Part shown: positions 1 through 64,000 of the stretch, in pieces | How the letters are laid out: each line of letters begins with the position of its first letter | Position numbering within the stretch: position 1 is the first letter of the stretch | NCBI GenBank assembly: GCA_965263355.1 | Contig: CBDHHL010000032.1 | Span: 2,656,001-2,720,000 of the forward strand | Origin: Leptolyngbyaceae cyanobacterium | Lineage (GTDB): Bacteria > Cyanobacteriota > Cyanobacteriia > Phormidesmidales > Phormidesmidaceae | Length of the DNA: 64,000 nucleotides | Reading direction: 5' to 3' | Translations under genes and position numbers: made by a program | The notes under the pieces: model-generated | The model's database searches: none | Seen by the model: only the letters and a program-made list of their open reading frames with translations | Told to the model about the DNA's origin: nothing

Positions 1-1686
1 TTGATGACGCCAATGATGGCAGCCTATCTGCTGACACCAAAGCCAGTGCAAGAGAAATCCATCGGTCAATCCGATGGTTACCGAGCTGGCGATATCTATG
101 TACCCAAAGGACTAATTCCCTATTTCCGTTTGGTACGCGGGGCGCTACGCCACCGCATTTTAACCATCGGGCTGGCAGTGGGCTTTTTTATCGCCAGTCT
201 GATGTTGTCGCGGTTTATTCCCACAAGTTTATTTGCTGCAGGCGATACGGGCCTCTCTAACTTGAGTATTGAACTGCCCCCTGGCAGTACGCTGGCCAAA
301 ACAGAACTGGTGACCCAGTATGTGAGCGATCAGCTAAATGCTAATCCAGCCGTAGACAGCGTCTACATTTCCCAGGATCCTGCAGAAGCATCTGCCGTAG
401 CTCGGCTAACGCCCAAAAATGAACGCATATCGCGGGGGCAGTTTGAAAATGAAATGCGTCAGGTTTTGAGGCAGGTACCCGGTGCCCGGATTAGTTTTGA
501 GAATCAGGGGGGAGCTGGGGGTGGCGGTAAAGCCCTGGAGGTGACCCTGCGCAGTGATAATCCTGTTGCCCTTAAGGCCGCCTCAGACACCCTCACCCAG
601 GAAATTCGACAGATTCCTGGCCTGGTGGAAGTTAGCTCTAGCGCCAATCTGGTACAGCCCGAGATTTTGATTCGTCCCGACGTGGAGCGGGCGGCAGATT
701 TGGGGGTAACGGTGAGAGACATTGCCAATACGGCCTCCCTGGCCACCCTGGGTGATGCTGAGTCTGATCTGGCTGAATTTGATGTCGGCGATCGCCAAAT
801 CCCGATTCGAGTGCGGCTGGCCTCTGAGTTTCGCAATGACCTGTCCACCCTAGAAAACTTAAAGGTGCTCAATAATCAAGGGCAGCTAGTCCCCTTGATT
901 GCCGTGGCCGATGTCGACTTTGGTAGTGGTCCCGCCCAGATTGACCGGCTTGATCGGTCGCGACAGGTCACCATTGGTGCCAACTTAGATGGCATTACCT
1001 TAGGGCAAGGGCTGCAGCAAGTGTATGAGCTGCCCGCATTTGTCAATTTGCCCGATGGGGTTTCCCAACAACCCTCCGGCGACGCCGAAATTATGCAAGA
1101 AGTCTTTAGCCGGTTTGGCATTGCCCTGGCTACAGCAGTGGTGATGATCTATGCCGTGCTGGTGCTGCTGTACAACAGCTTTATCTATCCCCTTGCGGTC
1201 ATGGCAGCGTTGCCCCTCTGTATTGGTGGCGCGCTATTGGGGTTGATGATTGCCCAGAAGCCGTTAGGACTGTTTGCCCTAATTGGCATTGTGTTGTTGC
1301 TGGGGCTGGTGACCAAAAACTCGATTTTGCTGGTGGACTATGCCCTGATGGCAAGAGAAAAGGGGATATCACTGCGGCAGTCAGTGATAGAGGCCGGTCT
1401 GACCCGATTACGCCCGATTTTGATGACGTCCATTTCGACTATGGCGGGGATGGTCCCCATTGCCATGGAGTGGGGGGCTGGTGGTGAAACCCGCAGTCCT
1501 ATGGCCATTGCGGTCATTGGTGGATTCTCCACAGCGACATTGTTGACTTTAGTCGTAATCCCAGTGTGTTTTACTTTTATTGCTCAGTTTAACGATTGGC
1601 TGGGTTCGTTGTTAACCCGTTTGACCGGGCTAGGGGGCAATCCAGAGACAAAACAACCGGAGCCGATGGCAACGGGGATTAAATAA
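1..1686 (+). CDS. RND efflux transporter permease (AcrB/AcrD/AcrF family), 5'-truncated by window edge
   Basis: C-terminal half of an RND permease: GLVTKNSILLVD and RLRPILMTS motifs, multiple TM helices. Confidence 0.93.
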   Translation: MMTPMMAAYLLTPKPVQEKSIGQSDGYRAGDIYVPKGLIPYFRLVRGALRHRILTIGLAVGFFIASLMLSRFIPTSLFAAGDTGLSNLSIELPPGSTLAKTELVTQYVSDQLNANPAVDSVYISQDPAEASAVARLTPKNERISRGQFENEMRQVLRQVPGARISFENQGGAGGGGKALEVTLRSDNPVALKAASDTLTQEIRQIPGLVEVSSSANLVQPEILIRPDVERAADLGVTVRDIANTASLATLGDAESDLAEFDVGDRQIPIRVRLASEFRNDLSTLENLKVLNNQGQLVPLIAVADVDFGSGPAQIDRLDRSRQVTIGANLDGITLGQGLQQVYELPAFVNLPDGVSQQPSGDAEIMQEVFSRFGIALATAVVMIYAVLVLLYNSFIYPLAVMAALPLCIGGALLGLMIAQKPLGLFALIGIVLLLGLVTKNSILLVDYALMAREKGISLRQSVIEAGLTRLRPILMTSISTMAGMVPIAMEWGAGGETRSPMAIAVIGGFSTATLLTLVVIPVCFTFIAQFNDWLGSLLTRLTGLGGNPETKQPEPMATGIK

Positions 1687-1812
1687 TGCGTTTGCTTAAA
1701 CTGTCGGTGCGTTAATGTCGGTGTGGCCGAAATATCGATTTCTCGATGTGTATCAATTATGTACAGTTTCTTAGTTGATACAGAGTGCTCGTTTAGGAAC
1801 GAGTCTAAAACC

Positions 1813-2187
1813 ATGGCTAACAACAGCGACTATCGGCAGTTTTTACCAGATGATGAGTTTGCTCGCGATCGCATCATCGTAGATGTGCCCATTTCACCAT
1901 TGTCCTTTGAGATCGAGCAAATTCCCAATGGCTATGATCCTATGGGGAGAGTTTATTTGGGAGGCCGAGTCAACAGACGATTAGCCAGTGGCAAAATCCC
2001 ATGGTGGGTATTGATGACTAGCTGGTTTTTTGCAGGAATAACAATTTTTGCCGGGGTGATACCGTTGTTTCCCCTTACTGTCATAGAGCTGTTGATAGTT
2101 GTTATCCTATTGCCATTTCCTCTGATGATTTTGTGGCGAGGAACAAAGGCTAAACTCTCTACAAGAAAAAACAGGTCTAGGGATTAA
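1813..2187 (+). CDS. Hypothetical membrane protein (2 TM)
   Basis: ORF 1723..2187; ATG at 1813 preferred; two hydrophobic segments and a basic tail. Confidence 0.65.
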   Translation: MANNSDYRQFLPDDEFARDRIIVDVPISPLSFEIEQIPNGYDPMGRVYLGGRVNRRLASGKIPWWVLMTSWFFAGITIFAGVIPLFPLTVIELLIVVILLPFPLMILWRGTKAKLSTRKNRSRD

Positions 2188-2247
2188 GCCGGGTGAAAAT
2201 CCCCCTGTAAAAAGTGGTATTTTCGGGTGTGGAATTAGAATTTGATA

Positions 2248-2682
2248 TTAAGCCGAATTGTTAACGCCAAAGGCTTCTTGGATGGGTTGTTGCAAAAAGT
2301 AGTAGATATAGAAGCCACTAAAGGCAACAGAGGCGACGCTGATGGGGTTGATCATGATTAGTCCGCCCAGGTTGCCAAAAATCCCTAAGGCTTGAAGACC
2401 TAGATTTAGATACCAGGCCCAGGATTGTAGTGCCCATAGTCCGATGGCGATGGCGGCATTGGCCAAGGCTATGACCAGAAAGATGCCACCCAGTACCTTG
2501 GGAAAGGTTTCAGGCACACTTGGAGGCAGCTGATCCAGGAAATCTGACATCTCTGGCTCCAATCGCATCTGTTCCAGAATGACCTTGCTCAAAAAAAAGG
2601 CGGTAATGCCCATAAGAATAAACAGTAGGGCCTGGAGTCCGTCAAGGATTGCCAAAATTGTCACACCGATGGGTCGCTTCAT
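2248..2682 (-). CDS. Hypothetical 4-TM membrane protein
   Basis: KRPIGVTILAIL start, four hydrophobic segments. Confidence 0.75.
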   Translation of the reverse strand: MKRPIGVTILAILDGLQALLFILMGITAFFLSKVILEQMRLEPEMSDFLDQLPPSVPETFPKVLGGIFLVIALANAAIAIGLWALQSWAWYLNLGLQALGIFGNLGGLIMINPISVASVAFSGFYIYYFLQQPIQEAFGVNNSA

Positions 2683-2785
2683 CGCTTTGCAGCTGAATCT
2701 ATAGTTTTACGGTATAGCAATTTTGGGCCATGGGGTTAAATACAACTCGCTATAATCATGGCTGCTTGTTTCCTGAGAAAACCCT

Positions 2786-5047
2786 ATGCAGTTTGCTCCC
2801 GTTATTGCCAAGGACCTGTCCGTTCGACCTGCTCAAGTGGAGGCGGCGTTAGAACTTTTAGAGACGGGGGCAACGGTACCGTTTATTGCCCGATATCGTA
2901 AGGAAAAGACGGGGGAGCTGGATGAACGGCAACTGCGGCAGATTGAGGAGCAGTTTGCCTATCTGACAGAGCTGACGAATCGCAAACAGACGGTACTGGA
3001 GTCGATTGAAGGTCAGGGAAAGCTGACAGATGAGCTACGCGATCGCATCCAAAACTGCACCAGCAAGACCGAACTAGAGGACCTGTACCTGCCCTACCGA
3101 CCCAAACGCCGCACCCGCGCTACGGTAGCCCGTGAAAAGGGCCTGGAACCACTGGCTCAGCAGATTGCTCAGCTAAATCAATCTGGGGAAGCCGTGAAAT
3201 CCTTGGAGGAACTAGCGGCGCAGTTTATCTCTGATGAGGTACCTGATGCAGCGGCAGCTTTGCAGGGGGCGTCAGACATTTTGGCAGAGGGGATTGCCGA
3301 ACGCTCAGAGTTAAGGGCCTATGTGCGGCAGACCCTGGAAAAAACGGGGGTGTTCAGTTCAAAGATTAAGCCAGATTATCCCGAGGGGAGTACCAAGTAT
3401 GAAATGTATCGCAAGTATGAGTGTGCGATCGCAAAGCTCGCCCCACACAATTTGCTGGCCCTACTGCGGGGCGACAAAGAAGGTATCCTCAAAACCAGTC
3501 TCACGGGCGACGAAGATAAAATTTTAGAACATTTGGAGTATAGCCAGATCCGCACTAAGCAGGCCAATGTGCGACAGTTTTACCAAACCCTGATCAAGGA
3601 TGCATTCTCTCGGCTAATGAAAAATTCCCTCACCAATGAGGTGATTTCAGAGAAAAAAGCCTGGGCGGATGGTGAATCGATTGATACCTTTGCGGTGAAT
3701 ATTAAAAATCTGTTGTTGGCAGCTCCGGCGGGGATGAAGCCAACACTGGGAGTGGACCCTGGCTTTCGCACAGGCTGTAAGGTGGCGGCCATTGATGGAA
3801 CCGGCAAGTTTTTAGAATATAAGGCAATTTTTCCCCATACGGGTAAACAGGAGAGTGCAGCAAAGAGTCTTCTGGAGTTAATTAAAAAACACAATATTCA
3901 GCTAATTGCCATTGGCAATGGCACCGCTAGCCGCGAGACAGATGCGTTTGTCGCAGAGGTGATTAGAGAGCTAACCCCTAAACCCATTAAGGTGATGGTA
4001 AATGAGTCGGGGGCATCGATTTACTCGGCAAGTGAGGTTGCGATCGCTGAATTTCCTGACCTGGATGTAACGGTGCGGGGAGCCATTAGTATTGCCCGCA
4101 GGCTACAGGATCCCCTGGCGGAGTTGGTGAAGATTGAACCCAAGTCCATCGGTGTAGGACAATATCAGCATGATGTAGACCAAAAGTCCCTAAAGCAAAA
4201 GCTGGATGCGACGGTAGAAAGCTGTGTGAACTATGTGGGGGTGGATTTGAATATTGCCTCCCGTGAGTTGTTGACCTATGTATCGGGAATTAGTTCGTCT
4301 ATTGCGAATAATATTGTTGCCTATCGCAATGAGAATGGTGCCTTTGACAACCGGCGACAGTTATTAAAAGTAGCAAAGCTGGGGCCAAAGGCATACGAAC
4401 AGTGTGCGGGCTTTTTACGCATTCGTGATGGGAAAAACCCGTTGGACAATACGGCGGTGCACCCGGAGAGCTATGACATTGCTACAACAATTTTGAAAGA
4501 CAAAGGTGTGGATGTAAAAGCAGGGTTGAGTGAGCTAAATTTGGCGAGTTTGGACCTGCAGCGGTATGTAACAGATGCGGTAGGTTTGCCCACTTTGCGA
4601 GACATTATTGAAGAGTTAGAGAAGCCGGGACGGGACCCACGGGCGGAGTTTACCTATGCCAATTTCCAGGAAGGAGTGAATGAGATTTCCGATCTAACTG
4701 AAGGGATGGTATTGGAAGGGGTGATTACGAATGTGGCGAATTTTGGGGCGTTTGTGGATATTGGGGTGCATCAGGATGGGTTGGTGCATATTTCGCAGCT
4801 GGCGAATCGGTTTGTGACGGACCCGAAGGAGATTGTGCAGGTGGGGCAGGTGGTGAAGGTAAAAGTAATGGAGATAAATAAAGACCTAAAGCGGATTGGG
4901 TTGAGTATAAAGGCGGTGGATGGCGAGGGCGGTGGACGGTCTGCGCCGAGGCCAAGTAAGAAGCAAGCGGTGGAAAAGGCGGCACCGAAGTCAGCGAGTT
5001 TGTCGGATTTGCAAGCGAAGTTTAGTCGACCCAAGCGGCGGCGGTAA
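2786..5047 (+). CDS. tex: Tex family RNA-binding transcriptional accessory protein
   Basis: GATVPFIARYRKE, DPGFRTGCK (YqgF-like), HhH region, C-terminal S1 domain (NFGAFVDIGVHQDGLVHIS). Confidence 0.96.
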   Translation: MQFAPVIAKDLSVRPAQVEAALELLETGATVPFIARYRKEKTGELDERQLRQIEEQFAYLTELTNRKQTVLESIEGQGKLTDELRDRIQNCTSKTELEDLYLPYRPKRRTRATVAREKGLEPLAQQIAQLNQSGEAVKSLEELAAQFISDEVPDAAAALQGASDILAEGIAERSELRAYVRQTLEKTGVFSSKIKPDYPEGSTKYEMYRKYECAIAKLAPHNLLALLRGDKEGILKTSLTGDEDKILEHLEYSQIRTKQANVRQFYQTLIKDAFSRLMKNSLTNEVISEKKAWADGESIDTFAVNIKNLLLAAPAGMKPTLGVDPGFRTGCKVAAIDGTGKFLEYKAIFPHTGKQESAAKSLLELIKKHNIQLIAIGNGTASRETDAFVAEVIRELTPKPIKVMVNESGASIYSASEVAIAEFPDLDVTVRGAISIARRLQDPLAELVKIEPKSIGVGQYQHDVDQKSLKQKLDATVESCVNYVGVDLNIASRELLTYVSGISSSIANNIVAYRNENGAFDNRRQLLKVAKLGPKAYEQCAGFLRIRDGKNPLDNTAVHPESYDIATTILKDKGVDVKAGLSELNLASLDLQRYVTDAVGLPTLRDIIEELEKPGRDPRAEFTYANFQEGVNEISDLTEGMVLEGVITNVANFGAFVDIGVHQDGLVHISQLANRFVTDPKEIVQVGQVVKVKVMEINKDLKRIGLSIKAVDGEGGGRSAPRPSKKQAVEKAAPKSASLSDLQAKFSRPKRRR

Positions 5048-5052
5048 CCTAA

Positions 5053-5273
5053 CTCATATCTTGCACCTGGCGAGGAAGCACTAACCCGCCCCGCACTCAA
5101 AGTGACAGGGCTCATAGATTCAAAACCCACTAAAGAGGTTAAAGACCACTGAAAGCGCTATACCTAGAGCCTCACAGCCAATTTGTCCCTTTAGTGGACA
5201 GTCCTCAATTAGCGTTGGGTTTTGAACCCGACGTGGGTTTGAGCCTCACAACCGATTTAGTGCAAGATCTAAC
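5053..5273. mobile_element. MITE-like element, ~221 bp
   Basis: Imperfect terminal IRs CTCATATCTTGCAC ... GTGCAAGATCTAAC; CTAA on both flanks (5049-5052, 5274-5277); internal IR CCACTAAAG/CTTTAGTGG. Confidence 0.6.
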
Positions 5274-5365
5274 CTAAACCCTGAATATTCGATGCTAGCC
5301 TAGCCATAGACGCTAACTAAATATTTCTTCTTTACCCAATTAAAAACCCTTAAGGGATTCGGAGT

Positions 5366-5953
5366 ATGGTAGTTACCCTCTACAAATGGACACTGGATCG
5401 ATACCACGCAGCAATTGCATCAGGACTTTTCGATGATCAGTCCGTTGAACTATTAGGTGGAGACATCGTAGTTATGGCCCCCGAACGAGAACCCCATGCT
5501 TGCTATAGCAGTGACGGAGCCGAGTATCTACGCCAGTTATTAGGAAACCGAGCCGCCATCAGAGAAACTAAACCTGTCACCCTGCCCGATAACTCTGAAC
5601 CCATTCCTGATATAGCCATTGTTAAACCTCCACTACGTCGCTATCTAGAGCATCATCCTTATCCAGACGATATTTGTTGGTTATCCGATGCTACTGCTAT
5701 ATTTACGATCTCTCCAAAACTTGAAGGTGGAACTCTATCGACTTTAACATTTGCAAAAAAATACAAAAAGCCTTGGATTCACCTAGTGAGTTTATATGAC
5801 GGTTCTCATGTTATTACACAGTTGATAGAATTCCTGCAAAAACACAATATACATATACTGAACATCGCAGGACCACGTGAATCTGAAGAAGAAGAAATTG
5901 GAGATTTTGTGTCTAGTACTCTGGGAAAAGTCTATCGAAAGCTTACGCCATAA
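5366..5953 (+). CDS. Chimeric ORF: Uma2 endonuclease N-terminal part fused to C-terminal part of a cpYpsA/MoCo-carrier-like SLOG protein
   Basis: N-term VELLGGDIVVMAPE...SEPIPDIAIV...HHPYPDDICW is Uma2-like; C-term SDATAIF..GGT..T..FAKKYKKP..LNIAGPRES is SLOG-like. Confidence 0.65.
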   Translation: MVVTLYKWTLDRYHAAIASGLFDDQSVELLGGDIVVMAPEREPHACYSSDGAEYLRQLLGNRAAIRETKPVTLPDNSEPIPDIAIVKPPLRRYLEHHPYPDDICWLSDATAIFTISPKLEGGTLSTLTFAKKYKKPWIHLVSLYDGSHVITQLIEFLQKHNIHILNIAGPRESEEEEIGDFVSSTLGKVYRKLTP

Positions 5954-5999
5954 TAACCACAATAGGTATACACCATTATTAAATCATTCCGACCTGACG

Positions 6000-6494
6000 A
6001 TGCCTCTGCAACACCTCCAAACAGACCTATTAGCCCTGTCAAACGAAGACAAAGCAAAAGCTATGCAGCTTTTAGCAGCTAGTCTGGATGGTACCTGGGT
6101 TGGTATTGAAAAATCACCAGAAACAACCAATGCAGATGCCTTTATCCGCCAAACAGGTATAGCCGTCTGGTTTCTCGTTCATCGCCATAACCATGGCATC
6201 TCAGACGCAGAACTCTTAGCCGAGTACCCACAGCTTACCGCCACAGACCTCGCCAACGCATGGCTCTACGCCCAGATTCATGCAGAAGAAGTACAATCTG
6301 CTATTCAACGACACCTGGCAAATCAACACCCTGACCCTGATGACGATCCTAAAGAAGAAGTCTTAGCCAACCTCAAACAAGCCTGGCAAGAGGCAAGATC
6401 AGGCAATACAATTCCATTATCCCAAATGTGGGATGGCATCGATGATACTGAGGCATTGGGTCTTGCAGACTGTCAATCAGGACAAGAACAATAA
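6000..6494 (+). CDS. DUF433-like antitoxin protein with appended acidic tail
   Basis: GIEKSP..A.IRQTGIAVW.LV...GISDAELLAEYPQLTATDLANAWLYA; ATG at 6000 in frame with ORF 5877..6494. Confidence 0.7.
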   Translation: MPLQHLQTDLLALSNEDKAKAMQLLAASLDGTWVGIEKSPETTNADAFIRQTGIAVWFLVHRHNHGISDAELLAEYPQLTATDLANAWLYAQIHAEEVQSAIQRHLANQHPDPDDDPKEEVLANLKQAWQEARSGNTIPLSQMWDGIDDTEALGLADCQSGQEQ

Positions 6495-6495
6495 T

Positions 6496-6855
6496 ATGGA
6501 TTCAAGCCAAACTACCATAGTCCCAAACCTCACCTCTAGAACTCAGAGTCGTCTAGCGATGTCCAGCAATGATATATCTACATTCTGTCAACGTTGGGGT
6601 ATTAGTGCCATGGCCCTCTTCGGTTCTATCCTCCGCGATGACTTCACCGAAGAAAGCGATATTGATATCCTGTTAACCTTTAAGCCTAATGTCCGTCAAG
6701 GACTACTTACCCTAGCCAAAATCAAACATGAGCTAGAAAAACAACTCCATCGCCCAGTTGACATTACCATCAAAGAATCCATCGAAACAAGCGAAAACTG
6801 GATTCGCCGACGAGAAATCTTAACAACAGCTCAAACGATTTATGAACAGAGATAA
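6496..6855 (+). CDS. Minimal nucleotidyltransferase (MntA-type antitoxin)
   Basis: LFGSILRDDFTEESDIDIL motif (GS-x-DxD). Confidence 0.88.
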   Translation: MDSSQTTIVPNLTSRTQSRLAMSSNDISTFCQRWGISAMALFGSILRDDFTEESDIDILLTFKPNVRQGLLTLAKIKHELEKQLHRPVDITIKESIETSENWIRRREILTTAQTIYEQR

Positions 6856-6922
6856 CGCCTCTCTCATAGATATTGTTAACGCCGCTCGGCGAGTCTTGGC
6901 ATTTGAGCTAGAGCCGTTCTAG
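6842..6922 (+). pseudogene. Truncated HepT/DUF86 toxin N-terminus
   Basis: Overlaps the MntA stop as usual for this pair; translates MNRDNASLIDIVNAARRVLAFELEPF then stops. Confidence 0.6.
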
Positions 6923-7251
6923 ATACTATTGCTTTTACACCTTTCGAACAATGCCAACCCCTAAGCCGAAGTTTTAGTAATATTCCTGCTCGTCCTGGCA
7001 TATATGCAATTAGACACAAAACCGAAAGCTTGCTCTACATAGGTAAAACCAAGAGCTTGCGAGGACGCTTCAGCGGTGGTCACAAAGCTTTTTTATGGGC
7101 ATGGCTCGACAAGTATGACGATGATGACATCCGCATAGCAATGCAGCCCATTCCTCACTGGAGAAACCCTGCGTTATTATTGGAGCTAGAAGCCATCATA
7201 TTACGAGCTACTGAGCCCCCTTATAACGTCCAAATCCCACCCGAAAGGTGA
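6907..7251 (+). pseudogene. GIY-YIG nuclease-like protein lacking its native start
   Basis: Frame of ORF 7030 stays open back to 6907, giving PGIYAI...LLYIGKTKSLRGRF; TGA at 6904-6906 with no ATG ahead of the GIY motif. Confidence 0.7.
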
Positions 7252-7463
7252 TCGCTATGCAAACTAAACCTCAAGAGCAACTTTCGTCTACCGATGCAGC
7301 CGCCATTTTAGAATGTTTGCCCGTACGTATTCAGGATGCTCTAGTTGCGCGTGCTACTGACATTGAATATCCAGTCGAAGCAGTTATTGAAATGGCAATT
7401 GCTAGCTTTCTAGATACTGAGGCATTGGGGTTTGCAGACTGTAAACCTGGACGAGGGCAATAG
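7248..7463 (+). CDS. Small hypothetical protein (putative antitoxin-like)
   Basis: 71 aa ORF coupled to the upstream stop (GTGA overlap); YPVEAVIEMAIASFLD. Confidence 0.65.
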   Translation: MIAMQTKPQEQLSSTDAAAILECLPVRIQDALVARATDIEYPVEAVIEMAIASFLDTEALGFADCKPGRGQ

Positions 7464-7528
7464 AGATCATTATCTAAAGCCTCAGTAAATCCCGACAATT
7501 CGATTCTTGCAAGGCTAGATAATATCCT

Positions 7529-8095
7529 ATGGTTCAGCTCAAACCAAGATTTCAAACATTTGAAGACTACCTCGCCTACGATAACGGCAGCGATACGCTG
7601 TATGAGCTATTTAATGGAGAATTAATTGAACTACCAACAGAATCAGGGTTCAACGTTGAAATCGCCACACTTTTACTCACCCTGTTTATCGCTAAGGTCG
7701 GCTATCAAAGCGTTCGGGGCCATGGTCTAGAGCTAGAAGTGCACGGAGAGCCCAGAAACCGATACCCCGACTTAACTGTCATTCGCGAAGAACACATCGA
7801 CCAGCTAAAGCAACGAAATACCATTCGACTATCCATGGCCCCTCCACTATTAGTCGTTGAGGTCGTTAGCCCTGGAGCACTGCAGCGCGATCGCGACTAT
7901 ATTGCCAAGCGCCACCAGTATGAAGCAATTGATATCCCTGAATACTGGATTGTAAACCCCCAGGAGAAAACAATCCTGGTATTGGAACTGATGGACGGTT
8001 CCTACATTGAGAAAAGCCTGTTTAGTGGAAGCGATGTTATCTCATCATCTAATTTCGGTGACCTGTCGTTAACAGTTAAGGAAGTGTTGCCTTAA
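7529..8095 (+). CDS. Uma2 family endonuclease
   Basis: [21 protein letters not shown]...RDYIAKR..Y...IPEYWIV. Confidence 0.93.
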
Positions 8096-8098
8096 ATT

Positions 8099-8240
8099 AT
8101 GGACGCTGTTAAACCTTTCCTAACCTATAACCTTAACCTTAAAACTCAAAGACGCTTGGGCATGTCCTACAATAATGCGTCTGATTTCTGTCAACGCTGG
8201 GGTATCTGTAACATGGCCCTTTTCGGCTCTATCCTCCGTT
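8099..8240 (+). pseudogene. Second MntA-type nucleotidyltransferase, N-terminal fragment only
   Basis: FCQRWGICNMALFGSILR closely matches FCQRWGISAMALFGSILR of 6496..6855, then breaks. Confidence 0.75.
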
Positions 8241-8500
8241 TTGATACAAGCTCAGCGTCAAGTGACCCTCGGGGCCTTAGCCAGTTTATTTCCTCAACCG
8301 ATCAAATATGCGAGTCGTAAACGGAATCTGCAACGGTTTTTAGTTCTCCCGCGTCTGAGCCTAAAATTGTTGTGGTTTCCGTTGGTCAAATATTGGATTC
8401 GCCAGGCTCAAACGGGTCATCGTCTCAATCGAGAGCAGCATCGTCGGTTAAAAAAACTCATCAAAGTATGGGTATTGGCTGATAGCCATAGACCGAATCC
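8240..8500 (+). mobile_element. IS4-family transposase fragment
   Basis: QAQRQVTL..LASLFPQPIKYASRKRNLQRFL.LP.LSLKLLWFPLVKYW resembles the N-terminal part of cyanobacterial IS4 transposases; no start and no DDE region. Confidence 0.7.
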
Positions 8501-8605
8501 AAAAGACTTCCATTTTGAGCCATCGACCGAGAGCCATCACTGGGGTTCGGAGTCTGCAACTGTTATCACTCAAGATTCTCTTTTTGGTTATCTGACCACA
8601 AAACA

Positions 8606-9541
8606 CTAATCAACACCTTCAAAGCGCCAGGGAACCGGATCAACCGCTACCCCATGCACATAAAGACCCCAGTGCAGGTGCGGGCCAGTTGATGCCCCGG
8701 TTGACCCGACTCCGCCAATCACCTGTCCGGCCTTAACAAAGTCTCCTTCGGCAACGTCTATGCGGCTCAGGTGAATCATAATGCTCAATACGCCCTGACC
8801 GTGGTCAACACCGATGGTGTTGCCGTGGAGTTCGAAGCCGTCAGCCACTCGCCCTACCAGTCGGATGTACCCCGCCGCTGGAGAAACAACCGGTGACCCG
8901 GTGGCGGCAGCGTAGTCCACACCTCGGTGGTAATAGTTTTCGGCGAACTCGCCATTGTAATATCGCCGGACGCCAAATACAGTACTGACGTAGCCCTGGC
9001 TAGGACGGATCAGAGCCCCTTGCCAGTGACGTTCTGGTGTGACGAGGCGCTTGAACTCGGCGACGCGGTCAAATTCGTGATCGGTCCCCAGGTCGGTGCT
9101 ACCCGCAGGGAGCCAAATGCTCTGGGTGGCAAAGGAGCGGTTTGCCAGATTTACCGTTAGGCGACGTGACGAGCCTGCGGCAGAGACATCTAACGTCAGA
9201 CGTCCGGGAGTATCCAGCGGACTGGTGGGAATCAACGCTCGGTAACGATTACCGGATATCTGAAAACTGGGATAGTTGGTGCCGTTGACCGAAACCACCG
9301 GGGCCGTGCTAGCCGCTGAAGCACCAGAGATGACAACCGAAATGGTATCGCCCAGCTTTGGGTTCGTTGGCGAAAGGGTGACATCATAAGCCTGGGCGGC
9401 AGGACTCCAAAGGCTACCGCTGGCAACTGTGCCGACCATTGCTCCCGCCATCGTCAGAAAAGCGCGGCGGCGCAGGCGGGGGGGAATGACAGGACTAATT
9501 TTGGGCTGCTTCATAGCTATTGTGTGTGGGATGGGTAACAA
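8606..9541 (-). CDS. M23 family metallopeptidase with Tat-like signal
   Basis: HRGVD, HLSRI, STGPHLH motifs; RRRAFL leader. Confidence 0.93.
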   Translation of the reverse strand: MLPIPHTIAMKQPKISPVIPPRLRRRAFLTMAGAMVGTVASGSLWSPAAQAYDVTLSPTNPKLGDTISVVISGASAASTAPVVSVNGTNYPSFQISGNRYRALIPTSPLDTPGRLTLDVSAAGSSRRLTVNLANRSFATQSIWLPAGSTDLGTDHEFDRVAEFKRLVTPERHWQGALIRPSQGYVSTVFGVRRYYNGEFAENYYHRGVDYAAATGSPVVSPAAGYIRLVGRVADGFELHGNTIGVDHGQGVLSIMIHLSRIDVAEGDFVKAGQVIGGVGSTGASTGPHLHWGLYVHGVAVDPVPWRFEGVD

Positions 9542-9600
9542 TATCGCATAAATGAGTGGCAGATTGGACCTTATAAGGTGCCAGTTTTTACTGTGATAAA

Positions 9601-9685
9601 TCCCCTCCCAGGAGGGGCAGGGGGGTTGACCGTTGGCGCAATTTGCCGAAACCGATCCTGCCTATGGCACCACTCATAGGAAGCA
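9601..9685. repeat. REP-like repeat family R2, degenerate copy
   Basis: CCCCTCCCAGGAGGGGCAG...GCGCAA...GCCTATGGCAC; homologous to 30920-31062 and 38470-38612. Confidence 0.7.
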
Positions 9686-9774
9686 GGGTTGGTTCGTATT
9701 CATCAGAGAAGAGCTGTAAGGCTTATTACTTCGTTCATACTTAATCGAGATATGATCGGAAGGAACCAAAACCG

Positions 9775-9940
9775 GTTGCTTGGGGTCCCTCCGAGTTCCC
9801 TTTCCGGAAGTATTCGTGTTATCCCAATTAGGCAAACTGGGGTTTCCCCATGGCTAGAACCGAAAGGCCGCCCTAGGACCCACCCTACTGAGTTGTCCTT
9901 AATTGCATAAATAGGGGTTACGGCGGGGTCGATTAATCAG
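9775..9940 (+). repeat. Dispersed repeat family R1, copy A
   Basis: GTTGCTTGGGGTCCCTCCG...TTAGGCAAACTGGGGTTTCCCC...GGTCGATTA; also at 20593-20753 (rc), 43992-44125 and 47033-47093. Confidence 0.85.
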
Positions 9941-10013
9941 GTTATCGCATTGTTGTTTGGCTCACCTTCAAGTAGAGCATACCTTTCAGGCAAATGATTG
10001 CATCTTCGATGCC

Positions 10014-10940
10014 TTACTCCGGCTTCTGAATTACTTTTAGGGGGTTCTCTAGCTGACGCTGTTTTGCTTTAGGGTCAATGCTCAACAACCGCACATAGTC
10101 ACCAGGATGACTGACCAAAAACTGTTCCACCTGGGTGAGTACCTGGGCCTCATGGGTGTTGCTAATTGTGGGGCCACTCTGCCAGGACCCTACCTTGAAT
10201 CGTCGTGCATCGGCAAATTCCAGGCCAATGTGGTGGCTCTGGCGAAGCTGTTGCTGGATGATGTCTCTGATTTCTGTTGGTAAAGGAGATACTTTGCCAT
10301 TTCGGATTGAACCATTGCCCGAATTCTGCAAAGAAGGGGCGCAGGCGATACCGTCAGAACAGCGATACCCGGCCCGTAAGGCTTGATTGACTTGGACCAC
10401 ATGGTGAGAGAAGCTGCGATCGCTATCGTTAGCATCCGGTAACCGATCGGCAGCTTGCTGTGTGGTAATCACCGCTCCCGACGGCACATACTTACCGGCA
10501 GGAATTTCCACATCCTGGATCAGGGCGTGCATCATCACAATGCAGCCGTGGCCCACCTGGGCATTAAATACCGTCGAGCGAAAGCCAATAAAACACTCAT
10601 TGCCAACGTAAGCAGGACCGTGGATCAACGCCATATGGGTGATGCAGGTATCATGGCCAATCCACACCGAATAAGCTTTCTGGTCATCCCCCAAGATGCG
10701 TCCCTGCTCTAAGCCATGGATGACCACCCCATCTTGAATATTAGTATTCGCACCGACGTAAAAGGGAGCCCCTTCATCCGCACGAATGGAGGTATTGGGG
10801 GCGACGATTACATTTTCACCCAGTTGCACATCCCCAATTAGACTGCACTGGGGATGAACATAGGCAGATGCAGCAATGATGGGCTTATCCAGATCGCTAT
10901 CCCAGGGAGTGGGTGGAGCGGGTTGATGACGCAGTGGCAT
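10014..10940 (-). CDS. CcmM-like gamma carbonic anhydrase with a single RbcS-like (SSUL) domain
   Basis: [26 protein letters not shown] (gamma-CA His ligands); C-term [33 protein letters not shown]. Confidence 0.88.
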
Positions 10941-10955
10941 GATTAGTTCCTCGGT

Positions 10956-11441
10956 TCAAAGTTGAGTGGGATTAGGCGCATCCCCATAGACGGCGACGGG
11001 GTTAAATGTCTTAGTGGCTTCCGTAAAGGTGAGGGCAACGGCACCATTTGCGGCTAAATCGCCCTCGCCAGCAGAAATCTGGCGGTAAAAGCAAGAGCGA
11101 TAGCCCACATGGCAACTGGCCCCTGACCCGGCCACCTGGACCTTCATCCACAGGCAATCTTGATCATCGTCGATCAACAACTGCTGCACGGTTTGTACCA
11201 GCCCACTGGTAGCTCCCTTATGCCAGAGCTGCTGACGGCTGCGGCTGTAGTAATGGGCTTCACGCGTTTCCAGGGTTTTCAGTAATGCGGCTTCATTCAT
11301 GTAGGCGTGCATCAACACCTCGCCGGTTGCAGCATCCGTGGTGATAACGGGGATGAGCCCATGGGCATCAAACTTGGGAGCCAGGAGCATCCCTTCTTCG
11401 ACAGCTTCAACCGAGGTACGGGCAGCAAATGGAGACGACAT
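10956..11441 (-). CDS. hisI: Phosphoribosyl-AMP cyclohydrolase paralog
   Basis: [33 protein letters not shown]. Confidence 0.92.
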
Positions 11442-11589
11442 AGTGCAGAGAGTAACAATATTTGGGCCTGAGAGCGTTGATTTGCGGTCGATTTGGAGGG
11501 GCAGAAACCTCTTTCTCGGCTTGCTTTAAATTTGTAGACACCAACTTTATAAAGAGCTTATATCCACCTTTGTATAATCGCATATTGCG

Positions 11590-11608
11590 AGAATGATAAT
11601 CATTCTAA
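11590..11608. promoter_or_regulatory. Fur-family (likely Zur) box upstream of hisI
   Basis: AGAATGATAATCATTCT palindrome containing TGATAATCATTCTAA, ~150 bp upstream of the hisI start. Confidence 0.7.
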
Positions 11609-11782
11609 TTAGAGATTGAGGTTTTTCGATGTCTAGTTTTAGATTGATATTGGAGAATACACGGTCCTATTTGCAGCGCGCTAGGGGACAAGCCAAGTCT
11701 GCTTGAGGCCGCTGAATCGTCAATAATTGGTGGCGCTGAGACGATTAGCAAAGGTAAAACCACTGGCTAGCTGGCATATCTC

Positions 11783-13486
11783 TCATCTGGTTAGCCAGCC
11801 GCCTCCCCAGGTCAACAGTATTGAAAACCCGATCGCCGCGATCGCCTGCCGAGCCATCAGCCCCACCGCAAATCGCACCGACTGTTCGCGAGCGATGGTC
11901 AGTGCAGTGACCAGGCAGGGCAGCAATACCCCGGCCAGGTAAACGCCTGTCAAGATTTGCAGCGGCGTGAGCAGGGCCAGGGTATCCGGTTCGGCAAAAA
12001 GCAACAGTCCATCTTTGCGAATTGAGGCCAAAATAACGGGTACAGCCGCCTCTGGGGGCAGACCAAACAGCCCCATCAGGGGATTAATCCAGCCAGCTAG
12101 GAGGGTGATCAGGCCCAGACTGTCCAACACCGAAGCGATCACCGTAATCACCAAAAAGATGGGAATCGCGTTGGTAAAAAACTGCTGGAGAGTGCCCTGG
12201 GTTTCGCGCCAGATGGCAGACCAGCGGGGAATTTCCAAAAACGTGCGCTGTTCGATCATCAGCGTATTGTGGACCGAGCGGGCGGCTTTGGGCGCAATCA
12301 GGCAGGTGTAGATCAAGGTGGTCAGGGTTAAGTAGCCCAGGTAAGGCACCACCAAACCGGGCATATTGGCCGCACTGAACACACCCAGAGTGGCCCCAAA
12401 CTGGTAAGAACAGGCAGAGCCAAAAGCGATCGCACTTACACAGGTCTGCCGAGAACAACTAGAACAGGCGCGAGTGCTGATCACGGCGGGCACATTGCAG
12501 CCAAACCCCATAATCACCCGCACTAAATCTCGCCCGGATAGGCCAAACGGTCTCAGGAGTGGATGTAGCGTCACAGTAATGCGTTCCACCAACCCGCTAG
12601 CCTTGTACACGCCTAAAAACAGTGCATACAGAATCACCGTCGGCACCGCCCAGACAAATAACAGCGGCCCCATGGTGACTAAGCCATAGCGGCCAATCAA
12701 AATCTCTCGTAGCAGCGATGGTGTCTGAGACAAGACCGTAATCAGAGGATCTAATCCAGCTTGTACAAGGGGATCCAGCACCCCCGCCACACCATTGGCC
12801 ACACCAACGGCAAGGACGGCAGGCAACAACAGCAAGATCACCGCCAGCAACCAGCCCCAGCGCGGCTGTTCTAGCCAGGTGGGATGGGGTTCAATGTACC
12901 AGCCCGCCGGGATCGGGTGCCACTGTTTGGGAAAAACGGTCGGCGTCTGGAGTGCCCCTAGAATCTGTCGGCGCTGATCCAAACTTAAATGGCGAGCATC
13001 CACGGGGATAAATCTCACCTGGGCAGTTTGTTCCCAACGGTCCACCACATGCTGGGTAAACTCAGAGGCCATGACCTTATCCCAAAAGGTGACCACGACT
13101 AACCCTTGCTTCCCGGCAACTAACGGCAGCAGGTCTGCCAGATCATTATCGATATGTGTGGCTTTAACCAACAACACAATGGTGTCATGGGCCTGAAGTT
13201 GGGCCAGGGCCATTCGGGTGGCGGCGGTGTCAGACCGAAAGAGAATGCCTGGGGTGTCGATCAAGAGATGATCGCCTGCCTGATAGCGATCGCAGGCAAT
13301 CGTTGAGCCTTGAATGTTTGTACTGGTGGGGCATTGGCCGGTGAGTGCCGCCGCTAGGGCGGATTTGCCGGTACTTTCTTTGCCGATGAGAACAATAGTG
13401 TGCTGGGTGGGGGGAGCCGGGGGCATGGAGAGAAGAGGAGAGGGGGAGAAGGGGAGAGGGGGAGACACCTTGCATCCAGCTAACAA
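11783..13486 (-). CDS. FeoB-like small GTPase plus Gate (nucleoside-recognition) membrane protein
   Basis: GKESTGKS P-loop, DTPG, TFWD; MGFGCNVPA and LPC Gate motifs; start TTG 13486 or ATG 13426. Confidence 0.85.
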   Translation of the reverse strand: MLAGCKVSPPLPFSPSPLLSMPPAPPTQHTIVLIGKESTGKSALAAALTGQCPTSTNIQGSTIACDRYQAGDHLLIDTPGILFRSDTAATRMALAQLQAHDTIVLLVKATHIDNDLADLLPLVAGKQGLVVVTFWDKVMASEFTQHVVDRWEQTAQVRFIPVDARHLSLDQRRQILGALQTPTVFPKQWHPIPAGWYIEPHPTWLEQPRWGWLLAVILLLLPAVLAVGVANGVAGVLDPLVQAGLDPLITVLSQTPSLLREILIGRYGLVTMGPLLFVWAVPTVILYALFLGVYKASGLVERITVTLHPLLRPFGLSGRDLVRVIMGFGCNVPAVISTRACSSCSRQTCVSAIAFGSACSYQFGATLGVFSAANMPGLVVPYLGYLTLTTLIYTCLIAPKAARSVHNTLMIEQRTFLEIPRWSAIWRETQGTLQQFFTNAIPIFLVITVIASVLDSLGLITLLAGWINPLMGLFGLPPEAAVPVILASIRKDGLLLFAEPDTLALLTPLQILTGVYLAGVLLPCLVTALTIAREQSVRFAVGLMARQAIAAIGFSILLTWGGGWLTR

Positions 13487-14604
13487 ATGCAGTCGTTGTC
13501 GCAGCAGGAGAGATCGTCGAGAAAGAGTCCGGCCTGGCGGTAGGCATCAAGGGGGGTGGTGTGGAGATCGAGGCGCTGAGCGATCGCATTGGCGATGACG
13601 GCAAACCGCTGACGAAATTTATAAATAAAGCAAAAAATCAGGTCACCATGGCGGACAGAGGGACCACTCACAAAGAGACCTGGGGTGAGGGTGGATTCGT
13701 CATTTTCCGTAAGCGCTGCATAGCCTTTAGACCAGTCGAACAAGGGTGAAATCTGTTTCAAACTGGTATCGAAACCGGTGCAAAGAATCGGGGGGTGGGC
13801 CGTCATCCACTTTTGGTATTCGCTGTAGACCGCGTAGCCACCGGGGATGGGTTTGACTTCTTCAATGGGTGCGTTACCCACCATGTCCAGACGACCGGTG
13901 CGATGGACAAATTCCAGACGCTGCAGGGTGTAGGGCGATAGGGATACGCTGGGGTCGGCATCAGGATTCGCCCAGACCCCGGTGCGATCGAGCACGCCAA
14001 CTTTCTTTCCTAGCGCCACAAGATTGGCAGCGGCATCCATACCGCTTTCGTAGCCGCCGATAATGATAAATTCATCCCCCTTTAGATCAGTCCACGACCG
14101 AATCTGACTGTTGTGGACGCAGTGCTCTGCCCCTGGAAAGGGATCAAGATGGGGATATTGATATTCTCCGGCGGCCCAAATGACAAACTGGGTAGAAATT
14201 TCACCGCTGCTAGTATGCAGAATAAAGCCTTCCTGGGACAATGGCTCAATGCTCTTGACATCCACCTCAGTTTGAATCGATAACTCAAAGTGAGCGGCAA
14301 CGGTCTGCAAGTACAGGGCATACTGTTTACCGCTGATATGTTCACGACGAAATGCGATCGCAGGCGAGGTCTTCAAGGTCACTGCATTCAGGTCAAGCAG
14401 TCCAAAGCCATGGCTGGGAAATGACGGTGTAATGAAGCTCATCTCCTTAGGCCAGCGGCTAAAGGAGGCTCCCACCTGGTGTCGCTCTAAAATCGTAAAG
14501 CGCTCCAGCCCCAGCTCTTTGAGCACAACGCCACAACCAATGCCAGCTGCTCCCGCACCGACAATCACAACGTCATAGGACAGATCCGCTTGGGAATGGC
14601 TCAC
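13480..14604 (-). CDS. NAD(P)/FAD-dependent oxidoreductase with Cys-rich C-terminus
   Basis: GAGAAG FAD motif, IGGYESG second Rossmann motif, FCFIYKFRQRF, C-term SCCDNDCIC. Confidence 0.9.
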   Translation of the reverse strand: MSHSQADLSYDVVIVGAGAAGIGCGVVLKELGLERFTILERHQVGASFSRWPKEMSFITPSFPSHGFGLLDLNAVTLKTSPAIAFRREHISGKQYALYLQTVAAHFELSIQTEVDVKSIEPLSQEGFILHTSSGEISTQFVIWAAGEYQYPHLDPFPGAEHCVHNSQIRSWTDLKGDEFIIIGGYESGMDAAANLVALGKKVGVLDRTGVWANPDADPSVSLSPYTLQRLEFVHRTGRLDMVGNAPIEEVKPIPGGYAVYSEYQKWMTAHPPILCTGFDTSLKQISPLFDWSKGYAALTENDESTLTPGLFVSGPSVRHGDLIFCFIYKFRQRFAVIANAIAQRLDLHTTPLDAYRQAGLFLDDLSCCDNDCIC

Positions 14605-14636
14605 ACTGGTTTACCTGAATGACAAGGATATGAAAA

Positions 14637-14651
14637 TGATAATCATTATCA
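14637..14651. promoter_or_regulatory. Zur/Fur-type box
   Basis: Perfect 7-1-7 palindrome TGATAAT-C-ATTATCA about 33 bp upstream of the oxidoreductase start. Confidence 0.82.
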
Positions 14652-14786
14652 ATTCCTTTGTCTAGGGGCTGTTGGGTCATGATTACACGGGCAGACCAAT
14701 GGTGTTAGCCCTCTCTAGTCAGGGTACGCAGCGCTAGTCTATACTCTGGGGATTATGCAGCTGCTGACGGTAATAGAGGAGAACTG

Positions 14787-16451
14787 ATGAATATCAATGT
14801 TTCTATTATCGACCAGCGCTTAGCATCAGTTATCGATGCCATTCGACTACAGGCTGCTGAAGAATTAGGGATTAGTGATGCTGGCAGACTTAAGTCCCTG
14901 GCTTTTGTAAATTTATGCGTTCAAACCATATTAGATCTAGAGGACGACCATACTTTCGATTGCCTAACCGAAGGCGGCGGGGATTTTGGTGTAGATGCCA
15001 TGCATATCTCTGAGGAATATGATGGTGAGTTTATCGTTAGCCTATTTCAGGCTAAGTATAGAAATAATCTAGAAGGTGACTCTAACTTTCCTGAAACAGG
15101 TATAGAGGCTCTCATCAATGCAATTCAATATCTATTCAACCCAGCAGCTACATTAGAGCATATTAATCAACGATTACTAACTAAGGTAGAAGAAGCTCGT
15201 AGCTTAATTCGGGATGGATATATTCCACAGGTTCGGGCATTAGCTTGTAATAACGGATTGAAGTGGAATACTTCAGCTCAGGAAGCAATTGACCGTGCTG
15301 GCTTCGGAGATCAAGTTGCTTGGGAACATGTTAATCACGAGCGCTTAGTAAAAATTCTTCAGGCATCTAAGCCAGTAAAGGATACTTTACAGCTCAGTGG
15401 AAAAGCTATTGTTGAAGATATGTACTTTAGTCGAGTACTTGTGGGAAGAATTTCGGTCGCTGAAATTGCAACACTTATTGAGCGACACGGTGAACGATTA
15501 TTAGAACGCAATATCCGTCGTTATCTGGGATTACAAGGTAATCGTGTTAATGAAGGTATTCGTAATACTTTAACTAGTGACGAAAAAAAGAATTTTTATT
15601 TTTACAATAATGGGATAACTCTGACGTGTGACAACTTTTCTTACAATGCACTACAAGATGGTGATTATCAAGTCCGTGTTGAAAACTTACAGATAATAAA
15701 TGGTGGTCAGACCTGCATGACCATATCTCAAACCTTGCAGGAACCTGATTTACTTAATCAGAATGCTGGAGCTTATGTCCTCCTCAGACTATATCAGTTG
15801 CCTAGTGAGAATAATGAACTAGTTCAAAAAATCACCTATGCTACCAATAGTCAAAATCCAGTAGATCTTAGGGACTTACGAGCTAATGACGAACGCCAGC
15901 TAAGATTAGAAATAGATATTGAACAATTGGGGTTTAATTATCGGCGTAAACGCTCTGGAACAAGCAGTGCCCGTTCTACAGAAATCACTTCAGGGGTAGC
16001 CGCAGAGGCAATACTGTCTGTTTGGAGGAAGAAACCTCATCAGGCAAAGTTTTTCTCCCGAGAGCATTTTGGGAAATTGTATGATGCAATATTTACTGAT
16101 CAGCTCAACGGTTCGCAAGTTGTGCTTGCTGTGCAATTGTATAGAATTTCTGAAAATCGGCGTAAACGACCAAAACCTAATGACCCTGATTTTGTTCGCT
16201 ATGCCTCATGCTTCATTGCAATGCAAATGGGGCATAGGCTTCTAAATGATATGGATATTCAAATTATGAATATCAGCCACCAGAATTTTCAGGTTGCTCA
16301 GCAGCTTATTGCGCGAAATGGTGAAGCTTATTTCAACGCATCAGTACAAGATATTCAGCAGGCACTTCAGAATCTTTATGGAGAACAAGAAATTTCCTTG
16401 CAACAGCTATCTGCAACCTTTCGGCGTGGTGATTTAATAGACAGACTTTAG
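14787..16451 (+). CDS. AIPR family protein (abortive infection phage resistance)
   Basis: DFGVDA, LFQAKY, LERNIRRYLG, FYFYNNGIT, QIINGGQT, ATNSQN; lower GC than the neighbours. Confidence 0.92.
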   Translation: MNINVSIIDQRLASVIDAIRLQAAEELGISDAGRLKSLAFVNLCVQTILDLEDDHTFDCLTEGGGDFGVDAMHISEEYDGEFIVSLFQAKYRNNLEGDSNFPETGIEALINAIQYLFNPAATLEHINQRLLTKVEEARSLIRDGYIPQVRALACNNGLKWNTSAQEAIDRAGFGDQVAWEHVNHERLVKILQASKPVKDTLQLSGKAIVEDMYFSRVLVGRISVAEIATLIERHGERLLERNIRRYLGLQGNRVNEGIRNTLTSDEKKNFYFYNNGITLTCDNFSYNALQDGDYQVRVENLQIINGGQTCMTISQTLQEPDLLNQNAGAYVLLRLYQLPSENNELVQKITYATNSQNPVDLRDLRANDERQLRLEIDIEQLGFNYRRKRSGTSSARSTEITSGVAAEAILSVWRKKPHQAKFFSREHFGKLYDAIFTDQLNGSQVVLAVQLYRISENRRKRPKPNDPDFVRYASCFIAMQMGHRLLNDMDIQIMNISHQNFQVAQQLIARNGEAYFNASVQDIQQALQNLYGEQEISLQQLSATFRRGDLIDRL

Positions 16452-16653
16452 CACATTAGAATTAGTTATTCGTTGGCTAAAGTAGCAACAGCCAGCTAAC
16501 CCTTCGTTGGTGCGAACAGAACAGAGCTTATGGCTAGAGAATAAGGTTATCTGCTTATCCCATAAGCTCGCCATTGTGGTCAGACCGAAGCCAATGCAGA
16601 CTGTTGCCGACGAGCAAGTTTCAACTCAGTTGAAACTTGCTATAGACCACCGT

Positions 16654-16782
16654 TTAGTCTAGAAATGCCTGTATAGCAGCCTCATTGCAACTGCCACCCA
16701 GACCGCTAACAATTGTGCAAGTATTGGTCATCAGCATGCCCGTATATGTGGCTGCGGGTGTGCCAGCTTCTCCTAAATACCC
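16654..16782 (-). pseudogene. 3' remnant of a metal ABC substrate-binding protein
   Basis: LGEAGTPAATYTGMLMTNTCTIVSGLGGSC matches the C-terminus of 28673..29665 (LGPEGTPGGSYTGMLVYNTCTIVDGLGGKC). Confidence 0.7.
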
Positions 16783-16797
16783 ACAATCGGACACAAA

Positions 16798-17160
16798 ATG
16801 CCCATCAGCGGGTGGGCTGAGAAATGGCGTAAGCGATGCGATCGCAAGCAACCTTGGGTTGTAGTTGTGGATGGCGATGTGGCGGGCTTCATCGAATTTG
16901 ACTCTGACGGCCACATCGACTGCACCTACGTATCTCCGGCTCATGCCGGTAAGGGGTACATGTCGGCAATCATGGAGCGAATCTTCCAGGAGGCGCGGCA
17001 GTCCAATCTGATCCGGCTCTACGCTGAGGTCTCCATCACAGCACGCCCCTTCTTCGAGCGCCATGGTTTCCGCGTCGTCCGCGACAACCCCCACAAAGTT
17101 CGCGGCGTTCCAATCTTGAACTACATCATGGAATGTTGGTTGCATCCGGATGCGGGGTAG
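16798..17160 (+). pseudogene. GNAT N-acetyltransferase (YafP-like), probably N-terminally truncated
   Basis: GFIEFDSDGHIDCTYVSP..AGKG, VSITARPFFERHGF; GC-rich segment. Confidence 0.7.
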
Positions 17161-17188
17161 CCGGGGTAGCCGAATATCTTTTGTCCAC

Positions 17189-17707
17189 CTACCGCTCCAG
17201 CAGGCGGGGCATCAACTCCACCAGGTTGCAAGGCCGATGGCGGGCATCCAGCTGGTCGTTAATCAGAGCATTCCAGCCAGTGCGGCAAGCCCCCGATGAC
17301 CCTGGCAAGCAAAAAATGTAGGTACCGTTGGCCACCCCCGCCAGGGCGCGGGACTGCACCGTGGACGTTTTAATCTCCTGGTAAGACACCATCCGAAAGA
17401 TTTCGCCAAAGCCGGGGAGTTGTTTATCCAGTAGAGGAGCAATGGCTTCAGGAGTGCCGTCCCGCCCGGTCACACCTGTGCCCCCAGTGGTGATGATGGC
17501 CTGCACCCCAGCATCAGCAATCCAGCGGGAGACCACCGCCCGAATTTGGTAAATATCGTCGGGTACGATCATTTTTTCGGCCAGGGTGTGGCCTGCGGTT
17601 TGCAGGTGCTCCACCAACAGCTGGCCCGATTTGTCGGTAGCTTCTGTGCGGCTGTCAGAGACAGTGAGAACGGCTATGGGGACGGGGATGAAGGCGGTGG
17701 CGGCCAT
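17189..17707 (-). CDS. moaB: Molybdenum cofactor biosynthesis protein B
   Basis: [38 protein letters not shown]. Confidence 0.95.
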
Positions 17708-17863
17708 GGGGCTTTTCTCTAATCAGGGCATGATTAAATTTATATTACAAAGTGCCATATGAAGGGGCTTTTCTGGTCAATTTTTGGATGCTTATAGGTA
17801 GTTCGTACCTCATTTTTGATGCGGCGTTTTACTCTTGCCAAAGATTGTGATCAGCGACTATGG

Positions 17864-17884
17864 TGTAGATACAGTGTATCTACA
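17864..17884. promoter_or_regulatory. Palindromic operator upstream of mazEF
   Basis: Perfect 10-1-10 IR TGTAGATACA-G-TGTATCTACA. Confidence 0.7.
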
Positions 17885-17936
17885 TTTGAAAGATTAGATT
17901 GTGATAGCTTCAACGTCCTAAATGTAAGGAGATCCT

Positions 17937-18236
17937 ATGGTTGCAATGGTTGCTAAGTGGGGCAATAGTTTAGCTCTTCGGATTCCTCAATATATTGTCA
18001 AAGAAATTCAGATCACTGAAGGTACTGAAGTCGAGCTTGTGGTGATTGATGGAAATATTAAACCTTGGAGGAATTAGTCGCTGGTATTACTTCAACACCT
18101 CACAGGCTCGATGCGACGGTAACAGTTGTTGGTAGTCAAACCTAAACCTCGTAAGCGTTATTCCTTGGAGGAATTAGTCGCTGGTATTACGCCTGAGATG
18201 GAAAGTGGTGTGGCTTTGGGGAATGAAGCTTGGTAA
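17937..18236 (+). pseudogene. mazE: MazE/AbrB antitoxin interrupted by a rearranged insert with in-frame stops
   Basis: MVAMVAKWGNSLALRIP...DGNIKPWRN* (17937-18077); same frame resumes LVVKPKPRKRYSLEELVAGITPE..GNEAW* ending 18236; 28-bp duplication at 18063-18090 and 18163-18190. Confidence 0.8.
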
Positions 18237-18577
18237 ATCCAACAGAACGCTATACGCCAGGACGAGGAGATATTGTTTATCTAGACTTTGATCCAACTAA
18301 AGGGCATGAACAGCGAGGACATCGACCTGCTCTGGTGGTTTCTCCTCGTAGTTACAATGCTAAAAGCTCTTTAGCACTGTTTGTGCCAATTACTAGACAG
18401 CAGAAAGGCTATCCCTTCGAGGTTCTTTTGCCACCTGGGCTAGAGGTTGAAGGGGTAGTACTTGCCGATCAAATCAAGTGTCTGGATTGGAAAGCTCGTA
18501 ACGTTCAGTTCGTTGAAACTGTATCAGAAGAACTGATGGAGGAGGTGCAAGCCAAGGTTGAACCTCTAATCTTCTAG
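18230..18577 (+). CDS. mazF: MazF/PemK endoribonuclease toxin
   Basis: RGDIVYLDFDPTKGHEQRGHRPALVVS..YN, VPIT, DQIKCLDWKAR. Confidence 0.93.
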   Translation: MVNPTERYTPGRGDIVYLDFDPTKGHEQRGHRPALVVSPRSYNAKSSLALFVPITRQQKGYPFEVLLPPGLEVEGVVLADQIKCLDWKARNVQFVETVSEELMEEVQAKVEPLIF

Positions 18578-18607
18578 AGAGACATCTTTACCTATGTTTA
18601 TTAGCCT

Positions 18608-18762
18608 CGTAGGGTGGGTTGCCTCAAGACCAAGATATTTGCCACCAAATCAATATCTCCTCAACCCAACGTATCCAATATTCATGGGTGTTCAGCCATG
18701 CTGGGTTCAGGTGAATGTTGATAATATTTGAGGGATGTTGGAATGGAATAACCCAACCGACG
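18608..18762. repeat. Degenerate GTAG-family REP-like cluster
   Basis: CGTAGGGTGGGTT...AACCCAAC...GCTGGGTT...AACCCAACC. Confidence 0.4.
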
Positions 18763-18881
18763 TATTTGGCTTCCCGATTGCCAACAGAAATTAAACTCTG
18801 TTAAACGGTAGCCATTTTCACAAAATCTTTTTGGAATAACCGTTCTAATGAGGAGCACTAGCCCTTATCAAAAACGACCCT

Positions 18882-20504
18882 ATGGTATTGATTGCCGGTC
18901 AGCCCCGCCAGTGGGATAATCTTTCCTGTCAGCAGGGAGGTGTGAGTACTGTTGCTACACGCTGCGTTATTTGTGGAAGCGTTCACGCTACTCAAGATCA
19001 CTGGCGTTTGATGGCTGAGGCTGAGATGCCCCAGAGTCCGGTCGAGCTGATCGATGATCTGGTGAAGATGCGGATGTATCGGCCTGAGGCCATCGAAACA
19101 GCTGATGCCATTAGTCAAGCAGAATTGCGCACGGCCCTGTTTATTAGCATGGTGGGTAAGGGGGAGCCCAAGCGAGAGAAGCTGGTGCGAGATTTGATCC
19201 AGCTGGCGGGCGGTCTTGACCAGGCGTTTAGTGCAGCCTTTGGCCCCAAGGCGGGAGAATTTTTTACCGACGCTAAGCGTATAAGCCAGGTAACTCGTCG
19301 TAAGTTTTTGCAGAATATTGCGGTGGGTGCTGCTCTGGTTACGCTGGCAAATTGTGATTCTACACCGGATGTGGTAGAGACACCGACGGCAGAAGCACCC
19401 GTGGGCACGACTTCCACTGGAGATTTAGAAAAATCCAACCTCAAGGTGGCGTTTCTCCCCATCACCTGTGCCACACCGATTATTATGTCGAAACCGTTGG
19501 GCATTTATGAGAAACACGGTCTCGATGTGGAACTGATGAAGTATGCTAGTTGGTCAGTGGTGAGGGATGCTGCGATCGCAGGTGAACTTGACGCCTATCA
19601 TATGCTAGCCCCCATGCCCATTGCTATGTCCCTGGGCCTTGGTTCTACCCCCTTCTCCGTTAAGCTAGCCAGCATTGAGAACAATAATGGCCAGGGCATT
19701 GCCGTCGCCAAGAAACACCTGGGCAAGGTAAAGGGACCTGCTGACTTTAAGGGTATGACCATTGGCATTCCCTACGATTATTCCAATCACAACTTGTTGT
19801 TGCGCTACTATCTAGCTACGGGTGGTCTCGACCCTGACAATGACGTAAAGTTGTTGATCTTGCCGCCACCGGATGCGATCGCAAAAATGTCCACTGGCCA
19901 AATCGACGCCTTTATCCTACCCGACAACTTTACCCAGCGGGTAGTGCAGGATAACATTGGCTTTATTCACCTATTAACCAAGGATCTGTGGGCCGGACAT
20001 CCCTGCTGTGCCTTTGTCGCCGCCCAAAACTGGATCGACGAGAACCCCAACACATTCCGTGCCTTGAACAAGGCCATCATTGACGGGGCCACCTATGCCA
20101 ACAATCCAGCCAACCGCAAAGAAATCGCCGCTGCCATTGCCCCACGGGAATATCTTAACCAGCCATTGCCGGTGTTAGAAGCTGTCATGACCGGTAAATT
20201 TGAAGATGGTCAGGGCAACACCTTAGATATTCCCGACCGGATTTACTTTGACCCCTATCCCTGGAAGAGTTTTGCCAGCTGGATTACCACCCAGCTAGTA
20301 CGTTGGGATTACACCACTGCGGATAAGGTGACCGATGGTGGTCAGGAGTTTTTCTTGACCGATCTGGCACGGGAGTTAGCGAACGAGCTTGGTGTAGACG
20401 CCCCAGATGAAATCTCACGTATCGAGAAAATGCAATTTGGCGATTTTGATCCAAGCAAAGCAGATGAATATTTGAAAGAACAAATCGATAAATTTGGTGT
20501 TTAA
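18882..20504 (+). CDS. CmpA/NrtA/CynA-family ABC substrate-binding protein, paralog 1, with long N-terminal extension
   Basis: FLPITCATPII, GHPCC, DRIYFDPYPW; internal TRRKFL and LANC lipobox; strongly similar to 23255..24895. Confidence 0.9.
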   Translation: MVLIAGQPRQWDNLSCQQGGVSTVATRCVICGSVHATQDHWRLMAEAEMPQSPVELIDDLVKMRMYRPEAIETADAISQAELRTALFISMVGKGEPKREKLVRDLIQLAGGLDQAFSAAFGPKAGEFFTDAKRISQVTRRKFLQNIAVGAALVTLANCDSTPDVVETPTAEAPVGTTSTGDLEKSNLKVAFLPITCATPIIMSKPLGIYEKHGLDVELMKYASWSVVRDAAIAGELDAYHMLAPMPIAMSLGLGSTPFSVKLASIENNNGQGIAVAKKHLGKVKGPADFKGMTIGIPYDYSNHNLLLRYYLATGGLDPDNDVKLLILPPPDAIAKMSTGQIDAFILPDNFTQRVVQDNIGFIHLLTKDLWAGHPCCAFVAAQNWIDENPNTFRALNKAIIDGATYANNPANRKEIAAAIAPREYLNQPLPVLEAVMTGKFEDGQGNTLDIPDRIYFDPYPWKSFASWITTQLVRWDYTTADKVTDGGQEFFLTDLARELANELGVDAPDEISRIEKMQFGDFDPSKADEYLKEQIDKFGV

Positions 20505-20592
20505 ACGGTATCTGTTAGGAGCTGGCTTATTTACCTGGAATTTGAGCTTTATGCCCTAATAAATCTTTGGTAGAAACCGATCAGGATAGATA

Positions 20593-20753
20593 TAATCGAC
20601 CTCGCTGTACCCCCTAACTAAATGCAATTAGAGATAACTGTACGGTGGTTTGTAGGGCGGCGTTCCGGCCCTGCCCAGGGGAAACCCCAGTTTGCCTAAA
20701 AGAGATAACTTAAGTTCATCCGGAAAGGGAACACGGAGGGACCCCCAAGCAAC
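20593..20753 (-). repeat. Dispersed repeat family R1, copy B
   Basis: Reverse complement aligns with 9775-9940 and 43992-44125. Confidence 0.85.
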
Positions 20754-20787
20754 ATTTTTAAATTCCCAGGAAAATCCCTGTTAACCC

Positions 20788-21993
20788 TCACTCCCCCACC
20801 AACATCAACGGCAATATCACCTTAAACGTCGTCCCTTCACCCAGCTGACTCTTCACCTGAATTTCTCCCTGCTGAAAATCAACAAACTGCTTAACAATAC
20901 TCAACCCCAAGCCAGTCCCTGGAATATTACTCACATTCTTACCCCGATGAAACGGCTCAAACAAGTGAGGATAGTCCTCCGGCGGAATCCCTAAACCGCA
21001 GTCTTTGACCACAAAGACCGCCTGATCTTTGTGCCGAAATAACGATAGACAGACCGGTTTCCCATCGGGAGTATAGCGAATCGCGTTGGATAAAATATTT
21101 GTCAAAATCGAGCGCAGCAGCGTTTGATCCAATTTGGCAATCAGGGGCTTATGGCGTCCTGTAAACTCTAACTGACCTGTTTCCGATGGTAGCTCTGATA
21201 GCAAATTGCGACAAAAATCCACCAGATTTAAAGGTTCAGGATTTAAAGACAGACGCTTGGCCTCCAATTTGCCGAGAACCAAAATATCATCAATCATCTG
21301 GGTCATGCGCTCCACATTCTCTTTAATATCTAAGAGATATTGATTTTTTTGTGCCGGTGATAATTTTTCGTCATACCGTCTTAAAGACGATACCGACAAC
21401 GCAATATTGTTCATTGGATTGCGAAACTCATGGCATACCATAGACACAAATCGAGACTTAAGATTGCTCAGCTCCCGCAATTGTTCATTGGCGGCATAGA
21501 GTTCAGCAGTCCGTTCTTGTACTTTTAGTTCCAGATCCTCATTGGTCTGTTGCAATATGGCTTCAGCCCATTTTCGCTGACTAATATCACGAAACGTAAC
21601 CACGGCTCCAATCAGATTGCCATGCTCATCCCGCATGGGCGTACTGATATATTCCACTGGAAAACAGGTGCCGTCCTTACGCCAAAACACTTCATCGTTA
21701 ACCCGCTGCACATGTCCCTTTTGGAAAACCTCATAAATAGGACAACATTCTCTAGGATAGGGGCTGCCATCAGCATGGGAATGGTGCAGCACCCGATGCA
21801 TGGACTGACCAATTAAATCCTCCATTTCCCAATCAATCATGGCGGCAGCAGCAGGGTTTACAAAGGTTACATTACCCTGCACGTCCAAACCATAAACGCC
21901 TTCTCCCACCGCATTGAGAATCAGCTGATGCTGACGGCGTAGAGCTTCGAGCGCCTGATGATCAGAAAGATGAGTGGAACCCTGGGATTTCAT
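20788..21993 (-). CDS. Cytoplasmic PAS-domain sensor histidine kinase
   Basis: PAS/PAC (FVNPAA...FWRKDG..FPVE...FRDIS), H-box HEFRNP, NAIRY, D.GLGI, GTGLGL; no TM segment. Confidence 0.94.
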   Translation of the reverse strand: MKSQGSTHLSDHQALEALRRQHQLILNAVGEGVYGLDVQGNVTFVNPAAAAMIDWEMEDLIGQSMHRVLHHSHADGSPYPRECCPIYEVFQKGHVQRVNDEVFWRKDGTCFPVEYISTPMRDEHGNLIGAVVTFRDISQRKWAEAILQQTNEDLELKVQERTAELYAANEQLRELSNLKSRFVSMVCHEFRNPMNNIALSVSSLRRYDEKLSPAQKNQYLLDIKENVERMTQMIDDILVLGKLEAKRLSLNPEPLNLVDFCRNLLSELPSETGQLEFTGRHKPLIAKLDQTLLRSILTNILSNAIRYTPDGKPVCLSLFRHKDQAVFVVKDCGLGIPPEDYPHLFEPFHRGKNVSNIPGTGLGLSIVKQFVDFQQGEIQVKSQLGEGTTFKVILPLMLVGE

Positions 21994-22269
21994 AAAGTTG
22001 TCTAAGACTGTAGTGCATTACACCACGGTGGATTCTAAAAACCCGTAGATATGTATGTAAGTGTATAGTGTTTCGTCAAGCTTAATGATTCTCCGTAACT
22101 TGATAGAGAGTGGTATGCCAAAATGTTGGCGTAGGCCGTAAAGGACTATAGGGTAATTCTTTACTCTCCACTCTTTATCTATTCCTTACAGAAATTTTTA
22201 GCCTTGATATTGCCCTAACAAGTAATCGTAGATTATCAGTATTACCCTCCATCGTAGATAGTAAGGGCC

Positions 22270-23040
22270 ATGGCTAAAACAATTCTTGTCATTGAAGATG
22301 AGGCCCAAACGAGAGAAATTTTTCTCCGATGTTTGAAATTTGAAAGGTTTGAGGGTATTGGTGCCGAAAATGGCTCAACGGGGGTGAGGTTAGCCAAGAA
22401 ACATTGTCCTGACCTGGTGGTTTGTGACATCATGATGCCGGATATGGATGGCTATGAAGTGCTGGCCTGCCTGCGGGAAAATGATGTAACAGCCTCAATT
22501 CCATTTATTTTTTTGACGGCTAAGGTGGAAATGACTGATCTGCGCCAGGGAATGACGTTGGGGGCAGATGACTATCTGACAAAGCCCTGTACGGTGGAGA
22601 ATTTTTTGGATGCGATCGCAGCCCGCCTAAAACGCCAGGAAGACCTGAAACGAGGTCTAGAAAAGCTGCCTGCCCCCCCTCAAGAAAAGGACAGGTCTGT
22701 GGAAACAATTTTTCCTGACTGTCCTCGACTAAGGGCAGTATTTGAATTTATTGAAGCTAATTATCAGCAATCTATTCATCTTACCGACGTGGCCCAGGCT
22801 GTGGGCTATTCCCCTGCCTATTTGACTAACCTATCCCAAAGCCAAACAGGGCGTACAGTCAAAGCATGGATCATTGAACGTCGCATGGCTCAAGCCCGTC
22901 AATTATTAGCCAACACCGCTGAATCGATTAAACAAATTGCCGACAGTATTGGTTATGCCGATGCCGGCTACTTTACCCGACAATTTCGTAAACTCCATGG
23001 TGTTACGCCTCAGATGTGGCGCAGTCAGCCCAATCTGTAA
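22270..23040 (+). CDS. Response regulator (REC plus AraC HTH)
   Basis: IEDE, CDIMMP, FLTAK, YLTKP; C-term IADSIGYADAGYFTRQFRK. Confidence 0.94.
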   Translation: MAKTILVIEDEAQTREIFLRCLKFERFEGIGAENGSTGVRLAKKHCPDLVVCDIMMPDMDGYEVLACLRENDVTASIPFIFLTAKVEMTDLRQGMTLGADDYLTKPCTVENFLDAIAARLKRQEDLKRGLEKLPAPPQEKDRSVETIFPDCPRLRAVFEFIEANYQQSIHLTDVAQAVGYSPAYLTNLSQSQTGRTVKAWIIERRMAQARQLLANTAESIKQIADSIGYADAGYFTRQFRKLHGVTPQMWRSQPNL

Positions 23041-23098
23041 CAACCGCAACAAAATGTTCTGGCAATATTATCTAAATTCGTAACAACCGCAACAAAAT
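23037..23098 (+). promoter_or_regulatory. 19-bp direct repeat pair, candidate regulator sites upstream of the cyn operon
   Basis: GTAACAACCGCAACAAAAT at 23037-23055 and 23080-23098. Confidence 0.5.
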
Positions 23099-23254
23099 CA
23101 CTCTCTAAATAATAAACAGACCTGAAAAGTCCTAGTTTTGCAAAAATTAGTCCGATGTAATCTCCGGGTGAGATTGATATAAATTACACTATCGAATCTC
23201 GCAAATATTACTAATCAGTAGTTTCAGTCAACGCTAGTTAAGGTGAGTACTCCT

Positions 23255-24895
23255 ATGGTTTTAACCAACCCACAAACCGATCAAAAATGGGACAATCTGA
23301 ATTGCGATCGCGGTAATCTCACCGATTTTCAGATGGCCTGTATCATCTGTGGTGGGGCTCATCTAACCCAGTCTCACTGGGAGTTTCTTCAGACTATGCC
23401 CCAGGACCCGGTGGACATGGTAGAAGACCTGATGAAGATGGGGCTATATAAGGATCAGCAATTGCGGGCGGCAGATAAAGTTAATGCCTACGAATTGCGT
23501 AAGACTCTTTTGTTAAAGGCTGCTGGTAAAGGTGATCCCAAGCGAGAAAAGTTGGTGTTGGCCCTGGCTGAGCAGGCTGGCGGTATTGAAAATGCCTTCG
23601 CTGCTGCCTTTGGTCCCCAGGCCGGGTTGTTCTTCAACGACACCATTCGTAATAGCCAATTTACCCGTCGAGAATTTATCAAGAACTTAGCTATTGGTGC
23701 TGCGCTGGTTACCCTCAGTAACTGTGGTGGTAAGCCTGAAGAGCCAGCAGCTGTAGACGATGCGGCAGCTCCAGTAGATACGTCCGGGCTAGAAAAAACA
23801 GATTTGAAGATTGGGTTTATCCCCATCACCTGTGCCACCCCGATCATTATGGCGGAGCCTTTAGGTTTCTATAAGAAGTATGGGTTCAATGCAGAAGTGG
23901 TGAAAATGCCCAGCTGGGGTGCCGTGCGTGACTCAGCCATTGCAGGAGAATTGGATGCATACCACATGCTGGCACCTATGCCCATTGCCATGACCCTGGG
24001 TCTGGGTTCGGCCTCCTTTGGGGTGAAGCTAGCCAGCATTGAAAATATTAACGGTCAGGCCATTACGGTGGCCGAGAAATATAAGGGACAAATCAACGGG
24101 CCAGCGGACTTTAAAGGTTTCACCATCGGGGTGCCATTTCCCTATTCTATGCACAATCTGTTGATGCGTTATTATCTGGCAACCGGTGGTATCGACCCAG
24201 ATGTAGATGTGAAGATTCGCCCAGTTCCCCCACCGGATAGTATTGCTCAGCTTGTGGCAGGTGACATTGACGCCTATCTAATGCCCGATCCCTTTAACCA
24301 GCGGGCTGTGTTTGAAGGCGCTGGGTTTATCTTTAAGCTGACAAAAGATCTCTGGCCTGGTCATCCCTGCTGTGCCTTTGCTGCCAGTGACCAGTGGATT
24401 GATGCCAATCCCAACACCTTTAGAGCCCTCAACAAGTCCATTATCGATGCGGCTGGCTACGCCAGGGATCCAGCTAACCGGCCTGAAATTGCCAAGGCGA
24501 TTTCTGAGAGAGCCTTCCTAAATCAGCCAGTGGAGGTCGTAGAAGCCGTATTGACAGGTAATTTTGAAGATGGTCAGGGAAATACTCTAAACGTGCCAGA
24601 TCGGATCGACTTTGATCCTTACCCCTGGCAGAGTTTTGCAAACTGGATTTCTTCTCAGTTGGTACGTTGGGATCTGCAAGGAGATGGCAAGGCTGCTGAG
24701 GTGATTACCTCTGATACTTACGACCAGGTAGGTAAAGATATCTTCCTGACTGATCTGGCAAGGGAGTTATCCCAGGAAGTAGGTCTGAATCCACCCGATG
24801 ATATTTATCGGACTGAAACCCTTGAATTTGATACCTTTGACCCCGCTGATCCCGCTGCCTATGTCAAGGAACAAATTGATAAGAATGGAGTTTAA
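23255..24895 (+). CDS. cynA: Cyanate ABC transporter substrate-binding protein
   Basis: CmpA/NrtA motifs; first gene of an operon ending in cyanase; ATG 23255 aligns with the start of the paralog. Confidence 0.85.
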   Translation: MVLTNPQTDQKWDNLNCDRGNLTDFQMACIICGGAHLTQSHWEFLQTMPQDPVDMVEDLMKMGLYKDQQLRAADKVNAYELRKTLLLKAAGKGDPKREKLVLALAEQAGGIENAFAAAFGPQAGLFFNDTIRNSQFTRREFIKNLAIGAALVTLSNCGGKPEEPAAVDDAAAPVDTSGLEKTDLKIGFIPITCATPIIMAEPLGFYKKYGFNAEVVKMPSWGAVRDSAIAGELDAYHMLAPMPIAMTLGLGSASFGVKLASIENINGQAITVAEKYKGQINGPADFKGFTIGVPFPYSMHNLLMRYYLATGGIDPDVDVKIRPVPPPDSIAQLVAGDIDAYLMPDPFNQRAVFEGAGFIFKLTKDLWPGHPCCAFAASDQWIDANPNTFRALNKSIIDAAGYARDPANRPEIAKAISERAFLNQPVEVVEAVLTGNFEDGQGNTLNVPDRIDFDPYPWQSFANWISSQLVRWDLQGDGKAAEVITSDTYDQVGKDIFLTDLARELSQEVGLNPPDDIYRTETLEFDTFDPADPAAYVKEQIDKNGV

Positions 24896-24945
24896 CAGCA
24901 TTTGGTATCTGGTTTTAGCATCTGGAAATAGGAGGAATAAATTGA

Positions 24946-25797
24946 ATGGCCCTAAGTACGCCGCCAGTTAAGCCAGCTGTAAGTAACGTTAAAGGTACGG
25001 ATAGTAGTACTCCATGGTTAAATGAAAATGTTAAAGCGTTGGGACTGTTTATCATCTCATTGCTTTTATTCCTACTGTTTTGGGAAGTTGGGGCAAACCT
25101 AAAGCTGTTTGCGAAGGGTATGCCCACGGCTTCGACAACACTTAAGGAGCTTTGGTGGTGGATCACCAATCCGTTTTTTGATAACGGCCCCAATGACTTG
25201 GGAATCGGTTGGAATTTGTTGATTAGCTTGCGCCGGGTAGCCATTGGCTATATCTTAGCTTCCCTAATTGCGGTTCCTCTGGGAATTTTAATCGGGATCT
25301 CACCCATTGCCTACAAAGCCTTTAATCCCTATGTGCAGCTGTTAAAACCAGTGTCTCCCTTGGCCTGGTTACCACTGGGGTTGTATATCTTTCGAGATTC
25401 AGAAAAAACTGGGGTTTTTATCATTCTTATCTCCAGTATCTGGCCCACCCTAATCAACACCGCTTTCGGTGTGGCCAATGTGAACCCAGAATATCTCGAT
25501 GTCTCTAAAACCTTAGGAGCTTCAAGGCTACGCACCATTTTCAAGGTAATAATCCCAGCAGCTTTGCCCAATATTGTGTCCGGCTTACGGATTAGCATGG
25601 GGATCTCTTGGTTGGTTATTGTAGCGGCTGAGATGCTTTTGGGAACTGGATTAGGCTACTTTATATGGAATGAGTGGAACAACCTCTACATTCCAAATAT
25701 TTTGGTAGCCATTTTTATCATTGGTTTGGTGGGGCTAATTTTGGATAACATCTTTGGTGCCCTAGAAAAATTTGTTGCGTTTGGTCGTAAAGCGTGA
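24946..25797 (+). CDS. cynB: Cyanate ABC transporter permease (NrtB type)
   Basis: [33 protein letters not shown]. Confidence 0.87.
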
Positions 25798-26687
25798 GCA
25801 TTGCTTCCGTCAATTATTCCCATAATGGTGCCGTGTCTTCTGAACCTGAATTTTCTTCAGCCCAGCTTTCCATTCGCAATGTGACGAAGGTATTTGCGGG
25901 TAAGAGAGATTTCTTCAGTAAGCTATCGGGTAAAACATCCCGAGACTTTGTGGCTATTGAGGATATCAGTTTAGACATTGAGCCCAATACATTTGTCTCT
26001 ATCATTGGTCCATCGGGCTGTGGTAAGTCTACGCTGCTCAATATGGTGGCCGGGTTATCACCTGTGACCCGAGGAGAAATCTTGCTAAATGGTTATCCTG
26101 TTCAGGGACCAGGTCCTGATCGAGGGATGGTATTTCAGAACTATGCCCTGATGCCCTGGATGACGGTTGAAGAGAATATCCGTTTTGCTGTAGAAACAGT
26201 GTTTTCTAAGCTGTCACCTAAGCAGATGACTCGTGCCATCAAAGAACAGATTCAACTTGTGGGTCTGGAAGGTGCCGAAAAGAAGCATCCCCATGAGCTA
26301 TCGGGGGGGATGCGGCAGCGGGTAGGTATTGCCCGTGCGCTGGCGATTAATCCTCAGATTTTGCTGATGGATGAACCCTTTGGTGCCCTGGATGCCTTAA
26401 CTCGTGGATTCTTGCAAAGCGAAGTTGAGCGCATTTGGGAGCAGCAGCGTAAAACGGTGATTATGATTACCCACAGTATTGAAGAAGCGCTGTTGCTGTC
26501 AGACCGTATCGTTATGATGACCCGAGGTCCAGCGGCTCGGATTGATGAGATCCTGGACGTTCCGTTTCCCCGTCCTCGCGATCGCGAAACCATCGATCAG
26601 CATCCAGCGTATCACGATCTAAAAGCCGAGATGGAAAGTCATCTGTTCCGTGAGACCCGTGCCGTGGAAGAGTCTCGCATTCGCTAA
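25794..26687 (+). CDS. cynD: Cyanate ABC transporter ATP-binding protein
   Basis: [28 protein letters not shown]. Confidence 0.87.
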
Positions 26688-26752
26688 CGAGTGCGATTGT
26701 CCAGTAAGCGTTTTCCTTTTCAATTATCGAAATCAAGAGGTGATTTTTTGTT

Positions 26753-27196
26753 ATGGCTATTCCCGAAATTTCTGCAAAGTTTCTTGCCGCAAAGAAAGAG
26801 AAAGGTCTGACATTTGCTGATCTTGAGTCTAAGCTAGGCTACGACGAAGTCTGGATTGCGTCGGTGCTATATCGTCAGGCGAGTGCCTCTGAAGAGGAAG
26901 CCACCAAAATTGTGGAAGCCTTAGGTATGGGGCCAGAGTTTGTTGAGTACTTAACAGAATGTCCCATGAAAGGTGGTTTAGATCCCCTTGTACCCACCGA
27001 TCCATTGATTTATCGTTTCTATGAAATCATGCAGGTCTATGGCGTACCTGTGAAGGAAGTTGTCCATGAGAAATTTGGCGATGGCATCATGAGCGCCATT
27101 GATTTCTCCATTGATGTGGAGAGAGAAGAAGATCCCAAGGGCGATCGCGTCAAAGTCATCATGTGTGGCAAATTCTTACCCTATAAGAAGTGGTAA
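26753..27196 (+). CDS. cynS: Cyanase (cyanate hydratase)
   Basis: [30 protein letters not shown]. Confidence 0.97.
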
Positions 27197-27253
27197 GACC
27201 GCTTTTCACTCTCCGCTTTCCTTGAATTCACTCTTCACCTTTCTTAAAGCAGC

Positions 27254-27289
27254 AGCACTTTTGGCCTAGCCAAAAGTGCTATTTTTTTG
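27254..27289 (+). terminator. Intrinsic terminator after cynS
   Basis: AGCACTTTTGGC-CTA-GCCAAAAGTGCT followed by ATTTTTTTG. Confidence 0.85.
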
Positions 27290-27298
27290 TTATGAGGG

Positions 27299-27410
27299 CT
27301 GATACAAATCCGAATTTATTAAAACCCATTAAACATGGACAATCCTGTAGGGGCACTCCCTTGTGGATACCCCTCGATATCGGGTGCTATCAGTTAGAAT
27401 TTTGTATTAG
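27299..27410. repeat. Small IR-bounded element with an internal GTAG-type REP
   Basis: CTGATACAAATCCGAA ... TTAGAATTTTGTATTAG ends; internal GTAGGGGCACTCCCTTGTGGATACCCC. Confidence 0.4.
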
Positions 27411-27470
27411 AGAAGATGTATACCTGTTGGAATCACCTTCAAATCCTTTTTCTGGCCGCTTGACATCCGG

Positions 27471-28604
27471 CTATCGTGTCAATGAATTGTGAGAATGACT
27501 GCCTTTGAGATAGCAATGACAGTTGGGCTTCTCAATCAAGGTTGTCACCAGTGAATTAAGAGCGACGGCTGCTAATAGCCCTCCTCCCTGAGTGCCTTCA
27601 GTGGTGATAAACGGTACGCCACTGTGCTGCAAACGCCGTTTAGCCGCAGGGGCGTGGCTGAATCCGATGGGCAGACCGATCACGAGAGCTGGCTCTAATT
27701 GTTGTGCTTGAACAGCCTCACAGACAGCCATCAAAACAGAGGGGGCGTACCCAATCACTAAGACACACCCTGTTGGCAAATCAGATAATTTAGAACGCCA
27801 TTGGTCTTGTTGCCAAAACGTTTGCTCTGCTTCGGCAGCGTTATTAATATGCGGATTATCGATCAGCGTTTGAACAGAACACCCTAAATGGGCTAACCGG
27901 GTTTGGTCGAGGGCTGTAATGACGGCTGGAATGTCGCTTACCACAGTGCAGCCTTGCTTCAAGGTGTCGCGGGCAACCCTAATGGCATCAAAGCTTAAAC
28001 GAACAAAAGGCACCAAACTAACATCACCACAGGCTAAAACCATTTGGGAGAGCAAATCCACCTCAATTTCTGAACGCTCTGACAGATCGGGCAATAAGTG
28101 CTCTAGGGCCTGCTGAAAGTTTTCGGGATGATTGTGAGCTGCACAATCAAGCTCATCCCATACCCGATGGGTGGCTAACTCGTTGGCCTCAACTTCTAGA
28201 ACACGCAATTGTGCTAAGGCTTCGGCTTGCACAGTTTGGCAACCCTGGTCCCGTCCTAAAATGCCCTCCACAGCCATCGCTGTTTGTCGCAACTGCACAA
28301 GCTGGCGCATCAACGTTTGATAATGCTGTTGCAACTGCTCCATTACTGCCATTGAATTCAGTGTTGCCTGCGTGTCGAGCAATTGTTGAATATGGCTCAG
28401 CTGGAAGCCTTGTTGCTTGAGCGCCACAATACGCCGCAACCGTTGCACATCGGCATCATCGTAAAGGCGATAATTGCCGCGAGATCGCTTGGGCTGAGGC
28501 AGTAACCCCAACTGATGATAGTGACGCACCATGCGCGGTGTCACCTGGCCGCCAACAGTTTCAGTCAGCTCTTTAATGGTTAACTGCTGCTTAGTTTGGG
28601 TCAT
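27471..28604 (-). CDS. coaR: MerR-family regulator fused to precorrin-8X methylmutase-like domain (CoaR/CorR cobalt sensor)
   Basis: TPRMVRHYH..GLL..RSRGNYRLY MerR HTH; IGYAPS, IGLPIGF, GTQGG CobH-like motifs; C-term CHC. Confidence 0.85.
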   Translation of the reverse strand: MTQTKQQLTIKELTETVGGQVTPRMVRHYHQLGLLPQPKRSRGNYRLYDDADVQRLRRIVALKQQGFQLSHIQQLLDTQATLNSMAVMEQLQQHYQTLMRQLVQLRQTAMAVEGILGRDQGCQTVQAEALAQLRVLEVEANELATHRVWDELDCAAHNHPENFQQALEHLLPDLSERSEIEVDLLSQMVLACGDVSLVPFVRLSFDAIRVARDTLKQGCTVVSDIPAVITALDQTRLAHLGCSVQTLIDNPHINNAAEAEQTFWQQDQWRSKLSDLPTGCVLVIGYAPSVLMAVCEAVQAQQLEPALVIGLPIGFSHAPAAKRRLQHSGVPFITTEGTQGGGLLAAVALNSLVTTLIEKPNCHCYLKGSHSHNSLTR

Positions 28605-28606
28605 GG

Positions 28607-28646
28607 AGGTCAACCTTAACATTTACAAGAATGTTAAGGTTGACCT
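28607..28646. promoter_or_regulatory. CoaR-type MerR operator
   Basis: Perfect 17-6-17 IR AGGTCAACCTTAACATT-TACAAG-AATGTTAAGGTTGACCT directly upstream of the coaR start. Confidence 0.82.
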
Positions 28647-28672
28647 TAGCATTTTTTGTGTGCTTTTCTACA

Positions 28673-29665
28673 TTACGGAGCGGGAGCACATTTTCCCCCC
28701 AAGCCGTCCACAATGGTGCAGGTGTTGTAGACTAACATCCCGGTATAACTCCCGCCAGGAGTACCTTCTGGCCCCAAACCATCCGCTAGTAAGACTTGTT
28801 CCGAGATGGAAACACCAGCTTCACCTGCTACCGTTTTTAAGACGCGATCATCCGCAGTGAGTTCTGCAAAAATAGTGGGAATTGCTTTGTCACGAATCGA
28901 TTTAGCTAAAGAGTTAACCTGGGCGGCAGTCGGTTCTTCTTCAGTTGAGACACCCAGCAATGTCCCCTCGACAGTTAAACCATAGGCCTGAGCGTAGTAT
29001 CCCAGCGCATCATGGGTAGTAATTAAGCGACGTTGGGATGCCGGAATGGTGAAAATTTGCTCTGGGATCCAGGTATCGAGGGCCTGTAGCTCAGCCGTCA
29101 GTTGATCCGCGTTTTGGGTGTACACCTCAGCATTGTCAGGATCAACGGCCACCAGGTTATCCCGAATCAAGGTGACCATAGCTAATCCGTTCTCGACGTC
29201 ATGCCAGATATGGGGATCAGGACTAACGTCACCCTCTTCTTCCACTTCAATCAGTTGCTGAACCGCTTGATCATGCAGGGCGACTTTTGGGGCCTCTGAT
29301 TCAGACGCTGTAGCCATGTCAATAATCGCAGGTTCAAAGTTCAGACCTGCATAAAGGACTAAATCAGCCGTGTCGATCGCCTCACGGTCAGAGGGTTTTG
29401 CCTGATAAGTATGGGGATCTTGATCGGAGGGAATTAAACAGTTCAGTTGTGTAACATCCGCAACAATTTGAGCGGTTATGTCGCAAATGACGCTATATGA
29501 CGCGACAACATCGATTGGAGAGTCCGCATCACTTGTGGCTGTTGCGGCCTGCGGTTGGCTGCTGTCTGAACTGTTGGGTGTTGAACTGGTACAACCCACA
29601 AGACCGATCAGGAGTGCGATCGCACCCGCTAAAATTCCGTGATTTTGTAAAAAATATCGCTGCAT
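28673..29665 (-). CDS. Mn/Zn ABC transporter substrate-binding lipoprotein (MntC/ZnuA family)
   Basis: LVGC lipobox, DPHTY, DPHIW, THDALGY. Confidence 0.93.
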   Translation of the reverse strand: MQRYFLQNHGILAGAIALLIGLVGCTSSTPNSSDSSQPQAATATSDADSPIDVVASYSVICDITAQIVADVTQLNCLIPSDQDPHTYQAKPSDREAIDTADLVLYAGLNFEPAIIDMATASESEAPKVALHDQAVQQLIEVEEEGDVSPDPHIWHDVENGLAMVTLIRDNLVAVDPDNAEVYTQNADQLTAELQALDTWIPEQIFTIPASQRRLITTHDALGYYAQAYGLTVEGTLLGVSTEEEPTAAQVNSLAKSIRDKAIPTIFAELTADDRVLKTVAGEAGVSISEQVLLADGLGPEGTPGGSYTGMLVYNTCTIVDGLGGKCAPAP

Positions 29666-30153
29666 TTATGGTTTCCCCATGACTGATTCCCTACAAAGAC
29701 CTGTCGAAAGCATTGGGGATAGATAACTGCCCCTTGCTAACGCCTCGTCAAGTCAGCTTAATGATTGTTAGAACTCACCTAAAAAGTTGATGAACTTTAA
29801 TATTCACGTTGCCTTTTTCGTGAGCCTTTATACGCTGAGACCGTTGATATTGCCCTAAACTCTTCCTGCGTTGAGACAGCGTTATTCAGAACGCAACAAC
29901 AAATTTAGAAGATTTACCTAGACATTTATATAACTAACCTATACACTGGTGTCAACCTTTAGATTTGCTTATTAGAGCTATTGCATTTAGGGCTCAGTCA
30001 CAGCATTCACACAGTTGTTCTTTCAAGTAAGTAGTCGAGTCACCCATTGCAAGATCATCACAATTTATCCCCTTTCGCTAAGGCGTGTTGCCTTCATGCA
30101 GCCTGGCCGGGAGATTGTTGCCTTGTTCTTGCCCCCGTCAGAGGTTTACGCCG

Positions 30154-30873
30154 ATGCTAGAAATTCAGAATTTGTCGATTGACTATCGAGGCACCCGTGC
30201 ACTCCATAATGTCAGCTTTTTTGTGCCTGCGGGTCAGCTGGTAGGCATTATTGGTCCCAATGGCGCAGGTAAGAGTACTCTAGTCGAAGCCATTTTGAAC
30301 TTGGTGCCTGTAACCCAAGGGGTGATTCGCTTTAAGGGCATGCCCCTGAAGCGTCAGCTGCTTAAAACGGCCTATGTACCCCAACGGTCTCATATCGATT
30401 GGGACTATCCGGTCACAGTCTGGAATGTGGTGATGATGGCTCAGACTGTTCAGGCTGGCCTCTTTCGCGGATTTAGTCATCAGGCGCGACATTTGGCCCG
30501 TGCTGCCCTTGAACGGGTGGGAATGTATGGACTGCGCAATCGTCCCATTGGTGAATTATCGGGAGGACAGCAACAGCGTGTTTTTCTGGCCCGAGCATTA
30601 GCAAAAGAAGCCGAGCTTTTAATTTTTGATGAGCCCTTTACGGCAATTGATCGCAAGACCGAAGACATTATTTTTGATATCTTTCAGGAGCTTCGGGCCG
30701 AGGGCAAAACGTTACTGGTGATTAACCACGATTTGGGTGATTCGTTGGCGATTTATGATCAGCTGCTCCTGCTCAACAAACGTTTGATTGCCCAAGGGAC
30801 ACGTCATGAAGTTGTCACTTCCGGTAATTTGGAACGGGCTTACGGTCGGGGGCTGACCAGAGTCTTTGCTTAA
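30154..30873 (+). CDS. Mn/Zn ABC transporter ATP-binding protein
   Basis: [32 protein letters not shown] 30154 preferred. Confidence 0.92.
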   Translation: MLEIQNLSIDYRGTRALHNVSFFVPAGQLVGIIGPNGAGKSTLVEAILNLVPVTQGVIRFKGMPLKRQLLKTAYVPQRSHIDWDYPVTVWNVVMMAQTVQAGLFRGFSHQARHLARAALERVGMYGLRNRPIGELSGGQQQRVFLARALAKEAELLIFDEPFTAIDRKTEDIIFDIFQELRAEGKTLLVINHDLGDSLAIYDQLLLLNKRLIAQGTRHEVVTSGNLERAYGRGLTRVFA

Positions 30874-30919
30874 AACACGCCAAAGTTGCAACTTAGGATC
30901 AGAGGTTTCATACTGTTCC

Positions 30920-31062
30920 AGTTAATACTGTGTCAGTTTCTCTCCTCTCGGGAGGGAAGCCGTAGGCGGAATGGGTTCGATCACTTGCGCTAACAGCCAA
31001 CCCACCCCGCTGCCCCTCCCAGGAAGGGAAAGGTTATCCCGTTTGCCTCAAACAAAATTAAG
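30920..31062 (-). repeat. REP-like repeat family R2
   Basis: Reverse complement aligns with 38470-38612 over ~140 bp (GGATAACCTTTCCC.TCCTGGGAGGGGCAGCGGGGTGGGTTGG). Confidence 0.85.
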
Positions 31063-31078
31063 GACACAAAAACGCCCC

Positions 31079-31963
31079 ATGCTGGATTGGATCATTGAGC
31101 CATTGTCATTAACCTTTATGCAACGTGCGCTAATGTTGGGTATTTTGCTCGGCATTCTCTGTGCGATCGTCGGCAGCTACATGATTGTGCAACAGATGGG
31201 GATGCTGGCCCATGCCATTTCTCATTCGGTGATGGCCGGGTTGCCGATTGCTTACTTGGTTGGCGTCGCCTTATCGTTTGGGGCTTTGATCGCAGGGGTG
31301 ATCAGTGCCTTGGTGCTCTATTTGATCGAGTCGCGATCGCGTGTGAAAACGGATGCAGCCATGGCTTTAATTTTGACCTCATTTGTCGCCATTGGGGTTA
31401 CCTTAGTCAGTGTCATACCAGGTGCGAATCGCATTGATTTATTGCATGTCCTGTTCGGTAATATTCTTGGGGTGACCATGAAAGAAGTGTGGTGGACCCT
31501 TGCCGTAACAGTAATCGGCATCACCTTAATGAGGTTGTTTTTCAAAGAACTTTTGTTTTACACCTTTGATCCGAAAGGGGCGCAGGCCAGCGGTATGCCC
31601 GTGCATTGGTACAATGCATCGCTAATTATTGCAATGACTGTGACAATTGTTGTGTGTTTACCCACGGTGGGGGCGCTTTTGGTTGTTGCTTTACTGGTGG
31701 CACCTGCTGTGACCGCCTATTTACTCGTCAAAGAGTTACACCAGATGATGTGGGTTGGTTCGGTCATTGGAGCGCTTTCCAGCGTGATTGGCATGTACCT
31801 GAGCTATTACTTAGATGCGCCGTCCGGAGCAACGATTGTGCTCGTGGCCTTCTGCTTTTTCTGTTTAGCGTTCTTTTTGAGTCCGTCCGAGGGGTTATTG
31901 ATTAGTCTTTGGCGGCAACGTGCGCGATCTAAACTTACCGATGCAGATAAAGCAGTAACATAA
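31079..31963 (+). CDS. Mn/Zn ABC transporter permease
   Basis: AISHSVMAG, LFGNILGV, FFKELL..TFDP, PSGATIVL; ATG 31079, since the upstream extension is repeat-derived. Confidence 0.92.
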   Translation: MLDWIIEPLSLTFMQRALMLGILLGILCAIVGSYMIVQQMGMLAHAISHSVMAGLPIAYLVGVALSFGALIAGVISALVLYLIESRSRVKTDAAMALILTSFVAIGVTLVSVIPGANRIDLLHVLFGNILGVTMKEVWWTLAVTVIGITLMRLFFKELLFYTFDPKGAQASGMPVHWYNASLIIAMTVTIVVCLPTVGALLVVALLVAPAVTAYLLVKELHQMMWVGSVIGALSSVIGMYLSYYLDAPSGATIVLVAFCFFCLAFFLSPSEGLLISLWRQRARSKLTDADKAVT

Positions 31964-31972
31964 AGCCTACTT

Positions 31973-34900
31973 TTAATCTATGTCCTTTGGTAAGTTAGGA
32001 CATGTTTGATCATAATCTTCACCTCCAAAGAACTGTTTCCATTCTTGAGTCGTGAGATTACGGGTTAATCGCTTACAGGTTTCTTCAATTAAATCGTCAA
32101 TCACAAATGACAGAACTTGAGCCGTATTGCCACTTTGGGTTAACACTTTGCTGCCATCAGGACTCAAGTTGACACTATCTACCACATCATTATGGGGAAT
32201 GCGCGCAATCTCCAATATTTGCTGCCGTTCCCATGCTTCGACTGCCTGGTTAGGATCCCATTCTTCGGCTGCCGTTAAATCCCAGACTCTTGCTGTTTTA
32301 TCTATACTGGCAGTGGCTAAATAATGGCCATCATTACCAAGGCTTACATCCGTCACCTCATCATCATGAACAATGGGGCTTAACTCTTCGCCTTTTTTGA
32401 AATCCCAGACCCTTGCCGTTTTATCTGAGCTTCCAGTCACCAGGTAACGACTATCGTTACTAAAGTCTACATCATTAACCTCTCCCTCATGGACAATGCG
32501 AAGAGCTTCCTGATTTTTCTTCAGGTTCCATACTCGGGCAATATTATCCTTGCTTGCGGTGGCTAGATAGATACCATCATTACTAAAGCTTATATCTGTA
32601 ACTTTTCCCTCATGAATAATATTAGCCACTTCCTTATTTTTCTCAATGTCCCATACTCTTGCAATATTGTCCTTGCTGCTAGTCGCAACATAACGACCAT
32701 TGTTGCTAAGTCTTATATCAACAACGTCTGAATCAAGAGTGATGCTAGAAATCTCCCTTTCTTTCTGCCAATCCCAGATTCTTACGATATTATCTGAGCT
32801 ACTGGTAGCAAGATAGCGGTTATCCTGACTAAATGTCACATTGCTTACCGGTTGTTTATGGTTAAGCTGAATGACTTGTTTGTCCTGTAAGTTCAAAATT
32901 CTAGCGATATTATCGCGACTGGCAGTTGCCAAATAAAGATTATTCGAACTGAAGTCCACGTCCTCAACATCATTGCCATGGATAATGCGAGTAATCTCCT
33001 GATTATTTTCCAGATCCCACACCCTTGTCGTATCGTCATTACTGCCAGTAGCGATATAACGACCATCTGGGCTAAAGCTTACGTCCTCTAGTTGCCCATT
33101 GTGGACAATGCTTGCCACCTGCGGTTGCGATCGCAAATCCCATACCCTCGCCGTATTATCCAGACTTCCTGTCGCAATATAACGACCATCAGCGCTAAAG
33201 CTAACATCGATAATGGCCTGTTCATGCGTGATCCGGGCAACCTCCTGATTGTTGACCAAGTCCCAGACTTTTGCCATCTTGTCACTACTGCCAGTGGCCA
33301 GATAGCGACCATCGGGACTAAAGCTAAAGTCCTCCACATTTCCTGTATGGGCAATGCGGGCCGCTTCTTTATTCTTTTGGAGGTCCCAAACCCGCATACT
33401 TTTAGTATCATCACTGCGGGTCGCAAGGTAACGATTGTTGGGACCAAACTTAAGGTCTAGGATCTTATTATCATGAACAATGCTACCCACCTTTTTTCTC
33501 TGTTTCAAATCCCAAATAATCGCCGTATTATCTTGGCCGATTGTCGCCAGGTAGAGACCATCAGCGCTAAAGCTAGCCCCTTCTACCGACCCCCGATGGC
33601 TAATGCTTTCACGATTATTTTGTAGATCCCACACCCTAAAAGTATCGTTAGTCTTACGGTTAGCAACATAGGGGCTATTGGGACTAAATCGAATGTCTGC
33701 CACATTACCCACATGGCTAATTACGGAATGACGACTCTCTGTCAGGGCCTGCACCCTGATTTCTCTATTATTGATGCGATAGGCAAAAAAACGATCATTC
33801 GGACTGAACCGCACATCGTAAGCAGCCCCCTGATATGTAATACTACGCTGTGATTGTTTGTTATTTAAGTTCCATAGGGTCACTTTATTGCCCCGGCTCA
33901 AGATGGCAAGATACTGGTTATTGGGGCTAAAGATAATCTTTTCAACATTTTCAAACACTTCGATCTGTTGCTTATTCTGCAAATCCCAAAGTGTCGCATT
34001 CTTACTCTCACTGAGAGTAGCCAGATATCGACCATTGGGGCTAAAACTCAGTTCTTTCAAATTCTCCGCAGGATTAAAGTATTTGGTTTCTTGGCTGACC
34101 TGAAGGTCCCACAATACTGGGCCATTATCACGACTACGGCTAACAAAATAGTTGCTTTCACTGTTAACAGCGGGACTAAAGCTTATTTCTTCAGCATTAT
34201 GGCTTTGGAGTAACCTATTTTCCTGCAAGTCCCATAACATTGCGCTATTGTCATTACTGCGGGTAGCCAGATAGCGCCCACCAGGACTAAAGATAATCTC
34301 TTCAGCCGCTCCCTCATGGTTGATAACAGACGTTTGAGGCGGCAACAATGGTAAACTCTTGTATAACTCATGGCTGGCCTCGCCAGTCGAGGCTTGGTTA
34401 GCTTCCAATCCCTTCATAGCAGCCGTTGTCAACAGAATTCCCTTATCTAAGTCTTGTTGCTTAAACTGTCTAGAGCGGTTAATTACCTGCTGATATTTTG
34501 CTACAGCCGTCAGTTTCAAAACTTCGCCTGTAGCAGCTTCTGCCCTTTGCCGAGCAGCCTCTGCGTCGCGACGAGCACTCTCTGCCCTACCATACAGGTA
34601 AAATGCTAAACTTCCAGCGCCAACAGCCAGAAATAACAGAGTGCCTAATATGCCAATAATCACTCGTTGTCGAGCATTGGTTGCTCTGCGGGCGGCTACC
34701 GAAGCAGATACATACTCTATTTGAACCTGGGTAGGCTTAGGTTCCTTGCCAGCACTTGCCTGAATTAACCATTGTTCTGCCTCTTCTAGGGCACGTCCTC
34801 GCAGTAACAAGCTACTATCTCTATCACTTTTGTTCCACTCTATTGAACGGGTAAGGAGTGTAGTATGATCTTTCCAATACTCTAAATCAAGATCAATACT

Positions 34901-35275
34901 TTTTACGAGATTTTCAAAGTTAGCCTCAAGGTCATCCTTTTCTTGAAAATGGATCCAGTTTAATTTCTTTAATGCCGGATGCACATCTTTTGATCGCACA
35001 TCACGCCGTATAATGGGGATTAACCGTTTGTTGTGTTTGACAGCATGGTCAATTTCTTTCCGACATACTCTAGAGGCAACTGAGTCGGGGCTCAAAATAA
35101 AGACAAAGGTATGGGCCGCCTCAATTCCAGATTCTATCTCTTGCCACCAGTCCGCTGTCGGTGGAATATTTTGCCAATCTACCCAGGTGTCATACTTGCT
35201 CTGGGCTAATGCATCATCAAGAATGCGGACAAATTCTGTATCTTTTCGAGAGTAAGAGATGAATAAGTCAGCCAT
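31973..35275 (-). CDS. TIR domain - TM - WD40 repeat protein
   Basis: DLFISYSRKD..WVDW..LSPDSV.S.VC..E; one TM; many H...V.DVSFS.DG.YLAT.S.D.TARVWD repeats. Confidence 0.95.
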   Translation of the reverse strand: MADLFISYSRKDTEFVRILDDALAQSKYDTWVDWQNIPPTADWWQEIESGIEAAHTFVFILSPDSVASRVCRKEIDHAVKHNKRLIPIIRRDVRSKDVHPALKKLNWIHFQEKDDLEANFENLVKSIDLDLEYWKDHTTLLTRSIEWNKSDRDSSLLLRGRALEEAEQWLIQASAGKEPKPTQVQIEYVSASVAARRATNARQRVIIGILGTLLFLAVGAGSLAFYLYGRAESARRDAEAARQRAEAATGEVLKLTAVAKYQQVINRSRQFKQQDLDKGILLTTAAMKGLEANQASTGEASHELYKSLPLLPPQTSVINHEGAAEEIIFSPGGRYLATRSNDNSAMLWDLQENRLLQSHNAEEISFSPAVNSESNYFVSRSRDNGPVLWDLQVSQETKYFNPAENLKELSFSPNGRYLATLSESKNATLWDLQNKQQIEVFENVEKIIFSPNNQYLAILSRGNKVTLWNLNNKQSQRSITYQGAAYDVRFSPNDRFFAYRINNREIRVQALTESRHSVISHVGNVADIRFSPNSPYVANRKTNDTFRVWDLQNNRESISHRGSVEGASFSADGLYLATIGQDNTAIIWDLKQRKKVGSIVHDNKILDLKFGPNNRYLATRSDDTKSMRVWDLQKNKEAARIAHTGNVEDFSFSPDGRYLATGSSDKMAKVWDLVNNQEVARITHEQAIIDVSFSADGRYIATGSLDNTARVWDLRSQPQVASIVHNGQLEDVSFSPDGRYIATGSNDDTTRVWDLENNQEITRIIHGNDVEDVDFSSNNLYLATASRDNIARILNLQDKQVIQLNHKQPVSNVTFSQDNRYLATSSSDNIVRIWDWQKEREISSITLDSDVVDIRLSNNGRYVATSSKDNIARVWDIEKNKEVANIIHEGKVTDISFSNDGIYLATASKDNIARVWNLKKNQEALRIVHEGEVNDVDFSNDSRYLVTGSSDKTARVWDFKKGEELSPIVHDDEVTDVSLGNDGHYLATASIDKTARVWDLTAAEEWDPNQAVEAWERQQILEIARIPHNDVVDSVNLSPDGSKVLTQSGNTAQVLSFVIDDLIEETCKRLTRNLTTQEWKQFFGGEDYDQTCPNLPKDID

Positions 35276-35600
35276 TACTACTAAAAATATATAAAAGGTA
35301 GCCTGGTTTCGTAACTGGTCAGGAGCTGGAAGGCCATACAGTCAACGGAACCACATTAATTTATCCACCTTTTCTGGCTAAAGTTACGGAATTGGCTAGA
35401 TATGGTGAACAAAACCACTAGATAAGGTGCATAAAATCGCTAGACGAGTTATACAAAACTGTAAGCTTAGTGATCCCAAATAGGAAAAACCTTGCTGTGG
35501 CCTTTAGTCCTGATGAGAAAATCGTATCAGTAGACTGTGACGGTTGGATTCTGCATGTATGAACATTTTAGTTTTTGAGGGGTCAGCCCCCCCATCAGGG

Positions 35601-35733
35601 TTACGGTGTATACATAAGTCAGAGAGAATGGCTAAAACTCTTAAGATTGAATGGTTTTCAAATAGCCTGCCAAGGGGAACCGCTGCTTGTCATGCTCAAT
35701 GCTAAGAATCTTCCAGTTGTGTATACACGGTAG
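35601..35733. mobile_element. MITE, 133 bp, with 10-bp target duplication (resembles Nezha-type IS4-derived MITEs)
   Basis: TIRs TTACGGTGTATACATAA ... TTGTGTATACACGGTAG; CCCATCAGGG at 35591-35600 and 35734-35743. Confidence 0.85.
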
Positions 35734-36365
35734 CCCATCAGGGTTAACACATTAATTTTGCATAAAATATACTTGACAAAATTCCAAGGCTTCGATCTTC
35801 CCTCATTTGCGTTGAGTTTATCCTTTATCATTGGAAGCAAAGCAGGCGTAGTTATCAACTTTTTGGGCACTACCCCATGGCATTCCGTCCAATGTTACGA
35901 GGCTCTAAAGCTGGACAAATGAGCCTCAACCTGACTCCATAGTGTGAGTGCTCGGGCCTTAGAGCATCACTTATGTGTTAGCTCAGTACTTTGGGGCCTA
36001 AATATGAAAAGCCTGAGACCCACCCATAGGAGTATGAGCGAATCTCAGGCCACTACCCATCGCCATTGATGCGATGGGAGCCCAAACGACGATTGTAGAA
36101 CAAATTATGTAGGGGAATGGAGACTATAGTTTTAATGCTTGAAGCCAACTAAGAGAGTCTTTGGAAGGGAGTCAAAGGTTTCTTGCAAATGCGATAGCCA
36201 ATGACTGGTAGGACATTTAGTAGTATTATAAGCGTCGCAAATCTACCCAATAGACAGCGGTGAAAGCGACTAAAGACTATTATGATAGTGCGTCGTAAAT
36301 GGATTTTTCAGAATAAAGAAAAAGAGATTTGTTTCTACTTGAGTGCACCCGGAATTACATTGCAT

Positions 36366-37130
36366 TTAACATTTCTTCTTGAGTACATAGATGAGATTAT
36401 TGTAGCGAGGCTCTAGCTTGCCAAATGAGAGTACGTATACAGTGTTAACAATCGATCGTATTAGCAGTGCTTTGAACCCAGAACTTTGTTCAATGTAAGT
36501 GTTAGAAGCGTACTCAGCTTCTATAAAAAAGTTATTGGCCTGGCAAAACTCCTGAATTCCTGCTCTAGAAACAACTGACGCATGGTAGGTAGGATAAGGT
36601 CCAAACCCCTTTTCCCCAGCATTCTTATTGTTCCATGGCGCAAGATAGCGTTGATACAAGACATGAATCCAATGAGGTGTAATCTGAGTTAAAAAGCCAT
36701 AGACAGAATTCCTATCAGGAAATAGTAGAATCAATAGACCTTCTGCTTTAAGCCATTGTGAAAATTTCTTCAAAACTAAATCTGCTTCTTTAATATGTTC
36801 AAGCACATAGGCGTTAAAGATCACATCGTAAGTGTTGCTATCTAGCTGAACCGTACATAAATCACCGACGATCGCTTCATCCAGATCTTTGATCTTATTC
36901 TTACGAAAGTCTAGGGCGTGGGCATCCAGATCAACGCCGGTTAATTTGTATTGCACAGGACCCAAATCTAGCGTCCATTCTCTTCCACATCCAGCTTCTA
37001 GAATACTTAAGCTCTTTTGGAAGTCGTCTGCTGCTGCTTTCCGTTGAATATGCTGCTCGGCGACATTTCTGATTTGGGTCGTGTTTGTTAATATACGAGT
37101 CTCTTCTATTTTCTCACTTGTTAAGACCAT
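36366..37130 (-). CDS. Class I SAM-dependent methyltransferase
   Basis: ILEAGCG, GVDLD, YDVI...YVLEHI, LKAEG; ATG 37130 preferred over 37184. Confidence 0.88.
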   Translation of the reverse strand: MVLTSEKIEETRILTNTTQIRNVAEQHIQRKAAADDFQKSLSILEAGCGREWTLDLGPVQYKLTGVDLDAHALDFRKNKIKDLDEAIVGDLCTVQLDSNTYDVIFNAYVLEHIKEADLVLKKFSQWLKAEGLLILLFPDRNSVYGFLTQITPHWIHVLYQRYLAPWNNKNAGEKGFGPYPTYHASVVSRAGIQEFCQANNFFIEAEYASNTYIEQSSGFKALLIRSIVNTVYVLSFGKLEPRYNNLIYVLKKKC

Positions 37131-37219
37131 GTTTCCTCTATTGTTTCCTCTATTTCTATAAAAATTAAATCTATCTAGTCCCAATAATTAAAATCTACAG
37201 GAAAGCGATTAAGGCAATG

Positions 37220-37260
37220 AGACCACTTTTTAGACCACTTTTTAGACCACTTTTAGACCA
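37220..37260 (+). repeat. Short tandem repeat (AGACCACTTTTT) x ~3.5
   Basis: Read directly from the sequence. Confidence 0.85.
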
Positions 37261-37546
37261 ATTCTTCCTTAGGAATGAGGATTTTCTAGTATCTATCTCC
37301 CCGTATACTACCTAGATGAACCGGAGATTTAAGGAACAAATCTGAGTCGACCCAAAATTGTGAAATTGCTAAAGACAGAAAGGATGACGGTGAGTGCGAC
37401 GGTGGTTTAGAGCTTAACCTCTGTCCAGTTTTTTGGGACCACTGTAGTGGACAAGGTTTATATAAAATAGAATTGACCTTAAACTGCTGATCTGTGGTAC
37501 CTAGAGGTAAGCGGTTTATCTAAGCCACACTGAAGTCTGATTTTTT

Positions 37547-38428
37547 GTGGAGGTTTCCATGACAGCGATCGCAACTCAACTCAACGGTTCTGTCGCCACC
37601 TATTCCTGGCAGTGGCAAGGCCAGACAATTACTGTCACCTATGAAACCCTGGGCAACGGTCAGCCAGTGTTGCTATTACCTGCTTTCAGTACGGTTTCCA
37701 GCCGCACAGAGTTATCTAACCTAGCTAACCAATTGGCATCACAGTATCAGGTGACGGTAGTAGACTGGCCTGGATTTGGCGACTCCGACCGGTTGCGATT
37801 GGTCTATGAACCTGCACTGTATCGACAGTTTTTGGACGATTTTGTCAAGGCAAATTTTTCTGAGCCCATTGCGGTGGTTGCAGCGGGTCATGCGTCGGGC
37901 TATGTTTTAGCGATGCCGGAGGCTTGGTCAAAAATAGTATTGGTTGCGCCCACCTGGAAAGGTCCCCTGGCGGTGATGGGCGCACCTGAAACAATGCGCA
38001 GTGGGGTGAGGGGGTTGGTGCGATCGCACCTCCTTGGTCCTCTGCTCTACTGGCTCAATACCCGTCCAGCCTTTCTTAAATGGATGTATCGCCGCCATGT
38101 GTTTGTAGATGAGGCCAAGCTAACGCCAGACTACATTGCCCAGCGTCATCAGGGAACTCAACAAGATGGTGCCCGCTATGCTCCTGCGGCCTTTGTTACC
38201 GGCGGTCTTGATCCAGTTAAAACTAGAGACGAGTTTTTGGCCTATTTTGACTCACTGACAATACCGATGATGGTCATTGTAGGAGAACAAGCGCCTCCTA
38301 GTTCTAAAGCAGAAATGGAGGCCTTGGTAGCATTACCCCAGGTGCAGGCCATACGTTTACCAGGCACCTTAGGCATGGCTGAAGAATATGGAGATGCTGT
38401 GGCTGAAGCCGTGCTGCCATTTTTATAA
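37547..38428 (+). CDS. Alpha/beta hydrolase fold protein
   Basis: LLLPAFSTVSSR.E, DWPGFGDS, VAAGHASGY; canonical nucleophile Ser not evident. Confidence 0.88.
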   Translation: MEVSMTAIATQLNGSVATYSWQWQGQTITVTYETLGNGQPVLLLPAFSTVSSRTELSNLANQLASQYQVTVVDWPGFGDSDRLRLVYEPALYRQFLDDFVKANFSEPIAVVAAGHASGYVLAMPEAWSKIVLVAPTWKGPLAVMGAPETMRSGVRGLVRSHLLGPLLYWLNTRPAFLKWMYRRHVFVDEAKLTPDYIAQRHQGTQQDGARYAPAAFVTGGLDPVKTRDEFLAYFDSLTIPMMVIVGEQAPPSSKAEMEALVALPQVQAIRLPGTLGMAEEYGDAVAEAVLPFL

Positions 38429-38469
38429 ACCGGGTCAGACTAAGGGCTAAGGGTTTAATAACTTCTTCC

Positions 38470-38612
38470 ATAATTTTGCTTAAGGCAAAGCAGGATAACC
38501 TTTCCCCTCCTGGGAGGGGCAGCGGGGTGGGTTGGCCGTTAGCGCAAGTGGTCGACACCCACCCCGCCTACGGCACCCCTCCCAGGAGGGGAAGAATTGG
38601 CACATTATTAAA
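38470..38612 (+). repeat. REP-like repeat family R2
   Basis: Two CCCCTCC(T/C)(G/A)GGAGGGG palindromes flanking a spacer; homologous to 30920-31062 (rc) and 9601-9685. Confidence 0.85.
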
Positions 38613-38711
38613 TTCTCAATTCCAAGGAGCTGTTACGAAACACTTTCATAGTTTGGGCAGTTGGCCATCGCAACATCAGCTACGTGGCTTCTCTTGAGGA
38701 GGATTGCCCAC

Positions 38712-38878
38712 TCAACCATCTTTGGCAATTTTCTCAATTGCCTTAGCGATGTCGGACCAGGCCTGGTCGCGATCGCCATTGTCCTGATTGAAGGTAATAA
38801 CGAGTTTATCGTCTTTGGGCAAAGCGTTTAATTTTGCCAACATGGGTTCACTTGTCCACAGACAGGGACGCAGGCACT
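38712..38878 (-). pseudogene. C-terminal remnant of a TIR-like domain
   Basis: LRPCLW...LAKLNALPKDDK.V..F...RDQAWSDIAKAI resembles the end of bacterial TIR_2 domains. Confidence 0.55.
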
Positions 38879-39303
38879 GGTTCCGTGCAGTGGGAGGGCT
38901 CCCCTGGGCAGCAGGATCTAGGGGAGCCCTCCCTCCCTTGGCGAAAAACGCCACATGATAGCCCCTCACTAATGCTAGGCGAGAGCGCAGCCCCCCCGAT
39001 TGGTCCAGGCAGGATATGGCCAAAATAATTGGTAGATTCCATGGCAGACACACTAACCATCTTGATCGATCTCACCAACGCTGATGCTGTTGACCGTACG
39101 CCCTCCCAACAGAGAAACGCCATCGCGTAAAATCACTTAATTTTTTTTGCGTACTAACACTCGCTTTAACTTATTCGGCAATTTGCTCTATTTCCACACC
39201 TGAACTTCACACACGAAATCCACAATTTCCTGGGTGATTTTGCAGTTATTCATTGCCTTAATAGAACCAGGCAAGCGATTAGATTCAGTGAGTCTAGTGA
39301 TTA

Positions 39304-39447
39304 CACGACTTGGAAGGTTATCACGAAAGAAAATTTGAAACGGCGCAACCACGTTCAGCGATAGCAAAAATCTGATGATTTCGATTTTTCAGAACCATTG
39401 AAAATAAAGGCTTTTATTTTTCTCTGCTCGTAACCTTCCAAGTCGTG
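39304..39447. mobile_element. MITE, 144 bp, with empty site preserved in the duplicate unit
   Basis: Perfect 17-bp TIR CACGACTTGGAAGGTTA / TAACCTTCCAAGTCGTG; TGATTA on both sides; single TGATTA at 40275-40280. Confidence 0.92.
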
Positions 39448-39550
39448 TGATTAAGTTATTGCTTGAAGCAATAATGTGTTGCCTAACGTTCGTTCGCTAG
39501 CCCATTAGGGACATACATTCATTTTTCCGTCACTTATCAGGTTTTCTTCC

Positions 39551-39724
39551 ATGCGTAACAACCAAGTAAAATCTCAGCCACAAGCCGCAGTTCGGATTAC
39601 ACAAACTACCTCCCAGCCCCTCTGGCAGTCCTTGACCAATGCCCAGCAGGAAGTGACTAAAGGTGGATATCGTAGTCGCGGCGGCCTTGGACGCATTGAC
39701 ATTTTGGGTGGTTTTCCATGGTGA
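39551..39724 (+). CDS. Double-glycine-leader peptide precursor 1 (57 aa)
   Basis: MRNNQVKSQPQAAVRITQTTSQPLWQSLTNAQQEVTKGG|YRSRGGLGRIDILGGFPW. Confidence 0.8.
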   Translation: MRNNQVKSQPQAAVRITQTTSQPLWQSLTNAQQEVTKGGYRSRGGLGRIDILGGFPW

Positions 39725-39941
39725 TAGTGCATTAGAGGTAAGGATACGAATAGGAGGCCAATAGGGATTTAGGCATAGATATCTTTACCCTTTAAGGACT
39801 ACCGAAGTTTGTTTTCAGGTATGCGGCGATAATTAAGCACAGGTCTGAACCGTTGAGATGTTTACCTGGTGGTTTGTGGGCTAATGGCGTTGGCCGCCTG
39901 CGCATACCCTCTATAGGTCGTGTAGTTACCCAGCAGCATTA

Positions 39942-39980
39942 CAGTAGCGGTTGTGTGGACTTTCCACACGACCGCTACTG
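39942..39980 (+). other. 17-bp stem hairpin in the conserved downstream element (copy 1)
   Basis: CAGTAGCGGTTGTGTGG-ACTTT-CCACACGACCGCTACTG with one G-U pair, followed by TTTGTT. Confidence 0.75.
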
Positions 39981-40378
39981 TTTGTTAGTCCATGGTTTAG
40001 CCAGGGCACGTCGAGCAAAAGTAGAAGAATATTCATCAGAATGGGTGAATTGGCAGATGTTCAGCGTTGACCGTACGCCCTCCCAACAGAGAAACGCCAT
40101 CGCGTAAAATCACTTAATTTTTTTTGCGTACTAACACTCGCTTTAACTTATTCGGCAATTTGCTCTATTTCCACACCTGAACTTCACACACGAAATCCAC
40201 AATTTCCTGGGTGATTTTGCAGTTATTCATTGCCTTAATAGAACCAGGCAAGCGATTAGATTCAGTGAGTCTAGTGATTAAGTTATTGCCTAAGGCAGTA
40301 ATGCATTGCCCAACAGTTCGTTTGCTAGTCCTTTAGGGACATACATTCATTTTTCCGTCACTTATCAGGTTTTCTTCC

Positions 40379-40543
40379 ATGCGTAACAACCAAGTAAAAT
40401 CTCAGCCACAAACCACCGTTCAGACTACAGAAACAACTTCCCAGCCCCTCTGGCAGCCCCTGAGCAATGCTCAGCAGGAAGTTACTAAGGGTGGGTATCG
40501 TGGCCATGGCCGCCGTCCCTCCCCTCTACGTCCCGGTGGTTAA
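40379..40543 (+). CDS. Double-glycine-leader peptide precursor 2 (54 aa)
   Basis: MRNNQVKSQPQTTVQTTETTSQPLWQPLSNAQQEVTKGG|YRGHGRRPSPLRPGG. Confidence 0.8.
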   Translation: MRNNQVKSQPQTTVQTTETTSQPLWQPLSNAQQEVTKGGYRGHGRRPSPLRPGG

Positions 40544-40594
40544 GTAACCTGCTGCATACGTCCATTCCTCTGTACATTTACCAGGTTTTCTTCC

Positions 40595-40765
40595 ATGGGG
40601 AAAAATCAAACAAAATATCAGCCACAAGTCGCAGCTCAGATTACACAAACTACCTCCCAGCCCCTCTGGCAGCCCCTGAGTAATGCTCAGCAAGAAGCAG
40701 CCACTAAAGGTGGATACCGTAGCCGTGTTTTCGGAGCTGGTGCACGCATTACAAGCTGGTTTTAA
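40595..40765 (+). CDS. Double-glycine-leader peptide precursor 3 (56 aa)
   Basis: MGKNQTKYQPQVAAQITQTTSQPLWQPLSNAQQEAATKGG|YRSRVFGAGARITSWF. Confidence 0.8.
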   Translation: MGKNQTKYQPQVAAQITQTTSQPLWQPLSNAQQEAATKGGYRSRVFGAGARITSWF

Positions 40766-40888
40766 GGTATACGACGGTAATTAAACACAGGTCTGCATCG
40801 TCGAGATGCTTACCTGATGGTTTGTGGGCTAATGGCGTGGCCACCTGCGTATACCCTCTATGGATCGTGTAGTTACCTAGCCGCAGTG

Positions 40889-40927
40889 CAGTAGCGGTCG
40901 TGTGGACTTTCCACACGACCGCTACTG
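40889..40927 (+). other. 17-bp perfect stem hairpin in the conserved downstream element (copy 2)
   Basis: CAGTAGCGGTCGTGTGG-ACTTT-CCACACGACCGCTACTG. Confidence 0.75.
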
Positions 40928-40998
40928 TCTGTTAGTCCATGGTTTAGCCAGGGCACGTTGAGCCAAAGTATTTGCTTAACTATTAAGCTTGATAGATC

Positions 40999-43713
40999 AT
41001 GTCATTCTGCCAAACATATACTGCGTGGAGGGCGTACCTAGGTTGTCTGGTTATAATGGCGATAGCTACACCAGGCTACGCTCAAGTCAGCCAGGTCATA
41101 GGCGATGGCACCGTCAATACATTGGTCAATGGAAACCTTTCCACTGCCTGCGCCAGTGGGCTCTGTACCGTTACCGGCGGTACCCAGGTTAATGACAGCC
41201 TCTTCCACAGTTTTGATCAATTTTCACTCCAGACAGGTGATGAGGCTCGGTTTGACAATACCGGTATCGACACCATTTTTAGTCGGGTAACTGGCGGGGG
41301 TTCATTCATTGATGGCATCATCAGCACCACCGCCACCACACCCACGGATATTTTTCTTCTCAATCCCCAGGGTGTTCTTTTTGGTGCCAATGCCACCCTG
41401 AATATCAATGGTTCTTTTTTTACCAGCACCGCCGATAGTATCGTTTTTGATAACGGCGCTACATTTAGCGCTAGCGCCCCCACTCAGCTAGGCGGTCTCT
41501 TAAGCATTAGCACCCCCATCGGCCTACAGTACGGCACCAATCCAGGGGCCATTGACATCCAGGGACCTGGACACCAGCTTCAGTTATTTCCCTCGCTTGA
41601 ATTTGATCGGACGAATCGCCCGGACGGCCTCAGACTAAACAGTGGCGAAACCCTGGCTCTTTTTGGGGGTCCCATTATCTTTAATGGAGGCAACGTGACT
41701 GTCGCTGGCGGGCATGTGGAACTGGCCAGTGCCGACAGCAACAGTTTCATTGGCCTGACAAAACCATCGGGTAATTGGGAATTTGACTATACCCAGGCGA
41801 GTTTGCAAGATATTGCCCTCGCTAATGCCAGCTCTATTGATGTGAGTGCAGTGGATGGGGGCTCGATTGGTGTGCGGGCAGACGCTCTATCCCTGGTAGA
41901 TGGCTCTGTGATGGTGGCCAATTTGCTGGGAACCGGTACCGGGGGAGGCATCACCGTTGAAACTGAGAGTCTTTTAGTGCGCGATCGCAGCGGCGATGTC
42001 AAAAGTGGTCTCTACAGCGATGTGGAGTTTCTGGCTACTGGCCAGGGCGGTCCCCTCGACATACAGACCCAACAGTTGACTGTTCTCAATGCCGGTGAAC
42101 TCTCCGCCAATACCTACTGGGACGGCAGCGCAGGCAACGTTACGGTAAACGCCAATGCCATCACCATGACCGGGGACAGTTTTATCGTTTCATTTGGTGA
42201 TTTTTTTGCATCAGGCAATACGGGCGATGTCACTGTGACGGCCAACACCATTGACTTGAGGGATGGGGCCCAGATTGCCACCACAAACTTTGGTGCCGGT
42301 AATACCGGTGTTATGCGAGTCAGTGCAGACCAATTATTTTTTCAAGGGGTGGGAGCCGATGGCTTCACCCAAAGTGGATTAGAGTCTTTCGGAGAGATCA
42401 GCAACGGTGGCACCATTCTTGTCAATGCCGAGACTATTCAGCTAGTCGATGGTGGTTTTATATCAGCCAGTACTGTTGGGAGCGCATCTGGCGGAGATAT
42501 CACCGTTAGTGCCAATAGCTTAGAAGCCACCGGAGGAACACTTGATGGTAGTCCCAGCGGTGTTTTCAGCACCGTATTTCCAGATGCTACTGGAGATGGC
42601 GGTAGTCTGTTCCTGCTGGTTGACCAGCTGAGCCTGGCTGATGGTGCAGGTATTAATGTGAGCACCTTTGGTGATGGGAATGCAGGCAACTTGGCTATTC
42701 GCTCTCAAACAATCGATCTGGCGGGTGTGGCGTTCAATGGACGTACAGCCATAGGTTCTAACGCCATTCTGGGAACTGGGGACGGCGGCAATATTGACAT
42801 TCAAGCCGACCAGGTTAATATTCGCGACGGTGCAACAGTTACCGTTGGTAATTTTCAAACCCTAGGTGTTTTATCTCCAGGCCAGGGGGCTCCTGGCAAC
42901 ATCACCATTGCGGCCAATGGGCTGGCCTTGAATAACGACGCCACGATTGTTGCTGATACCTTTTCGGCTGACAACAGCCTCGGTAATATTGTGCTGGATT
43001 TGGACACCCTCACCCTGCAGCAGGGCAGTCGCATTAGCACCAACGCCCAGGGCAGCTCCACCGGGGGCAACATCACAATCAATGCCATCGCGCTAGTTGC
43101 CAGGGAGAATAGCGATATTTCTGCCAATGCGCAGCAAGGTATCGGCGGTCGGATTGTGGTTAATGCCAATCAGATTCTGGGGACCGAATTTCGTCCTCGA
43201 CTTACCCCAGAAAGTGACATTACCGCCAGTTCCGATCTGGGTCCCAGCTTTGGCGGCACTGTTGAACTCAACACCTCTTACATAGAACCTATCCAGGGTA
43301 TCGCCACCCTACCAACCGATACGGTAGACAGAGAGCAACAGGTAGCCCGTCAATGCTCTGCTGAGGTTAATTCCCTTGTGATTAGCGGTCAGGGTGGCCT
43401 TGCAAAAGACCCGACCCAACCCCTGCAAGGAAACACTATTTGGAATGATTTACGACTAACTCTTTCAGCACCATTATCCCGGAACCACACGTTACCAGAA
43501 TCAATTTTGACTGGTGAAATGTACGGCGGTGATATGGCTGACACCGAACATCACTTGCAAGCTCAGCCCCGTATCTCCCCAGGGAGTAATCTTGTAGAGG
43601 CACAGGCAGTCGATATCGAAAACGGCCAGGTTCGACTCCTCGCAATGTCGCCTGTGGCAGCAAATTTGCTAAATCCGGAAACATGTAGCGTCGCACCATC
43701 TACAACAACTTAA
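40999..43713 (+). CDS. Filamentous hemagglutinin N-terminal (TPS) domain beta-helical exoprotein
   Basis: Signal peptide; LFHSFDQF, IFSRVTGG..S.IDG, FLLNPQG.LFG.NA.L; G/N-rich repeats; NSDISANA..G.GG, SDITASS. Confidence 0.92.
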   Translation: MSFCQTYTAWRAYLGCLVIMAIATPGYAQVSQVIGDGTVNTLVNGNLSTACASGLCTVTGGTQVNDSLFHSFDQFSLQTGDEARFDNTGIDTIFSRVTGGGSFIDGIISTTATTPTDIFLLNPQGVLFGANATLNINGSFFTSTADSIVFDNGATFSASAPTQLGGLLSISTPIGLQYGTNPGAIDIQGPGHQLQLFPSLEFDRTNRPDGLRLNSGETLALFGGPIIFNGGNVTVAGGHVELASADSNSFIGLTKPSGNWEFDYTQASLQDIALANASSIDVSAVDGGSIGVRADALSLVDGSVMVANLLGTGTGGGITVETESLLVRDRSGDVKSGLYSDVEFLATGQGGPLDIQTQQLTVLNAGELSANTYWDGSAGNVTVNANAITMTGDSFIVSFGDFFASGNTGDVTVTANTIDLRDGAQIATTNFGAGNTGVMRVSADQLFFQGVGADGFTQSGLESFGEISNGGTILVNAETIQLVDGGFISASTVGSASGGDITVSANSLEATGGTLDGSPSGVFSTVFPDATGDGGSLFLLVDQLSLADGAGINVSTFGDGNAGNLAIRSQTIDLAGVAFNGRTAIGSNAILGTGDGGNIDIQADQVNIRDGATVTVGNFQTLGVLSPGQGAPGNITIAANGLALNNDATIVADTFSADNSLGNIVLDLDTLTLQQGSRISTNAQGSSTGGNITINAIALVARENSDISANAQQGIGGRIVVNANQILGTEFRPRLTPESDITASSDLGPSFGGTVELNTSYIEPIQGIATLPTDTVDREQQVARQCSAEVNSLVISGQGGLAKDPTQPLQGNTIWNDLRLTLSAPLSRNHTLPESILTGEMYGGDMADTEHHLQAQPRISPGSNLVEAQAVDIENGQVRLLAMSPVAANLLNPETCSVAPSTTT

Positions 43714-43991
43714 TTTCCCCTATGGCTGTGCCCCACTGGGGTGAACCCATTAATTGCCCATTAACCACTCATCCCATAAAAAACCGATGTCAGTTCAGGG
43801 GGCATCAGGACCGCAGCCTGGCTCTTAGAAAAGTCTGCTAACGCTTCCCAGGCCGTCCCCATGAGCTGATTGGGCTGGAGATCGCCAATGGCTTGCCTAG
43901 GCTGCCCGTTTGGGCGAGGCGGAGCCTTCTGGGATTGGTCCAGGCGGAGCCTGGGCCTTGGAGGATTGGGGAATGGCCGGTGATGGCGTTC

Positions 43992-44125
43992 AAGTATTCG
44001 TGTTATCCCAATTAGGCAAACTGGGGTTTCCCCCTGGTTAGGGCCGGGACGCCGCCCTAAGACCCAGCGTACTGGGTTATCTCTAATGGCATTCAGTTTT
44101 GGGCTACGGCGAGGTCGATTATCAG
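43992..44125 (+). repeat. Dispersed repeat family R1, copy C
   Basis: First 42 bp identical to copy A; remainder closer to copy B. Confidence 0.85.
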
Positions 44126-44225
44126 TGTTTTGGATCTATTTCTGCGAAAGATTTAGCATGTAAAACCCAAATCGCGAAGTTGTTTATTAATGATTTCTAA
44201 CAATGCTCTAATTAACCACAACTCC

Positions 44226-44984
44226 CTACCGCACCATTGCCTCAAACTTCTCTTCCCATTTCTCATGATTTAACTTTGCCTCCTGAACAATCGACGACGA
44301 AGTAATCATCCTGTTAACCGCCCAATTCAATAAAGAAACCGGAAAATTCAACGGGCGAGCAATATCTAAAAACAAAACCACACGATAACTATCCGTGTTG
44401 TTCCACACCTCATGATAAAAAGTGTCATCAAAGATCAAACTTTTCCCTTCTTCCCAATAAGCAGTTTGACCATCCACCTGAATCCAACATTTCTCTTTCG
44501 GCTCCGGCACAATCAAACCAAGGTGATAGCGAATCACCCCCTTATGCTTGCCCCGATGTTTTGGAATATGTTTACCAGGGGCCAGAATCGAAAAAAATGC
44601 AACCTTAAGCCCTGGAATTTCCTTTAGTAGCTGAGTTGTCTTAGGACAACGCTCACAATTTTTAGTCGCCTCAAAGCCAAAGGCACAAAAGAAGTAAGTT
44701 TTCCAGAGATTGTCATTACTAATCTTGTACTGTCGTTTAGAAATATCCTGGAAGTTCGGCAACTCATCAACAGATTCCATGACCTGCTCTAGTTCCTGGC
44801 GAATCACTGACCAGTTTGTTTCCAACTTAGACACCCAGGGGAATTGGGACTGATCAAAAAAAACAGTATCCCCCACTTTAGACTGTTGAGCAATTAAATT
44901 CTCTAACCAGCCCGTTTTAATAACTAGCTGTTCTAGCTTTTTGACGGTGAAATTAACAACGTTATTCGTTAGTGAATTGGTCAT
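44226..44984 (-). CDS. Aspartyl/asparaginyl beta-hydroxylase (LpxO-like 2OG-Fe dioxygenase)
   Basis: AFFSILAPGKHIPKHRG..KGVIRYHLGL, FDDTFYHEVWN, RVVLFLD. Confidence 0.92.
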   Translation of the reverse strand: MTNSLTNNVVNFTVKKLEQLVIKTGWLENLIAQQSKVGDTVFFDQSQFPWVSKLETNWSVIRQELEQVMESVDELPNFQDISKRQYKISNDNLWKTYFFCAFGFEATKNCERCPKTTQLLKEIPGLKVAFFSILAPGKHIPKHRGKHKGVIRYHLGLIVPEPKEKCWIQVDGQTAYWEEGKSLIFDDTFYHEVWNNTDSYRVVLFLDIARPLNFPVSLLNWAVNRMITSSSIVQEAKLNHEKWEEKFEAMVR

Positions 44985-45031
44985 GATAGCGGCAGTGATC
45001 AAATTGCTCCAGAGCAAAGGTATTTATACAA

Positions 45032-45104
45032 TAAACCACGTCCAAGGTGAAACCTGCGGATGCTTCACCAGAAAAACCACCATTCTGGCCGTGGGCAAGG
45101 GGTA
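45032..45104 (-). mobile_element. 73-bp element family R3
   Basis: TAAACCACGTCC...GGCCGTGGGCAAGGGGTA; homologous to 49527-49599 and 52588-52660. Confidence 0.75.
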
Positions 45105-45107
45105 AGC

Positions 45108-46796
45108 CTAGGGTTCAGCGTAAGTCAAATGCTGAATGACTTCGACATCCTTGAGCAGGGTGCGATCGCTACTAATGTGCGCTAACTTTGCCATGGACAC
45201 ATCATTGGCACCCTGGCTTACTTTCCGTTGACGTAAGCCTGCAAAGCTCCCCGATTTCAGGACATTTAGTGCAGGTGGGGCAATATCTTTTCTGGCCCGT
45301 TGCCCCCCATAATTAGCATTGGCCTCCTGTAGACGCTGGTCAAAGTCAGTCAGTAACTGCTGCGGATTTGTCAAGGCCTCATGGAGGGGTAACTCGATAT
45401 TCAATATATAGTATGGAGCAATAATATTATCCGAAAGCGTAATGCAAAACCCTTCCAGGTTCAGGGCATAGGCCGCTTGCAGCGCAGTCATCACTTGAAT
45501 CGCATGATATTCCGTAGTTTTCTCAGTAATGGCCGATAATGTGCCGCCTTGCCGATACCGAAATACAACGAGAGGAACGGTTTCATAAAAACCCACTACC
45601 TCAATCACATCGCCGATATTGTAACGGTAAAACCCTGAATAGTTGGTGATTAACAGCTGATAAAACCCACCCACTTTAACCTCATGGGGCAAGAGCGTCT
45701 TGGGACTAGTCGCATCCCACTGATCGGTGGGAATAAACTCAATAAAATTACTCTCGATGGCCAGGATTGTTCCATCTGTATTAAACTCATGATGAATGCC
45801 AATGACTGCTTCAGCAGCGGCATAGGTCCCCCCAAAAATGGGACAATCACCAAAGTACTCTGGAAATTTCTCAAAGTAAAAATCAGAGGGGCCTCCCCGA
45901 GCTGTGATTAATAGTTCTAAATGGGGCCACACCCGTTGGGGCCGCAGACAGCCATCAGATTTTAGAATATGTCGCAGTTGCTCAGCTCGTTTGGGAGCAG
46001 CGGTCAACATTCGTTGAAGGTTTGCCCGTCGCTCGGTTTCGATGGCAAGCCAGGCCGGAATTTCACCACAGGCTAAGGCTTTGATCAGGCAGTCTCCATA
46101 GGTTTCCAAATACACACCAAGCTGGAGTAGATGGATGGGAAATAGTCCAGAAATAATCCGTAAATTAGGATTCCGCAGGGCAAACAGCAGCGACAGGTAA
46201 TGACGCGCTAAGGTATCTGCCACTAGCAGCACTTCAAAGGGCTGCACATTGATCACTTGGGTGAGCCAATTCCGACTTGAGCGCTGATGATTACTACTGG
46301 TATGGCCATAGATAATGCCGCCACTGGTACGACCCTTGGGTTTTGCCGAAGCGGTGAAGAGCATTTGCCCCAGGGAAAATTTCTTACGCCGAGCCGCCGC
46401 TAGGAAAAAGCACGTTGCAATTTGATTGGCCTGGGCACGTTTTTGTTGCGATCGCACTGTAATGGGGATCAGTTTTTGTTTACCCGTTGAACCGCTGCTG
46501 AAATTAATATAGATAACCGGGTCAGGGCTAATCACATTAGTTTCCCCGGCGGCTACTCGCTCAAAGTAGTGCTCATAGTGGCCATAGGAGGACGGCGGAA
46601 CCTGGTTACGAAACTGGTCCACTGTGGTTATGGCGGTTAAGTTTAGCGACTGACCTAGCTTGGTTCCTTGATGGTCATGGATGAGGGATTGTAGAAATTT
46701 TTCCTGAATTGCAGTCATCTGATGTAGCTTGCGATTAAACGCTATCGTTTGCAAACGAGTCGCAGACTCCACCAAGGGCAATACAAGATTGATCAT
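45108..46796 (-). CDS. GH3 family acyl-adenylate-forming (acyl-amido synthetase-like) protein
   Basis: SSGSTGKQKLIP P-loop, YAAAEA.IG, FIEFIP, TNYSGFYRYNIGDVI. Confidence 0.92.
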   Translation of the reverse strand: MINLVLPLVESATRLQTIAFNRKLHQMTAIQEKFLQSLIHDHQGTKLGQSLNLTAITTVDQFRNQVPPSSYGHYEHYFERVAAGETNVISPDPVIYINFSSGSTGKQKLIPITVRSQQKRAQANQIATCFFLAAARRKKFSLGQMLFTASAKPKGRTSGGIIYGHTSSNHQRSSRNWLTQVINVQPFEVLLVADTLARHYLSLLFALRNPNLRIISGLFPIHLLQLGVYLETYGDCLIKALACGEIPAWLAIETERRANLQRMLTAAPKRAEQLRHILKSDGCLRPQRVWPHLELLITARGGPSDFYFEKFPEYFGDCPIFGGTYAAAEAVIGIHHEFNTDGTILAIESNFIEFIPTDQWDATSPKTLLPHEVKVGGFYQLLITNYSGFYRYNIGDVIEVVGFYETVPLVVFRYRQGGTLSAITEKTTEYHAIQVMTALQAAYALNLEGFCITLSDNIIAPYYILNIELPLHEALTNPQQLLTDFDQRLQEANANYGGQRARKDIAPPALNVLKSGSFAGLRQRKVSQGANDVSMAKLAHISSDRTLLKDVEVIQHLTYAEP

Positions 46797-47032
46797 TACA
46801 TTATGTTAAATAGGCCTGATTGAAGCATAGCCGTAAAGAGAGGAAAAAAATAGACGCCTTTAGTAGACGCCTCTATGGAATTCTCCCACTGATAGCCATA
46901 GACGGTGAACACAGATAAACTACAGTCTTTAGTTATCACGACAAAATATGTTTACTACTCAATGGGCTTATTAAAAATTAAGCTCATGGTTTTAGGTGAT
47001 AGTTTGAACAACTGGTGTGGAGTTTAAAGCTA

Positions 47033-47093
47033 TTGCTTGGGGTCCCTACGTGTTCCCTTTCCGGATGCACTTAAGTTATCTCTTTTAGGCAAA
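47033..47093 (+). repeat. Dispersed repeat family R1, copy D (5' part only)
   Basis: TTGCTTGGGGTCCCTACGTGTTCCCTTTCCGGATGCACTTAAGTTATCTCTTTTAGGCAAA. Confidence 0.8.
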
Positions 47094-47575
47094 TCATGAG
47101 GTTATTGCTTAACGGGGACAATAACAATATTGTTGACTCCGATTATTGGCACATTAAAATTGTGAAATTCTAAAATCTTTGGCTGCCATCAATACTGAGA
47201 TATTTCTTACTTGTCATACTGAGGCATCTTTTTCTGGCCATGGCTATTATGGGGGTTATATTTAATTATAGTGTTAAGCTTTAATTAAACAGTCTTAAAC
47301 AGAAAAAGTTACTTCATTAACGAAGTTTCTGATTGACTCAGGTGTATCAAAATAAAATTCACATCAGGTGCGATTCTATATCTGACTATTAAAAATTTTC
47401 TTACTATCAAGGCATCAAATATATCCGGATAATTATCGATAACCTTTTCTCACCCTCTTTCCGACTTTCGAATTCTGAAGCTATCTGACTCATCATTTTT
47501 TCAGCAACTCATCAGGTTCATTTCATATGAGCGAAATAGCTTGGAACTATATCGCGACGTCCTTCGGAAGTTCTT

Positions 47576-48055
47576 ATGAAACCCTATTGGCTTCCTCTCC
47601 TAGTTTTAGGTACTCACTTGAGTGTCTTTACGCCTAGCGCTTTGGCTGTTGAATCCGAGACCATTGCTAAACCTGTAACAAATGTCGAGACATCACAGAC
47701 AGGCTTTAATAAATGGGAAGACCCTTGGCAAAGTGAACTGGATGCTGATACCTCTTTAGAAAAAGGGTTTCATCGTCGCAGAAGACGGCGTAGTGGCTTA
47801 CGCCACAGGGACCGTAACAGAAGATTACGTTACAGGACAGGTCGAGCACAGGTTATCATTATCCGCAGAGGTGACCGTCATGATGTATTCCGCCAGGGTG
47901 AATTTCGGCGAGGTGATATTTTCTTCCGGAATGATCCATTCCGTTCTGACAGATTTCATCGTGATTCTTTCAGACGCAATCGCCTCCGCCATAATCGTTT
48001 CTATGATGACAGATTTGATTATGATGGATTTCGCCTCATTATTAGAGGTGACTGA
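47576..48055 (+). CDS. Secreted Arg/Asp/Phe-rich hypothetical protein
   Basis: Signal peptide ending ALA; acidic linker; low-complexity Arg-rich C-terminus. Confidence 0.7.
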   Translation: MKPYWLPLLVLGTHLSVFTPSALAVESETIAKPVTNVETSQTGFNKWEDPWQSELDADTSLEKGFHRRRRRRSGLRHRDRNRRLRYRTGRAQVIIIRRGDRHDVFRQGEFRRGDIFFRNDPFRSDRFHRDSFRRNRLRHNRFYDDRFDYDGFRLIIRGD

Positions 48056-48360
48056 GTCAATGGTTAATCATCTCAAGTAGAGATTCGATCTTTACTCTTC
48101 TAATGGTTAACCCACACGTCAGGAATAGGGTTGATTTCTTTAAGGTTGCCTCAAGCAAACTTGCGAAAGTGATTCAATCCTTATTTCTAAATAACTTTTT
48201 ATCTAGACTGGGGAACTATACTGCTGATTCCAAGTTCTTATATCTCAAGTTTGACAGATCTTATTCTGCGGTGTCCTATACTTAATAAGACTGTAGAAAT
48301 CCAGGGATGCATCGTTGATTTTCAATTCAATTTACGATGTAGTTATTATTCAAATTACTA

Positions 48361-49515
48361 ATGGCTAATCTGTTTGCGATAATGCAGCCCAAACGCTATC
48401 GTTCATTGCTTCAAGTTGCTGTCGCTAGTCTTTCACTCACCAGTCTTGTTGCTTGTACTGGGCCTTCTGATACTACCCAAACAGACAATACTGATACTGA
48501 TAAAGGAGCTGCAGCAGTCAGTAGTCCTCTAACTGAGAAAGTAGCATTGACTGGTGCTGGTGCATCCTTTCCCTCCCCTCTTTACCAAAACTGGTTTATT
48601 CAACTTAATAAGGATATCCCTGAACTACAGGTGAATTATCAATCTGTTGGTAGTGGTGCTGGGATTGAACAATTTACCGCTAAGACAGTGGATTTTGGCG
48701 CTAGTGATGTCGCCATGAAGGATGAGGAAATCGCGGCTGTTGCCGATGGTACTATCTTATTGCCGATGACCGCTGGCAGCGTGGTGTTAGCCTATAACCT
48801 ACCTGGGATTGAGAGTGGTTTGAAACTCCCCCGTGAGGTCTATGTTGACATTCTATTAGGTAAAATCACCCAGTGGAATGATGACAGTATTGCTACCGCT
48901 AACCCAGATGTGACGTTGCCAGATACTGCGATTACTGTTGTTCATCGCTCTGATGGTAGTGGTACCACTGGTGTGTTCACCAAGCATTTAAGTGCGATCA
49001 GCACAGAATGGCAAGACACGATTGGTGAAGGAAAGAGTGTAGAATGGCCCACCTCCGGTAACTTTGTCGGAGCGAAAGGTAGTGAGGGCATGACGGCTCA
49101 ATTGCAACAAACCGAGGGAGCCATTGGTTATGTCGAATATGGCTTTGCTAACAACAATGGGTTAGCGATCGCAGCCCTGGAAAATAAGGCGGGTAAGTTT
49201 ATTGAACCCACCCCTGAAAGTGCATCGGCTACCCTTGACGCGATTGAACTACCCGACAATTTGCGGGCATTTATTACTGATCCAGAAGGAGACGGCTCTT
49301 ATCCAGTGGTGACCTACACCTGGATGTTAGCCTATGAGAAGTATGATGATCCGCAGCAGGCAATCGCCATGGAACTTATGATCCAGAACGGGTTAACCAA
49401 AGGACAAGCCGAGGCTGAAAAATTAGGCTACGTGCCGTTACCTCAATCTGTGCGAGAGCGCGTTGCTGCAGCAGCAGATGTGATTTCCCCTGATTATGAA
49501 ATCACCTTGAACTAA
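48361..49515 (+). CDS. pstS: Phosphate ABC transporter substrate-binding protein
   Basis: LVAC lipobox, GAGASFP, YQSVGSGAG, DFGASD, HRSDGSGTT. Confidence 0.96.
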   Translation: MANLFAIMQPKRYRSLLQVAVASLSLTSLVACTGPSDTTQTDNTDTDKGAAAVSSPLTEKVALTGAGASFPSPLYQNWFIQLNKDIPELQVNYQSVGSGAGIEQFTAKTVDFGASDVAMKDEEIAAVADGTILLPMTAGSVVLAYNLPGIESGLKLPREVYVDILLGKITQWNDDSIATANPDVTLPDTAITVVHRSDGSGTTGVFTKHLSAISTEWQDTIGEGKSVEWPTSGNFVGAKGSEGMTAQLQQTEGAIGYVEYGFANNNGLAIAALENKAGKFIEPTPESASATLDAIELPDNLRAFITDPEGDGSYPVVTYTWMLAYEKYDDPQQAIAMELMIQNGLTKGQAEAEKLGYVPLPQSVRERVAAAADVISPDYEITLN

Positions 49516-49526
49516 TTGTGTTGGCC

Positions 49527-49599
49527 TAAGGCTTATCCACGTCCAGAACTTGAGTGTTTCCGTAGAGGAAATGACTGGTTTCACCATGGACGTGGTTTA
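49527..49599 (+). mobile_element. 73-bp element family R3
   Basis: CCACGTCCA ... TGGACGTGG inverted ends with TA termini. Confidence 0.75.
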
Positions 49600-49649
49600 A
49601 GCTGGCTGAATCACCTGGTGGTTATTGTTTTGATTCTCTCCTTTAAAAT

Positions 49650-50636
49650 GTGATGACATCTTCTACTCAGCGGCCTCCTAGTTTATATCGTGCTGCCCGT
49701 TCAGGAAAACGGGGGCGCTCTACCCTAGAGAAATGGTTTGATCAGGGGTTTATTGGCCTGACTCAGATACTTGCGATCGCAGTCAGTCTGATTCTGGTTG
49801 TTATTTGTATAACGCTGACTACCAATGCACTCCCTGCCATTCAAACCCTCGGCTTAAAATTTTTAGTCACCACTAGCTGGAATCCAGTGGAGGGGAGAGA
49901 AACCTATGGCGCATTATCCATGATCTATGGCACTCTTGCCAGTTCTGCGATTGCGCTGTCGATAGCAGGTCCCTTAGCATTGGGCGCAGCTATCTGCCTC
50001 AGTGAAGATTTTATACCAATTAAAATCCGTACCGTTTTAATTTTCTTGGTTGAACTCTTAGCTGCCATTCCCAGTATTGTCTATGGACTCTGGGGTATTT
50101 TTGTATTAATTCCCATTACAAAAGAGATTGGCACCTGGCTACATAATACATTTGGCTGGATACCCTTTTTTAGTACGGCACCGGTTGGGCCAGGGCTTTT
50201 ACCCGCTAGTTTGGTATTAGCCATTATGATTTTGCCCATTATTACAACAATTTCGCGCGAGGCATTATCCTCCTTACCGCCTGAGTTACGTCAGGCCTCG
50301 TTAGGTCTAGGCGCAACTCGCTGGTATACCATTTTTAATGTTCTAATCCCTGCAGCTTTTTCAGGCATTATCGGCGCTATCATCCTGGCCATGGGTAGGG
50401 CCATGGGAGAAACTATGGCTGTCACCATGCTAATTGGTAATGCTAATCAGGTTAATCTCTCAGTGTTAGCCCCTGCCAATACAATTTCCTCATTACTCGC
50501 CAATCAGTTTGCTGAAGCTGATGGACTGCAAGTATCAGCCCTGATGTATGCAGCACTCGTACTTGTCGCTATGAGCTTGATGGTGAATATTTTGACAGAG
50601 TGGATTGTAAATCGGGTTAAGACCCAGTACGACTAA
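49650..50636 (+). CDS. pstC: Phosphate ABC transporter permease
   Basis: ELLAAIPSIVYGLWG, GRAMGETMAVTM. Confidence 0.95.
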   Translation: MMTSSTQRPPSLYRAARSGKRGRSTLEKWFDQGFIGLTQILAIAVSLILVVICITLTTNALPAIQTLGLKFLVTTSWNPVEGRETYGALSMIYGTLASSAIALSIAGPLALGAAICLSEDFIPIKIRTVLIFLVELLAAIPSIVYGLWGIFVLIPITKEIGTWLHNTFGWIPFFSTAPVGPGLLPASLVLAIMILPIITTISREALSSLPPELRQASLGLGATRWYTIFNVLIPAAFSGIIGAIILAMGRAMGETMAVTMLIGNANQVNLSVLAPANTISSLLANQFAEADGLQVSALMYAALVLVAMSLMVNILTEWIVNRVKTQYD

Positions 50637-50694
50637 CCCTGGGCCTAATTGCCTAGTATTGGCTTTGCATATTATTCATCATCTTATACACGTC

Positions 50695-51636
50695 ATGACT
50701 CTACCGGCCAACTCCACTCTTCTGCCTGAGCGCAGAGAGAGTCCCCACGCTGCATCAGTTCTTCTTACCTCCTTTGATATTCGGGCTATCGAGAAAACGA
50801 CCCTGAGTAAATCAGCCCTGATGGGTAAGAGCATGACCACACTGGCTATAGCTTGTGTGGTTATTGCCCTAATCCCTCTATTTGCTGTCTTGACCCATGT
50901 GATACAACAAGGCATGGGGCGGCTGGACTTTGCCTTGTTAACCCAATTACCCTCTCCGCCCGGTTTAGCAGGGGGGGGGCTTGCCAATGCTATCTTAGGC
51001 ACTTTAATGGTGGTTGGTGTGGCCGTTTTCATTTCTGTTCCCTTAGGCATAGCCACTGCCATCTATGTGGCAGAATTTAGCCAGGGTAGCCAAATTGCCC
51101 GCTGGATTCGCTTTACCACCAATATGCTCAGCGGTATTCCATCGATTATTGCCGGTGTATTTGCCTATGGTTTACTGGTCAGAACTGGCTTGACAGGGTA
51201 TTCAGCGGTTGCTGGTGGCGTTGCCCTGTCAGTATTGATGCTGCCAACAATAATATTAGCCACCGATGAAGCCTTACAGTTAGTCCCGCAGGCGATCCGC
51301 TGGGCCGCTTTTAGCGTCGGTGCTTCCCATGCTCAGACCGTACTACAGATGGTGATTCCAGCGGCCATGCCCACCATTGTTACCGGTGTGATGTTGGCTG
51401 TTGCTCGCGCTGCCGGAGAAACAGCCCCCCTAATTTTTACAGCGCTCAGTTCTTCCTTCTGGCCCAATGGTTTTCTAGAACCCATCGCCACGTTGTCGGT
51501 ACTCGTTTTCAATTTTTCCACCTATCCCTTTGCACCACAACAGGCATTGGCCTGGGCTGGATCCCTAATTTTAGTGTTATTAGTTCTGATTGCTAGTATT
51601 GCAGCCCGTATGGCGACTAAACGCCAAATTTATTAA
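50695..51636 (+). CDS. pstA: Phosphate ABC transporter permease
   Basis: [31 protein letters not shown] 50695 (TTG 50659 alternative). Confidence 0.94.
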
Positions 51637-52430
51637 TGATGACTAAGGAACAAACACAACCCATTCTCCAAGCCAAGGGTGTGGATATTTGCTATGGCCG
51701 TAAGCGAGTCTTGCGTAATGTTTCTCTGGATATTCCTAGGCATCAGGTCACTGCATTTATTGGTCCCTCAGGGTGCGGCAAAAGTTCATTGTTAAGGTGT
51801 TTTAACCGTCTCAATGATCTGATTAATGGGTTTCAGTTGAAAGGTCAAATTAATTATCACGGTCACAACTTATACACCAAACGGATTGATCCAGTGGCAG
51901 TCCGTCGCCAAATTGGCATGGTATTTCAGCGACCTAATCCGTTTCCTAAATCAATCTATGAGAATGTTGCCTATGGTGCTAGGGCGATCAAATACTCGGG
52001 TAATTTGGACGAGCTAGTGGAAACCTCACTCAGGCGGGTTGCTCTCTGGGATGAAGTCAAGGACAAACTCAATCAAAGTGGTCTATCTCTTTCAGGAGGG
52101 CAGCAGCAACGGTTGTGTATTGCACGAACCATTGCAGTTGAACCTGATGTGGTACTAATGGATGAGCCCTGCTCGGCCCTGGATCCTATTTCCACATTCA
52201 AAATTGAAGAACTCGTGCATGAGCTGAAACAGAGATACACGATTGTTGTTGTCACTCATAATATGCAACAAGCTGCTCGAATCTCACAGATGACTGCATT
52301 TTTTAGTACAGATACCTCTAAGGAGCATCGTGGTGCCAGCCATCTAATTGAATATAATCAAACTGACGTTATCTTTAAGCATCCTCAACAGCAAATGACC
52401 TGTGACTATGTTCGCGGACGCTTTGGTTAA
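51636..52430 (+). CDS. pstB: Phosphate ABC transporter ATP-binding protein
   Basis: [46 protein letters not shown]. Confidence 0.96.
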
Positions 52431-52587
52431 TGGGAACAGTTGCTCAAGCAACCAGGTCTTGTATAAAATCAGGAGTATCATCAAAGTAATCTACCCTAGG
52501 TGTGTTTTACACCTATTAGTTCAGCCCTCAAACAGAAGCTATCCGACTATTCTAGGCTTCATGAAATAAAGATTTCAGGCGTATGAT

Positions 52588-52660
52588 TAAACCTTGTCCA
52601 CGTCCGGAATGGTCGTTTTTTAGTGGAAGAGCCTACGAGGTTTAACTTGGACGTGGTTTA
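52588..52660 (+). mobile_element. 73-bp element family R3
   Basis: TAAACCTTGTCCACGTCC ... GGACGTGGTTTA. Confidence 0.75.
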
Positions 52661-52742
52661 TGCTCCTGTTTCATTACTAGAATGAAAGACTCTTTACATT
52701 ATGAAGCTTTGACACATCTAAATTGGTACCCAGGTTGTACAG

Positions 52743-53798
52743 ATGCAACAGCAACAACAAGATAAAATTCTCTACGCGATTATTATAATTAGTATCGGTA
52801 TATTCGTTGCGGTATTTGGTAGCATTTTATGGGCTCCACAGAGGGGCGTTAAACTACCAGTGCAGCTAAATGGTGGTGATGACGATAACCAAACTAATAC
52901 GTCCACGTCTTCGGGCCAATCAGAGACACTTCAAAATATTCCCAAAGGAATATTTAACTATGGTGGCAGCACAACATGGATTCCAGTGCATGAATCCGTG
53001 AGTGACATGATTACTAATGATTTTCCTGACTTTGAGTTGCGTTACACCTTACCTGCCAATGGATTACCAGGCTCAAGTACTGGAGTCAAAATGCTTTTAG
53101 AGGGGGAGTTATCATTTTCAGAATCATCCCGTCCCCTGAAAATCAAAGAGTATGATGAAGCAAAGCAACGTGGCTTCGCCCTCGAACAAGTTACAATCGC
53201 TATTGATGGGATTGCAGTAGCCGTTAATCCTAACCTCAACTTACCTGGATTAAGTGTTCAACAACTTCAGGCAATTTATACAGGACAGGTTACCAATTGG
53301 TCTGAATTGGGTGGCCCTGATATGCCAATTAAGGCCTTTAGCAAGGATCCAGAAGCATCTGGAACAGCTAAGTATTTCTTGGAATCGTTGCTAGATGCGG
53401 ATGCATATGGTGCTAATGTTGAGTTTGTGAATGAGACAACGCCTACATTGAAGCAGGTCATCCGTGATCCGGGTGCGATTTTTTATGCTTCAGCACCAGA
53501 AGTAGTGAACCAATGTTCAATCTACGCGATGCCAATTGCCTCTCGCAGTCAGCCTGATAACTTTATAGCGACCTATGAAGGGCCCTGGAGGACGGGAGAT
53601 GCCTGTGTAGCTGAGGCCAATACAGTGGATAAAACAATCTTTCGCGATGGTAGTTATCCCTTAACTCGACAACTGTTTGTGATTATCAGAGTCGATGGCG
53701 GTAGAGATGAGGCAGCTGGACGGGCTTACAGTGATATCTTGCTATCGCCTAAAGGACAAGAGTTAGTGCAACAGGCTGGTTTTGTGGGTGTTCGTTAA
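52743..53798 (+). CDS. PstS-family (PBP_like_2) substrate-binding protein with N-terminal TM anchor
   Basis: FNYGGSTTW, PGSSTG, SSRPLK, IAIDGIAVAVN, YPLTRQLFV. Confidence 0.88.
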   Translation: MQQQQQDKILYAIIIISIGIFVAVFGSILWAPQRGVKLPVQLNGGDDDNQTNTSTSSGQSETLQNIPKGIFNYGGSTTWIPVHESVSDMITNDFPDFELRYTLPANGLPGSSTGVKMLLEGELSFSESSRPLKIKEYDEAKQRGFALEQVTIAIDGIAVAVNPNLNLPGLSVQQLQAIYTGQVTNWSELGGPDMPIKAFSKDPEASGTAKYFLESLLDADAYGANVEFVNETTPTLKQVIRDPGAIFYASAPEVVNQCSIYAMPIASRSQPDNFIATYEGPWRTGDACVAEANTVDKTIFRDGSYPLTRQLFVIIRVDGGRDEAAGRAYSDILLSPKGQELVQQAGFVGVR

Positions 53799-54488
53799 AA
53801 GTATTTTTTCTAAAATGCTTTCAACGTGAATCTTAGTTGTATCTAGAAAAGGAACATCAGGATCGACAGATTCCCTTAGAATCAAAGGCAGTTCTGTTCC
53901 CCCTAAGATTACCCCCTGAATGCCATAGGTCTGCTTGATCTTTGTCACAATATCAAGCAGACCATTTCTAGTTTCTTCGAGAATGATTCCCTTAACTAGT
54001 TCACCCATATATTTTTTATGGATATAATCCTGATCCGTTTTGTCAGGCACAATCACGTCAATATCTTGTTTAGCTAATACCTTGTCGTAAAATCTCCCCT
54101 GCATGGTAAATCGGGTACCCAATAACCCAATTTTTTGAATCCCTAATGCCTTAGCTGTGGCACAGGTAGCTTCAACGATGCTAATCATGGGTAAGGATAC
54201 TGCTGCTTGCACCTCATTGAAGACAATATGGGGGGTATTTGAGGCAAATAGAGCAAAATCAGCACCTGCAGCGGCCAGCTTGTTGACTTCAGCAGTTAAA
54301 TACTCTGAAGCCTCAGTCAGCTGATTGCTACCAATCAAAGCCAGCATCTTTTTCATATTGATGCTGTTGATAATAATCTGAGGATAGTTACCGTTCTTTT
54401 CTCGTTCAAGGTAGCCAGAAACAATAAACTGATAATATTCAACGGTAGATGCAGGGGCGATTCCACCAATAATTCCAACGGTAGACAT
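53763..54488 (-). CDS. Aspartate/glutamate racemase family protein
   Basis: GIIGGIAPASTVEYY, ASNTPH, GLLGTRFTM, LGGTELPL. Confidence 0.9.
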   Translation of the reverse strand: MSTVGIIGGIAPASTVEYYQFIVSGYLEREKNGNYPQIIINSINMKKMLALIGSNQLTEASEYLTAEVNKLAAAGADFALFASNTPHIVFNEVQAAVSLPMISIVEATCATAKALGIQKIGLLGTRFTMQGRFYDKVLAKQDIDVIVPDKTDQDYIHKKYMGELVKGIILEETRNGLLDIVTKIKQTYGIQGVILGGTELPLILRESVDPDVPFLDTTKIHVESILEKILLTNTHKTSLLH

Positions 54489-54567
54489 AGTTTTTATTAA
54501 GGAAAGGTAATTCAGCTATAGAATTGATAAAACAGGTCAAGTGGGGCAAAAGATATCTGTATCACCC

Positions 54568-54951
54568 TTAGAAAATCCTCAAAATCCCGTCACATTCTTT
54601 GGCAATTTTTATGGCTTCACGTAGATAGCCAATTCGCTGATCTGATTCTTCTCGCAGCCACACCATATCGATATCCACCGTTCGATAACTAATGGGACCA
54701 GAGCGTATAAATTTTTTATCCCAGAATGCTTCAAGCATAGTCAACTCATGCCTTAACTCGTCAAGTTCTGCTCCCGTTGCCTCAAATGCATTGTCATAAT
54801 CATAAACTGCCCCAATTAGCTTAACTAGCCGTAGCCCTAGTCTATGAGCGGGTACATACCATCGAAGATAGACAGATTTTGACGATCCTAAAGGCTTATC
54901 GTATACGTACACATTATCTTTTTTTCGAACAACATAGATGTAAAATGCCAT
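54568..54951 (-). CDS. Hypothetical protein
   Basis: 127 aa ORF with ATG start; no recognised motif. Confidence 0.6.
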   Translation of the reverse strand: MAFYIYVVRKKDNVYVYDKPLGSSKSVYLRWYVPAHRLGLRLVKLIGAVYDYDNAFEATGAELDELRHELTMLEAFWDKKFIRSGPISYRTVDIDMVWLREESDQRIGYLREAIKIAKECDGILRIF

Positions 54952-55086
54952 AATTTTTTCAATCAGAAGATACCTAATTGTATCTACTCAGCTTTCTTCG
55001 CCACAATAAACATGGCTTTGCCTTTATCTGGCTGCCAATAATAGCTGGTGCAGTTTTCTAACAGCGTATCAAGAAACTGTTGGCAG

Positions 55087-55566
55087 CTAGAGCTTTTTGA
55101 AGTATCTAACAATGGGTAACCGTTCAAAACCGGCTTTTTCATACGTGTGTCGTGCCGGAGCATGACCAGGGTCTCCTCCTGTCTCCACCATGGCAATAGT
55201 CATGCCAGCCTCTTTCATCCAAGCCAGGGCAAATTCCGTCAAAGCTGTACCAATCCCGTGACCTTGAAAGTCTGGATCGATAGCAATCATATAGATTTCT
55301 CCCATACTAGATTCGTCATCTAGCTTTATAGCAACAAACCCTGCAATAACAGCTTTATCAATAGCGACCCAAACGTTTGTGTCTTCTGCAGCACAGGCAT
55401 TCTCAACAGCCTTTTGCTGACTTACACGCCAACTATCGGGATAAAAAGCCTGGTACACATCTGCATTCATCACTGTTTGAAGCGACTTAAACACTGGAGC
55501 CCATGCTCGTAGTGAAAGACGAATAACAGCATTAAAATGGTGTGGAACGTAGGGTTCAATTTGCAT
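55087..55566 (-). CDS. GNAT family N-acetyltransferase
   Basis: GEIYMIAIDPDFQGHGIG, ETGGDPGHAPAR.TYEKAGF. Confidence 0.92.
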   Translation of the reverse strand: MQIEPYVPHHFNAVIRLSLRAWAPVFKSLQTVMNADVYQAFYPDSWRVSQQKAVENACAAEDTNVWVAIDKAVIAGFVAIKLDDESSMGEIYMIAIDPDFQGHGIGTALTEFALAWMKEAGMTIAMVETGGDPGHAPARHTYEKAGFERLPIVRYFKKL

Positions 55567-55684
55567 CCTATATGATCTTCAGATCCTTGGATCGTTTTGC
55601 GTGCTGCCAGCATTAAGGTATGTTAGCTTCAGTCACTAGCCCCCTACCGGTAGGTAAATCTATAGGTACTATAAGCAAAAAACT

Positions 55685-56236
55685 ATGCAGGAATTGGTGA
55701 TAGTGATCGTATCGGGTCTCATTACCTTAGCCGCATCGTCTCTGATAGCGGTATATCAATCGCGTACTGAATTCCGTAAGCTGAGAAAACAGCTAGAGCA
55801 AACCTATACAACAGCCTTGTTTGACAAGCGTCTGGAGATGTATCCAATACTGTTTAAAATCCTTAATGATTTTAACCATAGGATTGAGTATGGTTCACCC
55901 AACAAACAACAGCTAATGGAATTTCAACGTTGCTACGATGATTGGGGAGCTAGCCATGGACTATTGCTAACACCCGTTACGGCCAAAGTGGTGTGGGGCT
56001 ATCATAACTATCTGATCAACTTGCTAGAGCAATATCATGATAATCCTGTACCCCTAGAGCAATGGATAGAAATGCGCAATATACAGGTTGTTATCGGCAA
56101 ATTTTTACGAGCAGAAATTGGCGTCTTCGATACTACAACGGCAGGCAACCCTGAGCTGGAGAGACCTTATGTCAAGGCTATTATCGACAAATTGGAGCAT
56201 AGCTCACAAAATATCCGTAGTAGATTTAGATATTGA
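55685..56236 (+). CDS. Hypothetical protein with N-terminal TM helix
   Basis: 183 aa ORF; TM segment then LFDKRLEMY helical region. Confidence 0.7.
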   Translation: MQELVIVIVSGLITLAASSLIAVYQSRTEFRKLRKQLEQTYTTALFDKRLEMYPILFKILNDFNHRIEYGSPNKQQLMEFQRCYDDWGASHGLLLTPVTAKVVWGYHNYLINLLEQYHDNPVPLEQWIEMRNIQVVIGKFLRAEIGVFDTTTAGNPELERPYVKAIIDKLEHSSQNIRSRFRY

Positions 56237-56272
56237 TCGAATGACTACCCCTTTCTAGTGGGCTTTGATTTT

Positions 56273-56304
56273 GCTAACCCTTGGTTCTAGAACCAAGGGT
56301 TAGC
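56273..56304. other. Perfect 32-bp palindrome between convergent genes (possible bidirectional terminator or REP)
   Basis: GCTAACCCTTGGTTCT-AGAACCAAGGGTTAGC. Confidence 0.7.
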
Positions 56305-56344
56305 TAGAGCCATCTCAACGGTGAGCTTAGGTGCTTTCTGTGAC

Positions 56345-56605
56345 CTAATTTTGCTCGCCCAAAGTGGCTAACAAGTAGCGCTTGCCATTTTGCTCAACCA
56401 CAATGCCATCGTTGGCATCCATATCGTCATCGTTAGCCAGGGATGTAAACGGAATAAAATCGCCCTTCTCTGTCAAGATCCCCATTACTTTACCGGAGGT
56501 TTTCTCATCTTGCTTTGGGGTAACTGAGTTAGCACCAGCTCCCTTAGCCATTAGTAACAGTAATGCAAACGGTAGAAAAACAAGAACTGCAGGTGACATT
56601 GGCAT
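56345..56605 (-). CDS. Small hypothetical exported or membrane protein
   Basis: GGGAGG RBS before ATG 56605; hydrophobic N-terminus. Confidence 0.55.
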   Translation of the reverse strand: MPMSPAVLVFLPFALLLLMAKGAGANSVTPKQDEKTSGKVMGILTEKGDFIPFTSLANDDDMDANDGIVVEQNGKRYLLATLGEQN

Positions 56606-56918
56606 TTCCTCCCAAGAATGGTAAAGATGTAACCGACGTTTACTGATCAACAGCGCGTTTCAATCGTTGGAAACATTGTGGGCTTCAATGTCTTAACTAT
56701 AATTTCCGGAAAAAAAAATTGAAATGATCAAATGCATCAACTTGCTGAGTAAAAAGCGGAAGCACGCTTTGTAGAAAACTACAAAGTTAGAAGGCCGGAT
56801 AAATATACAGTCCTAGGTGATGAAGGCTGGCTTGGTTTAAGCGTGTCAGAGGGTATGCAATAGAAGGGCTATCTAGATGCAAACGCTTAACTACCTGGTT
56901 TGTGTAGTAAGTTGAGCT

Positions 56919-57057
56919 GGGTACCAACTTAAAGCGGGAAGTTTTCCCAAGGATAGATGTCAGAAGTCAGGAACCAGAAGCCATATCCCTTCTCCATTCT
57001 GGCTCCTGACTTCTAGATTCCTAGTTAACCAGAATTTCCCAGCTTGAGTGGATACCC
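56919..57057. mobile_element. MITE, 139 bp, with 8-bp target duplication
   Basis: Imperfect TIRs GGGTACCAACTTAAAGCGGGAA / TTCCCAGCTTGAGTGGATACCC; GTTGAGCT at 56911-56918 and 57058-57065; internal IR AGAAGTCAGGA/TCCTGACTTCT. Confidence 0.8.
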
Positions 57058-57097
57058 GTTGAGCTAGCTATGTAGCACGATGAATGAAAGAATATAA

Positions 57098-57452
57098 ATG
57101 GCACTTAGTAATGGTCTGGCATTGTTTGGCACCGTGGCTGTGCTAGCAATTATTCCTGATCCAAGTGTACTTTTTGTTGTAGTAATTTTATGCTTTCGAG
57201 TTTATTCATGGCTTGCTACTGCTATCGGTGCTGCTGCTGATTTTGTCTTTATTTTGTTAGCCTGCCCCTGTGGAGCATTGCTGGAAAGAGTGCCTTTTTC
57301 TTTGTGAAGTATATCGGTGCTATTTGCTTGATTTACTTGGGGATAGTGATATTGCGATCGCACCCTCAACAACAAGACATCAAAAAGAGTAAAGAAGTCT
57401 CTTGAGCTGCTAATTTTATCGATCGTTTGCTGATCACATTGAGCGTTCCATA
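57098..57452 (+). pseudogene. LysE/RhtB family translocator pseudogene
   Basis: LAIIPDPSVL.VV start; KYIGAICLIYLGI continues in another frame; frameshifts and stops. Confidence 0.7.
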
Positions 57453-58586
57453 AGGCTTAACTATCTAGGAACTAACCCACTTCCGTCATCATAGTCTGTA
57501 TGCAATTCAGTAATATCCAGCATAAAGGAATTCAATACATCACACGTATTGTGGTAAAAGTATTTTCCATGAGATTCGATTCAGCTCAAATTGTCATTAG
57601 TAGTATCTTGTTCAAATAACAGCCACATCAAGATTCAATCAAATTTGTTCTTATTTTCCTGGTTGTTTACTCTGACTAGAATAGGGGCAATTTTTGGAGC
57701 TGCCACTTTATATCAGCTAACAAACAAATTTTGTCCATTTTGAGAAAATGCCCCTCAGCGAAGGGGGCTCAATAACAGTCTTATTTGATTAGGCACTTGA
57801 TTCTTAGGAAAATCAGCAAACAGAGATGTCCATAATGCTTCAAAAACTTTAGTCGGCTAAGATCGCTTTCTTTCACGTCATCAACTTTTTTGAGTGCATA
57901 ACAGTTTTTTTATGGTTGTGTTAAGAGTCAATAAGTCTTTTATTAAAAAGCCGTCCTTTTCTGATCTGTTCGTCTTACCTCTTGAATAAAGTGAAATCCT
58001 CTAACTCTTTTGGTATTTCATAAACTAATGGTAAAGGCATATAAAGGTTCAATCAGATTTGTTCTTATTTTTCTGACTTTGTTATTGTAAACTTGACTTA
58101 AAGTTTTTGATTGGTGACTTTACCTATAGAGAATCTACCTTGATACTGACTACAGAGCTTCTAAAGCTGTATGGTATGTCTACCTTTGATAGTTAGCATC
58201 AGAAGCAGAGCATGAGAAAAAGTTGAGATGCTTTTTTCTGTAGCACAACTATCAGGTCTCAGGTTTGCTAGAAATACCGAGGCAATTAATCTAGTTAGCC
58301 CCCCAAACAGATGCCGGGTTACTTGCAAACCCAAATATCATTCTCAACTCCAGCTTTGCACCCCAAGTTAATCGATTGGGTGTTGCTGCTTTTCGCAAGC
58401 GTAAGCAAGCGTCGGAAGTCGAGGCTTAACCTTAGGGAACCTCGTCAGGTTTCCTAATAGTTTGCTTCACCAAAAGCCGGGAAGAGTCTATTAAAAGCGA
58501 CTTTTAATATCAATTTGTTGCCTGGGCTGCATCATAAAATTCATCATTTTTCATCGTCAGAGCAATACATAATAGAGGGCTTATCC

Positions 58587-61500
58587 ATGCTACAAGATCA
58601 GTTTCAGGACGTTACTGAATCAAGTTTTCCTAAACTTCTAAAGAGAAACGATAATCCGGTCTGGGACGAGTGGGAAGATACAGATGGTGATGGTCTTGTT
58701 GATAGGCAGCCCAGCTATGGTGTGGCTTGGGGTGACGCCAATGGCGATGGATATGCTGATCTGTACTTAAATAATCACTTTGGCGATCGTAATGGCCCAC
58801 CGCCTTCGCTGTATATAAACCAGCAAGACGGTACCTTTGTAAATCGACTAGACCTATTTCCAGCTGATGATCGTGGAGATATTGTTAGGGGCGATCGCCA
58901 TGGCAATATTTGGGCTGATTTTGATAATGATGGTGATCAAGATTTAATTCAGTTAGTAGGGCTGAACTCAGATTCAGAACCCAGTAGAAATAAGCTTTTT
59001 ATCAACGAAATAAACGAAGGCGGTATTTTTGTTGATAAAGGCGTTGACTTTGGCATCACCTATCCTGAGTCCCGAGCCCGTGAAGCAACTGTATTTGATT
59101 TTAACAATGACGGATTGTTGGATTTCATTCACGGGTCCCTAACCGATGGCACGAAAAATCCTGAGTTACCAGCAACGGTTTTCCAGCAAAATCCAGATGG
59201 CACATTTTCAGATGTTGGTGCGGCAGTTGATTTCGAATTTGACCGCAGCTATGGGGTTGAGTACGTCGCCCTAGCAGACTTTACGGGAGATGGGCGTCTG
59301 GACGTTTTCCAGAAACAACCTAATGACGTCTATGACATTACCTCTGGCAAGTTCGTCAAAATCACCGACTCGTTATTTGACGGTGTTACCCTGCAAAACG
59401 GTAGGGGATTGGTCGATATGGCCATTGCCGACTTCAATGGAGATTTAAAGCCTGATATATTTCTGCCTAGTTCCGGTGGCAATGGTCATCAATTGGTATT
59501 GAGTTCCCCAACTGGTTGGGAAGATAAGTCTGTTGAGTCTGGGGTACGCTCAGTTTCCTATCGGACAACGGATGGCGGCGGTGTGGTTACAGGTGATTTT
59601 GACAACGACGGGGATGTGGACCTGTTTGCCCTTGACCGTAATGGTGGTCCTGATTTTATTTTTGAAAATCAGGGGGATGGGACATTTACAGCCAATGCTT
59701 TTTCAGATACCACCCCATTGCCGGGTGTACCGCGACCCGATTTACGCACGGTGGCAGTGGCAGACTATAACAATGATGGCTTTTTAGATCTACTGGAAAC
59801 GACCCATAGAAACGACCCTACGTATCGCTTGTTGCAGAATAAAGGCAATAGCAATAACTGGCTCTCGATTGATCTAGAAGGGACGGAATCCAATCGTGAC
59901 GGTATTGGAGCAACGGTTTACGTGACAGCTGGTGGTGTCACTCAAATGAGGCAACAGACTAACGGACAACACCACAGGGCACAGGATCACAAACGTATTC
60001 ATTTTGGTTTGGGTGATCAAAGCACAATCAGTGAGATTCGAATTAAGTGGCCCAGCGGAATCGAGCAAGTACTAACTGGAGTGACTGTTAATCAAATTCT
60101 TCAAGTTGTTGAGGCAGAGAGTCAATTCGAGGCAATTGATGATTCTGCCATCACCTCCCTGGATACAGCCATCGATATTCAGGTTTTGGCTAATGATGCC
60201 ATTACCCCAGAAACTGTATTCACCTTATCTGCCGATGGAGCCAGTAACGGTAGCGTTGCAGTTAACGATAATAGTACGCCAGCTGATAGCAGCGATGATT
60301 TCATTACCTATACCCCTAATGCAAATTTTGCAGGGACCGATGCATTTACCTATGAAATCAACAACAGCGAGGGCGGCACGGATACGGCGACCGTTAATGT
60401 CACAGTTCTCAACGGGAATCTACCTGTAGCAACAGATGACAGTGGAACAGTTGCAGAAGACTCACAGATCACCCTGGATGTGCTGTCGAATGACACCGAT
60501 GCAGACAACGATATCTTGAGCCTTGAATCTGTACTCTCCAGTAGCAATGGTAACACTAGTATTGATGGCAACCAGGTGGTTTATACCCCCAATGCCAACT
60601 TCAATGGAACTGACAACTTTAGCTACACCGTAACCGATGGTAATGGGGGCTCTGCGACTGCCACAGTAACTATCGAGGTAACAAGTGTCAACGATGCACC
60701 GGTAGCCAATAGTGATACGGTCACCACAGAGCAAAATACAGCTGTTCAAGTGCAGGTGCTTGCTAATGATACAGATGTTGATGGGGATACCCTGACGGTC
60801 GTATCTGCTAGTGGGGCCAGTGAAGGCACTGTAGAGATTCAAAACAATCAGATTCTCTATACCCCTAATACTGATTTTCTAGGCACTGATTCCTTTACCT
60901 ATGACGTCAGTGACGGCAATGGCGGTACGAATACCGCTACTGTCAATGTCAACATCACTGAACCAAGTATTCGCGTTGAAGAAGGACTCCTGAGTCTATA
61001 CACCTTTAATGAAGGGAGTGGCAACACCGTCTTCGATGTCTCGGGTGTTGGCGATCCCTTAAATCTAGAAATCGACACGACCACTGGCGTCACCGGGGGA
61101 GAAGGGTCCCAAATTACCTGTTCCTGCGGCAGCTGCCAGACTTGTAACTCTCAAGTATCCTGGGGAGATGGCACCCTAAATGTCAGTTCCCACAGCCTGA
61201 TTGGCTCTAATAAAGTGGGCACCAAGCTAATCGATGGTATTCAGGAGACTCAAGAGATTACCATTGAAGCCTGGATCAAAACCAATAGCCTCACACAAAG
61301 CGGACCTGCCAGAATTGTTACCCTCTCTGCCGATGCTGGCAACCGAAACTTTACCCTGGGGCAGGATGGAGACGACTACGAGGTCCGTTTGCGCACCACT
61401 ACTACTGGCAACAATGGTTTTGGCAAAACCGTCACCTCCACTGGATCACAAGTACAGACAGAATTCAGCCATGTTGTCTACTCCCGCGATAATACGGGGT

Positions 61501-63455
61501 TTGCCAGCCTTTACGTAAACAATCAGTTAGTTGGCTCCAACACCATTGATGGAGACTTCTCTAATTGGAACGCTGGGTACCAGTTTGCCTTAGCTAATGA
61601 GCTAGATAGTACCCGACACTGGCTGGGCAGCTATGACCTGGTGGCCATTTACAACCAAGCTTTTGATGCTAGCGAAGTGGAACAGAACTATCTGGCAGGG
61701 GCATCGTTTGGTGATATCCCTACTAATGCTCTTCCTGTCGCAGTAAATGACAGTGGAACTGTTGAAGAAGACTCCCAGCTGACCCTCAATGTGTTGGCCA
61801 ATGACAGTGATGCCGATAATGATAACTTGACCCTGGTGTCAGTATTGCCCGGTAACAATGGCACAACGTCTATTGAAGGGGGGCAGATTGTCTACACACC
61901 AACGGCCAACTTTAGCGGCACTGACAGTTTTGACTATACGGTCTCCGATGGCCAAGGGGGCACTGACACAGCGACCGTAACCATTACGGTGAATAGTGTT
62001 AATGATGACCCTGTGGCTGTGGATGATACAGCGACCACAGACCAAGACTCTAGTCTGCTAGTGCCGGTGTTGTCTAATGACAGCGATGTTGAGGGTGATA
62101 CTCTAACGGTGTTGTCTGCCACTGCAGGAAGTGCTGGCAGCACCGCCATTGAGAACAACCAGATTCGCTATACTCCTGACGCTGGGTTTGTCGGTGACGA
62201 CTCGTTTAGCTACACGGTGGAAGATGGTAACGGCGGTAGTGCGACAGCCACCGTCAATATCACGGTGACTGAATCCACTTCGTCGCCTGGAAATACCGCC
62301 CCTGTGGCTGTCAATGACAGCAGTACGCTGCAGGAAGACTCCCAGCTAACACTCAATGTGTTGGCTAATGACAGTGATGCCGATGATGATAGCTTAAGCC
62401 TTGTGTCAGTATTGCCCGGTAACAATGGCACAACCTCTATTGAAGGTGATCAGGTCGTCTACACGCCAACAGCCAACTTTAGCGGCACTGACAGTTTTGA
62501 CTATACGGTCTCCGATGGCCAAGGGGGCACTGACACAGCGACCGTAACAATTACAGTGAATAATGTTAATGATGACCCTGTGGCTGTGGATGATACGGCG
62601 ACCACAGACCAAGACTCTAGTCTGTTGGTGCCGGTGGTAGCTAATGACACCGATGTTGAGGGTGATACGTTAACGATAGTGTCTGCCACTGCAGGTAGTG
62701 CTGGCAGCACCGCCATTGAGAACAACCAGATTCGCTATACCCCTGACGCTGGTTTTGTCGGTGACGACTCGTTTAGCTATACCGTGGAAGATGGTAACGG
62801 CGGTACGGCTACAGCAACTGTCAATGTCACAGTGACTGATACGACGACTACAACAGGACGTGTGAACGAGGGTCTCTTGAGTCTGTATACCTTTGATGAG
62901 GGGCAGGGGAGTACCGTCTTTGATTTGTCCGGTGTGGGTGATCCGTTAAATCTTGAAATCGAGAATCTCAATGGTATTAGCTGGGGGAACGGCATTTTAG
63001 ATGTCACAGCCCCTAACCTAATCGCATCAAATCAAGCGGCGACTAAGCTGATTGATGGCATTACTGCTACCCAAGAGCTGACCATTGAAGCCTGGATTAC
63101 CCCAGATAATCTCTCCCAGCGTGGCCCAGCTCGGATTGCAACGCTCTCGTCAAATATTGGTAGTCGCAATGTCACCCTAGGTCAGGATAGAGATGAGTAC
63201 CAGACCCGTTTACGCACGACAACCACTGGTAACAATGGTGTTAACAAGTTAGTGACCTCGAGTGGTGATGCCGCAGATACAGCGTTAAGCCATGTGGTCT
63301 ACTCTCGTGATGCCAGTGGCCTCGCTAACCTGTATGTGGATAATCAGCTGGTGGGCACGAATACGATCGATGGTAATTTCTCCAACTGGGATAGTCAGTA
63401 TGAGTTTGCGCTAGCCAATGAACTCGACAGCAGGTCCCTGGTTGGGAAGCTATGA
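58587..63455 (+). CDS. Giant extracellular protein: FG-GAP (CRTAC1-like) + ASPIC/UnbV + cadherin-like/Ig repeats + LamG domains; true end uncertain
   Basis: DFDNDGDxD repeats; SNRDGIGA.V...HFGLG...I.WPSG; PVA.DD...VLANDxD.D.D.L...YTP..F.GTDSF.Y.VSDG.GG repeats; TIEAW..GPARI LamG. Confidence 0.9.
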   Translation: MLQDQFQDVTESSFPKLLKRNDNPVWDEWEDTDGDGLVDRQPSYGVAWGDANGDGYADLYLNNHFGDRNGPPPSLYINQQDGTFVNRLDLFPADDRGDIVRGDRHGNIWADFDNDGDQDLIQLVGLNSDSEPSRNKLFINEINEGGIFVDKGVDFGITYPESRAREATVFDFNNDGLLDFIHGSLTDGTKNPELPATVFQQNPDGTFSDVGAAVDFEFDRSYGVEYVALADFTGDGRLDVFQKQPNDVYDITSGKFVKITDSLFDGVTLQNGRGLVDMAIADFNGDLKPDIFLPSSGGNGHQLVLSSPTGWEDKSVESGVRSVSYRTTDGGGVVTGDFDNDGDVDLFALDRNGGPDFIFENQGDGTFTANAFSDTTPLPGVPRPDLRTVAVADYNNDGFLDLLETTHRNDPTYRLLQNKGNSNNWLSIDLEGTESNRDGIGATVYVTAGGVTQMRQQTNGQHHRAQDHKRIHFGLGDQSTISEIRIKWPSGIEQVLTGVTVNQILQVVEAESQFEAIDDSAITSLDTAIDIQVLANDAITPETVFTLSADGASNGSVAVNDNSTPADSSDDFITYTPNANFAGTDAFTYEINNSEGGTDTATVNVTVLNGNLPVATDDSGTVAEDSQITLDVLSNDTDADNDILSLESVLSSSNGNTSIDGNQVVYTPNANFNGTDNFSYTVTDGNGGSATATVTIEVTSVNDAPVANSDTVTTEQNTAVQVQVLANDTDVDGDTLTVVSASGASEGTVEIQNNQILYTPNTDFLGTDSFTYDVSDGNGGTNTATVNVNITEPSIRVEEGLLSLYTFNEGSGNTVFDVSGVGDPLNLEIDTTTGVTGGEGSQITCSCGSCQTCNSQVSWGDGTLNVSSHSLIGSNKVGTKLIDGIQETQEITIEAWIKTNSLTQSGPARIVTLSADAGNRNFTLGQDGDDYEVRLRTTTTGNNGFGKTVTSTGSQVQTEFSHVVYSRDNTGFASLYVNNQLVGSNTIDGDFSNWNAGYQFALANELDSTRHWLGSYDLVAIYNQAFDASEVEQNYLAGASFGDIPTNALPVAVNDSGTVEEDSQLTLNVLANDSDADNDNLTLVSVLPGNNGTTSIEGGQIVYTPTANFSGTDSFDYTVSDGQGGTDTATVTITVNSVNDDPVAVDDTATTDQDSSLLVPVLSNDSDVEGDTLTVLSATAGSAGSTAIENNQIRYTPDAGFVGDDSFSYTVEDGNGGSATATVNITVTESTSSPGNTAPVAVNDSSTLQEDSQLTLNVLANDSDADDDSLSLVSVLPGNNGTTSIEGDQVVYTPTANFSGTDSFDYTVSDGQGGTDTATVTITVNNVNDDPVAVDDTATTDQDSSLLVPVVANDTDVEGDTLTIVSATAGSAGSTAIENNQIRYTPDAGFVGDDSFSYTVEDGNGGTATATVNVTVTDTTTTTGRVNEGLLSLYTFDEGQGSTVFDLSGVGDPLNLEIENLNGISWGNGILDVTAPNLIASNQAATKLIDGITATQELTIEAWITPDNLSQRGPARIATLSSNIGSRNVTLGQDRDEYQTRLRTTTTGNNGVNKLVTSSGDAADTALSHVVYSRDASGLANLYVDNQLVGTNTIDGNFSNWDSQYEFALANELDSRSLVGKL

Positions 63456-64000
63456 CTTGCTGGCTATTTACAATCAGGCCCTTGATGCCAGTGAGGTAAC
63501 TCAAAATTATCTAGCTGGAACCCAGGTCTGAGAATGAGCCCCCCACCAATACTGCCCCTGTGGCTGTCAATGACAGCGGCAGCTGCAGGAAGACTCTCAG
63601 TGACCCTCAATGTGTGCCAATGACAGCGTGTTGATGATAGCTTGACCCTTGTGTCAGTGGCCTGTGGCATCACGATGAAAGTGGTCAGATTATCTACACA
63701 CCACAGCTAACTTTAGCGGCCTGACAGTTTTGACTCTACGGTCTCCGATGGCCAAGGGGGCACTGACACAGCCACTGTGACCGGTGAATGATGTTTGATA
63801 ACCCCATTGCTGGAGATGATACGACCACCACAGACCACTCGAGTCTGTTGGTGCCAGTGTTGGCTAACGACACCGATATCGATGGCGATACCCTGACATA
63901 GTGTCTGCTACAGCAGAGTAGTGCTGGCAGCACCGCCATTGAGAACAACCAGATTCGCTATACCCCTGACGCTGGTTTTGTCGGTGACGACTCGTTTAGC
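63456..64000 (+). pseudogene. Frameshifted continuation of the giant protein repeats
   Basis: DNA homologous to 61620-62210 and 62290-62780 but with many small deletions. Confidence 0.7.

Follow-up and report, generated by a model that had tools for sequence, protein, structure and literature searches.

Three genes encoding peptides of 54–57 aa, located directly upstream of a gene for a 904-aa protein with a two-partner-secretion (TPS) domain, were found to belong to a real peptide family that carries no annotation in any library. They lie in a 64-kb stretch of cyanobacterial DNA that was analysed as a whole and is referred to here as the window. It is probable (at roughly 65%) that these are genuine paralogous precursor genes for products of ~55 aa that are predicted, on comparative sequence evidence, to be cleaved after a Gly-Gly (GG) pair by a C39-ABC/HlyD system, with release of cationic peptides of 15–18 aa. 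To our knowledge, double-glycine peptides are common in cyanobacteria, and a function is known for almost none of them.

The precursor genes and the duplicated unit

All three genes are on the forward strand, at the positions given for them in the original prediction. Gene 1 (39551..39724; 57 aa; hmmsearch E 6e-25) consists of a 39-aa leader ending in KGG (39551–39667), the core YRSRGGLGRIDILGGFPW (39668–39721) and a stop codon (39722–39724). In gene 2 (40379..40543; 54 aa), the leader (40379–40495) is followed by the core YRGHGRRPSPLRPGG (40496–40540) and a stop codon at 40541–40543, and in gene 3 (40595..40765; 56 aa) a leader with one added codon (40595–40714; 40 aa) precedes the core YRSRVFGAGARITSWF (40715–40762) and a stop codon at 40763–40765. 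The sequence CAGGTTTTCTTCC was present immediately upstream of the ATG in all three, and the common 39–40 aa leader, ending ...SQPLWQ(S/P)L(T/S)NAQQE(V/AA)TKGG, is followed by YR and then by divergent cores, both as had been claimed. The synonymous differences at the leader ends were likewise as described, and the sole indel among the leaders is one whole codon (3 nt). The cores (15–18 aa, predicted size 1.6–2 kDa) are cationic, with an abundance of Arg, Gly and aromatic residues, few Ser or Thr residues and no Cys. A six-frame hmmsearch detected no additional copy elsewhere in the 64-kb window. Logan contigs from three DNA runs (two samples from one study) covered the unique parts of the three genes with no within-gene differences, and a single contig covered 40066–40672, through genes 2 and 3.

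The genes are located within a segmental duplication of ~1 kb directly 5' of the TPS gene, and their resemblance is therefore due to paralogy and not to chance. The non-coding upstream block of the duplicated unit (39089..39303, forward strand; 215 nt) is 100% identical to a second copy (40066..40280, forward strand), and the block 3' of gene 1 (39805..40023, forward strand) shares 89% identity with the block after gene 3 (40753..40970, forward strand), which lies in the spacer 5' of the TPS gene.

It is highly improbable that the ORFs are untranslated chance frames within a recent duplication of non-coding DNA 5' of the TPS gene. Leader DNA identity between the window genes (81–88%) is not above that of the non-coding flanks (89%), so conservation within the window alone is weak coding evidence, and neither a canonical Shine-Dalgarno sequence 5' of the ATG codons nor, in a simple scan, a sigma-70-like promoter for the peptide genes or the upstream block was found. 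However, leader dN/dS was 0.22–0.35 in the annotated frame versus 0.50–2.12 in the other two frames. The window leaders are under purifying selection, and this substitution pattern is better evidence of coding than plain identity. The frame, the length and the pattern LW...Q.E..KGG are also kept in 41 + 7 ORFs (nine other genomes), whereas no DNA match outside the window was detected among the family loci compared for the 5' flank, the 3' block, the upstream block or an insertion described below, and in other genomes the ORFs are linked to a matching exporter. In a comparison aimed at positive selection on the cores, pN was 0.30–0.48 in the cores and 0.07–0.13 in the leader; as pS was saturated (0.64–0.76) over only 12–13 aligned codons, positive selection was not claimed.

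Distribution of the peptide family

The family comprises 41 members in the window and five related genomes, and seven more distant members in four further genomes. It was present in five of 60 relatives and in nine of 172 genomes of the order, and just two weak matches were seen in 400 other genomes sampled across the phylum. The closest relative, Leptothoe kymatousa (genome G001), carries four homologues 5' of an orthologous TPS gene and nine copies in the whole genome. Genome G005 carries 24 copies spread over 16 loci, mainly at a distance from any TPS gene.

Searches of protein libraries of 5.8 and 1.84 billion sequences returned only the three window peptides and two others, a word-indexed protein search matched the three window peptides only, and a pattern scan of genome contigs found no relatives of the window peptide. 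A PDB sequence search with the family profile gave no matches. HMMER searching at all lengths identified two true relatives (P0006 and P0010) and five longer matches. Among the latter, P0004, P0007 and P0009 were rejected as low-complexity or repeat proteins, and the best stretches in P0005 and P0008 span only 15–20 profile positions; hence nothing pointed to the ORFs being pieces of some longer protein, an origin that the original prediction had named as refuting. Small genes of this sort are routinely missed: five of the proteins in all were found in these libraries, and the L. kymatousa genome, with its nine copies, is reported in a survey of Leptothoe genomes to have no bacteriocin cluster (PMC8225149).

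Leader motif and hypervariable cores

Alignment of the 41 members gave the leader motif L(-16) W(-15) x x [LIV](-12) [ST](-11) x x Q(-8) x E(-6) x x K G G, a clean motif for genome mining. L-16 was present in 39 members, W-15 in 40, a hydrophobic residue at -12 in 40 (Leu in 28, Ile in 7, Val in 4, Met in 1), S/T at -11 in 36, Q-8 in 34 (Glu in 2), E-6 in 36 and K-3 in 29. Position -7 was never occupied by Val, Ile, Leu, Met or Phe (Gln in 17, Ala in 14), and position -4 was Val, Ile, Leu, Met, Phe or Ala in 30 of the 41 and Thr in ten, including all three window genes. The GG boundary, loss of which the original prediction had named as refuting, was retained, with G-2 and G-1 each in 40/41 and GG in all three window genes; the exceptions were AG and GS.

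Published features for recognition of GG leaders are a Leu at -12, a hydrophobic residue at -4 and the GG pair, within a consensus that places Glu at position -8, followed by Leu at -7 (PMC6363468). The family resembles the AMS/PCAT double-glycine peptides (ComC/ComA, LahA/LahT) in the GG end, L-12, the variable C-terminal cargo and the presence of several precursor genes per locus, as well as, in most members but not the window genes, a hydrophobic -4 position and, in some members, a location beside C39-ABC and HlyD genes. It differs from them in Q-8 in place of Glu, Gln or Ala at -7 in place of Leu, the conserved E-6 and the near-invariant L-W at -16/-15, and also in that the window is without an exporter gene.

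The family cores are 14–38 aa long, hypervariable and cationic (net positive in 38/41), with Asp and Glu together accounting for 2.5% of their residues. Between species, orthologous cores are conserved, as in CCWLRWFYSQLYIRRG (G001) and CCWQRYWDAMLNYFRRG (G005), and cores are therefore under constraint. They form a set of short cationic peptides open to synthesis and assay. The RG(S/T)GR motif is found in the C-terminal part of the PatS/PatX/HetN morphogen peptides; it was present in none of the 41 cores, and membership of that group was rejected.

Relationship to known peptide families

The NCBIfam library includes leader models for NHLP and Nif11 peptides. None of the 41 members matched an NHLP, Nif11 or lanthipeptide leader model at E ≤1, and the matches obtained were weak ones to the CTB family bacteriocin model (NF038167) and five chance-level matches of single members (E 0.047–0.23), none of them to leader models. 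When ten peptides were scanned at E ≤10, one G001 peptide matched the class I lanthipeptide leader at the level of noise (9.5 bits, E 1.1). The similarity to CTB is faint, covering leader positions 8–29 of the model in five of the 41 at E ≤1 (best E 0.0026). As none of the 41 reached the 32-bit cut-off (one listed match scored 13.4 bits), membership of this family was rejected, and no CTB match above the cut-off was found in the five genomes searched. Scores of look-alikes in a protein atlas were 0.80–0.84, under the 0.9 level, and are leads only.

Bacteriocin-type clusters in which short precursors with a GG site lie near C39-peptidase transporters are described as widespread in cyanobacteria in the main text of Wang, Fewer and Sivonen 2011 (PMC3140520); unlike the TPS-linked family described here, that main text nowhere uses the terms hemagglutinin, haemagglutinin or two-partner. 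A further likeness in general layout is to EbfG1–4, which Synechococcus elongatus PCC 7942 encodes in a tandem array of short GG-motif genes that had lacked annotation; their products are secreted by the C39-peptidase transporter PteB and serve biofilm formation and not killing (PMC4997328). The mature EbfG proteins are 6–7 kDa, whereas the window cores are 1.6–2 kDa, and, unlike the situation here, no TPS gene is mentioned in the passages cited (PMC4997328).

Exporter genes and predicted processing

A C39-peptidase ABC gene was located within about 5 kb at six of 28 family loci, leaving 22 without. It adjoins the peptide genes in genomes G021, G017, G019 and G158, and is 4–5 kb away at loci C46 and C77 of G005. 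An HlyD gene was found beside the exporter gene at each of the four linked loci checked, including those of G021, G017 and G005 C46, and the C39 domains from these three, when aligned, retain the catalytic Cys (QxxEDCGAAC) and His (HW). The leader HMM search of other cyanobacteria suggested in the original prediction thus recovered both further copies and linked C39 exporters in relatives. The accompanying proposal, that the peptides are GG-leader precursors for C39-ABC exporters and would be processed in trans, is supported by the comparative evidence, namely Gly at -2 and at -1 in 40/41 members each, homologues linked to C39-ABC genes and no recurrent tailoring enzyme in the neighbourhoods examined. 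The leader (...LWQxL(S/T)xxQQExxKGG) would be cut after GG by a C39-peptidase ABC exporter with its HlyD-type partner.

As had been stated, the window has no C39 transporter; no C39 domain was found in any of its 40 ORFs of at least 150 aa, all of which were scanned. The type-1 secretion route of this organism would then be encoded in trans, and the 3.9-Mb contig of the window contributed no C39-ABC protein to the best 120 of 2064 matches in a protein search. In the window lineage the peptides might instead escape C39 cleavage altogether, either exported uncleaved or by another route (e.g. the ABC exporter that binds cNMP and has a degenerate C39-like domain) or persisting as relics after loss of the exporter. 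This is improbable, though two observations are consistent with it: the sole Peptidase_C39 match in G001 is degenerate, with Ser for the catalytic Cys and no His, and whereas the locus is flanked by a C39-ABC/HlyD pair in G017, G019 and G021, its orthologues in the window, in G001 and at G005 C33 have no such pair. However, purifying selection still acts on the leader and its GG, both in the window and in the nine copies of G001, and G001 is a draft genome of completeness not given that was scanned with a filter.

Whether the exported products might be modified bears on a further alternative, in which the peptides are RiPP precursors whose leader chiefly recruits a tailoring enzyme encoded elsewhere. 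A conserved leader with a hypervariable core in multi-copy arrays is the typical RiPP layout, 18 of the 41 cores (none of them from the window) have a single Cys in an aromatic-C-x-x-T motif that could be a modification site, one G005 locus has a radical-SAM/SPASM gene 1.3 kb away (L086 6211–7293), and a type-A lantibiotic cluster was among the atlas look-alikes (0.83, a lead only at under the 0.9 level). Against this, no tailoring enzyme recurred beside the family loci in the neighbourhoods examined, the window's included, no LanM/LanB-type gene was present in the scanned neighbourhoods, no NCBIfam RiPP-leader model matched at E ≤1 apart from the weak CTB matches, and the window cores are without Cys and poor in Ser and Thr. 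Modified products are thus unlikely, and we infer that the peptides exported by the predicted C39-ABC/HlyD route are unmodified, because no tailoring gene recurs nearby.

The downstream TPS gene

The gene 233 nt 3' of gene 3 (40999..43713, forward strand) encodes a 904-aa exoprotein of the two-partner-secretion type (PF05860, E 1.6e-39). The TPS domain (residues 53–286) scored 136.8 bits against a gathering cut-off of 33.5 bits and keeps the NPQG motif, and the N-terminus, judged by eye, is signal-peptide-like, with a hydrophobic stretch ending in PGYAQ. In these three features the protein resembles TpsA exoproteins; unlike TpsA systems, the window has no TpsB (ShlB/POTRA) gene. A PDB sequence search with the protein gave no matches. 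GH3 and Asp/Asn beta-hydroxylase genes lie 3' of the TPS gene on the opposite strand; they are absent from the orthologous loci and were therefore left out of the system considered here.

A TPS gene adjoins 12 of the 28 family loci. TPS orthologues with at least 53% identity were found in all five relatives that have the peptides and in none of the 55 that do not, where the next best match was 43%. In a comparison of 42 TPS domains, the six TPS proteins that follow peptide genes formed one clade with 100/99 support, and the window's TPS gene belongs to the sole TPS lineage that always follows the peptide family. No GG-leader peptides were found beside 31 other cyanobacterial TPS loci or seven TPS homologues of no more than 43% identity. 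This conserved link to the gene just 3' of the array had gone unnoticed in the original prediction, and no description of a standing link between a TpsA lineage and GG-leader peptide genes was met with in the literature searched. The linkage of peptide and TPS genes is new, and the peptide family is new but of a known kind, that of GG-leader precursors.

That the family strictly co-occurs with, and adjoins, a single TPS lineage suggests functional coupling of a type-1-secreted peptide with a two-partner-secreted protein, but adjacency falls short of proof of joint function. We take the peptides to be bacteriocin-like or surface-active cationic agents that act, together with the TPS exoprotein, in one extracellular process. 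The same co-occurrence and adjacency would also fit pheromone-like signals, exported to control the expression or activity of the TPS exoprotein and not acting as antimicrobials. GG-leader pheromones leave the cell through transporters of this type, the atlas look-alikes included a ComC cluster (0.80, a lead only), and the small GG-motif proteins of Synechococcus that serve biofilm formation (PMC4997328) are a precedent for a role other than killing. However, no sensor kinase or response regulator recurred beside the loci examined, the cores are highly diverse, and the 24 copies in G005, mostly away from TPS genes, exceed what a signalling circuit would need; such a role is unlikely.

A more far-reaching view unites the array, the C39-ABC/HlyD exporter and the dedicated TPS lineage in one previously undescribed extracellular system, in which the peptides would work physically with a two-partner-secreted beta-helical fibre. 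This is doubtful. The fibre might carry the peptides or activate them, in the service of contact-dependent competition or of adhesion, and the hypervariable cores would set specificity between strains. The Cdz system of Caulobacter, in which small GG-leader peptides exported by a PCAT/HlyD type-1 route stay on the cell surface and act on neighbours, is by analogy only a possible model for surface peptides working with a fibre protein; we know of no TPS protein involved in it.

Hairpins and the inserted element

The spacer between gene 3 and the TPS gene contains a hairpin (40889–40928; -42.4 kcal/mol, z -7.41) within its 3' block; in a comparison across peptide-to-TPS spacers, the window's value was -41 kcal/mol, versus -19.7 in shuffled controls. 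The corresponding block after gene 1 contains a 19-bp hairpin (39941–39981; -39.2 kcal/mol, z -8.97) followed by TTTGTT, which is terminator-like. At locus L001 the peptide-to-TPS spacer also has a hairpin (-32 versus -18.7 kcal/mol in shuffled controls), and at L077 and L092 a hairpin is followed by a T-run. The spacer hairpins suggest that transcription of the peptide genes may be separate from that of the TPS gene, and the strong one 3' of gene 3 would leave short precursor transcripts more numerous than TPS read-through. A structured RNA in the 3' block, considered in view of apparent compensatory changes, was rejected, as folding of the first 126 nt did not surpass that of shuffled sequences (z +1.75 and -0.81) and only the 19-bp hairpin stands; Rfam returned zero matches at gathering scores across the whole window.

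Relative to gene 2, the region upstream of gene 1 is interrupted by a MITE-like insertion (39304..39440, no strand assigned) with imperfect terminal inverted repeats at 39300–39333 and 39418–39451. At 39300, 39414 and 39448–39454 the contig that carries it ends loosely, leading into dissimilar sequence, and the element is multi-copy in the source runs, with a contig depth of 87–100 versus 9–43 in neighbouring contigs.

Three paralogous peptide genes in a segmental duplication

Three small open reading frames (ORFs) of 57, 54 and 56 aa were found on the forward strand (39551–39724, 40379–40543 and 40595–40765; genes 1, 2 and 3), exactly as in the original prediction, and the identical stretch reported before each ATG was recovered as CAGGTTTTCTTCC in all three. 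The common N-terminal part of 39–40 aa ends in TKGG and is followed by YR and then divergent tails, also as described. The genes are paralogues within a segmental duplication, in which a 215 nt upstream block (39089–39303) recurs at 40066–40280 with 100% identity and a 3′ block of ~219 nt (39805–40023) recurs at 40753–40970 with 89% identity. The second duplicated unit contains genes 2 and 3 as a tandem pair.

The upstream region of gene 1 is split by a 137 nt MITE-like element (39304–39440; inverted-repeat arms 39300–39333 and 39418–39451). In the source runs, contigs of this element have a depth of 87–100 compared with 9–43 for adjoining contigs, and several contigs lead from it into unrelated sequence, indicating that it is multi-copy in the genome. 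Logan contigs from three DNA runs on two samples of one study span the unique portions of genes 1–3 and show no difference inside the genes; a single contig runs from 40066 to 40672. The contig spanning 39599–40095, which carries the gene 1 core and the 3′ block, is covered at roughly half the depth of adjacent unique contigs (9.2 against 17–21 in run X1, and 9.3 against 28–34 in run X3). This is only a hint, contig depth being a poor measure, that the extra duplicated unit may be carried by only part of the population.

Leader DNA identity among the three copies (81–88%) is no higher than that of the non-coding flanks (89%), hence conservation alone is little evidence of coding and would be compatible with untranslated ORFs. 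The substitution pattern says more. In the annotated frame, the dN/dS values of the leaders are 0.22, 0.35 and 0.24, against 0.50–2.12 for the two alternative frames of identical DNA, and the sole indel in the leaders is one whole codon, as previously claimed. The leader is under selection, and lack of translation is very improbable. The cores, which are the parts after GG, differ by several indels and have a non-synonymous difference ~3–4 times that of the leader (pN 0.30–0.48 versus 0.07–0.13), though their small length and the saturation of synonymous sites preclude testing for positive selection.

A narrowly distributed peptide family

Genes 1–3 were not recognised by Pfam, NCBIfam or Rfam, and in a library of 5.8 billion proteins their only relatives were the window's own three peptides. 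A HMMER scan of 1.84 billion representative proteins added two true relatives (P0006 and P0010). Five longer matches were rejected, as the three that were opened proved to be repeat or low-complexity sequence and the other two match only 15–20 profile positions; there was thus no sign that the ORFs are fragments of a longer protein.

The family was recovered via the orthologue of the downstream gene (40999–43713, forward strand), which encodes a 904 aa exoprotein with a TPS domain (PF05860), followed by profile searches of whole genomes. In Leptothoe kymatousa (G001), the TPS orthologue (locus L001), whose product is 72% identical to that of the window, is immediately preceded by four homologous small ORFs. 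The profile detected the family in 5 of 60 relatives of the L. kymatousa genome, with nine copies in G001, 22–24 in G005, four in G021 and one each in G017 and G019, and in 9 of 172 genomes of the order. A further 400 genomes sampled across the phylum yielded just two weak matches. Seven more distant members, in which F replaces W at position −15 from the predicted cut site, were found in G145, G158, G174 and G196, and still weaker matches in G198 and G325 merge into ordinary cyanobacterial GG-leader arrays. G198, a distant cyanobacterium, has a tandem array of about six short ORFs encoding GG-type leaders (L188, 1399–3015; e.g. ..LWQTLSDAESESVSGG), which match the profile weakly.

The comparison covered 41 peptides encoded in the window or in the five main genomes, including one (L088, 9443–9655; E 0.39) that was kept manually as an evident paralogue of the L090 peptide. 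Their leaders have L at −16 (39 of 41), W at −15 (40), L, I, V or M at −12 (40), S or T at −11 (36), Q at −8 (34), E at −6 (36) and K at −3 (29). The predicted GG boundary is conserved, with G present in 40 of 41 at both −2 and −1. Cores are 14–38 aa long (median 21), and 38 of the 41 carry a net positive charge and none a negative one; Asp and Glu make up 2.5% of residues, and Gly, Arg, Tyr, Ser, Pro and Trp are abundant. Cores are unrelated between paralogues but kept between orthologues across species, as in the last gene before TPS (CCWLRWFYSQLYIRRG in G001 and CCWQRYWDAMLNYFRRG in G005). A sub-family of 18 peptides, none from the window, has a core with a single Cys in an aromatic-C-x-x-T motif followed by basic residues (e.g. 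WCNRTGK), and is encoded at L044 (10455–12620), L078, L079, L083 and other G005 loci.

According to the available text of several reports, GG-leader peptides and ABC exporters with a C39 peptidase domain (PCATs, or C39-ABC) are widespread, including in cyanobacteria (PMC3140520, PMC6363468, PMC4997328). The present family departs from the classical double-glycine motif at −8 and −7. Membership of the CTB family of bacteriocins was rejected, as none of the 41 peptides reached the model cut-off, and none matched the NHLP, Nif11 or lanthipeptide leader models. Judged by these models, the family is outside all curated families tested, and it adds a new family, of narrow distribution, to a known kind of exported peptide.

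Linkage to C39 exporters

The family occupies 28 loci (one in the window, three in G001, 16 in G005, two in G145, and one each in G017, G019, G021, G158, G174 and G196). Flanks of ~8 kb per side were scanned for most G001 and G005 loci, G017 and G021, with less at contig ends (6 kb in L001), and ~3 kb for G145, G158, G174 and G196. A linked C39-ABC gene, which the original prediction asked to be sought, was found at 6 of the 28 loci. It neighbours the peptides in divergent orientation in G021 (L092, 10228–12387), G017 (L093, 9722–11950) and G019 (cut by the contig end), just downstream of them in G158, and 4–5 kb away in contigs C46 and C77 of G005. In G021, G017 and G005 C46, an HlyD-type partner gene follows or adjoins it, and the C39 domain has the canonical Q..EDCGAAC cysteine and HW histidine. 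The window itself, as noted in the original prediction, lacks a C39 transporter, a C39 domain being absent from all 40 of its ORFs that reach 150 aa, and no C39-ABC protein from its 3.9 Mb contig was among the best 120 of 2064 matches.

The earlier reading of double-glycine precursors is supported by how leader and core are laid out, by selection acting on the leader and by exporter linkage in relatives. It is probable (about 0.65) that the ORF products are precursors carrying an export leader of double-glycine type, and that a C39-ABC/HlyD system in trans cleaves and exports them. The exporter and its HlyD partner, encoded elsewhere in this organism, are predicted to bind the leader helix, probably via L−12 and the residue at −4, and the L−16/W−15 pair might conceivably substitute for the absent Leu at −7. 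Cleavage after GG would then expel a cationic core of 15–18 aa, whose composition (Arg, Gly and aromatics, with no acidic residues) would suit a membrane-active or surface-binding peptide.

In the neighbourhoods scanned, the family loci have no recurring neighbour of the tailoring-enzyme, kinase or immunity-like type. The first of these absences argues against RiPP precursors and the second against pheromones, both of which are unlikely. The sole tailoring-type enzyme near any scanned locus is a radical-SAM/SPASM protein encoded in G005 C55 (L086, 6211–7293), 1.3 kb upstream of a pair of family members.

More doubtful still is the view that export dispenses with C39 cleavage or that the system is a relic. 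It draws on the G001 draft, where the one Peptidase_C39 match is a 995 aa ABC protein with a cyclic-nucleotide-binding domain, encoded beside an HlyD gene (L046, 5580–8567, reverse strand), in which Ser occupies the catalytic Cys position and the His is absent. G001 nevertheless keeps nine family members and another peptide with a textbook leader, suggesting that the exporter gene is missing from the draft or that export works differently there. A published survey, in its available text, gives no bacteriocin cluster for that strain (PMC8225149). ORFs of similar length (992–994 aa) with equally weak C39 matches are carried by G005, G017, G019 and G021. The textbook-leader gene is common to G001 (L153, 1414–1590, reverse strand) and G005 (L154, 1387–1647, forward strand), encodes a leader (..LSDEQLENVAGG) and a repetitive acidic tail, and adjoins a gene for ~156–161 aa that is likewise similar between the two.

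Linkage to one TPS lineage

A TPS-domain gene abuts 12 of the 28 loci (the window; G001 C4 and C12; G005 C33, C106 and C46; G017; G019; G021; both in G145; and G158). As these genomes have 11–24 TPS matches each, a rough estimate of the chance that a random site falls within 2 kb of one is ~2–3%. A tree was built from 42 TPS domains, comprising all 16 G001 matches, 22 of 24 from G005 (two short fragments omitted), the linked genes of G017, G019 and G021, and the window. The six TPS proteins that follow peptides (window, G001, G005, G021, G017 and G019) form one clade (100/99 support), and the two placed divergently group in a second clade (100/99); a TPS-CHAT protein falls elsewhere. The second clade (~1040 aa) lies divergent to aromatic-C-x-x-T peptides in G001 C12 and G005 C106.

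Among the 60 relatives, TPS orthologues of at least 53% identity were found in exactly the five peptide-carrying genomes, the next best match being 43%, and no family member was near 7 weaker TPS homologues or 31 other cyanobacterial TPS loci. The exporter and TPS neighbourhoods across relatives indicate that the ancestral locus was likely HlyD/C39-ABC, then, divergently, the peptide gene(s) and TPS, of which the window, G001 C4 and G005 C33 retain only the peptide gene(s) and TPS.

TPS starts 200–310 nt after the last peptide gene. This spacer contains a hairpin of −41 kcal/mol in the window (shuffles −19.7 ± 2.7) and of −32 kcal/mol in L001, well above shuffled controls. A hairpin followed by a T-run is present in L077 and L092, and nothing notable was seen in L093 and L094.

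The strict association with a single TPS lineage points to a common process in which both the peptides and that exoprotein would act; such coupling, if functional, would raise the importance of the finding. No paper tying GG-leader peptides or PCATs to TPS/TpsA genes in cyanobacteria was found among sources that were mostly open-access main texts, and the linkage is a well-supported new association. In G005 C49 (19998–30414), a TPS-domain gene and a C39-ABC gene are 2 kb apart, with a second C39-ABC gene 7 kb further, and no member of the peptide family was detected there. The TPS–PCAT neighbourhood may be broader than this family.

Other genes in the window

Convergent with the TPS gene are genes for an Asp/Asn beta-hydroxylase and a GH3-family (acyl-adenylate amido-synthetase-like) protein (44226–46796, reverse strand), both absent from the orthologous loci of G001 and G005. 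An AIPR-family gene, of a family linked to abortive infection, and Uma2-family nuclease-like and DUF433 genes (14787–16451, forward strand, and 5366–8095) may form a small defence or toxin-antitoxin-rich patch. A 1100 aa protein (31973–35275, reverse strand) has many WD40 repeats after an N-terminal TIR domain, a domain found in some immune and cell-death proteins. A predicted surface protein of 1646 aa (58515–63455, forward strand) contains FG-GAP, bacterial cadherin-like, Big_9 and laminin-G-like domains.
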